A stretch of DNA of 64,000 nucleotides from Oikopleura dioica. Taxonomy: Eukaryota > Animalia > Chordata. A program made the position numbers and the translations under genes. Below are positions 1-64,000 of this stretch, piece after piece; the first letter of the stretch is position 1, and every line of letters starts with the position of its first letter. The notes beneath the pieces are model-generated. The model did not search any database and was not told the origin of the DNA. It saw only the letters and a program-made list of their open reading frames with translations. Location: assembly GCA_907165135.1 (NCBI GenBank), contig OU015566.1:14136001-14200000 (forward strand). The letters are read 5' to 3'.

Positions 1-1042
1 TTTTTACACACTACACGACAATCCTACCGATCTTGGATTGTTTCATGAGGATCGCCAGAAGTATCTGGACAAGCTGGTCCATTACTTCCATACTCCCGGC
101 TGCTCGGAGGTTGCATTGGAGACCATATTGTTTCCACTGGAGCCAAACAAGACGTTCCACAACACCTGCCAGCATCGATTCTGTTTCATGCGATGCCACG
201 CAAATCAGGCTGGATATCGTAGGATGCTGACTGTTCTATCATCTCAGAGAACATTGGAAAAGGTAGCGTCTCGATATTAACACAGGATTCTCCTTTTATG
301 ATGGTATTAACCATCTTAAATTTAGACCGACGACCGATTCCGTGGTTTATCTGCCAAGTACCTTACGATACTGAATAACCCAGTGGAACCAGAAAGGACT
401 GGGCAGACGAGTGCTAATTGTGTTATCGGCCTTGAGCTCCCCACCACTTACTTGGATCGCCTTTTTAAGGGTAATTATCAGTGTTCTTCCAGTTTTAAAA
501 TATCACATTTTACTGATATGACGGGTTAGAGAAGATTATAAAACTTTTATTGTTTAGATATGGGCTCTCCTTTCTACCACGAGAGTAAGCATGTGGCTGC
601 ACAAATGGAGCCTACTCCTCTGCTGAAGGCCTTTCTCAAGTACGGATGGAGCTTAACAGAGCTCAGTAGACTTGGGACAATTTACGGCCGCCGGGTATTG
701 GGAGTGTTTCTTCGTCAGAGTAAGTCGAACAAGCGTCGGAACACACACCCCCGAGTCCCTCTACTCAACAGTCACTTCTTCCCGATGACACCAGACAGCT
801 CACCGATGCTTCTTTCACCTCGACAAAGCCACCCGGTTGGTTTGGATGTCAAGTATCTATCCCTGCTTGAATCTGTAAAGATTCCCGCTGCTCGAAAGTA
901 ATCCTGTACTTGTTCCATGTACCTTCCTGCATGAATAATAAAACAAGCTTTCATCATACACATTAGAGGCAGGTCACTGCCTGCTTTAGTTCAAGACAAC
1001 AGATTTATATGGAAAATCTGTTTTGAATCTTTTTTATTTTGA
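1..1042 (+). CDS. 3' part of an unknown spliced gene (exons <1-262, 326-524, 558-897, 967-1042), converging on retroelement ORF3
   Basis: Three GT-AG introns (263-325, 525-557, 898-966) join four exons in one open frame (phases 0, 1, 2). No recognisable domain. The last exon carries a copy of the element palindrome. Confidence 0.6.
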
Positions 1043-1433
1043 GTTTATTAATGATGATGACTTTTGGTAAAGTTTTTAGTAACACAGGAAGTAACATATT
1101 GGTAAATACACCTAAAGAACAAACAACAGAGTAAATAAAAGGGAATTCGCAGATTCAGCGATTTCGTGAGAAAGTAAGTAATTCCGCTAAAGAAAGTATT
1201 TTTGTTTTGATATGCAGAGATATTGGTGCCCACGTGATAAGGAGAGCGAGAAATTACAGAGGGGGTATTTACAGATAATTAGCTGTTGTGGCTCTCTGCA
1301 AATGATTTTTACTAGTTTTTTTGGTCTTAGAGATTCACGTTATTGGACAGAGGTAAAAAAAAGAACTACAATAAACAAAACAAGTGTTGTACTTGGAGAG
1401 CTTTAAAGAGAACATGATTTGAGGAGGGAAGTA

Positions 1434-3767
1434 TTATAACGATTCCAGTGATGGCGGTTCGTTATGATCTGACTCGTTTTCATCCAACTTTATCCTCTTG
1501 GCATTCAGTTGGTCAGTGAGTGGGCACAGTTGAAGAATTTCATTTCTTATTGCAAGCAGGTCATATTCTTCCCTTTTCCTCTTCTTGGAGCCGTTATGGC
1601 GGGTTGAGTCAGGGTCGAATAGCTTGCTGATCAGTGCATTGCTGACCCACTTAGGGTTTATTTCTTCAGAAGGGCCGTTTTTGTCTCCCAGACTTTTGAG
1701 GAGCACATTCATCCAAAGTTGATCATTCAGAGGTCCTGAATTAAAATTTAGACTCAGGTTAGAGGTAATTGTGCCTTCATTAGAGCACTGAATGATTCTT
1801 AACGATGAAAAAGTGTGCTTATTCCCCGAAAGTTCACTCCATCTTTGTGAATTACCGCTGAGTTGATCATTTAGCATTGACGTTAGCTCGGTTATTTTAC
1901 CAGTAATTTCGTTAACGTCTTCATCGAACATGTCTTTTGCGAACACTCCAATGAACGTGAACGGTAGTAATTTAGCACATTTGATCAATTTTCTCAGCTT
2001 GTCATTAATAGGAGATGAGAGATTTTTCCTATAGGGTTCAAGAGTTTGCTTGAGTTTCTTAATCGCTCTTTTAGTTCCTGATGCGGCCCTTTTCCGGGAC
2101 GTATCAGTGAGGCAAAGCTCAATCTCCCGCCATCCTTTCAGACGCGCTTTAATGATATCTTTGTTTTTATCCCTATCTTGTTGTTCTAAATCATTTTCCC
2201 TTTGTTTAATTCTAGCTTTAAACGATAAAGTGCACACCAAGCACAAGACGTGTGCGCAGTTGGAGTACAAAAGAGCAAGGCTTTCGCCTCCAATTCTAGG
2301 GTTATTGAGAAAGCTTATCGAACGAACTAGACAGGGATGATGGGGGATTTTGAAAATGGAGGTATTAAAGAGACGCCATAGTGCGAGATAGTTGAGATTC
2401 TCAAGATTGGTGGTTAACGCGGAGTGAAGTGAAAAGTAGCGGTGAGAGTACAGAGAGTTATTCGAGTCGCTTGACCACTGACCTTTAACTGCACGCCATA
2501 TTTTTTCTGTACTGATCGACAGGAATGACCGGAACAGTTCGAAGCGTTTGAAGATTTCATCATCGTTTCTAGCTTCATGGCTGGCAAGTTTGGTCGCGTC
2601 GCAGACAGAACAAACGTCAGACAGCCCGCTGTAAACAAATGCGTTAACAAAACTATACAGCGAGGAGCCGAGTCTTTTCTTCAGCACCATATCAAGAGTT
2701 AGGGTCTTCTCAAGGCTCTTCCCAAGGAAGCGGCTCATTTCGGATTCCCAGGTAAAGATTCCATTAGTTCCGCGAACATCTTGGCGTGTTCCCCCACAAC
2801 GTGCGAGTATGGTATCAGTGGTTGATGCAGGCAGCTGCCTTATCTCATATAGGCTTGGATGGTCCATGATGCTGGAGATTGAGTCCACAATTTTCCACTG
2901 GAGATCCAATCCATTCGATACGAAACCACCAGCTTTTTCCACTTCCGCGTAGAGGGTTGAGATCAAACCGACTGTAGCTATTGCACCGGGTCGCATAGTC
3001 AGAGCTTGACAGAAGCGCTTCACTGACCCAGATGATATTGTAATTTCATCAAGAAGTGGCTTGATTTCCTTATCCTTCGCGAGAGGAAGAGCCCATCCAG
3101 CCATCATTGTCGGAGGGATGTTGTATTCACCGAAGATAACACGACTTGCCAAACGATAGAACTTATCCTGTATCGAGGGGAGCTTCCATTCTCTTTGTCC
3201 TTCTGAACGTTCCAAACGATTAAGCGAAGCCGTAGTTTTTGAGAGACGAATTCCTCCGCCTTCTATCCATTTAAATAGTTTGAAGGCTGTCGATACGTCC
3301 AGATTCGTATCTTTCGGCTTTTTGATTCCATCCAGAATAAAGTCCTCGACCTCCTCTTGATCTTTGAATCGATTCGAATAGGTTGCTGCATATTGTTTCA
3401 TCCTATGCGCTAAGGAGTCAGGTACAGAGACGTCGAGACCAAATTCTTCCCTGTCGTCACAGTCTTCCACGAATAAGCCTAAGGCTGTTCCTATCCCGCT
3501 GGGTATTAATTGGAAGTCGTTGAGCCATGTTATGAAACTCGGGTTTTCCAGAAGGGCACGGCTGATAAGGATCATTTTCCGAACCGTGGGAAAGTAGGCG
3601 ACCAGTTCGTCCATATACTTGGCATCAACACCTTCTTGTACACACTTCACTCGTTGTTCGATACATACGAACTCTGAATAAAAATGTAAGTCATGGTAAC
3701 TGGAGTGTTGAATGAGTGTATTATATTCTTTTAATGCAGGCAGCTGCCTGCTTAATTTTTTGCTCAA
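1434..3767 (-). CDS. Retroelement ORF3, unknown protein (777 codons, basic NLS-like C-terminus KKRKR); 5' end probably supplied by splicing
   Basis: 2.3-kb uninterrupted frame 78 nt downstream of the ORF2 stop. No ATG for ~50 codons. Preceded by CTAAT...CCCCCTGCAG acceptor (AG at 3769-3770). Confidence 0.75.
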   Translation of the reverse strand: MSKKLSRQLPALKEYNTLIQHSSYHDLHFYSEFVCIEQRVKCVQEGVDAKYMDELVAYFPTVRKMILISRALLENPSFITWLNDFQLIPSGIGTALGLFVEDCDDREEFGLDVSVPDSLAHRMKQYAATYSNRFKDQEEVEDFILDGIKKPKDTNLDVSTAFKLFKWIEGGGIRLSKTTASLNRLERSEGQREWKLPSIQDKFYRLASRVIFGEYNIPPTMMAGWALPLAKDKEIKPLLDEITISSGSVKRFCQALTMRPGAIATVGLISTLYAEVEKAGGFVSNGLDLQWKIVDSISSIMDHPSLYEIRQLPASTTDTILARCGGTRQDVRGTNGIFTWESEMSRFLGKSLEKTLTLDMVLKKRLGSSLYSFVNAFVYSGLSDVCSVCDATKLASHEARNDDEIFKRFELFRSFLSISTEKIWRAVKGQWSSDSNNSLYSHRYFSLHSALTTNLENLNYLALWRLFNTSIFKIPHHPCLVRSISFLNNPRIGGESLALLYSNCAHVLCLVCTLSFKARIKQRENDLEQQDRDKNKDIIKARLKGWREIELCLTDTSRKRAASGTKRAIKKLKQTLEPYRKNLSSPINDKLRKLIKCAKLLPFTFIGVFAKDMFDEDVNEITGKITELTSMLNDQLSGNSQRWSELSGNKHTFSSLRIIQCSNEGTITSNLSLNFNSGPLNDQLWMNVLLKSLGDKNGPSEEINPKWVSNALISKLFDPDSTRHNGSKKRKREEYDLLAIRNEILQLCPLTDQLNAKRIKLDENESDHNEPPSLESL

Positions 3768-3845
3768 CCTGCAGGGGGTAATAGATTAGTTTGAACCTGT
3801 TTTAGGCAAATTAGTGTCAAATATGCTGTTTGAAAGGAGAGAACT

Positions 3846-6800
3846 TTATCTGTGGTTTGACTTGAAAACTTTGACTTGTAGGGTACTCCATATCCGGTTT
3901 TTGACTTCCCGAAGCCATTTCCGGACGTCAAAGGCCCCAGGGGCGTTTCCCAAGAGTAGTCCTTTTATAAGTTCTTTAGAGGATATTTGATGAGCATGAA
4001 TCGCAACTTGCCTAATGTAATCTTGCATTATCAACGGAGGGATCCAAAGGACTCCCTCCCATCTTAACGGATTTAGCCAGGTCATAATGATGATTATGTT
4101 AATTTCATGATCCATCATTTCACTATCGTAATCAGATGGTTTTTCCTGACGACACTCTTTGCAAGTAAAACTGTAACCGTAATGGATATGTGCTCCTTCA
4201 GTTTCTGCTTTGAGGTTGCTTGGGAAAAAATCGGTTATAAAACTATTTCTTGTAGTTTTTGTTAGTGAATTAAATGGATCAATCGTATTGTAGGGCCAGT
4301 TGTTTTTATTGACCAAATAGCCAAAATGTGACTTGCTTTTTGGGTGTTGCATTCTTATTTCAATGACTCCCGTGTCCAGCAGAGTTTTTGTTTTCATTGA
4401 CATGAATTTAAATAACCTATAATGTTCCCATTCTTCTTTATTCATCATACCGTTAAGTCTATCATTGTCAAATCTGAGTTCTTGTATTTTATCAGAGTAA
4501 AATTGTTTATGCTCGAAAAAGAAGTCTGGTAAATTGCAGATAAATTTACCCGAGTTATCTGTAATTACCAGGCAATCCAAAACAATATCTCTGGCAAACA
4601 TAGGGGTTTTATATCTGTAGATCTTAAAAATGCTATTAATGGCTTGCTTTACTATCATTAGCGCTAGCGTGGGTTGTCTGATCAAGGCTAGTTCTTCAAG
4701 TCCCTTTTCAGGAAGGGCTATGAAACCCTTCCTCTTAATGAGGATTTCTCTGGCTTTTGCAGCCCAGTCGAAATGAGATACGTATGTGCCGTCATTTTTT
4801 TCCTTGAGAATCTGCCAAATGGGCTTAGTTCTCCTGTTCATGGCTGTACTTATATACTGTTTCTGTAGGACATTGAGATCTTCAGCTGAGGGAAAAGGCA
4901 GATAGTCGCTACCATGCAGTAGCGAGCCTCCTAAGAGCCCTCTGGTCATAATTGCTAAAGATTCTCTTGGTATCCCTGAGCTAATATTTTTCAGCCTTTC
5001 AGAAACCGCCCTGAATTTATGTTTTAGATACTTTGAATTCTGGGAGTATCCTAGCTTTCCCTCGTGGGTATCTAGCATCACTCCTAAATATTTTGTCGAG
5101 CTGACAAATTCGATTTTATTTCCTTCAATTATTAAGTGATCTTTAAGTAGGTCGCTGCCTGCTTTCTTGTTGGCAGGGTGACTGACGTCGCCTGCTCCTG
5201 CTTTGGCTAGTTGTTCTGCATTGAAGGCGTTTACGTATTCTTTAACAGAAATGTTTTTAAGCGACTTACTGAAAAGAAGGGCAGTTGTTTTGCTGGATTC
5301 CGTCTTAATCCCTAGTCTCCTGAAGAGCTTGAGCATTCTCGTGGCTGATCTCTGCATGCTGCCTACGGTGTCCATCATGGATCCACCGCAGGTTTTCAGC
5401 AGGCAATCGTCTGCGAATACGGTTATTGATCCTTTCGACTTTGGCACACCGTGTGAGCACTTCCTCTTACCGGAGATAACGATGATGTCGTCGTTGTTGC
5501 CCCATAAGTCGGCATCGCCCTGGTGAATGTCGCTGCACTCCTCCTCGTCTTCGAGTTCCTCTCCATCGTCCGCCGGATCGACTACAAATTCGTCAATTAT
5601 CGGTGCGGTATAGAAAGAAAAGAGAATAGGGGAGAGGGCACTCCCCTGAGGCAGCCCCCACTTGGGGAGCTGCCTCGGGGAGCTTTTGAATCCATTTACC
5701 GTGGCCCTGAAGGATCTTGGTAGGAAGGCTTTAATAAGCCTAACTACGTCCGGCGCCGCCACGCACTCTAGGGCCTCCAACAGCTCTTTGTGCGGGACGA
5801 CGCCGAACGCATTTTTGGCGTCAACTGTTACGCACCCCCACCATTCGTGCCCTTTCGCCCAGTTGGCTTCAGACTCCAACCATGTTTTAGAGTTAACTAC
5901 TCTCTCAACATGATTGATGGCTGCACCGCAAGAATGCAGTGGCCTGAAGCCAAACTGGCTCGCGGGGATTAAGTTCTTGTGGAACAGAAAATCAGTTATG
6001 CTACAGCATATGATTTTCTCCACCAACCCCCCTAAATAAGCCGCTATAGTTATCGGGCGCAATCGCCCGTTGGGCTTAACAAGCGGCGTTACCCGATTTT
6101 CCCTCCAGTCCTCCAGAAACCTACCTTCTTCGATGGCGAGTCTGATCGGATCCAGCATAAGGCTCGAGATTCCAGCGGTCGGCAGACTCTGAATCAAGCT
6201 TTTATTTATCTTTTTCTCATCCTTTGTATCTTTAGAGGAGCTTTTAAATGCTTTGAGAAAGCTGGAAATTTTAGTATTGTCATGAAACTTGAAGCGTTCA
6301 AGACATAATCGCTCGCTTACCGGCAGTTTTTTTCTAGCAGGTGGAGGTTCTGCCTCTTTCGGGGGAACGGAGAGTAGCTGCAAAGAGACGAGCGAGTCGG
6401 CTACAGTTTCAATCTCTTGCTCGATGGACTGTTGGTTGGCGTTTTTCACCACAGCGCCGAACACCTTCCATGACGTGTTGATATCCACGTCACCGATCTT
6501 GTCCACATTTGTCGCTTGTTTCCGTTGGTCCGCAGCCCTTAACCGTACGATAATGGATCTAAGTTTTGTCGCTGAGGCTTTGAGCTTTGCTCTTATCTTA
6601 GATTTTCGCTTGTAACGAAACTGTTCGTTTTCGAATTCGTCTATGAGTTCGCCCAGGGCTATATTGTGGCTTATGTATTCTTTAGTACGGTCACTCTTGG
6701 CTATTCTATACTTATTGGTGCGTACCACAATTTCTTTTTCGGGTCGCATTATTTCGGCATAACGATTTAGCAGCTTATTACCTGTTTCTAGTTTATCCAG

Positions 6801-9254
6801 GCAGGCATCTGCCTGCTTCATGCGGTGGCATTCGAGGGTCAGTTCCATGGCGTGTTTATATCCTTCCTCAAGGGGCAGTGGTTCAGTTATCATTTTCCGG
6901 GTCCATTTCTCATCGTCACCGGTGGACATGTCGATTTCAACATACACTCCGACATGGCCGTCTGTGCCTAGAGTTTGATGCTGTTTGAGTGGATATAATT
7001 TTTCTACCTGGATGTTCCTAGTACAGATATGATCAATTGACGAGCTGATTTTTTTGCCATTCTTCAGGGTTCTCTTGAAGGTGTCGAAGTTGGTCAGTAG
7101 CTCGAAATCGTTGTCTACCAAACATTTATTGATCTCAGATACTTTGGTCTTTTCCCCGGGGCGCGCTCTACACAATTGAGCATTAAAGTCACCCCCGATT
7201 AGTGATTTATCCGTGTAGGTAGACCCGAAAGTCTTAAGATCATCAATAAATCTACTTCTGTCTGTTTTGAAGAATTTATTATAGGCGTCAGTAGAGTTAT
7301 TGCAAAAGTTATAAACTGCGAGGAGATTAAGTTCATTATCATCATAGGTAACTGTTGCTGCAAGGTTTTGCGTGAGTGTTTGAATGTTTGTGATTTTAAA
7401 GTCTGATTTGATAACTATCATAGTAAAAATTAAGTCTTTATGTGCCTCATTCTCAGACTGAACCCCATTTGGAGTGATTATTTTCCATCCATCGGGCCAC
7501 GACTTTTTGTCATCAAAATAGGCTTTACTTGCATAGATTTCCGAAATTATGAAGCATTCCACATTAGGACTATCTTCAATGAGATTGATGATGTCTTTCA
7601 TTCGGATTCTTCCTCCAAGGTTAGAGAGAATAGCTCTAAACTTCCTTGGCCCCTTAATTTTGGAGTTATGCTCACTTACTACTTCTTTGTTACTTCTATT
7701 GGTTTTGTTAAGGCTAGTAGCCCTAATTACTGGAGGTTTAAGTTTATTTATTAGGTCATCGGGGATTCCGCAGTATTTTAAAAATTCCTTTGGGCCCATA
7801 ATGTTATCATCAATTGCAAAATTTGGAGCAATTCCTTTTTTCATTAAAGATGTTACCTTCTCAGTTCTCTTAGTCTCTCTCCAGTTTTTCTTTTCCTCTC
7901 TGTATTTTCTTCGCTGATTTAATTTTTCGTTGCTGTGATCAGAATGAGGCATTGGTGAAGTTATCGAGGGGTTGTCATCATCATCAGAAGAGGCAGGCGG
8001 GGTGCCTGCCTTAGTTGGATCGTTCAGAGTAAGTGGTTCCTCGCGATTTGTAATGCCTCTAGAATCACATGTTATAATATATCTCGGGTTCTCAAGCCAT
8101 GCGTCGAAGCCCGCTCCCCTTACTTCTTTAAATAGTTTATTATTTACTTCATTTAGGAATGTTTTTAGAGTCGAATTATTATTTGATTCTCTATAAATTA
8201 TATTTAGCGGAGTATCCCATTCGAAACCAAAATCAACCATGGCAGTATTTTTAATAAACTCTCTAATCATGCTCTTTCTCGCATTTACTTCCATGTCACT
8301 TACTCGGCAGACTACAGCGTAATGCGGTTTTCCATTCGCGAGAGGGGATCGGATTGCTGACTTGTCCCAAGCTTGGATGTGATATAATCTCAAATAGTTG
8401 GAAGTTGCGAGAACAGCCATCTGGAGTTTGATGAGACGAATGTATGATAGCCAGTTGAAGTTGCCGAAGTCATCGCTGCTCAGGCCTTTGATGCTGGTGA
8501 TGAGATTGATGTGCATCTCATTCCTTGGACAAGGGATGTAAGCGATGATTGCTTTCCCCGAGCCGGTTAGAAACAGAGCACTTACATACTCCAGGTCATT
8601 CAACTTGACATTGCACATTCTTATTTCGGCCAGGAAGTCGATCCATCCTTGGTCGGTAACGTCGATTCCAAACTTTTCTTGTTCTTCACGGTTTCCCGCC
8701 ACTTCCTCCAGGTATTTGGCAATATGAGAGATGTGTGAGACAATCCTCGCCACCCAGTGTCTCGTAGCCAAATTGGATTGGCCTTGAGACACCTGCGAGT
8801 GTCTGACTAAGTATCTCTGGATCTTATGGAATTGCTTGTCTCCTTCGTTATTCATTTCGGCAAGCATCTCCACCGATTGTATGCTAGCAGGTTTCGCTAC
8901 CCGAATAAACTCTTTTGTACTCTCGTACAACGTGACTGTTTTGTCAAGTTCAGGTAATAGTTCTATGGCCTCCAAGGGTTTAAGACGACCATTCTGACCC
9001 GGCAGGATTATCGCTCCTTTATTCAGCTTGTCGGCTCCTTTATATTGGAAGATCTTGGTCCTGCCTCTTTCTGGGTCTGCCTCATCGTACTCCGTCATCG
9101 AATCCTGTACGGTGTCTTGGTCGATACCCAGAATGCTGTCCTTGTAGATATCTTCGGGGTTTGATGCTTGCGAACTATTGTCTTCCATCCTTTGGCCTTC
9201 AATGGTTGAAACTCGGGAATCAATGGATTCTTCCGTAGCTTCTGATTCGGACAT
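3846..9254 (-). CDS. Retroelement ORF2: ~535-aa N-terminal extension, APE endonuclease, reverse transcriptase
   Basis: APE motifs LSNLGG, ISEI, AVYN, GGDFNA, SIDHI, TDGH. RT motifs LVKPNG-RPITI, QFGFR, DAKNAF, GLPQGSALSP, FADD, KYLGV. Confidence 0.95.
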   Translation of the reverse strand: MSESEATEESIDSRVSTIEGQRMEDNSSQASNPEDIYKDSILGIDQDTVQDSMTEYDEADPERGRTKIFQYKGADKLNKGAIILPGQNGRLKPLEAIELLPELDKTVTLYESTKEFIRVAKPASIQSVEMLAEMNNEGDKQFHKIQRYLVRHSQVSQGQSNLATRHWVARIVSHISHIAKYLEEVAGNREEQEKFGIDVTDQGWIDFLAEIRMCNVKLNDLEYVSALFLTGSGKAIIAYIPCPRNEMHINLITSIKGLSSDDFGNFNWLSYIRLIKLQMAVLATSNYLRLYHIQAWDKSAIRSPLANGKPHYAVVCRVSDMEVNARKSMIREFIKNTAMVDFGFEWDTPLNIIYRESNNNSTLKTFLNEVNNKLFKEVRGAGFDAWLENPRYIITCDSRGITNREEPLTLNDPTKAGTPPASSDDDDNPSITSPMPHSDHSNEKLNQRRKYREEKKNWRETKRTEKVTSLMKKGIAPNFAIDDNIMGPKEFLKYCGIPDDLINKLKPPVIRATSLNKTNRSNKEVVSEHNSKIKGPRKFRAILSNLGGRIRMKDIINLIEDSPNVECFIISEIYASKAYFDDKKSWPDGWKIITPNGVQSENEAHKDLIFTMIVIKSDFKITNIQTLTQNLAATVTYDDNELNLLAVYNFCNNSTDAYNKFFKTDRSRFIDDLKTFGSTYTDKSLIGGDFNAQLCRARPGEKTKVSEINKCLVDNDFELLTNFDTFKRTLKNGKKISSSIDHICTRNIQVEKLYPLKQHQTLGTDGHVGVYVEIDMSTGDDEKWTRKMITEPLPLEEGYKHAMELTLECHRMKQADACLDKLETGNKLLNRYAEIMRPEKEIVVRTNKYRIAKSDRTKEYISHNIALGELIDEFENEQFRYKRKSKIRAKLKASATKLRSIIVRLRAADQRKQATNVDKIGDVDINTSWKVFGAVVKNANQQSIEQEIETVADSLVSLQLLSVPPKEAEPPPARKKLPVSERLCLERFKFHDNTKISSFLKAFKSSSKDTKDEKKINKSLIQSLPTAGISSLMLDPIRLAIEEGRFLEDWRENRVTPLVKPNGRLRPITIAAYLGGLVEKIICCSITDFLFHKNLIPASQFGFRPLHSCGAAINHVERVVNSKTWLESEANWAKGHEWWGCVTVDAKNAFGVVPHKELLEALECVAAPDVVRLIKAFLPRSFRATVNGFKSSPRQLPKWGLPQGSALSPILFSFYTAPIIDEFVVDPADDGEELEDEEECSDIHQGDADLWGNNDDIIVISGKRKCSHGVPKSKGSITVFADDCLLKTCGGSMMDTVGSMQRSATRMLKLFRRLGIKTESSKTTALLFSKSLKNISVKEYVNAFNAEQLAKAGAGDVSHPANKKAGSDLLKDHLIIEGNKIEFVSSTKYLGVMLDTHEGKLGYSQNSKYLKHKFRAVSERLKNISSGIPRESLAIMTRGLLGGSLLHGSDYLPFPSAEDLNVLQKQYISTAMNRRTKPIWQILKEKNDGTYVSHFDWAAKAREILIKRKGFIALPEKGLEELALIRQPTLALMIVKQAINSIFKIYRYKTPMFARDIVLDCLVITDNSGKFICNLPDFFFEHKQFYSDKIQELRFDNDRLNGMMNKEEWEHYRLFKFMSMKTKTLLDTGVIEIRMQHPKSKSHFGYLVNKNNWPYNTIDPFNSLTKTTRNSFITDFFPSNLKAETEGAHIHYGYSFTCKECRQEKPSDYDSEMMDHEINIIIIMTWLNPLRWEGVLWIPPLIMQDYIRQVAIHAHQISSKELIKGLLLGNAPGAFDVRKWLREVKNRIWSTLQVKVFKSNHR

Positions 9255-9283
9255 TTCCGATTCGGAGGTTTCCTCCTCTTCAT

Positions 9284-12200
9284 TTAAGAGTTCCTTTTCT
9301 TTTGTTCCGATGAGCTTTTCATTTCGCCAGTCAGCAGAGTATTTTCACCGGCCATTTCGATGTCATGTCCGAAAGTTTCGTGGATTGAAAGTTCCATCAT
9401 CTGCTTTTCGTTCTGGGAGTTAGATGGGTTTCGTTTGCGGCGCTTGTCATCTGGTAGAAGCCCCAAAATCGAGTCTTGAATTTGTGAGCGGCTTTCACCC
9501 ATATCTCGAGCAAAAATGGAACCAATCTTGTGCGCTTTTCCATTTACCTCAATTCTGTCAATTGTATTTGGGTCTGTTTCGCAGCCTCCGAGCCTGGCTA
9601 CTTTTGTCATCGTTGATTCTTGAGATCCGTAGGTAGCTGCCTGCTCCAAAGCTTTGTACACTCCATTCGAGTCGTGGACTCCAGAATGTTTGGAATACTT
9701 TTCTCGTTGAGCTTGGCTCAGATTCTCCCAAACCCAAGTTTTAATATCGCCGAGTTGGGATAAGATCCCGATGTTGAAAGCAGTTTGATTCACGTGTTGG
9801 CTTTTTTGCTGCTCCGCCAGGTTCGCAATTTCGACCTCGTGAACCTCCTGATTATTTTTCATATCTTGAACAGTTGTGTCCAGGTTGACGAAGCGCCTGC
9901 ATTTCCCTATTGTCGTGTCAATTGCAGATTGAAATTTTGGCATTTCACATGCCACCGAAACTGCGTTTGTGACCATTTTAGCCTTCGCGAGCTTCTCCTT
10001 GTCACCACCGAAGCCTTCAAGCGCCGAAGCTGTCATCGACGGTCCACATCTGTCTGCGTGCTTATTCTGCTCCTTTATTAACTTTTGTATAAGCTTGTCT
10101 GTGGCAATAGAGTATAGTGGGTTCAAGGAGCACTGAAAACCAACAGCTTCAGCCGCCTCAGTCAGTGTTTGTAGCATTGGGTGAATGATGCCCTTTCCTA
10201 TCACTCGTCTTTGCTCAGAGCTTATTGGGACGAATTGATAGGTGAAATTGGAGCCCATTCGTTGCCTTTCCAAGCCGGCGTCTACTCTTCCGAATTTCAT
10301 CTTCTTGATTGCGAAGTCAAAGATACGTTTAAACGGAATCACTCCAAGAACAGAAGAGTTCTGGTGAAATGTAAGCAGCTTTAGGTATTTGCCTCTCTGA
10401 AACTCCCAGCCGCGGCTGACAAGCTTCCTGACAACATCGTAGAAGTCTCCGGAGTGCGTGAGATTGCATTCATGAACGAACTCTCCATCCTCTTCTTTTT
10501 GTGTCCAGCATGTAGCCATGAATGGGAGTTTATATGCGTATTTCAGAGGCTCGGATGCGGCCATGGCGTTGCCGCCAAAGTGGACGAAGATGGCGAAGGC
10601 TCTGAAGGTTTTAAATACGATGCCTTTGACCGTGAAATTTCTAGTTTCATCTGTGTAGCGGAATCCATGCATCGTGGTAGTTCTCCCTTGCTTGTCATTA
10701 ACGATGGCGTCGCGGATATCGGCCGGTCGAATGTTGCACTTTGTGAATATATCGATCAGGACTTTCCCAGTAGCGTTTAACAGAATGTGTCCAGCGTATT
10801 CGACAGACCTCCATCTTTCCGGATAATGATCCAAGTCCATGACCAGAGGTCTTGTGGATGCCGCTAGCCCTTCCCGAAAGTCCACCATCGCTCTCCACCA
10901 GCAATCATCAAGATCAGACGAGGGTTCTCTTAATTTGAGCTTCTCATATATGATCGATTTACTGGTTGGGTTTTTATCCAAATCTTTTCTGGATTGTGTG
11001 AGGTATTCTGTATTCGGATTTTTCTTTTCCAGCGTTGGTTTGACCTCGTGCATGATAAGTGGAGTTTCGTCTGGAGTGAGATCATCAGGTTCAAACTTAT
11101 CCTGCGAGTCTTCATGAAGGACTGCCTCCAGAGAAGTTAGTGGGCCATCATCTTGATATTTGTCCCATTTTTCAGGTGATTTTTCTGCTTCAATTTTCTT
11201 GAACTCGTCCGATAAATCAACGAATTTGGCGTTCTTCGGTCGCGGAACAGAGTCTTTCTTGGCTTTTTTATTTGATTGAGATGTCGGATCGGCAGGCAGC
11301 TGCCTGCCTTCTTGAGGCAGATTCTCTTCATCTCTTGCTCTTTTCTTACTAGGGGTGTCATTATCATTTCTAGTGGCGTTTCTGGCATTGCCTTGGTTAT
11401 TTCTATGATTCGAGGACCGTTCATTGTTTTCATCACGCTGATTCCTATTCGATCTGCCGCGGCCTCTTCCACGACCACCACCACGATAGCCCCTTCTCGG
11501 GCCACGATTGAATTGGCGCGTGTTAGCTCTGCCCCTATAGACACGATAGTCATCCCCATAGCCGGATCCACTATTAAAGCTATTTCCGTTGGAGTAGCTA
11601 TCGTCGTAGCCTTCGTCGTAGTAATCATCGTTTTGGGAATATCCTCGTCGATCGTCATACCAGTCGTTATAGCGATCGTTATAACTCCCTGACCAGTTTC
11701 CGCGATTATTGTTGCTCCAGTTACGTCCGCCCCAACCTCTTCTACCTCTGCCATTTCGTGAGCGGTTACCTCGGCCACCGTTTCTACGATTGCCAGTTTG
11801 TCCCCGCTGTTCGCTACGTTCCCGACTGGAATCACGAGGGCGTTCGTTGGCGCGTTCGTAGTTCCTTTTCGGGGACGGCATGTTTGATCCGATTTCTTTG
11901 CTGAACAGAGTATTTATTATTACATGTTTTCCGGATCTCGCTGCTGTTCTTACAGCAGATTGAGTCCTATATGATGATGTTCTTAACGCAAAGTCTAATA
12001 GGCTGAGGAGAGGAGAGAGATAAGTTTGGCTGGGCAGGCGATAAGTGCAGAAGTTACAGCGAGTTTCCCAGATAATGGATATTCTTGGTAGATTTTCATT
12101 TTGCAACGAGCATTCTCTTCTTTCTTTAGACGGCTTCTTTTTATTTTGTATTTTCTCTCTTTGTTGATTTTGCCGGTAATTTTTCCCATCCTCGAGTATG

Positions 12201-12502
12201 ATTCTGAAAACCGAGGTTTTATTAACAGACACGTATTCTATAAACTTACCCAGAGCCGGGAAAATTTGCAAAATTGTGTCTGAAGAATCAACACTGCTTG
12301 GAATAATGTGTGAGTTGACTGCTGCGACACTGAAAACATACGTTTTATTAACAGATTGGCTTAGAAAGTCTACAATAGTTCCGAAGTCCTTATTGTCAAC
12401 TTCCTGCGGGACGTACTTGCAGAGAAAGATCTCATTCTGTCCCAGCTTCTCTGAAGCATCGCACAGTTTTTGTTTGCCCTCGGGCATACATTCTTTAGTC
12501 AT
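9284..12502 (-). CDS. Retroelement ORF1, RG/RGG- and N/D/Y-rich nucleic-acid-binding protein; true start may be ATG 11881 (MPSPKR)
   Basis: Long ORF upstream of APE-RT with RGRGRG repeats and a coiled-coil-like C-terminal part. No CCHC knuckle seen. TTCAG acceptor ~20 nt before ATG 11881. Confidence 0.85.
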   Translation of the reverse strand: MTKECMPEGKQKLCDASEKLGQNEIFLCKYVPQEVDNKDFGTIVDFLSQSVNKTYVFSVAAVNSHIIPSSVDSSDTILQIFPALGKFIEYVSVNKTSVFRIILEDGKNYRQNQQREKIQNKKKPSKERRECSLQNENLPRISIIWETRCNFCTYRLPSQTYLSPLLSLLDFALRTSSYRTQSAVRTAARSGKHVIINTLFSKEIGSNMPSPKRNYERANERPRDSSRERSEQRGQTGNRRNGGRGNRSRNGRGRRGWGGRNWSNNNRGNWSGSYNDRYNDWYDDRRGYSQNDDYYDEGYDDSYSNGNSFNSGSGYGDDYRVYRGRANTRQFNRGPRRGYRGGGRGRGRGRSNRNQRDENNERSSNHRNNQGNARNATRNDNDTPSKKRARDEENLPQEGRQLPADPTSQSNKKAKKDSVPRPKNAKFVDLSDEFKKIEAEKSPEKWDKYQDDGPLTSLEAVLHEDSQDKFEPDDLTPDETPLIMHEVKPTLEKKNPNTEYLTQSRKDLDKNPTSKSIIYEKLKLREPSSDLDDCWWRAMVDFREGLAASTRPLVMDLDHYPERWRSVEYAGHILLNATGKVLIDIFTKCNIRPADIRDAIVNDKQGRTTTMHGFRYTDETRNFTVKGIVFKTFRAFAIFVHFGGNAMAASEPLKYAYKLPFMATCWTQKEEDGEFVHECNLTHSGDFYDVVRKLVSRGWEFQRGKYLKLLTFHQNSSVLGVIPFKRIFDFAIKKMKFGRVDAGLERQRMGSNFTYQFVPISSEQRRVIGKGIIHPMLQTLTEAAEAVGFQCSLNPLYSIATDKLIQKLIKEQNKHADRCGPSMTASALEGFGGDKEKLAKAKMVTNAVSVACEMPKFQSAIDTTIGKCRRFVNLDTTVQDMKNNQEVHEVEIANLAEQQKSQHVNQTAFNIGILSQLGDIKTWVWENLSQAQREKYSKHSGVHDSNGVYKALEQAATYGSQESTMTKVARLGGCETDPNTIDRIEVNGKAHKIGSIFARDMGESRSQIQDSILGLLPDDKRRKRNPSNSQNEKQMMELSIHETFGHDIEMAGENTLLTGEMKSSSEQKKRNS

Positions 12503-12888
12503 TACTCAGCGATTGCTGAGCTGATGCTGCAGCTTTTGACGCAGGCATCTGCCTGCGTCATGCTTGATATGCCTTAGTCAGCACTCGCTGATTGGTTACT
12601 CCAGTGGTGCCTTGGGCAAAATTTGATTAATTTCTTAGAAATTGGTAATTAAGTGGTATTAAATTAAATGAGAAAACAACCCCGAACCCCGCAAGCAGGA
12701 TTGGACTTCTGTGTACCACTTCCAGGGCGTTAACTGTACTCCAGCTATCAAAATAGCAACTGGATTTTTTTTTGAAAACGTGTTTTCTCTGGGATTTCGA
12801 AGTGAGAAGTGAAAAGTGAATGTTGAGAGCGAGAGGGGGCGCCCTAACAACCGCCCCACATCCAATTTTTCGAGACCCTGGTCCAGAC

Positions 12889-13090
12889 CTTTTGTAGCGA
12901 GCCAAACACAAGAGGTCGCTACGTTGTATGGATTGATCTCTTCGAAAGTTGCAAAGTCGGAGAAATCGTAGACGTGGTGATAAATTTGCAGTGCGGAGCA
13001 GGTCACTTTTGGCAGAAGCTCGAGCTTGAGCGAGATGTCGCGGATGAAACGGCAGATTTCGAAGTGCGTTATTTTACTTGTGTCTGTCAT
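12889..13090 (-). CDS. CCNQ: Cyclin Q (FAM58A/cyclin M)-like, exon 1 only; remainder not in window
   Basis: HFEICRFIRDISLKL...TCSALQIYH...NPYNVATSCVWLATK matches the cyclin-Q N-terminal box. GT donor at 12888. Confidence 0.65.
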
Positions 13091-13884
13091 TCTAAACGCT
13101 AGAAATGAGTGACTACTGCATTAGTCTGCGGTTCACGAAAGTAGACTCAAACAACCTCTGAAGATCACGAGCCTGCTTGTAAGATAGTTCAAGGGGTAAC
13201 TGTTAAACATTTGGTCAACTAAAGAAACATTCTTTGCCAATATCTCAAGACTCAGCGCCCATAGGAAATAATTCATAACCCATTATCTAAATGAATATAT
13301 TATAATTCAAAATATCATCGAGTATTTAAACCCTTCTCCAGACGTCACTTTATAGACAATGAAATTCCTCATCATATCAAAAATATTTTCGTTAAACGCT
13401 TTTCTGATCGAAGACATGCAAAGATTGAGAAATGAGTGCATGAAAAGTAAGGAAAATAATGTACCCTTGTGAACGTCATTTTTAGTCCGACTTGCTTATA
13501 TGAGCAGATCGAATATGGCGGGAATGAACTTTTACGACATTCAAAAGGAGTGCGATGGAGTGTTACAGTTGTTCTTATATAAGGAAAGTTAAAGAAAAAC
13601 ATATCTCTGACAAACATTATCGAAGGATATTTCTTGACCTTAAAAAAAAGTACGAAGAACAGAATGAAAGCATAAGCCACGCTGCGCACGGCCACAGTAA
13701 TTAAATCTGTCAAAAATAAAAAAAAAGTAATGTTTTTCTGAAAACTTCGTTCCGAAAAAACCTGTGAATAAATTGGAAATGAAATTGAATTGTGCGTGAA
13801 GTTATGCCATCAATTATTCAGAAGATCTTTACTATAAAAATGAAGCGTATCCTTGGTCGACTCCTAAGATGAACATCTTCCAAG

Positions 13885-14200
13885 ATGATGCGAACAAAAG
13901 TCATTTTCATATTTTTCTTAGCAGCAAGTGCTTTTACAATCGACGACCTTCAAAAAACTTCAGTTTGATTGCATGAAAAGTACCGAAAACTTTCACCCTC
14001 AGCAATATAGTAAAACATTGTTTAGTAAGAATGCAAGTTCTGACGAAAGATATTTACACATTCGATTACTTTCAAGCCCAAGACGAATGCGAAATGGTTA
14101 TTCATTACTTCCTTGAAAAGTTCAGTTACGAATTCGAACAAGTTGAGCATAATCTCGAAGAAGAGCTGAAATTTGTTCAGAAGTATTTGAGCCCTTTTGG
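13885..14200 (+). CDS. Small secreted protein, paralogue 1 (apparent frameshift in A6 run 13952-13957; 3' end uncertain)
   Basis: Signal peptide MMRTKVIFIFFLAASA, then FTIDDLQKLQFDCMK..VRMQVLTK..ECE, similar to paralogue 2. Confidence 0.4.
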
Positions 14201-14598
14201 GTAGAACTACTGTACAAAAGTTATTAATGTGGTTCCTTTAAGAAATCCTTTGAAAACAACTTTATAAATTTATGAATAAAAAACATTTTCTGCTTATTTG
14301 GCCCCCTTTGATCGTTGCTGCCGATATGGAGGCATTAGATTTTGGACAAATTCAAGAAGAATGCGATACTGTGAACGAAATTTTTTTGAAAACTAATAAG
14401 TAAAGCTTCAAAAACAACCCACATGGGCCATGTGACATGGCACCCACACAGCAGCATTAATTTTGAAATAAAGGAGATAAAGATAGAATCTTCAGTCGAT
14501 ATGGCGAAAACGGGTTCAAGAGTGCATGATAGAATGCTTTTCGACTGAAAAGACATCATTTCATTCATCGTCAGCCAAGAACATTATCGACTGTCACC

Positions 14599-14785
14599 AA
14601 AATAGTGGGTATCCTTGCCCAGCTACCAGGGAAAAGGGACTATGCTTTTTAGTTTTGGTCATCTTCGAGGCCCAATTATGATCAAGGCGTCAAGGCGATG
14701 CAGGAAGTGAGAGGATGCTGCATCCTGCAAGGACAAGGGGACACATGCACCGAGTCAAGAATGACTACCAGGATACCCCTATTTT
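14599..14785. mobile_element. Putative MITE (~185 bp)
   Basis: Imperfect terminal inverted repeats AAAATAGTGGGTATCCT / AGGATACCCCTATTTT around a GC-richer insert. Confidence 0.4.
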
Positions 14786-14858
14786 AATTATTAAAAAGGT
14801 TTGTATTTAAAACGGGCACTCACTTCAAAATTTACAGTATTTAACACACCAACCAAAA

Positions 14859-15200
14859 ATGAGACTTTTTGCAGGGCTGGTGTTTCTTTTCAATTTTCAA
14901 CCGTCGACAACCTTCACGATCAACGACTTGCAGTGTCTTTTTCAAGACTGCATGAGGGTCCGAATCAAGATGCTCTCCAGAAAAGGGATGGAAAACTTGT
15001 TGATAGAAAATGTCGAAAGAGAGTGTGATCGAATCATGAAGGTCTTTATAACGAAGGAAAAATTGAAAACAAGGAAGAGTAAAAAAATTTTGAACACCCA
15101 TTTTCAATCATGAAAAAGTACAAAGACGAGTTTGAAAATCTGAAACACGACGGAGAGGGCCACAAGTTAACACCAACCTTCACATCATCGATATTGGCGA
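14859..15200 (+). CDS. Small secreted protein, paralogue 2 (3' end uncertain)
   Basis: MRLFAGLVFLF signal-like start, then FTINDLQCLFQDCMRVRIKML..RECD. Confidence 0.4.
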
Positions 15201-15301
15201 TTCTTACAGGAAAATAAAGTATTTCATCATGAAAAAGGAGATTTTATTTGAAAATAAAGTTGGCAGTAAAAAAATATAAAAATGAATGAGTATTGCAAAA
15301 T

Positions 15302-17161
15302 CTAATGGACTTTCACTTTTCGATGACTTTCTTCGTCTCTTGTGGCATAGATCCAAAGAAGGAAAATGATGAAAACAACGGCGAAACAGATCGTGGCGAT
15401 GGGAGCATCCCGTAAACAGACTTCTGAATCTTCGCAAGTGCCCATTACAGATGTGAAAATATCCGAGGGTTGGCGGGTGTATTGAATGAAGATAACACGG
15501 TGTTCGACTTAAATTCTAGTGATTCATCGAGAAAAGATCGAGGTCTTACTGTCGTAGGTTGTGTCCGCTGCGAAAGTTGTCGAATTCGGGTAGTAAAAAT
15601 ACTCATTTTGCGCGCCTAAAATGCTGTACTCAAAGTTCGGCGTTCCTTCTTCGAATAAAATGGTTGTCTGTCACAGGTTTTACAACAGATACTTTCTACA
15701 AAGAAAATTCTCGTACTGAAAACTTTCCTGAAAGGCAAAGGGGTAACGACAGTTTTGGATTTCATCTGATTTATCCAGAACAGCGACATTCTGAGGGCCG
15801 ACCGTAGCGCTCTTTCCGAATTCAAGAGCGACTTGATTTTTGATAGCTAAAGCATCATTTTCACAAGTTCCATCAATGGCGACACTCAAGGAGCAAGACA
15901 TGATATGATCCTCGCCAAATTTGATCGAGTAACTCGAATCAGCACAGGAAGTAAAGTCGAGAGATGGAGTTATTTTCAGCTCGTTACCCGGTAAGATGCT
16001 AATAAGTAAAATAAGAAGGGATAAACTTTAATAAACAAACCTTGTTTGTAACGCGGCATTCGCGGTAAGACTTCCTTCCAATAACGAGATGACAGACGCT
16101 TTCGGTGTTTCATTTGTGTAATCGATTATCAGCGTCGCTGCGTTGATCTGAAAACAAAGCATTCATACAACATTAAAAGAGCTATAACTACTGTATATCC
16201 GGATGCTCCAGCTGTCGTCTCAATCTTCAGTTCCATCGTTTGAACATAACTTCCACTCGGAGACGCCAGATCAACTGTTTCTCCAGCAGCATTTTGAACA
16301 TTCAAGGAAACGGTATTCGTGCACTTTTTCGTTGCACAGACGTTAGTTCCAGCGAGACCGGTTATTTCAGCGGCGTTGGAGGAAATTTGTTGACATGCTT
16401 TTTTGATGATTAGTTTCTTGAGTGGAAGCGGGGAGAACTGGCAGTTTCCAAGGAAGGACTGGATGAAGTTTACTTTTGCGATTGAGTCGTCTCCCAGCTT
16501 TTTTAAAATTTGATCGCCGGGGCAGTATGCATCAGCCGAGCTGCAAGAAGTCGAAGAAATTGAGGTTGGAAGGACGCTTGCATCGATGGGTTGCTCTGCA
16601 TAAGATATTCCTCTGAAGTTAGAGTTGTCTTTGACCATGTACCAAGGGAGCGATTTTTCTTGCTGTTCGCAGAGAAGCCGGACTAATTCGTAGTCGTCCA
16701 AGCGGGAGGGATTCGTGCATAAATCACCAAAAGAATCACCAGTCTTCTTGGCGAACGAGAAGAAGAACTCGAAGTTTTCCGTTGTTGTCCAACACCAGAC
16801 TTTTCCGTTGTTGATATTCGCTGACAGGTCCGCAGTTGGCTCGATCGAAATCGTCTTTTGAGCACTCGTCGAATCAGGCGTGTATGTTACTTTTAAGTTT
16901 TCAGCTGTTACTTGCACTTCTTGGCCAAAATTTTCAATCACTGCGGTTGAGGCAAAGTTCGTCTTTGAAAAGTAAGTTTTGTTAGTAAAATTGAAGATCT
17001 ACCTGAGCATCACTGAGAATCATATTCAAATCATATGTTGGGTAGCAACTGCCAGGAGCAGGAGTCGACTCAAAATACAGCTTTTCAAAACCAATCTGGC
17101 TTTTTGGAGATACTGATAACCCCAATATACTCGGAAAGAACGTCCATCCTAGATATTTCAT
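15302..17161 (-). CDS. Cys-rich type I membrane protein, tectonic (TCTN2)-like, multi-exon
   Basis: Signal peptide MKYLGWTFFPSILGLSVS; SIKFGEDHIMSCSL resembles the tectonic LFGEN..SGC motif; C-terminal CEDSEVC followed by TM segment IATICFAVVFIIFLLWIYA. Confidence 0.5.
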
Positions 17162-17239
17162 TCTAGATAGACAAAATTCAAATCTAAAGTATATCATAAA
17201 ACGGACTTTGGCAGTGTTTTTTCAAGTGTTTGGCTGAAC

Positions 17240-19743
17240 TTATGAAACAGGTTTTTCTTGAGAACTTGGCTGGAGCATCGTCGCTCGGTTACAAGCAACA
17301 GTGATTTTTTCCAAGGATTTCGCGACCTTTTCACACTTTTCGTGAGTGTCATATCTACAGCTTTTCGTTCTACAGAGGCAAACATGCTTTGCTCCTCGCC
17401 GTGCCCAATACTGATCGCCATAGTTTAGCGTGAGCTCTTCTCCTTTCTCAATTCTTCGCGTCGCGAAAAGAGCGATGGAAGGAATCCTGTAGTCATCATG
17501 GGTGCGGATGATTCGCACAGGGACCAGGTTGTGCTCGCAGGAGTGGTTGATGAATCTGAAAACGCTAGATAAGGCGAAAATTTACTTTTTTACCTCGATG
17601 AGTTCGCAAACTGCGACTGATCCAAAAAGTAGCTTCTTCCTCCAAAAGTCGATATTTTCATCATGAATTCCTTCAACACAGTCGTTCCGCTTTCTAGCGC
17701 AATAACTTCGCCAATCATCGGCATCACATATTCCCCTGCCTTTATTTCCGTCGTCGTTCTGAGCGACCATTCTTTGAGCAGCTCTTGGTTTCGGAATATT
17801 TCAACTTGCTTGGGGTCGATATTTTTCAGATGCAAGTTTTTGCACAGTCGAAAGTCGCAAGAACAAAGCTCGTTGCAGTCATAAACAGCCGTAGTTGATC
17901 CTACAAGAATTTGAAAATAAGATAAATTCGACTCGAGTTACCTTGATATCGAGCATAAACATCCAAATCCAAAGTTCTATCGCTCTTGAACAAGCCTCGG
18001 TCAGAATTCGACCGACAAACACAGTTCTAGTAGAAAATTGAATAATCAAAGCTTGAAACTGTACTCTTACCATTCCACTACAGTCTCCCGAACACTGGCA
18101 AGACACGGCATCAATAATATCTCTCTTGAATCTCAAACCTCTCAGTTTCGTCCTTGTTATCATCATGTACTGAAATCAAAATAAACAAGCATCAAAATAA
18201 TTTCGACTACCGTAAATGATGGAAACTTCAAATCATCGATTCCGTTGATCACGTGGACGGGGAAGCTTTCTTTTCCATTTGCAACATCGTGTATCACCAT
18301 CAGTCCATTAAGCCTTTGATATTTTCGTGACTCGACATTGCAGTTTTCTTCAATTTGCTGAAGAAGCACCTTCGCGCGGCCAGTTGCGATATCTACCGGG
18401 TTCTTCTTCTGCATCGCGTGTAAATTTCGATCGTAAAATTGCAAGAGAACTCCAAGAGTTTGAACGGCTTTGTTTTCTTCCAACTGAGCAGCATAATAAA
18501 TCGGAGACGCAGAATTTTGATCCCACGTGCACAAAAGCTGTCGGTCTTTTTCCAGGAGAATTTTGCAGCGCTCTGCGTATCCATATTGAGCTGCCCAATG
18601 AAGAACGTTCTTTCCCGCTCGATCTGGGATGTAGAGATCTTTTGGATTGCAACTTTCAAGGAAGTATTTGAATACTTCCATATCTGGATTTTCCAGCGCC
18701 CAGTGAATGCAAGTAAATCCTGTTAAATCTTGAACAGGGATGTTTTCCGCGTTCACGAGCAATTTAACTATCGGCCGAGAGCAATTTTGAGCTGATAGAT
18801 GGGCCGCGGTTCGTCCATTGTCATCCATTCGTTTCACATCGACGCCAGATTTCAAGCAATACTGGACGGAACGAAGCTCATTGCTTTGCACAACATCGAT
18901 GAGGATTGAAAACTTGCCTTCTTCGCCAAATCGCTTATTCGGCGAAACTCCAAATTTATGAAAGACTTCCGCCAGATCAAGTCGCTTCTTCTTGATGCAA
19001 TAATCAAAAATAGAAATCCCAGCAATGGAATGAAGGATGGATTCGACCGGACTCTTCAAGATTTCAGCAATTTTTTCAACATAAGAAGAGTCGATCGCTC
19101 GCCTGACTTGTTCAGCCGTAGAAGTTTTAGTAACAGGACTTATTTTTATATAGTGCGTCAAGATTTCCGCCATGTATTGGTTTTCCACCGTCGTAAATTT
19201 GAACGGCTGGTATTTGATCTTGTAGCTTTTAATCGCAGCTGAAGGTCTTGTTTTTGGCGTCCTTCGTTCCCGCATGAATTTTTTCTCACAATGAGGGCAT
19301 TTATCATGCTCCTTTTGAAGCTGAACGCAGTCTGCATGTGTTCGATGGCCATCGGTACATTCTTGATAGTCGAGCAACTGACAGCGCATTCCACATTGCG
19401 GGCAGAACTGATGCTTTTTCAGCTGAGCCTCGCAGCTTTCGCAGAGCTTGATGAAGAAAGACGCGTGTTCTGTTGGGCGAAAGGAGATTGTTGAGTTGGA
19501 AATTGGATTGGAACACATGTTGATGGAATCGTCGGTGATTTCGATGGAGCAACATGTTTTTGAAGAAAAGTCTGTGGTGTGAGGAATCAAGCAGCTGCAG
19601 TTGGTTCTTTCGGAAAGAATATCGTTCATTTTAGCTTTCTTTGTTGGAGGTATTTTAACTTCGACTTCTGCCACAACAACGCCATTGCTCAGAGACTGAT
19701 TTGAGCTTGAGTCCGACTTTGTGACTGCCATTCTGAAACGCAT
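17240..19743 (-). CDS. EHMT1: G9a/GLP-like H3K9 methyltransferase (Cys-rich region, ankyrin repeats, pre-SET, SET, post-SET), multi-exon
   Basis: Ankyrin repeats (GRTAAHLSA, GKNVLHWAA), DVANGKE, FINHSC, ELTLNYG..YW, CLCRTKSCR. EHMT1 vs EHMT2 cannot be resolved. Confidence 0.85.
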
Positions 19744-19806
19744 TGATAAGCAGGGGTCGATAACTGATCAGTAAATCTAAATGTTGGCAGTAAGGAATTT
19801 CATCTA

Positions 19807-20355
19807 TCATCTTCGTCGACGATCGCGAGATCTTGAGCGGGAGCGTGACCTCGAGTACGATCGGTCTCGATTTTTCCGCTCTTTTCTTCGTTTCTCACGC
19901 TCCTCTTTCTTTGCTTTTTTCTTCGCTTTCTTGAGTTTTTTCTTCTCCTTCGCAGCTTTCAAACTCGCTAAATAAATCGTCTAATTTATTGGTTTCAAAA
20001 CAAGCACCTTTCAATTCATTGAGAAGGCGCACGTCCTCGTCCTCTGAGCTTGTCGAAGAAATGTCGAGAACAAAGTTTTGGCTTTTGCCAGCGCCGATTT
20101 TTATTCCATTTCGGCACTCGTAGCTCAAATGTCCGGGATACCCGCATTTTCGGCAACCAGAAATAGCGTTTCTATTCGTATTTCCAGCTGAGGCATATTC
20201 ATCAAGAGTCTTTCCGTCGACTCTTCAAAATCACAGTTATACCTTCAATGACGGGTAACTTCTTACCCGTATTCAGTTCCAGCTTCGATGCTCTGTTGCG
20301 CTGTCCCGTGCTGATTTCTGCCGAAAGCGATGTTGTCATCTTCCGAATCCGACAT
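19807..20355 (-). CDS. SREK1IP1: SREK1-interacting protein 1 (CCHC knuckle, K/RS-rich tail), multi-exon
   Basis: GCRKCGYPGHLSYECRN..DISSTSSE, followed by a K-rich and RS-rich C-terminus. Confidence 0.85.
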
Positions 20356-20459
20356 TCTAACGAAGGAAAAGATTCATTATTTTTTATCAGAATATTGAAA
20401 GTTAGCGATAAGCAAATATGGATAAAGGAAACATTTATAAAGGACTTTGTTTGTGCTGA

Positions 20460-22003
20460 CAGCTCACTGTAGCTTTCTGCGTTTTCCCTGAAATTGAGGC
20501 AAGAAAACTCAAGTGAATAGATCGTTGAGTTTGGGCAGAGGTTTCGAAAGTTGACTGAAAATTGGTTGAAACAGTGGCCACCAAGGTAAAAGGAATCAAA
20601 CCTGAGAGTAGTCAAATCTGGCAGGGATTGAATTTTAAGATCAAGATCAGCAATAGTTTTCTTCACTTTGTCAACTTTTCTGTGCGTTTCTTGAAGAAGA
20701 TCTCTTGAATCTGAAAAAGGAATGTACAGGGGATCGAGAAAAATGAGATCTTACCATCTTGAAGACTCTGAACGCGCTCCCTGAGCGTTTTATTATAAAG
20801 ATTTAGTTGCTTTCGATCTTCGATTTCTTCATCAAGCGATTTTGTATATTCGGCCAGTTCCATGTAGCCAAAGTCGATCATATTCACCAAGGGCTCTAGT
20901 TTGTTGTTTTGGCGGAGGGCTTCGAGACAACCTGGCTCTTGTACCTCTGGTGGAAGCTACGAAACATTAAATGGATAAGATATTTTTCTGTAAATTACAT
21001 TTGCAATTCGATTCCGCCGCGAAGCATCAGCTGAGGGAGGATCTTTCGCGACCTTTTCGATTTGCGCGATGAAATCCTCATCTGTCAGTTCTTTGAGTTT
21101 ATTTTGGTCGAAAAAGAAGGGCAGAAATGAGACACTGTTTGAAACGACGGAAGTAACATCGGATGCGTCTTCCTCTTCGTCGGAGGAGACGACGTTTGAA
21201 GAATTTAGGAATGAGAGCATTTCGTTGGACTCGTCGACGCTCGATGTCTTGCTAGAAGCGACTGGAGATGCGGGCTTGCTGTTCACTGGAGAAGGCGTGG
21301 GAGCTTCAGGGGTTTCTAGAGCCCGTTTGGTTAAGAGAAACGGGTGTTACTTACTACTGGTTGCAGGAGAAATGGGCATATCAACGATTTCCTGTGTTTT
21401 CTTTATTTTCTTAACGGGCGTTTCTGAAGATTTAGGCGGTGATCCGATTGCGAGTCGTTTGATTGTCTGAAAATGAGTTAAAGCCCTCCATGACTTCAAT
21501 ATTTTTGTTAGTCGAAGATTTGAGATTTTTAAGCTTATTACCGATGAAGAATCAGATGAAGCTGACGATGAACTGAGATTCTTTTTAAAACTTAGACAAT
21601 TTTCTTTACTGAAGATTGAGCGCTGCTCCCAGATGTTGATCACGCGCAGGGCTTTAGGTTTGATAGCGGGGTCCTTGCCGATTATGGAAAGGGCTTTGGG
21701 CAGCGAGGCGCGGAAGTAGGAAATGTACTCGGGCACGTTGCCCTTTCGACGGCCATTTTGAAGAACATCGTTGGCCAGATAAAGCAAGGTGAGTTGTTTC
21801 CGCGGCTTGCTCTTTTTGAGCTCTTCATACCAGGTTTGCGCCGCGTGTTTGGCGAACTAAAGATATTTTTCAACTGAAATCAAGGAAGAGAACCTTACCT
21901 TTCTGTGATGAAGAAGCCATAGCGAACAGGTCTCGATGCAATTCGCCGATTCTGTCAGTGCCCGGAGTCGTTTCTTAAAACTTTCGATTCTCGCCTCTGT
22001 CAT
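20460..22003 (-). CDS. RPRD1/RPRD2 family CID-domain protein, multi-exon (3' end approximate)
   Basis: IETCSLWLLHH..LYLANDVLQN..VINIWEQR CID motif; coiled coil ending LPDL. Confidence 0.8.
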
Positions 22004-22134
22004 TAGTCGATAAGGCTCCCGATTTTTCACAAATCCATACTTTCTAAATTGAAAAAATCAATACTAGAATTGAATCTGAAACACGGCAGTGTGTGCGTTT
22101 TATGATCAATCGCGGCAGAGGTTTCAAGAACGAA

Positions 22135-24366
22135 TCAAGCGAGGTTTTTCAGGGTCAGTTTCAGTGGGTCCGAAGTCTTGTCGATTTTGCCCTTCTTTCC
22201 TTTTTTCTTGGAGACTTTGCCACTTTTGTCGCGAGGAACAGCATCGTCAGCGTCTTCTTTCTTGTCTTTTTTCTTCTTTTTATCCTTGTCCTTCTTCTCC
22301 TTTTCCTTGGATTTCTTGAGCTTTTCTTCGTACTGAGATTTGAATTCGGGCGTGATGACTTCTCCAAGGGTTTCTAAAACAGAAACATGGTTCGATTTTT
22401 CTTGCATCAAACTCCAAAGATATAAATCTTTAACAGCTGCTATGAAGGTGAATAGGGCGCTATCTAGAGAGCTTTCATAATTCGCTCATTCCACAAAAAA
22501 ATATACAGATAAAATGACAGCAAAATGATTTTGAGAACCTCTACAGAAAGCCTTGAGCTTGTGTTTACCTATAATTTTTTCCGCGAATTTCGCTGCAATC
22601 TCTCGTGGCTGTTTTCCGGAAACGAAGAACTTCAAAAATATTTTTTGAAATAAATCCTCATTCATATTCTTTTTTGTTTTTATCAGGTGCTGGGCAATTT
22701 CAAACAGGAATACTAAAAATTATCAAAAAATACTCTCTTCAACTTAACCTTACTTTGGTCGGATAGCATGTCGCGGCAATGTCTCCCTAACAGCGGAAGA
22801 ATAACTTGAAAGTTTTCGCAAGCTCTGAGCAAAACTCTAAAGAGCTGTCCCGCAAATCGTCCGTGGATACCCATTTGCTCCACCCAGACGTCAGTACTGA
22901 TGCTGTAATTCTGATTTTCGTCGAGATCGTTTTGCTCTTTCTTTGGTTCTTCTGACACTTTTCTGATGAGGGCATCTAGAGTCCGTTCTTCTTCTAGTGC
23001 CATTTGATTTACGATCGATGTCTTTTGAAGGTTCAAAAATGAATGAGAGAAAGAAAGTTCTAAGATGAAAGTTGAACCCTTTTCAAAAGTCTTGAAATTA
23101 TGCTCCGGTCCAAATTGGGTTCACTTTTCGACAGTTCTTCCGCCATTTCCGGAGCACTTGTTCCCAGTTTCAACATTCTGATGAGAAAGTCGATCTTTTC
23201 CGAGCCTTTTGGAAATCCTTGAACTTTGAGAATCTGCCTGAGCTCTTTTTCCAACTCGACCAGGATGAGATTTATGCAGGAAGGATCAAAGACAATGAGC
23301 GCGGCGTCAATAATTGCTCCTGATTTTTTTATTCCATTCAAGACGGTACTAGAAATCGTCAACTAACTGATCGAAAAAGAGATCCTACGTTAATTCTCTG
23401 CGTTGTTTTTCATCGATGGAATTGGCTCGAATGCAAGCGTCCATGCACCACGTGAATTTGTAAATTTCATCCCTTTGTAAAATGTCTTTGAATTTCGAGT
23501 CGTGAAGAGCCATCAGCAGCCCACTTCTCAAGCTCGCCACAAATGGCTACGAAAAATAAACTGACTCTCAAATGAAAGTTTTTTTACCTGGGCATGAAGC
23601 GGTGTTTTCGTAAACTCACTCTTTATCGCAATAACCGCATTTTCATAAAGATCTTTATTTCCACTTGTCATTCCAACAATCTGTTGCAAAACAGCACATT
23701 TGGCTCTCTTTTCCCTTGGATTCTTCAGTACAGGGCAATCGGTAGTAAAATTCATGACTTGAAGCTCTGTTTCTTCGACAAATTGTCTCACTAACCCTTG
23801 CACCTCTTCTCGGAATAAATCAGGCTTGGAGAGCCAGATGTGGCGGCGAACGTCTGTTGGAGCATTTTGGTAAAGAACAGGATCGGACATGATTTTTTCG
23901 AGCTTGTCTTGAGGAATACTTTCCAGCTTTGAGAGCATTCGCATGACGAATGGCTGTAAAAGTGGATCGCCAGCAAGAGGGAAAGCTTTGTCGAGGATTT
24001 TGAGAAGGGCCTGTGGAGAAGAGGGTAGGAAAGAAAGATTGGTAAGGACTTACTTCATTGCGATCTTCTTGCGTCTTTTTGGAAAAATCTTCAATCCTCC
24101 TTTCAAACACTAGCTTCAACTGGTCGAAAACCGACTGATAAAATTCATTGCGCGTCACTTCATGCAAGTCCAACAAGTTCAACGCTGGTACAAGGGATCC
24201 CAAGCTTATCCTGAACCCTTTCTTTAACACAAAATTTCCTTTGGGAAGTCTACCTGTTTTGCTCTTCAAAATTAATGATCAATTTCATGGGGTCATTTGT
24301 AGAATTAAAGAGGGTTTTCAAGCGCTCTGCGTCGGGTATGCCGACTTCGGATAAAGCCGATGCCAT
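22135..24366 (-). CDS. NELFB: Negative elongation factor B (COBRA1), multi-exon
   Basis: SLVPALNLLDLH..EFYQSVFDQL, VRRHIW..LFREEV, KFTWCMDACIR. Confidence 0.9.
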
Positions 24367-24479
24367 GAATCTGATGAAAACGAATGGATAAGTGGTTTAT
24401 TTTGTAAGAAAATATTGTTTATTGAATAGAAAAGTAGAGAAAAAGGTGTAATCTTTGGAACGATGCAAGTGCAGAAGAT

Positions 24480-25801
24480 TCAGGATTCGGATTTGCTCGG
24501 AGGATCGGACGGGGGCATCGGGGAATAGGCTGTTAGTCGACGATTGAGCGACTTTTCCCGGTTTATGAGACTTGAAGTGTGTTCTTTGAAGGCTTCGTAC
24601 TCGAGGCGCAACATGTTGTACGTTTCTAAAGGGCGTATAAAGCCATGAATTTGTATTGAAAACAACTATTGTGACAGTTAACTGATTTCGAAGTGCCTCT
24701 GTAGCTAATTTTCAGTCACCTGGTCACAGTATATTATAAAATTATACTGGAAAACCTATATTTTCATCCTAAAAAGCGATAAAAAAGACCTCTCTGAGCA
24801 AAAGTACCTCGGAACTCTTCGTTTTCCTGCATCAGTCTTATGACAGTTGCATCTTTGGTTAGCTTCCCCTTCGCATTTGCCCATTCCGAATCGATTGATT
24901 CTAGCTTCTTGTTTTTCTCGTTCAGCTCTGCTTGAAGCGAGGCGATTAAATTTTCTTTGCTTTGAACTGCTTTTCCTCGTTCAAATGCCACTAGAATCGA
25001 TTATTTTTGGATTATCGAAGAAGAGCTTACTGTCCATGTAGTTTTTATTCTCCTGTCGTAAAGAATGAAGTTCCAAATTGTGCAGCTTCTCTGCCTTTTC
25101 GAGCTCTCTTGTTTTTGAAGACTCAAGCTCATCATTTCGCTCTTCAGAAATTCTTAATCGCTCCTGGAGATCAGAAATCGTCGTTGATTGCTTGAGCGTT
25201 TTATCTTCGAGTAAAGACTTTTCATCTAAAATTATTCATGCTCAAAAACTCCAGCTTTCTTACCAGAAAGTTCAGTGTTCGTTTTCTCTAATTTTTCAAG
25301 ACGTTCGAGAAGTGAGTTTGTCTTGTCTTGCCAGTTCTTGATCTCCTTGTTTTTCGCTTCGATTTGAGGATTGATCAAAGAGCTGTTTTCAAGCCGAAGT
25401 CGAACATTTTCTTCTTGAAGCTCAGCTGCGGAAGATTTGTACATGTCTTTGTATTTTATGAGTTCCTGGTGATTGTCTGCTAAATCGTCGAAACGCTGCT
25501 CGATCATTCGGCTTTGGGTCTTTTCATTTTCGATTTGCGACTTGAGTTGATCTTGAGTTTTTTCGAGCTTGCGGATTTGGGCCTTGTAGTCTTCAGCTTC
25601 AAGAATGAGAGTGTCAGTGCGTTTCTTGAGGATACAAATGAGCTCTGCTTGCTCGTCAATTCGACTTATAAGAAATTAGGTCCTGATAAAATGGAATAAA
25701 ATCTACCTCTGAAACCGTCCATCCGGGTCAAGCATCCATCCCTTTTCGAGCGATCCCTCTGCCATACTCTTTTTATCTAGATTTTTTTCTCCGTTATTCA
25801 T
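24480..25801 (-). CDS. CCDC89: Coiled-coil domain-containing protein 89-like, multi-exon
   Basis: RIDEQAELICILKKR, RFDDLADNHQELIKYKD..LRLENSSL, YEAFKEH..REKSLN. Confidence 0.75.
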
Positions 25802-26137
25802 TTTGAAAAAATGCCTTCGAATTTGACTGAAGCGTTTTCTGTGCAGATTTTCGTATATTTGAACAGATTGCAAATGTCAAAGGGAAGTCATGAATCAGAA
25901 ACATGAGATTTAATTCCATCCAGTAGCCACAAGATAAACGAGGTATTCTTTTTCTGAAAAAAAGAAAGAAAAAAAAAGTAAAACTTTTTAGTAAAACTAT
26001 TGAATTAGTAGTTTCCGAAACAGAAAGTCTTAAAATTTGGGCTACATGTCGCAGTGCATAAGTCAGAATAATTTAGTATTTGAACAGGAGAGCACACCAG
26101 ATTAAAGATTGAACTCATGAGGAACTATATTACAGCG

Positions 26138-26626
<489 letters not shown>

Positions 26627-27032
26627 TCTGAGATTATGACATAAAGAAAGGCCCCGGAAAGATGCAAATCTTCGTCCGACAGTCGTCAAGCGCATTCTGA
26701 CTTTATCTATTCCTGCTTATCAGCTCTTATGAGTCGAGAATCACATCGACTGACTTATCGGACAAATTTTAAATGAAAAGAAACAATGATTTTTGCTTGA
26801 AGGAACTGTGTATTGAATCAGGACGATTTGCTCGAACTTACAGTAATAAGATATATTAAGAATTATTGCACTAGAAATAAAGAAGGCGGTCAGTCGTTGT
26901 TTTGGTAGAATTCTTGGATTGCTGGTCGGGAGAACATCTCTTGCAGGCTACTTTTTGTTTGGGTTAATTTTTAGCACGTAGAAGCGGACAACTGGAAAGT
27001 TGAATTGGCGATTCTTGCACTGTAGTATTGTT

Positions 27033-29179
27033 TTATGTGCTGTGGATTTCGTTGAAGTCGAACTTTTGACTGTCATCGTTGACGTCGCATGTAACGAACT
27101 TGACCTTTCCAATCGAGGTTTTGTTCGTCACTGAGATGCACTGTCGCTCTGAAAATTGATAGCTAGAATTTTTAATTGAAAAAGTTTTAGCTTTACGTTT
27201 CTTTTTCTCTCCGTAAGAGATCATTCCGGTTTTTGGGTCGTAATCCCAGCCAGCTTTATCCCCGGCTGAGCAGTGCGACAGCCTCAAATTTCCTGAAGAC
27301 ATGAACAAGCACTGGTCGTATTGCATCAACTGCAGGTTATCGTTGAGCCGGAAAAGCTGGTTTCCACCCTGTTTGTGACAGTAGTAAGTTTCCACAGAGC
27401 CACCGTTAGTGTGACCCATCGAATCGAGGCATTGGTTGCCTTGACGAGCGCGAATTTCGCCCCAGAACTTGTTCAAGGGAGGCATTGGGTATTCTATCGC
27501 CACTCCGTAACCGATTTCTAAAAAAAATAAATAGGGAGAAAATTAAAGAATAGTTTTACCTTTCATAAACCAGTTGAAATCATAGGGGCAGTGATTCTTT
27601 CTGAACTCAACTTGAGGTCCAATATCTCCGTAGTCAAGTGTTTTCGCTTCTGGACGGGAGACGTAGAAGTATTTACTCCAGTCATCCCACCAAGTTTCAA
27701 TAACTCTTCTGTAATTTCGCATGGATGGATTTGAGGGAACATCCTTTGGTGGCGGGTTGCCTTCCCATCCTGAATTTTTAGCATCAATTTCTCACTATAC
27801 ATGTATTTTCAAACCTTCTAGTCGGTAGATATGTCCAACTCTAGAGCAGGGGACAAACAACATTCCACCACCGCACATCCAAAGCTTATAACTCAACTCA
27901 AAGTTCTCTCCTCCCCAAATTTCAAGACCAGGATCGTAGTACATGATATCTTTGAAATACTGACGATTGATGGCGAAGAGTCCGCCGGCCATCGCTGGAC
28001 TGGGGAACGGTTGAATCTTTGAAGGAAGCTTCTTATCTTCCTCTGGAGGCAAAGCGATTCTTTTCCACAAAAAGCTCCAGTCCCATGCGCCTAGAAATGG
28101 TAAATTCACATTACAATATCCAGCATATTAACCTGTAGCTCGGCCCCATCGATCACCACCACCTTGGCTGGTGAAATGATAGTGATTTCCATCGATTCCG
28201 TCAATCATTGGCACGGTAGAGATTCTATCATTTCGCGCGATTGGCGCTAGAAGAGGTGGCAGCCAGTTGAATTCCGCTTCGCAATGAGCGTCGAGGAAAA
28301 CGAGAACTTCTTTTCGCGACTCAACCGCACCGATTGAACGGGCCCGGATGAGACCCTCGCGTTTTGCGTTGCGATGGACGCGGACAAGGCCATTCCAGCG
28401 CTTGATGTACTCGTCCAGGTTTGCCTTGAGATGTTCTTTGATCGGTTAGCTATTGAATTTGAATCAAGCAATTAGCTTTTTAGGATAAAAAGGTGATAAC
28501 CGAGCCTTTTGTTGACGCATCATCGACCATCACGATCTCTCCAAGAAGCTCTTTCGGCGTCTGTTTGATGACAGAATTAACAGTTCTCATCAACGTACTC
28601 CATCCTTCATTATGAAACACAATGACGACAGAAACTTCTGGCAGCTTTTCAGGATAGTCAACATATTTGCACTTTGGATCTCGAATGTCTTTTGGAACTC
28701 GGTCGAGGGAGATCTTGTCGGACATGACCATGTTGAAGCCGAATTCTTTGATGGACTTTTTGACGGCGTCTTCTTCGTCCGGTCCCCAACTGACCTGTTT
28801 TCCGTAGTCGCCGAGGCCGGTTTCCATGCCTTTGATCGTCGCCTGGGACAATTTAAGAGAACAGGATGAAAAGCGTTCTTACCTGATCTGGCTCATAATT
28901 TCCGAGCTTTCCATAATCTCTATAAACTTCTTTAGGCACGTCTTCATCGAGCCCTCGTCCCATGATTGTTCCTTCAAAGCCAGGGAACTCTTCCCGCGCT
29001 CCGATTTCATAGTCATCTGTATCTCCATGTTCTTTCTTGTGATGTTTATGCGATTTCTTGGAATGCGAACTCGATCCCGAATCGTCCGCGTCGGCGAGTA
29101 ATAAATAAGCGAATGCCAAAGCCGACGCAATAAGCAGAATCGGCTTGTAGAGGCCCGAGAGCCGACGACTCAGCCTCAT
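27033..29179 (-). CDS. GALNT7: Polypeptide GalNAc-transferase, GALNT7-like copy A, multi-exon (includes GC-AG intron 28436-28505)
   Basis: Type II TM start, [44 protein letters not shown], ricin-B lectin domain. Confidence 0.85.
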
Positions 29180-29523
29180 CTAAAATGACGAAAATGGATG
29201 GTGAATAATCGTAATAATAGAATAAGTTTTTCTGAAATAGTCACAGAAAGGAACAGCTAGAACTGACTAAAGTAAGAGCACCGAGCGGGTTTATTTTTTA
29301 ATTTTTGCAACTTGGCTTGCGAGTTGCTGCTCTTTTTGTGTTAAAAATATAATGGCAGAAGTGAAGACAGAATTGTGTTGGTGCATTTTTGTCATAGAAA
29401 AAAACTCATCTTATTTACACATATTTTTGGAACTATGGATACTTTCTGGTTCTGATATTGCACTTGTACTTTCGCGGAGTAAAAAGAAAGTGGAGCTGAA
29501 GGCGATTCGGGTGAATGAGGAGC

Positions 29524-32004
29524 TTATAAGACGGCTTCTTCGTTGACTTCCCATTGCTGGTAAATGTCATCGGGTCGGCAGTCTATAAATCAAGCATAAG
29601 GAAGGGTTTTTAAATTGATTGTCTACCTTCAATAGTTAAGGGTCCAGTGGGTTTATCTGCATCATTGCTTCTGGTCAGACATTTGCCTTTGTAACGGAAT
29701 GTTCCATCTGTATCGAGATTGAATTTCCATGCGTTCGAAGGGCTGTTGACTCTTTCGCATGCATGGATGTTCATCTTTGAGTTGTCACTGAAAGCAGAAA
29801 GTTTGATTATGCAAGCATCAATACATCGAGCGGACTAAGGAATCAATTCTACGAGATCATCACAATCAACACGACCGATTAGGAAAGCTTCTATTCAAAT
29901 AGAAACGTGCGTAAATTATCAACAATTGCGTTTACCCAGTTATTGAGGAAAACCATTCCTCAACTTTCAAATTCTTTATGATTTGAATCGTTGTCAAGCC
30001 ACTAATAAGCAAAAACACCACTATCAAAACCAAACTTTCTAGTGCATACCTCGCTGGATAGAGACATTGAAGATTTTGAGCAATAAAACCACCAGCGTGG
30101 ATTCTGAAGAGTTGGTTTCCTCCTTGTTTGTGACAATACCAGGACTCTGCGGGGCCATCATTATCTTAACAAATGTCTTGTCAACATCTAATGAAAAAGC
30201 TTTTGCACCTTTGTGGCCCATAGAATCGACGCAGATGTTAGACCCTTTGCCTCTGATTTCGCCCCAAGCAAGGAGCTCATTTGGAGCGTCGTACATGTCT
30301 GTGATTCCATAAGCGACTTCTTCCATCAGCCAGGTGAAGTTGTGGGGACAGTGATCGTGTCGGAACTTGACTTGTTCGCTAACATCACCGTAGTCGAGCT
30401 TTTGCAACTCCGGTCGGTTCCAGTAAAAGTACTGAAATAAGTGTTATCAATAGAGGTAAAGGAAGCGTTTTGTACCTTTGCCCAGTCGTCCCACCAAACT
30501 TCGATAACTCTTCTGTAATTTCTGAAAGAAGGATTTGAAGGAACATATTCTGGTGGTGGATTTCCACCCCATCCTTCAAGTCTGTAGACGTGACCGACTC
30601 TTGAGCATGGAACAAAGTACACGCCTCCGCCGCACATCCAAAGTTTATAAGAGATTTCATACTGCTCCCCGCCCCAAATCTCCAGTCCTGGGTCGTACAT
30701 TCCAACATTGTTAAAATGCTCTCTGTTGATGGCGAAAAGTCCTCCAGCCATGGCTGGCGATGGATACATTTCGGTAGCATGCTTGAGCTTCTCTGACTCT
30801 TTCTTCGGAAGTGGGTATCTCTTCCACAAAAGTTCCATTCCCATCCTCCTTGGGCGCGTCCGTGGCTATCTCCACCGGCTTGGCCACTGAAAGTGTAACG
30901 CTGGCCGTCAATGGAGTCGATAAGTGGGACTGTTGAAATTCTATCGTTTCTAGCAATGGGCGCAATAAGTGGCGGCAGCCAATTGTATCCAGCCTCACAA
31001 TGAGCATCGAGGAAGACAAGGACTTCAAAAGTAGCATGCTGAGCGCCAATTGAGCGCGCTCGAATGAGGCCCTCTCGTCGAGCGTTTCTGTAAAGCTTCA
31101 CTTTTCCGTTCCATCGCTTGATGTACTCTTCTAGAGGCTGGCCAAGATGGGGTTTGTCTTTGATGATGGATCCGTCGTCAATGATGACGATTTCACCGAG
31201 AAGTTCTGGAGGAGTTCGATTAACGACTGAGTGGAAGGTTCTTACGAGAGGTCCCCATCCTTCATTGTGGAAGACAACGACGACAGACACCATTGGAAGC
31301 TTTTCTGGGTAGTCGATTGAGACGCATTCCTTGTCACGAAGATCTTTGGGCAATCGGTCCATGGAAATTTTATCGGAATTGACCAAGTTGAAGCCGAATT
31401 CTTTGATGATTTCTTTGACATGCTCTTCTTCTTCTGGCAGAGTATGAACAGATGCTCCTCGCTCTCCTGGACCATCATGGCCAGTCTCATCAATGGGAGG
31501 ATTGTGCTCCCAATTGCCATCTTTTCCGTCAGGTCGGTAATATGGCTCTGGAACATTTTCGTCTATTCCTCGACCAACCAGAGTCACAGTTCGTCCATCC
31601 CAGGTCTTCATCGTTTCTGGTTTGCGACCAGAATTTTTAACAACAGTTGGAGCTTTTCGTCTCTCGTTGAAATCAACTTCATTGCCTCCAATGTGTGGAA
31701 ACTCGAGATCAGACTCGTGTCGATCAGGGAGAACTTTTCGGTCAATATCAAGAGGGTCTTTTACTTCCTCTTTCACTGCGCCGAAATCCGGATATTCTTT
31801 GTCCTTGGCTTCGGAATGGTGCTTTGCATGTTTTTTCGCTTTCTTTGCCTGGGAAAAAATATGATATGAAATGATCCTACTAATTACCTCTTTTTGTTCA
31901 GAATCAGAATGCGGGAACGCGAACGTGTACAGTAGACAAGAAACAACAAGGAATACGACGACGAGGCGAATCGCAGAACCCGTCCGGATTCGGACTGTTC
32001 TCAT
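29524..32004 (-). CDS. GALNT7: Polypeptide GalNAc-transferase, GALNT7-like copy B (apparent 1-nt frameshift at 30828-30831)
   Basis: Same motifs as copy A: FHNEGWG, FLDAHCE, MAGGLFA, WGGEQ, HVYRLEGWGGNPPP, lectin ending QQW. Confidence 0.85.
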
Positions 32005-32166
32005 TTTTTTAATTCACGATTTCAATTTTATCTGAAGTTGCAAACTCAAAATTTTGTTAATGAGTAATTATCAATATTAGCCGTCACAAGGTACAGAAGA
32101 AAATTGAAGAAGGAATGAATTGTTGAAGAATTAATTGAATAAAAATAGTAGCTTGAAGAAAACACA

Positions 32167-35100
32167 TTATGAAAGAATCTCTTTCAGCGACCATAGAATC
32201 TGTCCAGTGATGTACTCATAGACGTCCTTTACGTCCGAGCCTTTGGCGATTCCAAAAATAACCTTTCCATTTATAGTTTTTCTGAAGAAATACAACTCTG
32301 TTTCCATTTCCCGGATGCAATCAGTTTTTTGTTCCCAAAACATTCTTTTCAAGAACTTAGTATGTTTTTCTTCCAACGGCCGGGCGTATATTATTTCACC
32401 AGAGAATTCCCAATGAACGATGATCCCCAAAGCTCGGTGGCCGATTCCAGAGAGGGGAAGGGTGTTTGAGCATTTGACATTGATGAATGAACTGATCGGG
32501 TTGAGGATTTTAGCGATTGAAGCGGTGAGTTTGTGGCTGTTCTGGGACTGACTCTCTAGCTTTTGTTTTTTCGTATCGAAAATGGAAGTGATGGAATTGA
32601 GGGATGAGCTTCTCGACCTCGCTGGTCGCGGGGAAAATGGCGGGTTATTCTCCAAAATCTGTATTTTTGGATGTTTTTCCCTAATTATCTCCATGTTTCG
32701 AGCTGGGGTCGGCGACCCATCTTTCAAACAAAATTTAATTTTTTATTACATAAGCTTTCATAGACGCGAGATAAAATTAATCGTCGAAGCGCCTTATTAT
32801 AATAAAAAGTTGCTTAAAAAAGCTCTCGATGACATTTTTCAAATCGGGAGCGGATCCCTTAAATTTATCATTTATCAATGGAGGAATAAAACTGTACATC
32901 AGGTTTAGATAACAAGATAGAAATCCGGTCTTCAAACTGAGTGAAACCCATCTTACCCATCATTTGAACCCATCTTTCCCATCATTTGAACCCATCTTAC
33001 CCATCTTTGGGAGACCCATCTTTCCCATCTTTCAGAATCAAAAGATGGGTTATGGTAAGATGGGTTTACCCATCATTCCCATCTTTCCCAGCACCCATCT
33101 TACCCATCTTTCCCATCTTTGAAAGATGGACCGCCGACCCCAGGCTTCGAGAAACAAGCGATAGTAACGCTTCGGAAATTTTGGCAAAAGCGCTGAATTG
33201 GGCATTGAACTTGGATTTCTTCTCGGCTCTCGTATGATCCCCGCTGGAGAGAAAGTCCAAAGTCGAGTTGATCCGATTGCTCCAGATTTTGTGGATCATC
33301 TCTTGATAGCTCTTCGGGAGGCGGATCTTGAGCTTTTCGTAAAGATTTCGAATCTCGTCCATTTGCAGCTCAGAAAGCGATGCGTGCAGGGAAAGATGAA
33401 GCATCAACGTTTCCCAAGAGTAGAGATCTGAAAAGATAGTCATTGTTGTTATCAGTTATATATCCATAGCAGGGTGGCACAATTGGAAAAAAATTTTGGT
33501 CAATCCAACCAACTAACAATCCAATCCAATCGCCTTTTGTCCAATCCAACCAATTCCCAATCCAATTCCAATTCCAATTGGAAATTGACTTTCCAATTGG
33601 AAAATAGGCTTCCAATTGGAATTGCGGTCAAATCGAACCCCTTTTTAACCAATTAGACATCCAATTCCCCCTCGCCATCCCGTTTCCGACTCGAAAATCC
33701 GCTTCATGAGGAAAACAAGCGAATAATATAGGATCCGAAGCCATTCCTGCTAAAGTCACGGCGATTTTTCAGACGTAAAAGTCATATTTTTAACCGGCCT
33801 TAGCTGTTTTTCCCTCATTTTTGATCGACAATAAGTGTTCCTTGACTAATGAAACCCTTAAAATATTTCTTTTTCCCAAAATACCCCGTTTTTAGCGCTA
33901 TTTCGGGGCCTGAAAAAGTAAAAATCCAATTGGACAATTGGATTCCAATTTTCCAATTGGATTTGATTTTCCAATTGGAAAGACCCGAAATCTCATACCC
34001 CTGTCCAACCAATTTCCAATCCAATTCCAATTGGACAAGGTTCCAAATTGGATTCCAATCCAATTGTGCCACCCTGTCCATAGAAACGTCCGCTGTACTA
34101 TTTGAAGTGCAAAAATTTAACTTACCGTTGAGAATGAAAGAATTGCTTTCCTCCAGCGAAGTGAGCGTAAATAAATAAATATCATCGAGCAACTCTGTCG
34201 ACTGTAACAGCATCAGTTTCGTCCGACCAGAGGTGAGTGGAATAAACACAGCAAGCGGTTCTTTCACTATTTGCTCGCTAACTATTTGCCCGAGAAGTCG
34301 AATCGCAGCGGGATGAACAATTCCACGAATTCTCGCGCTGCGAACAACCTAAATTTGAACGGTAAAAAATGTTGAAAGGGGAGAAGTTTGTTTTGTTTTG
34401 AAGGAAATATCAGAGGCGAGTGGGATTAACCACTTGTTGACTTGAAGGTTATTTGATATTTTGGGCGGTCTAGTCGCGCATTGAAAAAAATGAAAATGCA
34501 AAATGAAGGGGGAAATTAAAATAAAAAAGCCTCAAATCGGGTTGATTCAAAATAAAGGCTTCTTGAAAACAAGACCTTGACGGATTGTACAAGATGAAAA
34601 TATCAAGCAAAATGTCAGCCAGGAACGTTTTGTCGGAAGTTTTATCAAGTTTTTCTCTATAGAAAAAGGCCGATTCTCTTACTTATGCGCTCTATAAATC
34701 TCTATGAATTATGGACCAATTGTTATGTGTCTATTTACTTGTGTTTATACTGTAAAGAAGTCCAGTCTATTTAACCCGAAAAAGAATCCATGAAAAACAT
34801 GAAAATAGCCTTCATAAAATCGCGTTTTCTCTACGTGTCAGGTTCGCCTCCTCTGGAAACAGGTTTAATTCGCCACTTGAGCTATCAAGTGGACTGTCAG
34901 TCGGTTCCACATTACATTCAGCCGGAGCCGATAAAAGAAAAGAAACAACGCCCGCGGGTAAAGGTAAAATGGCGACTCACCTTTGCGTGGCACACGATCG
35001 CTGCCGCCGTATCGCTCAAACCGGAGAGAGCTTTGTTCAGCGCCAAGTTAGACGATGTGTGCACCTGGCAATAAATGTTAGAAATATCATAAGATAATGA

Positions 35101-36047
35101 TGATTTTTGGTTAAGCTTTTGGATGAAATCAAGGAAGAGAACTAGTTCAATTCAACGATGGAAGAGAGAAAACTTTTCGAAATCATTTATATATTTTTTT
35201 CCATTTTTAAATGATGAACAATTGGAGCAAATTTAATGAGTCCTTTGACGTGACCAAATTACTATTTATATCAAAAATTAATCACTCTGTAGCTGTTTTC
35301 AAACGAAAACCAATAATTCTCCTCAATCGAAATTAATAATAAAATGATTGACAAATAATTTTTGTTCGTTTGGTGTTAGACTGCTGAAAAATTGTTCTCT
35401 TTGATAATAAAATAAATCATGAATATATGTCTAAAGAAACCTGCGTTGAAAGAAAAACTCGTTCAGGAAGCAAAATAGGCGCATAAGAACCTTCTTCAAG
35501 CATGCTATCCATTGTCATTTTAATTCTCGTCCTCAGATAAGGCCCAAAAGAGCTTTTGTTTGATAATGAGAACGAACTCAGCGGGCCAGAGATAAGAGAA
35601 ACAACAGTATCTAGCAGATGCAGGAGCTTTTGGATTTCTAACTCGTCCGGTTCAAGTTGCAAAATCAGCAAAACTGAAAGATTCGAATTCGCATTGAAAG
35701 GCGGAAAATCGTGAAATTACCGAGGTCGGAGCTTTTTCGGTAGAAAATGATACCTTCGGCCGGATTATCCTGAAACACCCAATTGGATTAATTATGCGTT
35801 GGAGAGCCGTTAAAACAAGGACCGTTTTGTTTGATTCTCTTTCAGTTTCAAATTCACTCACCCATCTTGGCTCGCCTGATCTTTCGCAAATGGCATAAAA
35901 TCCCAAAATTAACGGTGCTGCATAAAGCTGCACCCAGCTCGCCTCGTCAAAGCTCTCATAATTTCGCCGCCCTTTATTCTCCAGAAACGCGTCTGTTACA
36001 TGATAGTAGTAAATCTCTGTTGATTCATCCGACGCAGCTATAAGCAT
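32167..36047 (-). CDS. Longin-type HPS1-like protein, multi-exon, interrupted by two MITEs
   Basis: N-terminus LIAASDESTEIYYYHVTDAF..QLYAAPLILGFYAICERSG resembles HPS1. Exons near 36047-35420, 35070-34980, 34350-34125, 33427-33146, 32702-32167. Confidence 0.5.
32703..33143. mobile_element. hAT-like MITE with CCCATCTT subterminal repeats, inserted in coding sequence
   Basis: ~26-bp TIR CTGGGGTCGGCG(A/G)(C/T)CCATCTTTCAAA. 8-bp TSD GTTTCGAG / GCTTCGAG with one mismatch. Confidence 0.85.
33470..34076. mobile_element. Intronic MITE (607 bp) with CCAATTGG subterminal repeats
   Basis: Perfect 18-bp TIR CAGGGTGGCACAATTGGA; 7-bp TSD TCCATAG on both sides. Confidence 0.92.
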
Positions 36048-36654
36048 AAATCTGAAGCAAGCATGGGTTGAAAAAACGGGTCTTGGCTGAGCGCCAACGC
36101 GAGCTTGTGAACATGCGCGGGAGGAAAATCAGAAATCGGACAGCTGATTTCCCAGAAAATGAGATTTTTGAGGTCAGAAAGATTCAAACTCATCGATTTA
36201 TCATTTTATTCGAGTCATAAGGATACATTTATTTAATAATTTTACTTCGTAGAGTTTAGCTGGATTAACGATCGAGTTGAGACATTTTATTGTAGAAAAA
36301 TTCAATCAGAAATAAACCGTGAAGAGTTTTACGTTTCATCTTATTTTCGTCAGTAACTATATCATATAGACTATAATTTATACTTCAATTTATTGAAGTC
36401 GATCATGCTTTTTCATTATTCATATTTCGCCATCTATATTTCCAATTTCAAGTCACTTCTGAAAAGATCGTTTTGTATAAGCGCTTTATTTTTTTTATTT
36501 TTACAGTATTTTACTATAAAGAAGGAAGAAAATCGCCCTAAGAGGCAGTAGTCTGGTAAAAATATGTATTGCATTATTCTTCCACAGAGAAAGAGGGAGC
36601 AATATCGAGAGAACTAATAGGGGCAGTGAACAACTAAAAACTGCAGACGCAGTT

Positions 36655-38147
36655 TTAGTATCGTGGTCGGAAGCCTCCTCGATCGCCGCCACGTCCTCTT
36701 CCGCCGCCTCGGCCAGCTCCTCGACCGCCGCGTTCTCGTCCGCGTCCCCGTCCTCGACTGCCTCCTCTGTTGTTTCGTCCGAGAACGTGATAGCCTCCTA
36801 AAGAAAGAAATGATTACGACGATCTGCTTGTCGGAAAATGTCGTCAAAGCTTGCCAATCAGACTTACGCTCTGGTCTGGGTCCTCTGGTTGGGTAATCTT
36901 TGGTGGAATCGCCAGGCTGAAGCTTGAACATGAAGCACTGGCCAGTCAATGAAACAACGGACATATCGTTGTTGTCATTAATCGCCAACGCAGAGGGTCG
37001 CTGAATGGCGCCTTCGGGAAACTGAATCGAGCACAAGTACTCTCCATCATCTCGGAAAGCCATGATCCTTGAGCTTTTCGAGCAGATTGCCAGAAAGTTT
37101 CCTGAAAAGAGAGGTCAGAAAAACATGGTGAAGGGAATCATACCGTCTTTATCGAAGCAGACGCCAGCAGCCTGGACGAATTGCCCGTCGTTTTCTCCCT
37201 GAGTATCGCCGACTTTTCGGCGAATGTTTCCTTCTGTATCGCACAGCCAGATGCCTGTAAAGAGGGTTGTCGATTGTCAATTCGGAAAAGATGGCTACCT
37301 TGTGTGAATCTGTTCATATCAGAAAGCGCAATCGTATTTCCAAGCCCGGCAGAGAATCGGATCGTTTTTCGTCCTGCTTCTGGAAAGTCGACTTTGTTAG
37401 TCTTGATGACCTAAGAACACCTATCAAAAAGGCCTAAAAACGAGAAAGTCGTACGTTGTTAAAGTCCTTGTCGTAAAGAACGAATTTCGTAGTCTCTCCG
37501 TTGTCCTCGACGCAGATGACGAGCATGGTTCCGTTGTTTTCTCGCAGCGGGATGACGCCGTAAACTTGTCCTTGAGTGGCAGGCTTGACTGTTTTGATGA
37601 AGACGCCGTCGGAATCGTAGACGTGGATGCCCCGCTTGTCGCCGCAGATGATTCGGCCGTCTGAACAACTGATAAGGGAAGGGGAAGGGTTTGAGGCGAA
37701 CCGAGAAGGAGTGTGGCAAGAGCTGGCGCGTCAAAAGTCTTGGGTCCGCCTTGGGCTTCCTTGGGAAGAGTCAAGCTTACAGTTCCATCGAAATCGGTAA
37801 ACTCGACTGTTCCGTTGTTCATGTTGCAGATGATCACTTCGTCCTTGAATAGATAGTCTCCGAAACCGCTAGAATTCAAGATTCTTACCGCCATGCATTC
37901 AACGCCCATGGGCATTTTGTATTCTCCAAAGGACTTTTCAAACTTGGCCATAATCGCTCCATTTCCTTTGTTGAATAAATCGACGAAGCTCACCTCGGCA
38001 AGCTCTTTTCCCACTGGCTGCCCGAGTCTAAGATTTTTTGTTAAGAAAAGGAAGAAACGTGAAGAATTTTTACCTGTTACGATCGGCAAATTTGACAACA
38101 GCAGGCTTCGCATTTGAAGTTTTAGCGCGCTTTCCGTAGTTCGACAT
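36655..38147 (-). CDS. NHL-repeat beta-propeller protein with RG-rich C-terminal tail, multi-exon
   Basis: Repeats PAGVCFDKDGN, RPSALAINDNN, MPMGVEC; terminal RGRGRG exon. Confidence 0.7.
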
Positions 38148-38149
38148 TC

Positions 38150-38400
38150 TAGTGATTTTTACTATTGTCTCTTTTTCGTAAAATTTAGTTTTAAATTTTA
38201 TCACGGGGTGTTACGATTTTGATCAATCAGAGTCTCTCTTTCAATTTGTGAAAAATAATCTCGAAAACAAGTCGGTCAAAGCATCGATTTCGAGAAGGAA
38301 TTTCTCGCGCCGCTGATTGGTTGTAATTCTGAGCGCGCGCGCTTTGATTTCGAGAATTTTCAAAGTCAGAAGAGATTTCTGGTTTTTACAAGAACGGAAA
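38150..38400. promoter_or_regulatory. Short bidirectional promoter between the NHL gene and CDC7
   Basis: 250 nt between divergent ATGs. Contains TTTCTCGCGC (E2F-like), CTGATTGG (CCAAT box) and GCGCGCGC followed by TTTGA. Confidence 0.5.
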
Positions 38401-39703
38401 ATGACTGTAACAGCGACCTTGAAGTCAGTCGATCTGCCTGCTATTGAAAAGCGAATTCCAGGTTAGTTTTCAATAATTTTTTTTCAATTAAATTTATTCA
38501 AAAGAGCTGGCGGAAATGATGGACTTTATTGGAACAATCGGCAGTGGAACCTTCGCTACCGTCTATCTCTGTAAATTCAAGGAAAAAAGCAAATCCCCGG
38601 AAAACCTCTTGGCGGTAAAAGTGATGCTCCCAATTGTCAACCCAAAACGAATCGAAACTGAAACGGGCATCATGTACAAAGCTGATGGGAAGCATAGCGT
38701 GATGCCATTGCTCTATGACATGGGAGATCCAAAAACAGGTGGGGGAACTTGTAGATTTTCTAGCGTTTTGGAGCAGTTTTTTTTTCAAGGAACTTCTGCG
38801 CTGGTGATGCCGTATTTTGAGCATACCGACTTTTCGCATTATTTCGACAAGGTACTGTAACTAATAGCGAATCTCTTTACATGTCACGTCTTTAGCTGAC
38901 TCTGTTCGAGATAAAGTGCTACATCTACGGCCTCTTAGACGCGCTAGCTCACCTCAATCGCCTTGGAATCGTCCACCGAGATGTCAAGCCGGCTAACTAT
39001 CTTTTCCAGCAATCGACTCTTAGAGGCCAACTAGCTGATTTTGGCCTTTCTGAATTTGTCAACAAGAAAGAAGTCCTCAGTGAAACGAAGATGAATTTTG
39101 ATGACAAATGCTACGAACACGACTGTTTAAATCAAAAGGATAGTATTTGCAACTTTTGCATCGGGAAACCGACCCAACGAGTGAGCAGATCTGGCAGTCC
39201 TGGTTTCCGAGCACCCGAGATTCTCATCAAATCGCATCGACAAGATGGAATGATCGACGTCTGGGCAGCGGGGGTTTGCTTGCTTTCTACTCTTGCGCGT
39301 CGCTATCCCTTTTTTCCGCGAGCGGATGATCTCGATGCGCTCATTCAAATTGGAGCTGTCGTCGGCAGTGAAAATTTGAAGAAAGCTTGCAAAGCGCTGA
39401 AGAAAAAGGGAGTGTTTAACTTTCAACGACTACCAGTAAAGTCCCAGTTAAAAGATATTGTAAAAGCACTCAGGTAAAGGCTCTTTTCTAGCGGTAAACC
39501 CTAACCTTCTCAAATTTAGAATCAATTCTTGGGAGATGAAAAAGGACGAAAACGGCGAGGCCACTTTCGACAAACAGCTCCCTGACGATACCGACAATGT
39601 TGACTATGAAAAAGCCGTCGACCTTCTTAGCAATCTGCTGGAAGCAAATCCGCTAAAGAGATTCTCCGCGGAAAAAGCGCTCCAGCACGAGTTTTTCAAG
39701 TAA
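38401..39703 (+). CDS. CDC7: Cell division cycle 7 kinase, multi-exon
   Basis: IGSGTFATVYL, VMPYFEH, HRDVKPANYLF, DFGL, Cys-rich insert, RSGSPGFRAPEIL..IDVWAAG. Confidence 0.9.
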
Positions 39704-40977
39704 CTTTTCAAATTCAAAGTCTCATTTATATCCTTCAATTATTTCATTTATCCAAGCCTTTATCTATCTTATCGCCTTTATCACTGCCACGCCTTCTGTA
39801 AATTACTGTACTCTTTTTTTTAGAAAGTATGATGAAGAATCAATAACAGATAAAATCGCTCAATTAAAAGTTTAATCTCTTTTCTACCCTTTCTGCTTTC
39901 CCTTATACACACATTCCCTTATTATTCATTTATAAAAATAAAATACGATATTGAAATCAAGGAAGAGTGCACTTGTGTTTCTTGAATGAATATTGAATTT
40001 TTTTGAATGTACAAAAAAAAAAGAATGAACAAAAAGAGTTAAAGATAGAAAGACAAAAACAGACTGATAGATACTGTATATTTTGCTTCTAGCGCAAGTT
40101 TTAGTTTAGTTTATTATTTAGTTTTTAATCGAAAGAGGCTAGAAATGAAGAACTTTATAAGTCACTGCCGCTCGTTTTACAGAAAATGGAGAGTAATGAA
40201 ATAATGATGAAATGAGGGCCTTAATTATTGGACATTTAGTAACGATTCTAGCATATTTTCTTTTGGAAAATAATTTTTTTTGAAATGATAAAAAGATGGA
40301 GAAATCACCAATTCACGTGAACATGAGAGAGACATGACAGGATTAAATGCTGCAACGGCTGTATAAAAGAATAGAAACGGAAAGTTGTAACTGTGAAAAA
40401 TTGAGGACTGGAAAAGTTGAGATGAGTACGAGCTCGATAGTCTATCCAACGACGAACATTTTTTTTAAAGCTGAACTTTTGAGAAAAGAGTTAAAGTTGG
40501 TTGACGGGGAGGGTTTGTTTTCGCGGCATCAGAAATAGGTTCCATTCTGAAGGAGAAGGTCTGTTAGAGTTTGAAAAGAGATGGAAAGAAAAGAAGAAAA
40601 GGAAAGAGAGTTATTTCCGAGAGAGGAAAGAAGTGAAGGAAGAGAAAGAAAAGGAAGATCTGTAAACTGTTCTGGAAGAGATTTTGATGGTTTTTACCTT
40701 ATTATGGTCGACATCTGTTTTTTCTTCTTTTGACCTGAATCGAAGTGGTTATTTGATGGAGAAAAAGAGGGGTTCTTTTTTCTTGATAAGGAAATCCTCA
40801 ATCAGATGATTGTCTTGCTACATTGATTTTGAACAACAGTTACTACCAATGATTCTAGTGCTAGTTTTTCTAAAGTATACAACCTCCAAGTTAGTGATTC
40901 AAGAATTCAAAGATGAAGAGTAAAAACTCTATTCTGTCTGAAATACAAGTTCATAGTGTTCACTAGGGAGGGAGGAC

Positions 40978-43023
40978 TTACGGCTTATCTTCAAGTTCTT
41001 CTTCGAGCCCCTGCTCAAGAATTTGGCGCGGATTAGGTAACGATGATTTGGACTGGGGAATGAAGACTTTGTTTTTCAGGAAATCTTGGAATCGCTCGGC
41101 GTAGAAGCCAGGCCGCACGACTAAAATTGGCGTTTTTAAATTGATTTTTGAATGAAGAGGAGACCTGAAATCTCGTCGCCATTTGTGTAAAGACTTTTGA
41201 AGAAATGTTCCGTTTTCTTGAGAATTTTGTAGCACTGGAGGATGTCGATAATTCCACAATAAATAAGAACTTGTGTGCCGTCGGGAAGTAGTGCAGGAAT
41301 GCCGCCCCAGTTCTGGTCGACTTTGTGCTGAGAGAGTTGAAGATTCACTTGCGAGCCAGTGAAGACCTGCTCCATTGGCGACGAGTATAAGGCAGAGCGC
41401 TAGAACGAAAATGAGGATGAGCCAATAAAAATGCTCAAATGGGCCCCTCGACCAATAAGAAACCCTGATTTCAACACCAAGGCACGCCGAAGTTTGAAAT
41501 GCATAAATTTAATAAAACCAGGGTTCTGATTGGCTGGAGGCCTTTTTTGAGCATTTGTATTCGTCAAAAAAACTGTGCGGATAAAGTTATGATTTGAAGG
41601 GGATAGACTTACTTTGTGAAACGATTTCTTGTTTCGTTTTCTTTTGACCAGAGAGCCCGTCCCTGAGTTGCCTCTGGAATTACTCGCGCTCAAGCTCATC
41701 GACTCCATACTAGCAATCTCCCCGACTGAGCACTTGTGGACGCCCATCAGAAAACTACACACACACACAGTAGAGATGAATTTCAAGAAAAAACGAACCT
41801 GTAATCCATTATGCTAAAAGAGTTTAAAACAAGACAGTCTCGTTTTATCGTTTCAATCATTGCGTTGTAGCTTTCTTTGACGAGAGAAATTCGTTTTGAA
41901 TCGAAGATGCGTTCAAAATCCAAATCCTTCCACGTCGGCGACTTCTTTTGCTGCTCCTTGCTGTTCGCTTTTCTCTTGTAACGGGAGCCTTTCAAGTCGA
42001 ACTTGTAGTGCATTTCCACGTCGCGTGGGAGCAGATTGTTCATCACCACGACGCGGATGTGTTTTCTTTCTTTTTTCACGCAGTAGAGTCCTAGAGAGGA
42101 GACTCTGTACACAGATTAGGGACGAAAGGGCTTACCATAGAATTTGGGAAGGAGGGTTCTGGGATTCTGCTGAACATTCATAAAGTAACCTGGCAGTAGA
42201 TTCATCAGAAACTCGGCTTCTTTGTTGTCCACAGTTTTGATGATGAATTCGTCGTCGTGAGTGATCCAAAACAACGATCCTGAAGCTCCTGGATTTCCAA
42301 TGGCAGCTGAAATCGGATTGAATAGAGGTTAAAAAGTAGGGTCTTACTCAGAGGCTCATGAATTATTGAATGGATGTAGCCCTCGACGGAAATGTCAAAA
42401 ATATCCCGGAAGTATCGCATCGCCAAGGGAGCGTAGCTCTAAAATCGAAATTAAGAGATTTATTCATTCAAATAGCCGTTTTTACCTGAAATGTGAATTC
42501 GCCAAATTCATGCGGCGGAGTAAGCGTCGTCCCTTTCGTCGGAAAGTCGATAAGTTCGACGACTTCAAAATCTTGCATAAGAACATCTCTCTCTGGCCTT
42601 TCTGATAATTTCCCAACTGAATGAGCGATTCCCAGTTGCAGGGCTCCCGCAATTGCTGAACTCAAAAATTAGACCATAAAAAGACACGCGAAAATCTACC
42701 TTCAGAAGATGATTTTTTAAAGGTGACTTCTCCGGTGATATTGTTTTCTCTTCGATGGCCCTTTTTCTTGATTTTCTTGCCTTTCAGCTTTGTTGGGAGG
42801 CTCATCGTTGTGGATCCCACTGAAGTTAAATTTCAAATCTGTGATGAAAATGTGTCAAAACAATGACGAAGTTGGAATCTGTCGTAATTCGTTTTTATTT
42901 ACTTTGAGAAAAAACGTTTTTGCCTGACAGAAACAGTCACTGTTTCTTCTTACCTTTGATAGTGTCCGGGCTCGGCGACGATGGGAGCTCGTCGAGGCCA
43001 TCGAACTGCTCCTCATCGGCCAT
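40978..43023 (-). CDS. PIP5K1A: Type I phosphatidylinositol-4-phosphate 5-kinase, multi-exon (3' end uncertain)
   Basis: [66 protein letters not shown]. Isoform A/B/C not resolvable. Confidence 0.88.
41429..41556. repeat. Imperfect ~38-bp inverted repeat in a PIP5K intron (decayed MITE or hairpin)
   Basis: AAATGCTCAAATGGGCCCCTCGACCAATAAGAAACCCTG pairs with CAGGGTTCTGATTGGCTGGAGGCCTTTTTTGAGCATTT. Confidence 0.6.
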
Positions 43024-43826
43024 CCGTCTAAAAAACAAGCGCTGTTAAAACCTTTCTTTTCCGAAATGCGTAAGGGCTATTTTTTAATTCAAGCTTGTTT
43101 TCTTGCGTATCCTGCTCTCGTAAAAAATGAAATTGCGGGCCCTCAGATTAAGAGCCCAGAGAGGCAATATAATTTTTGGCGACTGGCTGACGCAACTGTA
43201 CAAAGATTAAAAGTGAGCATTGAATCACTACGAAAATCTTTTCTGGTCAATTTTTTCATCGAAAGATTTGCAAACCTGGAGGAATAACTAGAAAGTGGAA
43301 CGCGGCTCATTATTTCAATAACAGCAACTACCTTTAGCCTTTTTCTAACTACAGTAAACTGTAAATAAAGATGCTTCTAGAGATGCTCTCTGTCAAACTC
43401 AAATACCCTCTCCTTCTCTGATTTCAGCTACGCAAATTGGAATGAAATAACACTTCAGGGATTTGTTCAATTTTTAATAATATTTGAGGGCTCTCTCTTT
43501 CATAGCATGAAAGAGATTTTGCTTTTCGGAAATTTCAAGTCATTAACGATATTATTACATATTCATAAATAAAAAGGAGAAGTAGGCGCCTTGCAAAGTA
43601 AAAACAAATAGAGGAAAGCTTCAGTAAGAAAAGTTAAACGGTAAAAACAAAAACTAAATGTATAATTGGCAGTTTGACATTTTTAAAGATTGGAATTGGG
43701 GCTTGTTTTTTCGGAGACAATGGAGCTTCAGTTTCAACCGACTTGGAAATTAAGTATTGAAATCATTTTCAACCACAGAAATTGAAGAATAAAGTAATGT
43801 CCAACAATTTGGTAAGTAGAGTTAAG

Positions 43827-46218
43827 TTAATCGTCGATCGTACGCAACAGTTCTGTCGAAGATTTAAAGAGATGGAAAGCCATTGATCGAAGCATCATGA
43901 GTTCGTCCTTTACTTCTTTTAATCGCTCTTTCTTTCGCGCTTCTTTCGCTTCTTCATCCTCTTTTCGCGGCGTTTCGGGGGTATTGCGCGAGCTAGGTTT
44001 TGAGTTACTCACTGTCAATGTAAATATTCGATGCGCAATATAAAGGATAAGGAGGCTTTTTCATTTGAGAACTCACCTTTCTCTTCGCTTTTCAGCCAAA
44101 TCTATAACCGCGTCTTTGAGCACTTCCGGATCGATGAGCACTTTTTCCGGCTTTGGCTGGATCTTCTGCGTGTAAGAAACTTCTTCGCTCCCTTCTCTTT
44201 CTCGCTTTATTCCGGGAAAGAAAGTCGGGTCTCGGTTGTATTTGCTCCCGCCGTTGAGTGATCCTCTCGGCCGTCCACGGCGTTTTTTCGTTGGCGGCGT
44301 TTCGGAAGTTCCTGTTTCGGAAAATGCTTCGACTTTCAACGAGCTGGAATCGTGGCTACTTTCGTCGGAGTTGCTCACTGGCGCGGATGAGTTCGCCATT
44401 GCTGCGATCGCTGCTACTCTTCTTACGCCGTCCTTGGAGTCTTTTCGCGCGTTCGATTCGATGGAGAGAATGTCTTGCATTTCTTTGTACCACTAAACAA
44501 TCGGTCTTTCTCTTCCTTGATTTCAGAAAAAAAGTACCTTCCAAGAGAGCTCTTCAATATTTCCTTCTGCGACACCTACTCTTCTCTGGCGGTACTGAGT
44601 TTTTAGATTTTGCAACTTTGACGCAACCTAAAAAAGGAACTCTTTCTTCATCATTTCACAAACAATCCTACCTGCTCCCGCTCGTAATATGAAACTCCGA
44701 ATTCTTTGTTCAAATCGTTGGCTATTTCGTTGAAAGTTCCCTGAAAATAGCTTGCTTGGAATCGGGTTGAAAGAAAAGGAGTCTACCTTGCTGAGTCGGC
44801 CAGACGTGAGCATTCGGTCGTTCAAGTACTGTTTGTACATTTTGAGCATGAAGTGGACATGAGCATCCGGCATTCTCGTTCGCGCTAGAATGAGTCATTA
44901 ATGAAAATTCTACAGTTGATTCTGTACTCACTTTCTTCGCCGATAAGCAGATTCAAATGACTCTGCGGCGGTCTAATCGTCCTCTTCGATCTTCCATCAG
45001 AACTCGAATCTTCCTGCTGCGCGGGAAGAGAAGAAACAGGTTTCTTAGGCGCTATAGTGATCTTTCCGTGCGAACTGTCGCTGACTATAATTGGTTTTGG
45101 AGGTTTTGGCGAAGTGCTCACGATGACTATAAACTACGGGTGACGAGACATAGAACAGAAGACATGAAATCTTACCAGAGGCGCGGTTTGCGTTTTGTGA
45201 GGCGACGGATATTGATGGAATGTTTAGATCGGTGGAAATTGAGACAGATGGAGAAACTAAACAAAGAAATTTTTATAGAAACTACAGCTTCTTCTACCCA
45301 CCCTCTCTTTATACAGAAGTTATGACCACACTGTACCTTTAACAGTTTTTCCATCACCCAGGAGAAAAATCGGCTCCGATCCTTGTTTGACTGCAATAAC
45401 CATGTTTTGAACCCCGCTACTCGAGGAATTTTTGATCAGCGAAGGATGAGGAAGAATCTGTGGCGTTCCCTTTATCCCAATTTTTAGCGTTTCTTTGGGT
45501 CGTATCTCTGGCTCACTCCGCGATTTTTTCGCGACAGAAGCTGAATTTGCGATTGATGGGAGCTTCGAAGAGCTGGCCGTTGAACTTTCTCCCACTGAAA
45601 AAAAACGAGTTGATTATCAACGATCTTGGCGAAAACGATCTTGGCTAAAAATTATTCAAACGCGCTGTTGCGATTTGACAAGTTTTGATTTTCATTGATT
45701 TACACTTTGCTTGAGGGCTTTGAATTCTTTTAAAAAACCACCCGCTTTTTTATAATAGCCGAATCAAAGCTTTTCAAATGAAAGAGAGAAAAAAGGGATG
45801 CCCTAAGGGGATGAAAGGAATAAAAAGGGTTCAAAAATGAACTTTAGTAATTTTCAATTAGACTGTCAAAAATACCTGGGAAGAGAGGTTTAGCGACTGG
45901 AACAGGAATCTCTTGTTTTGGCGGATCAGGAGAATCATCGTTGATTACAATAACCGAAGAAGAAGAAGCTGGATTCTGATTTCGAGGCCTCATCTCCCTC
46001 TGCGACAATCCTGGCATTCCTTTGATTTCTTTCGCGTCTTCTCGTTCCTGAAGAAGTTCGATGATGTGTTGAAGTTGCTCGTTCCAGATCCAGTTCGGTT
46101 TGAAGCCAGTTGTCGCGACGCGCAGTTGCTCGCACTGGTACTTGTGGAACATGGCTTCAAGACGGTCGGAGATGTTTTGCTTTTTCATTGGAATTGGGAG
46201 AGACAGGAGAGATGTCAT
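43827..46218 (-). CDS. Unknown S/P-rich nuclear protein with AT-hook, multi-exon
   Basis: Chain of minus-strand exons with GT-AG introns; KKRRGRPRG AT-hook near 44270-44295. Confidence 0.5.
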
Positions 46219-48620
46219 TTTTTGGGCGACGGATTCGTGGTCGATCTGAATTTATGAATTCAATAGAATTCAATAGAAACGAATACACGAAGATTTTCAA
46301 TTTCTAACTGTTATGTAGGGTTATCATAGTGACACCCTTATTAAGGGAGTCGTTGAATTATAAATAGCAAAATTATAAATTACGGAATTTTCTTCAAAAA
46401 ATCTCAAAAATTGTCATCAGTCATCTTTTCATAAAAGCCAATCAAAGCTCTTGTCACTCAAAAAGTACTGTATGGCACTTACATCTCCAGTCAATTGAGC
46501 CTGTTCTGTCAACAATCTGAGCAAGCATTCCGTTCTATTTCTCGTCCAAAAACTCCTATTCGCTGGATCATCCAAATCCATCCTCTGAGTAACATAAGAT
46601 CTTCGCTGGGTCATTTTCTTCAAATTCTAGCGCCGTCCATTATCTTCAATTTTCAGTCATCAATCATCAGTTCTGCATCTTCATCAATTCCAGCCTCTTT
46701 GTCTCAAAATGGTAATTGACTCTTTTCCAGACTCTGATGCTTGGTTTGTAGCTTGTGCCTTGTGGCTATCATCAGTGGCGTCCAGTTTCAACAAAAACAC
46801 TAAAAGCTTTCGCTTTGAACGGACCAATCCCGTGACGGGCAAACATTCTCAAAAAATCTATTTCTTCTCGAGTTGCACTGAACAGCCAACGCCCAGGCCG
46901 AATCCAAGCGCTTTCCAAAACTCGCGTTTTCATTGTTTTATTTGAAACCAGGCGATAATTAGGGTGATGGGGAGAACGCTCGGTTGACCCTTTTAGTCAT
47001 AACTTTCACGAAATAATGGGCGACTTCACCAGAGGGCGGCCAAGTCTGAATACAAATGCGTAACACAGCCGAGCGCTCATTGGCCGCGCCACAACCCAGA
47101 CATGACGCACCAGCGCCACTTCCTTTAGTTCCACTGAAGAGTTCCCTGACTAAAGCTACCGTGTTCAGAATCGAATTCAAGTGCTTCAACTTGAAGTCTA
47201 CAAGAATATGACTGATGTTATCCCAATCAAAACCAGGTTGAAAGGGATGATCAACGCTGGCAGCTTGAAAGTGTTCGTTAAAGTTGTCTTGTCGATGACA
47301 TCGAAACAGTTTCCTTGGAGTCAAAATTGGATAATGAAAATGAAGCCGTTGATGATGATGGAGATTACGTAGAAAAACATGTTGTCCAAAGTTTGGACTC
47401 CAAACAATCATCTTTTTAAAAGCTCAGAATTATGAGAACAAAGCGGTTTTCTTTTCATAGTTCATGTTTTATTATAAAAGTGTTTCAGTTTATTTTTATC
47501 TTTGAGCAATTTGGCAGGATGAGATAATCGAATTTCGAAAAGGGGTATTTTCAGCCCTTGGCAGTCTTCGTTGATTTCGTTGTAGCTTGAAGTCCCTACC
47601 GCATCTTTAAGTGCTTTTGAGAGAGCTTTTATTCCATTTTCTTCTTACCTGTTTCTTTCGTTTGTCACTAACTTCGAATTTCATTTCGACATTGTTGGTT
47701 TTCCGATTGACCCGCTTGGCTAATTGAATTCTTCCCTCGCCTTTTCTGCTTTTTACTTTTCTCTAAAAGCGCAAATTATTTCTGCAATATCAGTTGAAAT
47801 GTCTTACTTGTGTTATCATCTTCTCAACTGGGTTCACTTGATAAGAGTAGTTGGTCTCTTTCACGATCTTGATCTCTTTCTGAGAATCTCGGTTTTCTAA
47901 AATATTATTTTATAATCAAGTTATCAAATTATCGAAACGGTTTGTCAAGTTGCTCTGTTGGTTCATTGTTTCAATCTTCTTTTACTCTTGAAATTCAGCA
48001 TGAAAACCTTTCATTCTTTTATCCTCGGAATGAAATTATCTTCCAACTCTCCCTGATACTTTTATATGAATAAAATACGCTTGAGCGCCTAGAGATTAAA
48101 TCAAATGACGTTTACAGACTGTGCGATCTCTGTTCCCAGAAGTCTGAGGGCCAGACTTCAAAACAGATCCTCCCAACTCTTTACCTTTCTTCTCCATCGT
48201 CCTTCGTCTATAAATTTCGCTCTCTTTTTCTGTAACTGATGCTAAGAACTTTTCGATTTCAATTTTCAACCGCCGCTTATATTTCGCCACTATCAGAGTT
48301 GCTAATCCTTTCTTAGGCGTTCCCACTTTTGACTCTTCCGCCGATGTCTTCAATAAATTTAGTCGGTTCCCACATTATTTTTTGCTCACAAAAGCACTTT
48401 GCAAGACGAGAGATCAGCAAAGAAGGGTTAGAATTCCAAGCCGTTGGGAATCCCAACTTGGGATGAATAAAGACATGTTGAACGAATAGTCCGCTGACTC
48501 ATGACTCATGAAGAAAGCTTGCCGAAGTGGCTCCTGAGTGGTCAATAGGGATTACGTAGAGGAACGTCAAAAATCTTGCTTGAAGAATTTTTGAAGTCGT
48601 ATTTTTCAAACGGGAGAACG

Positions 48621-49456
48621 ATGACAAAGCCGAGAAAGTTCATTCATCTCCACTCGGGAGAAGTTACTGATGCTGGTTTATATGGTTTGTGCGACTCATG
48701 CAAACGGTAAAAGTTTCTGATCTCTCAAAAATCAATCTTCTCCTAGCTTTCCTCCTTCGACTGCCCGAATCAATGACATTCGTGTTTGCGAAGAGTGCAA
48801 GGCTGAAAAATTTCCTCAAGTAACAGAAGTAGAATTCATCGACTCGGATGCTGATTTCCAGTGTCCAGCGTATTCTTGCGGCTATAAGTACAACTCTTTT
48901 CGAGAGCAAATCATCGGCTACTGCTGTAAAGAAGCTTCGAAGAAGATTTTTATTGAAGGTATTTCTTCCTATTTGAGCACTGAAGCTAGAAAATAAAAGA
49001 TCCCTTCGCGCGGCTCAACACAGTGACAAGAATTCTCGAGGAAGCAAGACAAGAAGAGCATTCAGCAAAAAAAGAATTCGAGTGTAAAAGACTCTTTCGC
49101 AAAGAAGTCCAAAAACGACTTTCTCTCGTGGCGAAACTAGCAGTCAAGGAGGACAACAGTGATTTAGGTAAACTTTCTTCAGAGAATAATTGAAAAGATT
49201 TTCAGATTCTTCGTCAGATGACGGGTCCGAGAGTGAGACTGATGCTGAACCTCCAGCAAAGAAGAAGAAAGAGGAAGAGAATGAGATGCATCAATGCGGA
49301 ATCTGCTTCGCACTCTACGACGAGGATCACCCGGAAGGAGTCATCATCACCTGCAAGCACAAGTTCTGCTTCGACTGTATCACCAAGCTCCCAAAGAAAG
49401 AGTGTCCAAAATGCAACAAACGGTTCACTGATGACGATGTTATTAAACTCTTCTGA
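48621..49456 (+). CDS. C-terminal C3HC4 RING finger protein, multi-exon
   Basis: CGIC..CKHKFCFDC..CPKC..KLF stop; coiled coil upstream. Confidence 0.7.
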
Positions 49457-49800
49457 ACTACATGCAGAAACTGCCAGCTCAAAATAGAAATTTCAAATAC
49501 TGCACAAATTGCTCCGATCCTCTATCGTCGAGCTCACAAATAAAATGATAAAAATGAAAACTTCTTCAGCCAAATCGTCGCAAATGAGCATTATTTTAAA
49601 AGCAGGTTGAAAAATCCTGGCTAGGTTTTCTTCCCATGTCGTCATATGAATTAGTGAGTCAGAGCGCTCGGCCAATGAGAATCTCGTAGTTTTTCTCTCC
49701 TCGCTTCGGAAGAAAGAGAATTTCGTTTTTACTATCATGAAAAGTTATTGAGAAAAAAAGCATCGTGGAAAAATGGTAGAATTGGTTTCGCGATTGGCGT

Positions 49801-50509
49801 ATGAGAAGATTTTACTGAGAGATTTGAATACTGTAATTGCTTGTGGACTTTGCGAGGGATATCTGGTCGAGCCGAATGTTATTCCAGAGTGTTCACATAC
49901 TTTTTGCAGAACGGTAAGAGGATTTCCTAGGAAAATTGATGATTCGTGAATTTTAGTGCATTTTGCGTCATTTTCAAGACGAGCTGGATTGTCCAGAATG
50001 TGGTGTAGAAACGCACCCGACTGAGCCTGAGAAATGCCTCGTCTACGACGAAGTTTTGGACCAAATTCTTTGCGAACTGATCCCTAATTTAGCGAGAAGG
50101 GTTCAAGAAGAAAAAGACAGCTTCATGGAAGTCGAGAAGATTCCCAAATTCTTAATCAGGTAATACCAACACTTCTTTCGTCCCGAATTCATGACAAACT
50201 TTTAGATTCAAACCTTCCGATAGAAAGTCTCATTCCCTCCCCCGCCCGTATGTTTTGATCAATGGCGATACTCCGCTAAATGTAGTGAAGTTACTAGCCG
50301 GCGATCCGCGATATCTCGAATTCGACAATTTCAAGATCAAAAAGCTCGAAAGAACAGTTGTTTCCTGGCTCAAAGAGGATCATTCCGACCAGTTCAAGTC
50401 AAAAATTGGTAAGAAAGAAGCAGCCCTATCCTTTTTTCAACCTTTTTTTTTAGATACTTTTGGATCTTCGAGCGAAGCAATCAAGCTGACGATCCGCTTT
50501 TCCACCTGA
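49801..50509 (+). CDS. Polycomb group RING finger (PCGF/BMI1-like) protein, multi-exon
   Basis: LRDLNTVIACGLCEGYLVEP..ECSHTFCRTCILRHF..CPECG..DEVLDQILCELIPNL. Confidence 0.75.
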
Positions 50510-50689
50510 CCCTCGTCATTATTCCATCTTTCTATTTCTGTACTTCGAAAGATCCTCTTTCTTATCCCTTATTTCAAAACCTTTCCTTGTTATTCCTCTT
50601 CGTTCAAGAAAAAAATAACCTTCCTGACTTCTGATTTCGCGGGAAAGAGGTTTTTCAGTACTCTTTTCTAGAACATCGGACGGTCGAAA

Positions 50690-52577
50690 ATGTCGAATCT
50701 CGGAGAGATCCAACGCTCTGCCGATTTTAGCCTCCAGCCGAGCGAGGAGAAGGTCAAGCAGAACTCGGACAACTGGCCGCTTCTTTTGAAGGGCTGGGAC
50801 AAGCTCAACGTCAGGACCAATCACTTCACGCCTTACCCACAGGGTTGCAGTCCTCTCAAGGTAAAGATCTCCACTTGAAGCTCTTTTTGACCCCTTTTTT
50901 GTAGCGAGAAATCAAGGACTACATCGAAACCGGTGTGCTCAACGTCGATAAGCCGTCGAATCCCTCCTCCCACGAAGTCGTCGCTTGGATCAAGCGAATT
51001 CTCAAGGTCGAGAAGACTGGCCACTCAGGCACCCTCGATCCCAAGGTCACTGGTTGCCTCATTGTCTGCGTCGGCAGAGCCACCAGATTGGTCAAGTCGC
51101 AGCAGAGCGCTGGTAAAGAGTACGTCTGCATCTTCAAGCTCCACGAGGATATCCAGGTAAAGACTTCCAATGAACAACTCGTCTAATCTTCTGAAAAAGG
51201 ATGAGCAGAAGATCTACAAAGCGATCGAAACCCTGACTGGAGCCATGTTCCAGCGACCACCACTCATCTCTGCCGTCAAGCGTCAGTTGCGTATCCGAAC
51301 CATTTACGAATCCAAGCTCATCGAATACGACAACGAAAAACGCCTCGGTGTCTTTTGGGTTTCCTGCGAAGCTGGAACTTACATCCGAACCATGTGTGTC
51401 CATCTCGGTAGGAAACTTGATTCTCTTCCTGTTTTCATTCCGTTCAGGTCTTCTCCTCGGCTGTGGAGGACAAATGCAAGAGCTCCGACGAGTTCGTTCT
51501 GGAATCATGAACGAAAACGAATTGAGCTGCACGATGCACGACATTCTCGACGCTCAGCATGTGTACGAAACGACGCGGGATGAGACTTACCTTAGGAAAA
51601 TTGTGATGCCACTTGAAGTCATCCTCGTCAAGCACAAAAGAATCATTCTCAAGGTAACGTTAGGGGTTTTTCCTTTTATCATCTGATAACTCCTCGTCTA
51701 GGATTCGTCCGTGAACGCAGTCTGCTATGGCGCGAAGATCATGCTTCCCGGTGTGCTCAGATACGAAGACGGAATTGAAATCGACCAGGAAATCGTCTGC
51801 GTCACCACGAAGGGTGAGGCCATCTGCATCGCCATTGCCCAGATGACCACTGCTGTCATCGCCACTTGTGATCATGGGTAAGTTCTATTCTTTCGGCCCA
51901 TTGTAAGCCACTTTCTAGCGTCGTTGCCAAGATCAAACGAGTTATCATGGAGCGCGACGTCTACCCTAAGAAGTGGGGTCTCGGACCAAGAGCTTCGCTC
52001 AAGAAAGCCATGATCAAGTCTGGCATGCTCGACGAGTACGGCAAGCCTAACGAGAAGACCCCAGACTCCTACGTCGATGTAAGGACTTGCAAATTTGACC
52101 ATGAATTAACAGATTATTTAAGGGTGTTACAAGCAAACTCGGCAAGGCTGTAGGAGCTTCTGGCAACATTGACGCCATGGCCGCCGCTTTGGCCAAGTAC
52201 AAGGAGATTGTTGGCGATCTTGAGCCCCCAGCAGCTAAGGTAAGGAAGCTGTTGACGTCGCAGAGGGTAAAAATGAGTTGTAGAAAGTGAAGTCAGAGGT
52301 GGATAGCATCGGGGAGGCTGTTGAGTCAATGGATGTTGATGACGGCGAAAAGAAGAAAAAGAAGAAGAAGAAGAAAACGGTAAGAAAAGACGAAAAAAGG
52401 TCTAATTAGAAATTAGTTCATTTATGAGAGATTTTTGACGTCATTTTTTTGTAGAAATCCGAGTCTGAAGATGTAAAGACGGAGCCCGCCGAGGAAGAGT
52501 CGATGGAAGCGGAATCTGGCGAAAAGAAGAAGAAGAAGAAGAAAAAGAAGAAGGTTGAAGCCTCCGACGAGGAATGA
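50690..52577 (+). CDS. DKC1: Dyskerin, H/ACA pseudouridine synthase, multi-exon
   Basis: [48 protein letters not shown], poly-K tail. Confidence 0.97.
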
Positions 52578-54321
52578 GCGCCTATCCTGGGTCCATACTA
52601 GTTCCTTTTTCCGAAATCAGACAACCCGTCAGACCGTTAATTTTTCCCCGGCTTTGATTTTTGTGATGAGAGTTGACAAACTTGACTCTTGACTGCCATA
52701 ATTTTTGTTTGTTCTTTCAACCCTCCGTGCCTTTTTTGCTAGTATCAATTGCTCTATCTTTTTTCCCTGAGTAGCTAAAATACCGTGATTGTTTAGCCAC
52801 ACTCTCTTCCTCTTTTCCTGACTGTATTTCTTCTAACTGTAAACCACGAGAGTAGAATCGAATGAATTTGGAATAAATCAAGCCGCGAGTGAAATTTTTA
52901 TTCAGAAAATTCCTTGAAAATGGGGTTTTTCTGCTTGTTGTTTTTGTCTTATTGCAGGAGAGTTGTTTAGCTGAAAAGCGTGCTGAAAAAGTCCTCCAGT
53001 TGACGAATAGAAGAGCTAAATTTTTAACTCAGTAACGAATTTTGTTCTATTTTTATTCATAAAACTAAGGTTTTTGGGCCTTGATTGTCGATTTTGCGGC
53101 TAAGAAAAGCGGTCAAAATAGACTATCTCGGGTAAAAGCTCCGAATTTCCTTCATAAGTCTTACTGGTGATTATGACTGGTCTCAAGAAGATGCTCTTCC
53201 ATCCACGGATTCATGATCAGATCTGTCAGTGCTCTTCGTTTCTGATGCGCCGGTTCGAAATGACCACTCTACGTAATCATGATCTTTTGGGATCCTTTTG
53301 GTTACAAGTTAATTACCGTAGCTCTGTCGAAAATTGCCGAACAGTTGCCAAGATAAATCAAATTAAAAAGCACAAAAAAGCCTCGCATTTCTGTAGGATT
53401 TCTCGATCTGAAAAGTTGTCTTATTTAAATGCAGTGGTGGGGATGCAGAGCGCCTGGGAAAATTAACCGTCTCGCTTCGAATCGAAGATGTGGTTCATGT
53501 GATCAATTCCACACAGTTTGCAGAAAGAGATCATTATTGACTACAAACCAAGATACAAAAAACCTTCAGGTTAAGCCAGGAGAGCGGCAAATTTCTCTAG
53601 GGAAAGCAAAAAAGGAAGATAATTAGTTCTTTTCCGCGTCATTTCATTCATTTTATCCAACCGCTTTCTCAAAAATTCAACAAGTAGATACAAGAAGTTA
53701 ATCTTTCAAACAACTATTCAAACCAGATCCTTAGTATTTTCAATCGTTTGAATTAAATATTTTCTCTTCAAATGAAAACGTGGTTTGGTGCGTGTGTGAA
53801 ATTATACCTCGCAACAAATTTGATCAAAAACAGCTACATAAATGGAATTTTCCAAACACGACGTGAAAATTGCCGTGCGGGAGCTAGAACTCTCGCTTTG
53901 GTCTGGCAGCGCTAATGATCTTAAAATGACTGAAACTCGAGTCAAACATCCGCCGTTATGGTAAAATGAGAAATGGTTTCTAAAAGTGTCTGCGAAAGCA
54001 ACAAAATCCATACTTTTTTTATTAAATGGTAATAGAATACAATTTTAATATATTTAATATCTTTTTACAAACAGTGACAATAAATTCTCGTCGTTGAATT
54101 ATCACTCCGCGCAATCGAGTGAAAAATGATATTTATCCCTTTTTTACGACTCAAAATGATGCATAGTAAGCAGAAATAACATCATAAATGAAGGGTCACA
54201 ATTCAAAATGGCAGCGTTTTATGGAGTAGCAAAGGGGCCCCTATTAAGTTCATAGCAGTCGTCGAGGTTTCGCCGCTTGGCAGAGAGAGATTTTTATAAA
54301 ATCAGATATTTCACCAGAATA

Positions 54322-54608
54322 ATGCCAGGAAGTTCAAATGAAAGCTACGTTTTTTACACGCCGCGTGAGTCTGTTGACAATTCGGCAGACAATTCCTCGA
54401 ACGATTGCCGACTGAGAAATGTTAACTCAATTATGGCGGAAAAAGACGCAGAGAATAAAGAATTGAAAGAGCAGGTGGAAAAGTACAAACAAGAACTACA
54501 AATGTATAAAAAGAATCAAGTTGTGAAAGAAAGGCCTTCAAAAGTGGAAGGAGCCCTTAATGCTGTCTTCGATGCAGTGAAAGAATTGGTTCTCGCAACA
54601 CTCCACTT
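54322..54608 (+). CDS. 5' part of a small coiled-coil ORF truncated by the retroelement insertion
   Basis: ATG 54322; the frame runs into the terminal repeat at 54609 and stops six codons later. Confidence 0.45.
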
Positions 54609-55088
54609 GTATTGTAATCACGCATAAATAACAATGGTAATGGGAATATTCCCGAGCACGCGCAATTACAATACTGTGGTAGAGAAATGTCTTTCTAAGG
54701 ATAAGGACTGGGCAGTATGTAGGGCGTGTGCTCGTTTACCCTACTTTTACTGCTTATTTCAGGGATGGTGGGCGGGTGAGTCTTTTGATTCAGCTAGGAG
54801 TCTTATTGGTAATGCTTCTGCTGAGAAAAAGCCTCTATTTTAAATTTCTCGATTTAGGTTTTAGCTGCAGGCTAAGAACCTTTAGAGTGAACCTGCGTGA
54901 TTCCGGTGCACCCGCTCGAAACCAGGTGCTCTCGGGCGCCTTTGTCACCTTTTGCTGCGTCCTGGGAGTCCCTGCCATTGGTTACTAGGCTCTCCTGCCG
55001 CGTTCTATTTCTAGCGGGCTGCTAATCCCTTTGTCCTAGATTCGTATTGTAATCACGCATAAATAACAATGGTAATGGGAATATTCCC
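54609..55088. repeat. Split direct repeat terminus: B2 54609-54653, putative A2 54654-55043, B1 55044-55088
   Basis: Identical 45-mer GTATTGTAATCACGCATAAATAACAATGGTAATGGGAATATTCCC occurs twice, separated by 390 nt. Confidence 0.9.
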
Positions 55089-55198
55089 TCCCTACCATTC
55101 TCGTTATTCTCATCAATCGATTGCTAAGGGATTCTTATTTTTTTGGCAGGAAAAAGGGAGAATCTTTTCTTTGTGATGCAGGAATCTTTTATGCTCTT

Positions 55199-56372
55199 TC
55201 AGGACTCAGTTGTTTTCGGCTTCTTTTGCTCTTGCTTGGCTTCTTGTGGTTCTTGTGGTGTCTGAAACCTTTATGATTGAACCCTAATTGTTTTGCCACT
55301 CTTACCTGAAGATGGTTATCCTCGTTGTCGCTTCCGTTTCGCTTTCTGGCTCTTGATTTCGCGACGCTGACGGGCGCTCCCAAGTTACTGCATTCGAGCC
55401 AGCATCTTTCGTAGTAATCTGGCATTGAGCTTCCTGGAGCCCATCGGAGCGTGTGCGCGAGGGTTTGCTGAGAAAGGCCTGAGCGGCGTCCCTCGATGTA
55501 GAAGCTGACTCTGCCCGAATGCGCGGAGACCTGAACAGGAGTCTTTTAAGTGTGTGGATTCTAAAGTCTTTGTACTTTTTTCGGGAGTTCCGCTTTTGCT
55601 CCGTAGCGGGCCAGGTAGTCCGAGGCGATTCTGGTGTGACCTTCTAGATTCTTGAAGACGAGTCCTTAAGGAGATGGTCAGATAATTTCTTAGAAGCTTC
55701 GCTAGCATTTTTACCTGAATCTCGGTCTCTTAACTGCGCTCTGAGTTCCAGCGCCAGCGGGACGCCGTGTTTCATCTCCATGGGGATGGTTAGAGTCTCC
55801 ATGCGCTTGCAAAATGGGTCCGTCTTGCTGCTTCGAATGTGGAATCGCCAGAACTCTTTCCCCTCTTCCTTGACGATCTCGCGGTCTTCGATTCTGAGGT
55901 TGAGTGCCTCCTTCATTCTAGCGCCCGTGGTGAAGCAGATGAAAAAGGCGATGGCTGCTTCTCTTGGCTTTGGCTTGTTTGTCCTCATGAGCTCCTCCCA
56001 CAGCCGGATTGCTTCTGGTTCGTCCACAACTTCCGCTTGCTAGAAGGTTTGAAACTACGATGCGAAAGGCGAGTTTACCTTGGGGTATTGGAGGGTTTCT
56101 GCTGCTGATTCACGGGCTCTGTGTTCGCACCAGGTCTTGATCTTCCTTTTTTGTTTTGCTGTGAGAGTCTTCTTCATCTGGGATGCGACTACATCTTGAA
56201 TCGTTGTGATTCCTTTTTCGTACGCATAAGCCTTGAGCGTTGGTCTTGTGAGGAGTCTGTCGAGGAAGTGTTGGATCACGTCGTCGATTTCCGCCTCATT
56301 GTAGTTGAAAGTGGCCATTGCTTCTGCCACCTCCCAGTGCTCTAGAAGATTCTTAAAGTCGAGCCAGGTCAT
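55199..56372 (-). CDS. Tyrosine recombinase (~331 aa); exons 56372-56079, 56039-55715, 55664-55576, 55530-55306, 55261-55199
   Basis: After splicing, catalytic residues R (TGAR), K (SKTD), HSGR, W (LRW) and Y (PDYY) are all present. Last intron is less certain (unspliced stop at 55189). Confidence 0.9.
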
Positions 56373-56590
56373 GAGTCTAAACGGTGATTTTTTAGGGTTT
56401 GGATTCGGAAAACCTAGTTTTTTTTTTTTTATTAAAAAAGGGGCTCTTGGCCGGATTGCGGCTGGGGTTTTTTTTTTTTAGTATTTTGAGACAGAATCTA
56501 AATGAAGAAACGCGCACTATAAGGGGCTAATCCCCGTCGTGGAGTGAAGTATTTTCGAAGATGGTTCTAGATTATTTTTTTTTTTGATTC

Positions 56591-57881
56591 TTATTCGACT
56601 CCGCCTTGGTCTTGGAATTTTTTGGCGTCTCCTCCTTGATTGTTTCCTCCGCCACGGCCTCGCCCGCGGCCTCGGCCTCGGCCTCGCCCGCGGCCTCGGC
56701 CACGACCTCCGGAGCTTCCGCTGCCTTCCGGGGTGGGATTCGCGTTTTCGCTCTGGTGGTCCGTCTTTTGCTTCTTGCTTTGGCTTCCGCTTCCGTGTCC
56801 TCCTCGACGTCCTCGGCCCGGTTTAGAGTCTCGCTCAGATCGCCAGTCCTCTGAACCGTCGCAGGGGTTGATGATCATTTTCTTGAAGGTTGGGTGAGTC
56901 GTGTTCATCGTCATGGCTCTGTCGAATTGGTGGCGCACATTCGGGCGCATAAGAGGCTTAATTGGTGCGTGAGTTTTCCTTTTTAGAGTCAAACGCGTAC
57001 CGTAAGAGAGAGCAGTGCATCTTTCCGAGTCATATCCGGCATCCGGATCAGTTCGTCGACGACGCTTTCGATGATGGCTCGTTCGGTGTACTCGGGAGTC
57101 ATGGCTCTTTTGTAGTTACCGAGCAACTTCAGGAGTTTTTCCCGTCTAAAGGTCCGTTGAGTCTTGGCGTCTGTGACGAAAGCCCGAAATTCCTTGCCCA
57201 TGTCGCGGAGAGAGTCTCCTTCGTCTTGTGGCAAGTTTGTGGAGCCGACTTGAGTCTAAGAAAGGTTGGAGGGCCAGGATGATTCCTTGGTGTTTTTAAC
57301 TTACCATGTAGTAGGATTCGACGCCTGTAAGAGGGTCTTTTTCCTTGAATACAGCTGCGGATTCGGCCGTATTTTGAGAGAGTTCAGTGATTTTTGTCTC
57401 TCTCGTCTTAATTTGAGCGAACATGGCTCCTTTGAGGCTGTAGCGCTCCATTTTGTCCGCGATCAGGCGGCGGAGTTTTGATTCTATTTCCGACGGATTC
57501 CAACGGTCGTAGAATTTATTCTCCTCCTCCGAGCGTTTTTTGGCGTTGGGTTCGCGCATTTTGATCTCGAGACTCTTGTCGCGGTTGGCTTCGAGTTCCG
57601 CGATTTCCTTCTATGATAGGAAATAGTTTTTTTTTTTTCTTTTGGGTTTTACTTACGATAAGGCTATCGGTGAGTTTGTCGTGAGTCGCCATATCTTTCC
57701 TGATATCTTCGATTTCGACGACCAGTCGATCGGCTTCTTCCGTCTGGGCTTGAGTCTTTGTGTGCTCGTAGAATGCTGCCTTGGTGATCTGGACTCTGAC
57801 CGCCCGCGTCTTCGCTTCTTGTTCCGTGAGCTTCGTGTGATCCGAGAGAAGCTTGGAGAGGGCTTTGGACTGCTCCGTCAT
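56591..57881 (-). CDS. Element accessory gene X (383 aa): coiled coil plus RG-repeat tail; exons 57881-57657, 57610-57305, 57255-57001, 56956-56591
   Basis: Three phase-0 GT-AG introns (46, 49, 44 nt) join four ORF fragments in frame; (RG)9 tract near the C-terminus. Confidence 0.8.
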
Positions 57882-58001
57882 TTTTTCAGTGATTCCGAGT
57901 CTAAAATGGAATTTGAGAGTCAAAATTTCTGTTTCTTTGTGTGATTTGGCCGAATGGGGAATCTGAGAGAGAGAGGAGAAAAACAGTATAAAGAGTCTTG
58001 A

Positions 58002-60690
58002 TTAGAGTCTATTTGCGATAATTTTGATTGTTGAGACGTTGGTCGCCACTTTCCAGTAGCCTTCGATGGTTTTCACCTTCGCTGGTGTTAAAATGGAATC
58101 CGCTGGGATGTCAAAGACTCTGTAGCCTTTGAGTTTAGCTTGAGTCACGACTAAAGGCTCGGCTTCGAAACACGGCACCACTAAAGCCCATGGCGTCGCT
58201 ATTTCGGTGAGTCTATTGTAGTATTTGTGGGCGATTTTCGGAGGTGGGAACGCGTACAGCTTTCTTCCGATTAGTTCATGGATTGGGAAGCTTAGGAAGT
58301 CTCTTCCAAAGGCTCCTTTTGTCTCTCGGCGCGCGATGAAGTCTCTGCATTTATTGTTGAGTGGCTAAAAAAGGAATTTTGGATTTGGAAGGCGACTCTC
58401 TTCGAATCTTACCGTTGCTGCCACGTCAATGTCGAGCGGGTCCGAAAGGTGAGATTGCAGATAAGCGAATCCATTTGCCGTTAGTTTTTGTTCTCTGGAG
58501 TCCAAATCCCTGGAGGGAGCGTCAGCCAGTTGCTTTTTTGTGCTGACCCAGTCGACTTTCATATCTATGTTGAATCTCTGAGCGAGAGTCCAGATTCTGA
58601 CTAGAATCGTGTTCATTTCGGGATCTTTGCTCCCCGCTATGGCTCCTTGGACTACACTGTCGTTGTCGCAGAGGAACAGCGCCCTTTGGTTCTTTAGTTT
58701 TTGGCCGTACCACTCGAGGGTGAATTGAATCGCAAGGGCTTCTTTGATTCCTATGTGTTTATCAGCCATTTCTGCTTCCCAAGCAAATCTCTCCTCCAGC
58801 TTCCATTGCTCGATGACGATGGCTCCTGCGTGTGAAGAAGCATCCGTGAAGATTATGAGTCCTGTTTCTTGGCGGTTCAGCTTTGTCCAATGTCTTTTGA
58901 GTCCTTTTTCTTCCAGAAGAGTCCAGAGTCTCCATTCCTCGCGGACTTCCTTTGTCAGCAAGCAGGATTCTTTTTCTTCTCTGAGCGCTTGGCTGATGAG
59001 GATTGTCGTTTGGCGGATGAGCATTCTCATGTTCGGAAGGACTTCGGCCATACTTGCCATTGTGCCTCTGATTCTTTCGAGCATCTGGGACGGAACTTCA
59101 GTTTTCGCTTCGGCTTCTTTCATAAGGTTTTTGAGGGCTGCCCATCTTTGCATCGGAATCTCCACTGTTTCGCTTTCCGTGTCCAAAATGAATCCAAGGA
59201 ATTCGATTCTTTGGGTGGGTTTGAAGGTGCTTTTGGTGATGTTCACATAGCCGCCGAGTGCCACCAGCGTCGCTACTGTTGCCCAGACTTCTTTGCCGAC
59301 TTTCTCTCCCGCTAGAAGCTGGCGTCGATCTTCTTCAGATTCTGGAGTGACGGCTAGGAGTCTATCATCGAGGTAGAGTGTTATTTTGATTCCGTTTTTC
59401 CTCAGAAAATTGACTCCACATAGATTCATCAGCTGGTAGATTCCAGGCGCGGCTGGGATTCCGAATGCGAGTATATTGTTTCTGAAGTACTGGCCGCCCC
59501 AATCGAAGCAAGCGAGTTTCTTGCTCTCTTCGCTGAGAGGCAGCTGGTGGAATCCTAGATTTTAAGTTAGGTTTCTTTTTTTTTTGCTGTTAAGTTAGAT
59601 ACCCTTTTTATCGTCGAATTTGTACAGCAGGTCTCCCTTTTTGAGCATTTGGATTGCAGCACCGACGCTTTCTAATTTGCATGGAAATGTGTACAGCTGC
59701 AGAGGCTTGAGGACTCCACCGTTCCAACAGACTCTGGTTTCTCTTCCTGGTTTGTCGACGAGAACGAATCCCGCTCGGATCCAGCATCCTTTTGAATCTG
59801 TGACTCTTGTTACCGAGCCCATTTCGCACCAGTCGGTGATTTGTTGGACAATTTCGTCGCTTCTTTCTCTTACAGCTTCTTGGCTCGGAATCGTGAGGGA
59901 TTTGTAGCGTTTGCCGATCTTCTCATATGGCCGGGGGACGAATTTTGAGAGTCTGAGTCTGTGGTTGTACCAGGTTTTGAAATTTCCGCCTAGTTTTCTC
60001 AAAGTGTCTGAGTTGGCCGAATTTCGCTTCCATATTGTCACTAACTCCTTCCGCTTGAATTCGGCAGGTTTCTTGGGGGGGTATTCTTTTGAGATTCAAG
60101 AACAGGTCTGCTCCTCCATGGACGAAATGGTAGATCAGCGGCTTCACTTTTTCAGGCATCTGATGGATGAGGACTCTCCAGTTATCTTTGTTATGAGTCC
60201 ATTGGCCCGCGATGAAGTCAGATTCTTTTCTCAGCGCAAGGGTTTCCCAGTCGGGTTTGGCCTCGTTGTTTAGAACTCTTATGACTCTGTGAAGAAGGTC
60301 TGTCTCATAGATTTTCCATTCGGGTAGTGATTTTGGGCCTGTGATGGGTTCGTTATAAATGTTGACAGGGTTTATGATTGGGAATTTTGGTCTATTGAAG
60401 ACTCCCTTGTCCGCTAGTGCTCGCATTTCCACCTCGATGGACTTCCAGCTCTTCGGCTTCTTGGCTTGTTCTCTTTCTTTTGAATCCTGCGGCTGCGCGG
60501 GCGGATTCATAGCTTCTTGGGATCGGAATCTTCCAGAAGAGTTTCTCGTATGTGGTGCCGAGAAGCGAGGATGGGTCTTCGAGTCCTCTTTCAAGTCGGT
60601 TGTCGATGTCGTTGAGATTAAGGACTCTGTATTCTGCGGCTGCGATGCGATCTCTTGGTGGCCAGATTGCCCGAAGCGTCCTGATAGCAT
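58002..60690 (-). CDS. Pol: RT, RNase H and N6-adenine methyltransferase-like domain; introns 59555-59602 and 58365-58412; frameshift at G7 run 60075-60081
   Basis: FVLVDKP..RVCWN, KFDDKK^GFHQL, LAFG, YLDD, IEFLG. RNase H: FTDAS, HIGIKE, CDN, ADAPSR. MT: DIDVAAT^PLNNKC..YAFPP. Confidence 0.93.
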
Positions 60691-61720
60691 CCCAGGCGGT
60701 GAAATCTTGATTTGCGTCGATGTTTGTTAAAAACTCTCTGAGCGTCATGCTAATTGGATTTGAGACTCCGAAGATTGTGTTTAGGTGAGTCCAGGCTGAT
60801 CTTGCTGCACTTGATAAGAGTCTCGGAAAGATGCATCTGGTGTTAGTAAGTTGAAAAAGAATCTCCCCGAATATCGCGTTGGTGATGGAGGAGCAGAGTT
60901 GCCTCTCGTTCGCGAAGGATGCCCGACGCTTTTCCGGGCTCAGGATTAGTATATTTTTGAACCTAATGTTCCAAATGTGGGCGATGAGCGTCATTCGCGG
61001 AGAGGCACGTGAATTGAGGTTTTCTGGAGGTTTGCAGCGCGCCAGAATCATTCTGAAGATGGCTTCTGCTGAGTCATTCCAGAGTCTGCCCAATATCCAG
61101 GAAACTGCTTCTTCCAGCTTCAGAAGGTCAGCTTTTGAGACAGAGTCTCTTTCCAATGGTTCCATCATTTTTGCCCAAAAAACTATTTCCGCTGAGTTAT
61201 AGACGTTTGATTCGTGCACCTGTTTCATGAGTCTCTCGACTACTGGTCTAACCGAGTGTTCTAGTTTGCCTTGAATCATTTCGAGCTCCACCTTATTTGT
61301 GGATGCGAGTCTACGGTTGATTCCGATGGATGGGCTATGTGCGATTGTGGCGATTGTTTGGAAGGCATCTATTAGTTGGATTCCCTGGAGGCCTTCATGC
61401 TCAGCCTCTTGAAGGATCGCTTTCATGATTTTCGAGGATTCTTGAGATTCGGAGATGATTCTCGCGGCTTCCGCTGCTAGGTTTTTAATTCGATCTTCTA
61501 GCGTTTCTCCATAGCATAAGATTCTTTTTGGCGGGATTGACGCATTCGTATTAAGGCTATTTTGGATGTCCCAAACAAGGCCTTTGAGCCTCTCCAGATT
61601 CACGCTAGAGTTTCGCGTTTGAGGGGGAGTTTCCGGCGTGGCTTGTTTAGCCGCTATTGGGCTTTTTGGGTGATCTGTTGTGGGGGCTTCTGCATCGGAA
61701 TCCTCTGTTTTTTGGGGCTT
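60392..61720 (-). CDS. Element gene C (gag-position ORF, over 400 aa), overlapping the pol frame by ~300 nt; first exon unresolved (~61790-61858)
   Basis: Frame is open from the acceptor at 61721-61722 to the stop at 60392. Confidence 0.65.
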   Translation of the reverse strand, partial: KPQKTEDSDAEAPTTDHPKSPIAAKQATPETPPQTRNSSVNLERLKGLVWDIQNSLNTNASIPPKRILCYGETLEDRIKNLAAEAARIISESQESSKIMKAILQEAEHEGLQGIQLIDAFQTIATIAHSPSIGINRRLASTNKVELEMIQGKLEHSVRPVVERLMKQVHESNVYNSAEIVFWAKMMEPLERDSVSKADLLKLEEAVSWILGRLWNDSAEAIFRMILARCKPPENLNSRASPRMTLIAHIWNIRFKNILILSPEKRRASFANERQLCSSITNAIFGEILFQLTNTRCIFPRLLSSAARSAWTHLNTIFGVSNPISMTLREFLTNIDANQDFTAWDAIRTLRAIWPPRDRIAAAEYRVLNLNDIDNRLERGLEDPSSLLGTTYEKLFWKIPIPRSYESARAAAGFKRKRTSQEAEELEVHRGGNASTSGQGSLQ

Positions 61721-62112
61721 CTATTTAGAGTCTTTTTTTTTTATGTTTTGAGAAGTTTATTTATTTTGAGTGACTCTTTTATTTTCTTACGGGCCCGAGC
61801 CTGATTCTGACGGGAGTTTAAAGCCTTCCAAATCCGAATCTGAACTTTGACTCTCCATTCTGAACTTTGATTCTATTTTTGGTGTTTCTTGGTTTTTGAT
61901 TTTCTTTTCCAGCTTTGGTTTTTAAGAGTTTCTTATTCTTTTTTTTAATGCTTTCTAAAGGAAGAGGCGAGGATCTTCTGATGAGATCGAAATTATTTAT
62001 TATGAACAGCTTTTCTGTAAATTTGGAAAAATGAAGAAAGGGTAAGATTCTGTTTCAGTGATTTGAGGCATAAAAAGGCAGTTTGAGTCTAAGAGTCTGG
62101 ATTTGGCTTCTT

Positions 62113-63604
62113 CTAGTGGAAGCGTCGTGGCTTTGGTGTGGCGTCTAGGTGGACTGGAGGGATGGGGATGTCGTTGAGTCTGTAGAGGCGGACGAAGACG
62201 AAACGGATGTAGTGGACCAGGTTACCACCGCAGACTTTGTAGGCGAAGACGAGGATCGCGTCCATCTTGGCGGGGTCGAGGAGTCCGTGGTCTAAATCAT
62301 AAGTTAGATTCTCTTTTTTTTTTAACGGGAGTTGACTTACCCAGTGCTTCCTTGAATCTTCGCTTGATTCCCTGGTAGTTGAGGAACTCCACCAGGTAAT
62401 GGACGATTCGTCGTTCCTCGGCGGTGAGTGCAGCAACTGGGTCCAATCTCCAGTTTTCGGTTCCTTCTTTGATGGTCCAGCCGGCTCTGGTGTTGTACTT
62501 GAACTGGCGATGGCCGGGGCTCTGGGAGTCTTTGTATTTGAGGAGTCCCTCGCTGCTGAACCAGGCTTGTCTGATTTCTTCGAAGTTTTCGATTCGGCGG
62601 TTGTCAAGCATCGCTCGGACTCGTTTTTGGTTACACAGTGATTTCTTTTTTTACTTATGTTTGTGATTTTAATTAGTTAGATTTCTGTGTAACCATTCCT
62701 GAGATTCTGCTCATCAGCTTTGATTCTTTCTTCGACAGGTAGTAATGGTTTCCTCTTCTGCCGGTTTCCGCGACGAGCAAGATTCCCACCTGTGGCTTCG
62801 TGAGCACCTTATCTTCTTCCGCTTTGATGGCTGCTTGGCGCTTTTCTTCCGCTTCTCTGTCTCGAGCCAGGCGTCTTTCTTGAGCTTCTTGTTCTTCCTT
62901 TTTCCGCTGGATTTCCTCGAAGTATTCACGGCGGATTCTCGTGTTCTCCTCCACTTGGCGTCTCATGCGGGCTCTGATGGCTTCTTTGACTCTTTCTCTG
63001 TCTTCCTGATCTTCCTTGAGCTTCTTGAGCCTGTCGACTTCTTCTTTTTGGAGTCGCCTTTGTTCTTCCGCCTCTTCTTTTTGGTGCATTCTGGCCGACG
63101 CGTTTGATTCGGATTCTTCTTCTATGTTTTCCAGCGGCTCTTTCCATCGTGCGGCGATTCTGAGTCGTCTTTCTTCCGCTGCTTTTTCTTCCTCCGCTGA
63201 CTCGAAGAGTGTATCCGTTCTTCGGCTCCAGTCTTGCTGGTTGTCCTGGCTTTGTGGCTCTGGGAATCCCGCGGTGGCTTCGGCTCCTTCGTCTTCTGAG
63301 TCTTCCAGGACTTCTTCGTCTGAGGAAAAGCCGTCTTCAGGGGAGTCCGCTGGATGGCCGTGGCTCGCCGAAGGCATCAGCTGGGATGGGTCTTTTAGTG
63401 GAGTCTCGATTTGTCCCGTTACTAATTAGATTCCTTTTTTTTTTAGATTTCTCTAAGACTCTTTCCTGAGCGTGCGTTGTATGAGTCTTCAAAGAAGTCT
63501 GGGCCGGAGTCAATGCTTGCTCGCTCGTTGTTGTTCGAGTCGTCTGATGGCAGTGGCAGTTGAGTTTGAGTCGAGTTGGTTGAGGTTTGAGTCTCTGTCT
63601 GCAT
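62113..63604 (-). CDS. Element gene B (449 aa, acidic region plus E/R/K-rich helix); exons 63604-63466, 63421-62694, 62644-62341, 62291-62113
   Basis: One GA-AG intron (44 nt) and two GT-AG introns (49 nt each) give a continuous frame. Confidence 0.65.
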
Positions 63605-63835
63605 CGAGGAATCTGTTGATTCTGAATTGAGACTGAAAAGGTGTCTAAAATTAAGGTTTTCTTTTAGCCCTTATTTATCCTGGATTTTTGAGATCAGGAC
63701 TGATTCTATCTTTTGAATTAGTTAGTGTGAGTCAGTTTTCTTGGCTCAGAGATTTTCCCACGCTAGCTTGCGTGGTTTAGTTTTATGGCGTTCTTTTTTT
63801 TTGAGAGTTTTTAGTTTTGAATATCTAAAATTACT

Positions 63836-64000
63836 AAGGACTCAATTCGAGATTCTTTTCAGCCCGTTCCTTGATAGGTTTGAGTTTCCTGGCATTTGGC
63901 TCGTTGAGCTTCGACCGGGTGAGTCTGTGTTGTTCCGTCTCGACGAGAAGTCCAGCCGATGGTTCTTGAGTCGCGTCTTGCCAGCGTGGCTGCGATGTCT
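63836..64000 (-). CDS. 3' end of a further upstream element gene (frame ambiguous)
   Basis: Two frames are open from the window edge to stops at ~63860 and 63836; composition matches the element. Confidence 0.35.

Follow-up and report, generated by a model that had tools for sequence, protein, structure and literature searches.

The window, a stretch of 64,000 nucleotides, belongs to chr1 of the Okinawan Oikopleura dioica OKI2018_I69 (PMC8008620), whose genome comprises 64.3 Mb, and its left part is occupied by an intact, giant LINE that is present once in this genome. The full element measures 18,750 bp (G000:C4:14130070-14148820) and runs 5,930 bp to the left beyond the window, up to an AATAAA and a poly(A) tract at window position -5930 (minus strand); a transcript of "over 11 kb", as quoted in the first-pass annotation, thus falls short of the 18.75-kb unit. 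Its gene content consists of three open reading frames and a predicted gene of 14 exons on the opposite strand (Table 1). The element sits within a hAT-type MITE of ~920 bp, which carries an 8-bp target duplication of its own and whose right terminal repeat is split by the LINE; the remainder of this host MITE corresponds to L001:3230-4069. Uninterrupted MITE copies define both junctions of the LINE, with a duplicated target of only 0-2 bp. A LINE target-site duplication of 7-20 bp is absent by comparison with the empty MITE, and none was found for the related elements L020, L022 and L024. Target-site duplications are not universal among LINE clades. The 3' end is formed by poly(A), neither LTRs nor TIRs are present other than the TIRs of the host MITE, and a truncated relative of 4 kb exists. 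An interpretation of the whole 19.6-kb unit as a hAT cargo transposon was rejected, because the LINE interrupts the right TIR and the ~920-bp MITE occurs intact elsewhere. Several insertions adjoin very GC-rich targets without clear target duplication (L001:4058-4070; L015:3036-3045; L022:27162; L023:13936), GGCGCGC being the target in both chr1 copies. The 5' end of the element opens with repeated TCACTT (window 12800-12820, minus strand), which we take to resemble the initiator of an internal promoter.

The window further contains host genes, among them one with an EHMT/G9a-like ankyrin and Cys-rich region (18163-19743) and a family 2 glycosyltransferase (30385-32004). Another retroelement, strongly strand-skewed and with its RT frames interrupted, lies at about 55000-64000; GANTC reaches 74-80 occurrences per 4 kb there, a density 3-4 times that of the remaining window (about 20).

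Table 1. Features of the giant LINE and its surroundings. Positions refer to the window unless another sequence is named; negative positions lie to the left of the window.
Feature	Position	Strand	Basis or remark
Poly(A) non-LTR element, part within the window	1..12820	(-)	junctions fixed by empty-site MITE copies
Split-off end of MITE right TIR, then 8-bp TSD GTCCAGAC	12820..12888	.	MITE comparison
ORF1, 1072 aa; conserved core about aa 480-850	9284..12502	(-)	no Pfam/PDB match
ORF2, 1802 aa; N-terminal domain without assignment, AP-endonuclease-like domain, RT	3846..9254	(-)	
ORF3, about 777 aa; candidate binder	1434..3768	(-)	behind 3' splice acceptor
ORF3 acceptor sites	3768-3775; approximate: L020:18680, L022:17760, L023:3900, L024:16170	(-) in the window	
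Predicted antisense gene, last exons	1..900	(+)	script gene model; 14 exons, starts at -4514, about 1510 aa
Last antisense exon, 113 aa; candidate binder	558..900	(+)	kept in all full-length relatives examined
Dyads left of the window	about -5657, -4184, -3408, -2128, -1258, weak -266	.	motif scan
Dyad between ORF3 and antisense gene, 67 bp past antisense stop	967..986	.	
Dyad in ORF3 (aa 309)	2825..2844	.	
Dyad at ORF3 5' end	3734..3753	.	perfect 16-mer
Dyad in ORF2 (aa 1365)	5145..5164	.	
Dyad in ORF2 (aa 813)	6799..6818	.	
Dyad in ORF2 (aa 416)	7991..8011	.	only strong one with 5-nt spacer
Dyad in ORF1 (aa 953)	9627..9646	.	
Dyad in ORF1 (aa 399)	11290..11309	.	perfect, 18 bp
Dyad in 5' UTR, 35 bp before ORF1 ATG	12537..12560	.	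24 bp
GGTAGGCGCGCGCCAACC sites	G000 C1:9532188, C1:13723451, C1:14672334, C2:2896804, C4:1818127, C4:6108212, C4:7295355		

The RT domain of ORF2 was recognized as Pfam RVT_1 (E 3.5e-21). In the endonuclease-like region the motifs GDFN, DHI and DGH are visible without a Pfam match in ORF2 itself, which aligns at E 2e-5 to a relative whose own Exo_endo_phos matches are sub-threshold. Neither Pfam nor PDB nor Atlas offered a match to ORF1, ORF3, the antisense domain or the N-terminal part of ORF2; homology searches with ORF2 and ORF3 (90% database) returned only the element's own annotation. A homologue of ORF3 with an invariant CxxC occurs in every full-length relative examined; its assignment as a hAT transposase or a RING protein was rejected, since homologues do not preserve the CxH/CxxC pattern near aa 510. 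ORF3 has no early ATG and is preceded by a pyrimidine tract and AG in five of six elements, so that its expression from a spliced or trans-spliced subgenomic RNA appears likely. The predicted antisense protein is 38% identical to its counterpart in a 5'-truncated relative (L015:3045-7100, or C4:2163045-2167100) that has kept only the first half of the gene; two read contigs of low depth match the window identically and are unspliced across two predicted introns, and two RNA runs (X5 and X8) contributed no aligned read. The domain encoded by the last exon, which alone served as query in the database searches with the antisense protein, is the only antisense part retained in all six full-length elements. 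Two AlphaFold models of this domain were of low confidence (pLDDT 43-45), and a fold search was likewise uninformative.

In the Bergen assemblies, five relatives (L020-L024) carry RT, ORF3, antisense exons and poly(A) in identical order. In L020, ORF1 and ORF2 are fused into one frame of 2872 aa, and the antisense gene (L020:21009-21728) has shrunk to about 175 aa and retains nothing but the conserved last-exon domain. The L022 element stands head-to-head with a second, more distant LINE ORF (L022:1031-4912, minus strand). At L023:13410-13510, about 420-500 bp ahead of the poly(A), several CRE-like TGACGTCA palindromes are clustered upstream of the antisense gene. In a phylogenetic tree, the giant elements separate with support from another Oikopleura group. 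With Odin of Oikopleura the element shares the poly(A) tail, the combination of an endonuclease-like domain and RT, and the restriction of close relatives to Oikopleura records or marine metagenomes (PMC4122922, PMC8008620), whereas its size of 13-19 kb across the clade, ORF3 behind a splice acceptor, the predicted spliced antisense gene and the array of dyads described below set it apart from the Odin descriptions in the papers examined. By elimination, the element is probably Odin or a member of a sister group (PMC4122922).

The special feature of the giant LINE is a palindromic motif that returns along its whole length. A 16-mer had been listed at nine positions in the first-pass annotation, and a scan with up to three mismatches recovered eight of these (969, 2827, 3736, 5147, 6801, 9629, 11292 and 12541; expected 0.07), while the ninth, at 7993, has perfect arms around a 5-nt centre and spans 17 nt instead of 16. 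The eight quoted gaps, the extensions to 18 and 24 bp and the differing reading frames were reproduced upon recalculation. The sites had been placed in all three ORFs, which applies to seven of the nine, those at 969 and 12541 lying outside. Position 969 does not mark the start of the array, given that six more sites precede the window on its left side; the next 34 kb past these held none within three mismatches. On the right-hand side, the reported lack of the motif was borne out, with no site within three mismatches at 13-64 kb of the window. Genome-wide, six sites match within one mismatch, five of them in the giant LINE and one in the truncated relative.

Altogether about 15 dyads extend end to end along the 18.75 kb with a mean spacing of 1.3-1.4 kb, the outermost being located about 260 bp from the 5' end of the element and about 290 bp from the poly(A); because the dyads reach nearly both ends, the array is a property of the entire element. 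For the 14 curated sites the mean gap amounts to 1400 with a CV of 0.30, a regularity attained in none of 20,000 simulations (P<5e-5), and the weak fifteenth site (-266) fills the largest gap, which lowers the CV to 0.26. The full unit is composed of two 8-bp arms, each arm being a doubled 4-mer, and in the giant LINE the arm reads AGGCAGGC, with a spacer of 4 nt in 13 of the 14 curated sites. The symmetry continues into this spacer, the first of its four nucleotides being A in 12/13 and the last T in 10/13. Lone half-sites are not enriched in the giant LINE (21 vs 22.8 expected), and no tandem repeats were found in window 1-12820. When the amino acids were held fixed and synonymous codons drawn at random (2000 runs), a mean of 0.83 ORF sites and a maximum of 4 were obtained against 6 observed (P<0.0005), in agreement with the earlier statement that protein sequence does not explain the motif. 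The array is selected and is neither a chance product nor a by-product of the proteins.

The exact 16-mer is absent from the relatives, and variants emerged there only by de novo discovery. In relatives at 30-40% RT identity, family-specific variants of WGGHWRGY-N4/5 plus inverse were found along the whole element. L020 possesses the arm TGGTTGGT with a 5-nt spacer in 11/11 cases, 11 sites occurring within 12.9 kb (null 0.6; spacing CV 0.49, P=0.01) and no dyad in 15.7 kb of flank. L021, L006 and L007 have the arm AGGWAGGT, likewise with a 5-nt spacer. The N5 pattern derived from L021 and the 3.9-kb pieces L006 and L007 was applied out of sample and gave seven perfect matches genome-wide, all of them outside the pieces used and inside two related chr2 LINEs, in one of which sites recur about every 0.9-1 kb (the chr2 arrays being placed by the coordinates of the pattern search). 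Less certain are the dyads of L023 (CTGACC-N3-GGTCAG, z 3-9 against shuffles), of L024 and L029 (TGCCAYC-based, z up to 5) and of L022 (weak GGGAGC dyad, z 2-3), which were obtained post hoc with 5-12 shuffles per width; the fixed L024 pattern failed to transfer to L029, in which a de novo search gave a related half-site. No dyad of the WGGHWRGY type was seen in the 3.5-3.9 kb examined of L008, L009 and L010. The third intron of the truncated relative L015 harbors a cluster of overlapping dyads directly after the donor. A near-identical 18-mer, GGTAGGCGCGCGCCAACC, which fits the 4-nt-spacer dyad, occurs at seven other dispersed sites; it probably belongs to another small repeat, possibly a non-autonomous partner.

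Once the sites had been mapped on the ORF2 alignment, their positions mostly differed between families, with two shared columns, and the array therefore persists by gain and loss of sites. At a fourfold divergence of 8%, L026, a second copy of the L020 family, differs from L020 in only 4 of 144 arm positions. Three of these changes exchange A and T at the degenerate position, and the fourth moves towards the consensus. The dyad array is thus conserved in kind across the LINE clade and family-specific in spelling.

Whether such dyads are read as duplex DNA or as hairpins was left undecided in the first-pass annotation, which had offered sites for a dimeric protein next to RNA hairpins; the dimer fits best, and the RNA option is disfavored. 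Across 41 sites of six elements, the arms pair no better than within-family shuffles (242 vs 240 +/- 3.9, P=0.36), and A-A and T-T arm mismatches are common. The spacer length is fixed within each family and the spacer sequence is free in the 5-nt families, and Rfam returned no match for window 1-13000. The fixed spacer, the missing covariation, the inconsistent RNA strand and the lack of excess lone half-sites together favor a dimer site in double-stranded DNA, the pattern expected of a two-fold symmetric protein. Single-strand hairpins in RNA or first-strand cDNA, read by ORF1 or ORF2, might serve periodic RNP loading, export, RT re-engagement or second-strand priming when a template of 13-19 kb is copied, and the centre of 4-5 nt would suit a loop. 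The folding energies span about -20 to 0 kcal/mol, several dyads reaching -11 to -19 kcal/mol but many only -3 to -6 kcal/mol. In the giant LINE, G-T pairing on the cDNA strand could accommodate 12 of the 15 transition mismatches (antisense:sense 12:3), and those of L021 and L007 lean likewise (3:1); L020, however, leans to the opposite strand (4:8), and a strand bias also follows from an A-rich coding strand. In keeping with a hairpin function, the outermost sites are found 100-420 bp from the element ends. Since sequence-specific hairpins also show little covariation, its absence only weakens this reading, which we nevertheless consider unlikely.

Further explanations fare less well. A host DNA-binding factor, such as a germline activator or a boundary protein, might have been recruited by the elements, and an E-box (CAGCTG or CATCTG) is indeed contained in many giant-LINE dyads as well as in the L022 and L024 candidates. 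It is missing from the 5-nt-spacer families, though, half-site and spacer vary between families even within one genome, and exact matches are nearly absent from host DNA, which would not be predicted for a factor with targets of its own; recruitment of this kind is accordingly rated as improbable. Splice control has also been considered, in which a 5' splice-site mimic and a U1-like complement would provide U1 protection against premature polyadenylation without splicing. The sense strand of the LINE holds 28 AATAAA, and the commonest half-site, AGGTARGT, fits the donor consensus, its inverse resembling the U1 5' end. Moreover, dyads begin at antisense intron donors in the giant LINE (-3408, -1258), in the truncated relative, where the intron concerned is the orthologous intron 3, and twice in L021. 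On the other hand, GT is found in only 1-2 of 15 sense arms of the giant LINE, the predicted U1 pairing is weak (about -4.7 kcal/mol), lone half-sites, which would suffice for U1, are not enriched, and the dyads of L023 and L029 bear no resemblance to donors. A donor is also the cheapest place for a site: the overlap is read as economy because the donor supplies one half-site for free and the intron accepts the other arm. Splice control is hence seen as a quite improbable function. Least probable of all is that the array represents a neutral residue of RT fold-back, micro-insertion footprints or codon and amino-acid bias, an explanation that is largely refuted. The tetrapeptide RQLP does recur, so that the proteins carry part of the dyad signal, but the spacing is even, the sites occupy all three frames as well as introns and UTRs, and neutrality is contradicted both by the recoding result and by the fact that families at 30-40% RT identity have kept the array while its positions turned over.

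The preferred reading thus remains that of double-stranded DNA sites for an element-encoded dimer, which would act as evenly spaced self-tags against silencing, and we regard its chances as about even. The symmetry and fixed spacer length of the dyads suggest that some protein binds them. As they are near-absent from host DNA and divergent between families, the reader is presumably encoded by the element itself, most likely as the C-terminal domain of the antisense protein or as ORF3, with ORF1 and the ORF2 N-terminus as further candidates. Of these, ORF3 and the ORF2 N-terminus had already been named in the first-pass annotation, whose list did not include the antisense protein. The last antisense exon qualifies because it is kept in all six full-length elements and makes up nearly the whole gene in L020, where the array is full. 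It can be envisaged that a dimeric (or tetrameric) protein of this origin would bind the dyads as double-stranded DNA, that protein and dyad would co-evolve such that each LINE family acquires its own site, and that, through gain and loss of sites, a dyad would lie no farther than about 1 kb from any point along the 13-19 kb unit. The bound protein would tag the copy as self and keep transcription running end to end, through local anti-silencing or elongation licensing. Among the jobs conceivable at the DNA level, anti-silencing is suggested by analogy with the VANC/VANDAL system treated below. The silencing to be opposed would be of the H3K9 type; in O. dioica, mobile DNA carries H3K9me2/3 in testis, and DNMT1 and DNMT3 are lacking (PMC5240408).

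Related arrangements are known from other systems. The subterminal transposase or TnpA sites of DNA transposons are likewise repeated, have an element-encoded binder and also serve autoregulation, yet they are clustered at the ends, whereas the LINE dyads cover the whole body evenly and the LINE has no transposase. Chi, KOPS, uptake sequences and HIP1 are motifs situated inside ORFs at a codon or amino-acid cost and with positional turnover, but they are distributed genome-wide in bacteria, in contrast to the LINE dyads, which are family-specific and private to one mobile-element clade. With the SFE elimination motif of rhabditid nematodes the dyads share a degenerate palindrome with GGC/GCC; SFE measures 29 bp, separates GGC and GCC by 3-4 bp and marks break sites (PMC13060919), and an identification of the dyads with this motif was rejected, as the organism is Oikopleura.

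Closest in kind are VANC21 and VANC6, TE-encoded proteins that bind family-specific self motifs in VANDAL Mutator-like transposons of Arabidopsis (PMC5735166). Both systems have a short motif that is repeated inside the TE, differs between related families and is scarce elsewhere, and in both the TE brings extra genes of its own (PMC5735166). The VANDAL motifs comprise 8-9 bp in non-coding tandem repeats, while single, spaced dyads of 20-21 bp across coding DNA are found here, in an animal retroelement as opposed to plant Mutator-like transposons. Among the accessory proteins tested against Pfam and PDB there was neither a VANC homologue nor a Mutator-like transposase, the element being of the RT type. 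Our best guess is that the array would work like VANC/VANDAL and yet fail to be a member of that system. More tentatively, and with the balance somewhat against it, a clade of 13-19 kb LINEs may write a private family barcode into its own genes at intervals of about 1-1.5 kb and encode the reader, possibly antisense, as a self-licensing system that elements of such length would require for transcription or copying, and that would be unrelated to VANC and to every retroelement cis signal described so far.

Literature searches, the original Odin paper apart, produced no description of such a dyad array, which is apparently undescribed. In the papers searched, and to our knowledge, no LINE is known to bear sequence-specific sites of self-recognition throughout its body. 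If a protein of the element reads the dyads, this would be the first analogue of VANC-type anti-silencing in an animal retroelement, and it would assign a testable job to the conserved ORF3 or to the antisense gene. The families, with at least four site variants, would then constitute a natural panel of matched protein-site pairs in which to follow the change of specificity. Along these lines, the array would help to explain how a LINE of 19 kb can remain active in a genome of 64 Mb that is poor in transposons.

Follow-up and report, generated by a model that had tools for sequence, protein, structure and literature searches.

The window analysed here, a 64,000-nt stretch of the Oikopleura dioica OKI2018_I69 genome, holds on its minus strand (54609-64000) the 3' two-thirds of a DIRS-order, tyrosine-recombinase retrotransposon of 14,703 bp, whose genes are predicted to carry at least 13 ordinary host-type spliceosomal introns—11 in the window and at least two upstream. 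The most probable reading is that this is an active, intron-bearing family whose copying template is a sense RNA left essentially unspliced and whose proteins are translated from spliced mRNAs. The textbook test for retrotransposition is the loss of introns, and copying through RNA normally removes them; retroelements are therefore expected to be intron-free, a few regulated introns of the viral type aside. Here at least 13 constitutive-looking introns, located in catalytic domains, appear to have been kept over about one synonymous change per site. The initial annotation had proposed a mobile retroelement with sense-strand introns in its reverse transcriptase (RT), post-RNase H domain and recombinase, and with a template kept from splicing; our analysis supports that outline.

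The element does not stop at position 64000, where it had been taken to end, and continues 5.3 kb past the window. Its size (14.7 kb) and gene number (about seven) are unusually large. The parts to which we refer below are as follows, in window coordinates unless a genome position is given.

G000:C4:14190609-14205311, minus strand: full element; the 5' 5.3 kb, past the window end, lies in L031
54609-64000, minus strand: the window's share of the element (3' 9.4 kb), from end-to-end alignment with the copy on C1
54609-54653, minus strand: repeat B2, 45 nt, the element's 3' end; starts with the 12-nt palindrome GGGAATATTCCC and is identical to B1
54654-54777, minus strand: unique spacer between A2 and B2, 124 nt
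54778-55043, minus strand: repeat A2, 266-267 nt, 100% identical to A1 at G000:C4:14205046-14205311
55044-55088, minus strand: repeat B1; at the B1/A2 junction the sequence is that of B2's end fused to A1's start (circle junction)
55199-56372, minus strand: tyrosine recombinase gene, five exons, frames open after intron removal; dN/dS 0.02-0.10
56040-56078, 55665-55714, 55531-55575 and 55262-55305, minus strand: predicted recombinase introns, conserved, frames open after removal
56591-57881, minus strand: gene X, four exons, with an RG-repeat tail; dN/dS 0.02-0.07
57611-57656, 57256-57304 and 56957-57000, minus strand: predicted gene X introns
58002-58364, minus strand: pol exon 3, encoding the conserved domain (120 aa) that follows RNase H, open to its stop, with a conserved AFPP block; dN/dS 0.07
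58365-58412, minus strand: predicted pol intron 2, 48 nt, GT..AG, conserved; in the metagenome ORFs P0012 and P0014 it is read through, giving 15-19 additional residues
58413-59554, minus strand: pol exon 2, RT (YLDD motif) and RNase H, Pfam RVT_1; dN/dS 0.05
59555-59602, minus strand: predicted pol intron 1 (GT..AG, 48 nt), which interrupts the RT motif D-x-K-x-G-F/Y-H-Q
59603-60510, minus strand: pol N-terminal region and RT exon 1, with a frame break at 60081
60392-61720, minus strand: gag-like ORF that overlaps the pol frame and is open for 442 codons; dN/dS 0.06
62113-63377, minus strand: gene B, three exons; dN/dS 0.16-0.19 for exons 1-2
62645-62693 and 62292-62340, minus strand: predicted gene B introns, from alignment and a shift in codon periodicity (frame 0 to 1 to 2)
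63422-63465, minus strand: candidate GA..AG intron upstream of gene B, starting GA
63859-64000, minus strand: end of gene A; its remainder, containing at least two further predicted introns, is outside the window

That the family is mobile follows from its copies, which lie at many unrelated sites with exact ends and increase in number inside subfamilies. A second copy, on C1, is 99.3% identical to this one and aligns with it end to end, stopping exactly at both termini in different flanks; paired copies in three subfamilies are likewise 99.3-99.6% identical, with exact ends, different flanks and no target-site duplication. In the four copies with both flanks available no such duplication was seen (for five more only the 3' flanks could be used). 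The Okinawan genome holds four subfamilies, mutually 64-82% identical. The introns are present in every young copy, whatever its insertion site. None of the outcomes that the initial annotation had named as refuting applies: the family is no single syntenic locus, and no young intronless copy was found among those examined. The present copy is not wholly intact, despite the initial annotation, having 1-nt homopolymer frame breaks at 60081 and in an ORF of about 990 aa outside the window. The break at 60081 is one extra base in a C-run, a base absent from the sister copy and from every other subfamily, all of which read straight through. In subfamily A each of the two copies has private indels that break the frame, so no active master copy was identified.

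The terminal repeats are split direct repeats in the order A1 ... B1-A2-spacer-B2, with A1 forming the 5' end outside the window; the two B repeats had been described as identical, and both 45-nt copies (54609-54653 and 55044-55088) are. No other DNA of the family is as well conserved as the B repeat, at 87-98% between subfamilies and 91% with a related element of Norwegian O. dioica. In each copy A1 agrees with A2 and B1 with B2, while the repeats differ between subfamilies (A by 7-16%), and the sole B difference between sister copies occurs in B1 and B2 alike. The repeats are renewed each generation, and their pairing in each copy fits a copying cycle that regenerates them; gene conversion could in principle mimic such concerted evolution in repeats only about 400 nt from each other. 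Comparing the whole element with itself gave direct A and B repeats only and no inverted terminal repeats, and a search of window positions 50000-64000 found no inverted repeats either. No Rfam family matched in the element.

The gene content places the element in the DIRS order—RT and RNase H, a tyrosine recombinase and no target-site duplication. In searches run exon by exon, Pfam RVT_1 matches the exon at 58368-59561 (E 2.1e-8, profile positions 78-205), and the translation of pol exon 2 has YLDD and TDAS motifs, with relatives named as ribonuclease H. The recombinase motifs ARMKE, HSGRV and DYYE (R, HxxR, Y) are present in the exon translations; Pfam Phage_integrase matches recombinase exon 2 weakly (E 0.017), and the spliced Norwegian product gives a weak match to PF00589. 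Neither a DDE integrase family nor a GIY-YIG endonuclease matched any ORF of the element. The domain in pol exon 3 sits where DIRS and PAT elements have their 'methyltransferase-like' domain; it has no Pfam match, and its AlphaFold model, built on a seven-sequence alignment, was too poor for a fold search (pLDDT 54). The gag-like ORF is 41-71% identical to its counterpart in the other subfamilies and the Norwegian element. Pfam gave nothing convincing for it, for genes A, B and X or for the ~990-aa ORF, and the ESM Atlas no usable match for the first half of the latter; having no hydrophobic segment, the ~990-aa ORF is not env-like. All exons except the short last one of gene B (0.85) have dN/dS of 0.02-0.19 at dS 0.6-2, a pattern of purifying selection on the element's genes, which suggests that the divergence between subfamilies built up through functional copying cycles.

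Twelve introns had been proposed in the window, of which eleven stand as GT..AG introns of 39-50 nt on the minus strand, but the twelfth, at 63422-63465, starts with GA. GA/AG introns do exist in O. dioica (PMC4122922); the 3' boundary of this candidate is unconserved, the sequence upstream is without coding periodicity, and it is not established as an intron. The RT junction KFDDKK-G-FHQL (59555-59602) and the next, DVAAT/PLNNKC (58365-58412), read as the initial annotation had them. Once the nine introns of pol, gene X and the recombinase are taken out, the exons are open, with no stop and with sensible junction codons; frame continuity was checked by arithmetic and by exon-wise translation. 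The lengths fall in the modal size range of the host, whose modal intron is 47 bp (PMC4122922). In GT/GC..AG boundaries, host-typical length, conserved position, drifting interior and restored frame, these sequences correspond to spliceosomal introns of the host (U2 type). Both their sequence and their conservation are those of real introns, and from this we infer splicing itself.

Intron positions recur in the four Okinawan subfamilies, and the nine sites in pol, gene X and the recombinase also occur in the Norwegian element (with two exceptions in subfamily D, where X3 is absent and YR4 is not alignable). At the conserved sites lengths vary from 37 to 87 nt and the interiors have diverged, and GT..AG is invariant except for one GC..AG. 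Since the same sites are occupied at dS of about 0.6-2, nine of them also in the Norwegian lineage, the introns appear to be old and inherited through transposition. No pol or recombinase intron is missing from any of the 11 copies examined, and each piece that a genome-wide search found aligns through the intron sites. Two losses of single introns can be discerned, on trees that are moderately supported for the Okinawan clade (87/99) and weakly resolved for exon 1: intron X3 (56957-57000) is precisely and in frame absent in all three subfamily D copies and present in the Norwegian element, which lies outside the Okinawan clade, and a more distant relative, contig L042 (of DNA or RNA origin), is without RT intron 1 and carries a new intron at a different place. 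Such losses point to occasional splicing of a sense RNA. In P0015, a distant, intron-free sequence (29% identical), the alignment has a 16-residue gap exactly at the RT intron; this metagenome relative (L040), in which neither a recombinase nor split repeats were recognised, serves as an intron-free RT comparison only. An effect of GANTC was considered as a cause of intron retention and rejected, as the Norwegian element keeps its introns with no GANTC excess.

Several known systems share features with this element. The termini are of the PAT-like/Ngaro type: those elements have the same A1-[ORFs]-B1-A2-B2 layout, in which the internal B/A junction represents the joined ends, and likewise encode a gag-like ORF, RT-RNase H and a tyrosine recombinase and make no target-site duplication (their split-repeat structure is described in PMC8547959, PMC5890265 and PMC13465315). 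They are, however, about 5-7 kb long against 14.7 kb here, and the O. dioica element adds four conserved genes (A, B and X plus the ~990-aa ORF), separates A2 from B2 by a 124-nt spacer—its one departure in the termini—and has at least 13 conserved, apparently spliceosomal introns; no report of introns in PAT-like/Ngaro elements was found in the searchable literature. O. dioica has been listed as carrying DIRS1-like elements (PMC3266345; PMC5240408; Volff 2004, Piednoel 2011), with the same set of RT, extra domain and recombinase in the same host. The sequences of Volff 2004 and Piednoel 2011 are short domain fragments, with introns unmentioned (PMC3266345). DIRS1 proper has terminal repeats in inverted orientation and, internally, a complementary region, whereas the repeats here are direct and split, so the element is not DIRS1-like in the strict sense.

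Penelope-like elements are the classic retroelements able to keep an intron after transposition. They belong to another RT clade, encode a GIY-YIG endonuclease and usually have one intron, in contrast to the recombinase and 13 predicted introns, inside catalytic domains, found here; with no GIY-YIG match and a recombinase present, the O. dioica element is not one of them. In retroviruses, pararetroviruses and Ogre elements the unspliced RNA is the genome and spliced RNAs are messengers, and in Ogre LTR retrotransposons intron removal is needed for pol to be translated. Their introns are one or a few, large and regulated, unlike the many tiny, constitutive-looking, host-type ones proposed here, where a tyrosine recombinase also stands in for a DDE integrase. 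Cryptons also combine a tyrosine recombinase with introns in the coding region, without long terminal repeats (PMC13465315); they lack an RT, while the present element has RT and RNase H under selection and repeats that are LTR-like in behaviour, and it is not a Crypton.

How, then, do the introns survive copying? The possibility that they are never spliced—the region consisting of ORFs that have decayed or are read through, or being a cluster of domesticated host genes—would agree with our RNA searches, in which three oligo-dT runs (X4-X6) and one single-cell run (X1) on window positions 55089-61088 returned 0-5 partial reads each (4-5 in each bulk run), at low-complexity spots and with no joints. 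With essentially no expression in these runs, that result counts neither for splicing nor against it; the precise intron losses and public gene models are indirect signs of intron removal from RNA. The possibility would agree, too, with both pol introns here being 48 nt, a multiple of three. Both 48-nt introns contain in-frame stops, however, and in other subfamilies the pol introns measure 40-81 nt, lengths that would shift the frame; pol is spliced at these two positions in a pair of independent public annotations. Boundaries that hold while interiors diverge freely, strongly selected exons and exact-ended copies at unrelated sites add to a comparative picture that already contradicts this reading, and we regard it as very improbable. 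A different proposal accepts splicing and places the filter afterwards: templates would often be spliced, and intronless progeny would fail, either because expression or export of their mRNA needs splicing or because the introns hold cis signals. Purifying selection across the whole family is compatible with this, and the survival of a lineage that lost one intron means that loss is possible. It predicts, however, dead intronless or partly spliced copies, of which the 11 examined include none for pol or the recombinase, and the unconserved interiors make cis signals unlikely; we consider this proposal doubtful.

The remaining alternatives concern the template itself, and both were among the three mechanisms of the initial annotation, of which the third, an unspliced sense RNA, is the one that we favour. 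If a full-length antisense RNA, devoid of splice signals, were the template and sense transcripts served only as mRNAs, full retention of 13 introns would need no special escape from splicing, and the split-repeat logic, with an internal B/A junction restoring the ends, should work on either strand. Against this stand the precise in-frame losses (X3 in subfamily D, RT intron 1 in L042), which need a spliced sense RNA to be copied occasionally and make us disfavour an antisense template. Adenine also exceeds thymine on the sense strand, in exons as well as in introns and spacers (A/T 1.8; host part of the window, 0.89), a bias usual in sense-copied retroelements. DIRS-1 of Dictyostelium, moreover, is copied from sense RNA (PMC7192593), and we judge the antisense proposal improbable. 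Movement as DNA, through Crypton-like excision and integration by the recombinase, would make introns irrelevant to copying and leave the RT some other role. The intact recombinase, the lack of target-site duplication, the highly conserved B/A junction with its palindrome and the full retention of introns can all be read this way, and introns in Cryptons have been taken as a sign of DNA transposition. Cut-and-paste of a whole element does not predict repeats that evolve in concert, down to a substitution present in both B copies, and for this reason pure DNA transposition is disfavoured; strong purifying selection on RT, RNase H and the domain that follows (dN/dS 0.02-0.07), the rise in copy number within subfamilies and the precise intron losses also speak against it, and we hold it to be unlikely.

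With an unspliced sense RNA as template, the cycle may be pictured as follows. Spliced mRNAs, probably also trans-spliced to a spliced leader in an operon-like manner, would yield the element's proteins; the reverse transcriptase would copy full-length sense RNA that had escaped splicing despite 13 efficient-looking introns, much as a retroviral genomic RNA exists alongside spliced subgenomic mRNAs; and the recombinase would insert the product at the B/A junction with no target-site duplication. On rare occasions a template with one intron removed would be copied, giving a precise intron loss. In the Dictyostelium DIRS-1 assay, an engineered sense intron was removed in new copies, and unspliced cDNA forms were also seen (PMC7192593); in the O. 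dioica element, by contrast, natural introns appear to persist through the cycle. We suggest, tentatively and as something less than an even prospect, that the element shields its full-length sense RNA from the spliceosome by means of its own, which would permit host-type introns to be gained, kept and occasionally lost. Candidates for such shielding are coating or nuclear capture by the gag-like or the RGG-tailed protein, or reverse transcription of nascent RNA.

If the favoured reading holds, an element that replicates by reverse transcription can hold its template back from splicing almost entirely, and this family offers a concrete system for asking how a template avoids it. Intron content would then be no guide to whether an element is a DNA transposon or a retrotransposon, or to whether genes are domesticated or part of an active element. 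The family may also bear on the exceptional gain and loss of introns in Oikopleura—to our knowledge the animal with the fastest known intron turnover—and, should the shielding proposal prove true, intron gain and RT-mediated intron loss could be dated on a transposon tree in a natural system.

The window lies on chromosome 1 of Oikopleura dioica OKI2018_I69, and the closest database proteins are Oidioi.mRNA.OKI2018_I69.chr1.g1079 and g887. The initial annotation placed a retrotransposon at 54609-64000; a minus-strand retroelement is indeed found there, but the interval covers only part of a 14,703-bp unit that runs 5.3 kb past the window. These bounds are set by a sister copy on another chromosome of the same genome (G000:C1:7996224-8010909), which is 99.3% identical over 14.7 kb—its alignment runs through the whole unit and stops exactly at both termini. 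The element and its terminal parts, 5' to 3', are as follows.

Full element: G000:C4:14190609-14205311, minus strand, 14,703 bp, from window position 54609 to 5.3 kb past the window end; bounds from the C1 sister alignment
Repeat A1: 267 nt at the element 5' end, past the window end, minus strand; split direct repeat
Repeat B1: 55044-55088, minus strand, 45 nt; split direct repeat
Repeat A2: 54778-55043, minus strand; split direct repeat
Unique spacer: 124 nt between A2 and B2, minus strand
Repeat B2: 54609-54653, minus strand, 45 nt; split direct repeat forming the element 3' end

The internal junction of B1 and A2 is exactly the end of B2 joined to the start of A1, and the termini are exact in every copy: GAATCTAGG ... 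ATAATAC. No inverted repeats were found in the element, and none of the copies read shows a target-site duplication. The genome holds four subfamilies—A, consisting of the window copy and its sister, and B, C and D, which are 82%, 74.5% and 64% identical to A, respectively. The B repeat, in both its positions, is the best-conserved DNA of the family (87-98% identity from one subfamily to another, where whole elements share 64-82%, and 91% against the Norwegian O. dioica element), and it opens with a perfect 12-nt palindrome, GGGAATATTCCC; together, repeat and palindrome are likely a recombinase binding or crossover site. Elsewhere in the genome there are isolated matches either to repeat A by itself (92-93% identity) or to just the B2 end, among them the loci L020, L021 and L022 (G000:C13); recombination may have left them as solo repeats, or they may be the ends of other family members.

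The gene order, 5' to 3', is an ORF of about 990 codons, a stretch of some 760 nt that shows no coding signal, gene A, gene B, a gag-like ORF, pol, gene X (which ends in an RG-repeat tail) and a tyrosine recombinase; pol comprises an N-terminal region, reverse transcriptase (RT), RNase H and a further domain of 120 aa. The Norwegian element (scaffold L039, GCA_000209555.1) has the identical order. The ~760-nt stretch (element positions ~3741-4500, in L031, the locus beyond the window end) lacks coding periodicity and differs from subfamily to subfamily by many 1-2 nt indels, yet all of them keep it; it could be an internal promoter or RNA element.

Twelve introns had been proposed in the window. 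Eleven of the intervals are GT..AG and 39-50 nt long, and the length of host introns peaks at 47 bp (PMC4122922); the twelfth (63422-63465, GA..AG) could not be established, with a 3' end that is not conserved and no coding signal upstream. Frames were checked by arithmetic and by exon-by-exon translation, and exons were searched singly. Once the introns of pol (two), gene X (three) and the recombinase (four) are removed, all exons are open and the junction codons sensible. Exon translations bear out the motifs said to be restored by intron removal, RT box A (KFDDKK-G-FHQL) and DVAAT|PLNNKC, and one recombinase intron directly precedes the HSGRV (HxxR) motif. The Pfam RVT_1 match on pol exon 2 begins only at profile position 78, so the first third of the RT domain must lie in the upstream exon; P0015, a distant relative with one uninterrupted ORF (29% identity), aligns with a 16-residue gap exactly at the RT intron.

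The strongest evidence that these are real introns is comparative. Across subfamilies the flanking exons are conserved at the intron sites, as are the GT and AG ends apart from one GC..AG, the interiors are unalignable, and the lengths range over 37-87 nt and are mostly not multiples of three. Subfamily D departs at two sites: the third gene X intron (56957-57000 in the window) is absent, and the fourth recombinase intron (55262-55305) is not alignable. The Norwegian element has introns, of different lengths, at all nine pol, gene X and recombinase sites. The codon periodicity of differences between A and B moves from frame 0 to 1 to 2 at both gene B introns, and shifts at the gene X and recombinase introns too. 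Gene A has two further introns outside the window, bringing the predicted total to at least 13. Two marine metagenome ORFs of the same family from ENA (P0012 and P0014) translate pol intron 2 as an insert of 15-19 residues, V first and Q last (GT...AG), which shows that environmental relatives have this intron as well.

Subfamilies A, B and C are each represented by one pair of copies 99.3-99.6% identical; the flanks differ for every copy, and A1 and A2 within each copy share 99-100% identity. Between A and B, dN/dS is 0.02-0.19 at dS 0.6-2 for all exons, including those of the extra genes, except for the short last exon of gene B (0.85). Inserted copies decay neutrally, so low dN/dS arises only in lineages with continued transposition, and it follows that the introns were inherited over many copying cycles. 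This signature of purifying selection across transposing lineages rules out that the family is one domesticated locus or the product of segmental duplication. Two 1-nt homopolymer frame breaks interrupt the window copy, one at window position 60081 in the N-terminal region of pol and the other in the ~990-codon ORF (element position 2237, in L031), and the C1 sister has two different ones (element positions 2881 and 10773-10774); in both copies they may reflect either mutation or errors of long-read assembly.

How introns persist in such an element had been left with three options: an unspliced sense RNA template, an antisense RNA, or Crypton-like DNA transposition. The repeats bear on the last of these. 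Repeat A is 7-16% divergent between subfamilies, yet A1 matches A2 inside every element; eight of the nine elements read have identical B1 and B2, and the single B difference between the sisters (C vs T) is found in both B1 and B2 of each. Such concerted, LTR-like repeats would be expected if each cycle rebuilds both from one template and unexpected under cut-and-paste of whole DNA, which disfavours DNA transposition. As for the sense of the template, the third gene X intron is precisely gone—in frame, with no residue left—from all three subfamily D copies, and is present in the Norwegian element, which branches outside the Okinawan A-D clade (clade support 87/99). Precise loss of this kind reads as the footprint of a reverse-transcribed sense RNA already spliced at that site, which argues for a sense rather than an antisense template; the losses also point, indirectly, to splicing of these introns in vivo. 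L042, a Logan contig (SRR23998815, positions 960-1290) of DNA or RNA origin, carries a related pol gene that has FDDKKGYHQ without RT intron 1 and a new 43-nt GT..AG intron 13 codons past YLDD; it branches outside the A-D clade in a weakly resolved tree, and would represent a second precise loss and, with the new intron, intron turnover within a retrotransposon lineage. On the sense strand A/T is 1.8, an A-richness that exons, introns and spacers share, vs 0.89 for host sequence in the window; this weakly favours a sense-RNA history.

No pol or recombinase intron is missing from any of the 11 copies examined, which means that copying does not start from templates with all or most introns spliced out. 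Of the three options we favour the unspliced sense RNA: reverse transcription would copy an essentially unspliced full-length sense RNA, and spliced messengers would supply the proteins. RNA-seq gave no coverage of the element. The messengers are probably also trans-spliced to a spliced leader. Acceptor-like motifs, TTTAG|ACTC or TTCAG|ACTC, are found just 5' of the ATG, at a distance of a few bases, in genes A (L031), X (window 57882-57910) and the recombinase (56373-56390), and 27% of host genes lie in operons (PMC4122922); such motifs are as expected for trans-splicing of an operon-like transcript.

PAT and Ngaro elements, which belong to the DIRS order, have the arrangement A1-[ORFs]-B1A2B2 (PMC8547959, PMC5890265, PMC13465315), and by these shared termini the element is classed as PAT/Ngaro-like; the 120-aa domain after RNase H, a putative methyltransferase, may place it as PAT-like. 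DIRS1 sensu stricto was rejected, as that group has inverted repeats plus an internal complementary region and the element does not. Dictyostelium DIRS-1 uses a sense RNA template; new copies lack a sense intron that had been engineered into it, but unspliced cDNA was seen as well (PMC7192593). The element is set apart from all described members of the order by its 14.7 kb size, four extra conserved genes and many introns. In the literature searched, O. dioica DIRS-type elements are merely listed, with introns not mentioned, and intron-rich DIRS, PAT or Ngaro elements are not reported; public gene models already splice pol at its two intron sites, unremarked there.

The whole element contains 281 GANTC sites (~19 per kb), where shuffled sequence predicts 95 ± 9.5. 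Most of the sites read GAATC or GACTC on the sense strand, and they are spread along its full length, noncoding parts included; host sequence in the window has the expected number. The excess is equal in subfamilies B and C, about half in D and none in the Norwegian element. GANTC is not what preserves the introns, because the Norwegian element keeps them without the excess.

A 116-codon plus-strand ORF with a coiled-coil-like product (window 54277-54627) reaches slightly into the element 3' end, and the insertion may lie at the end of a host gene.
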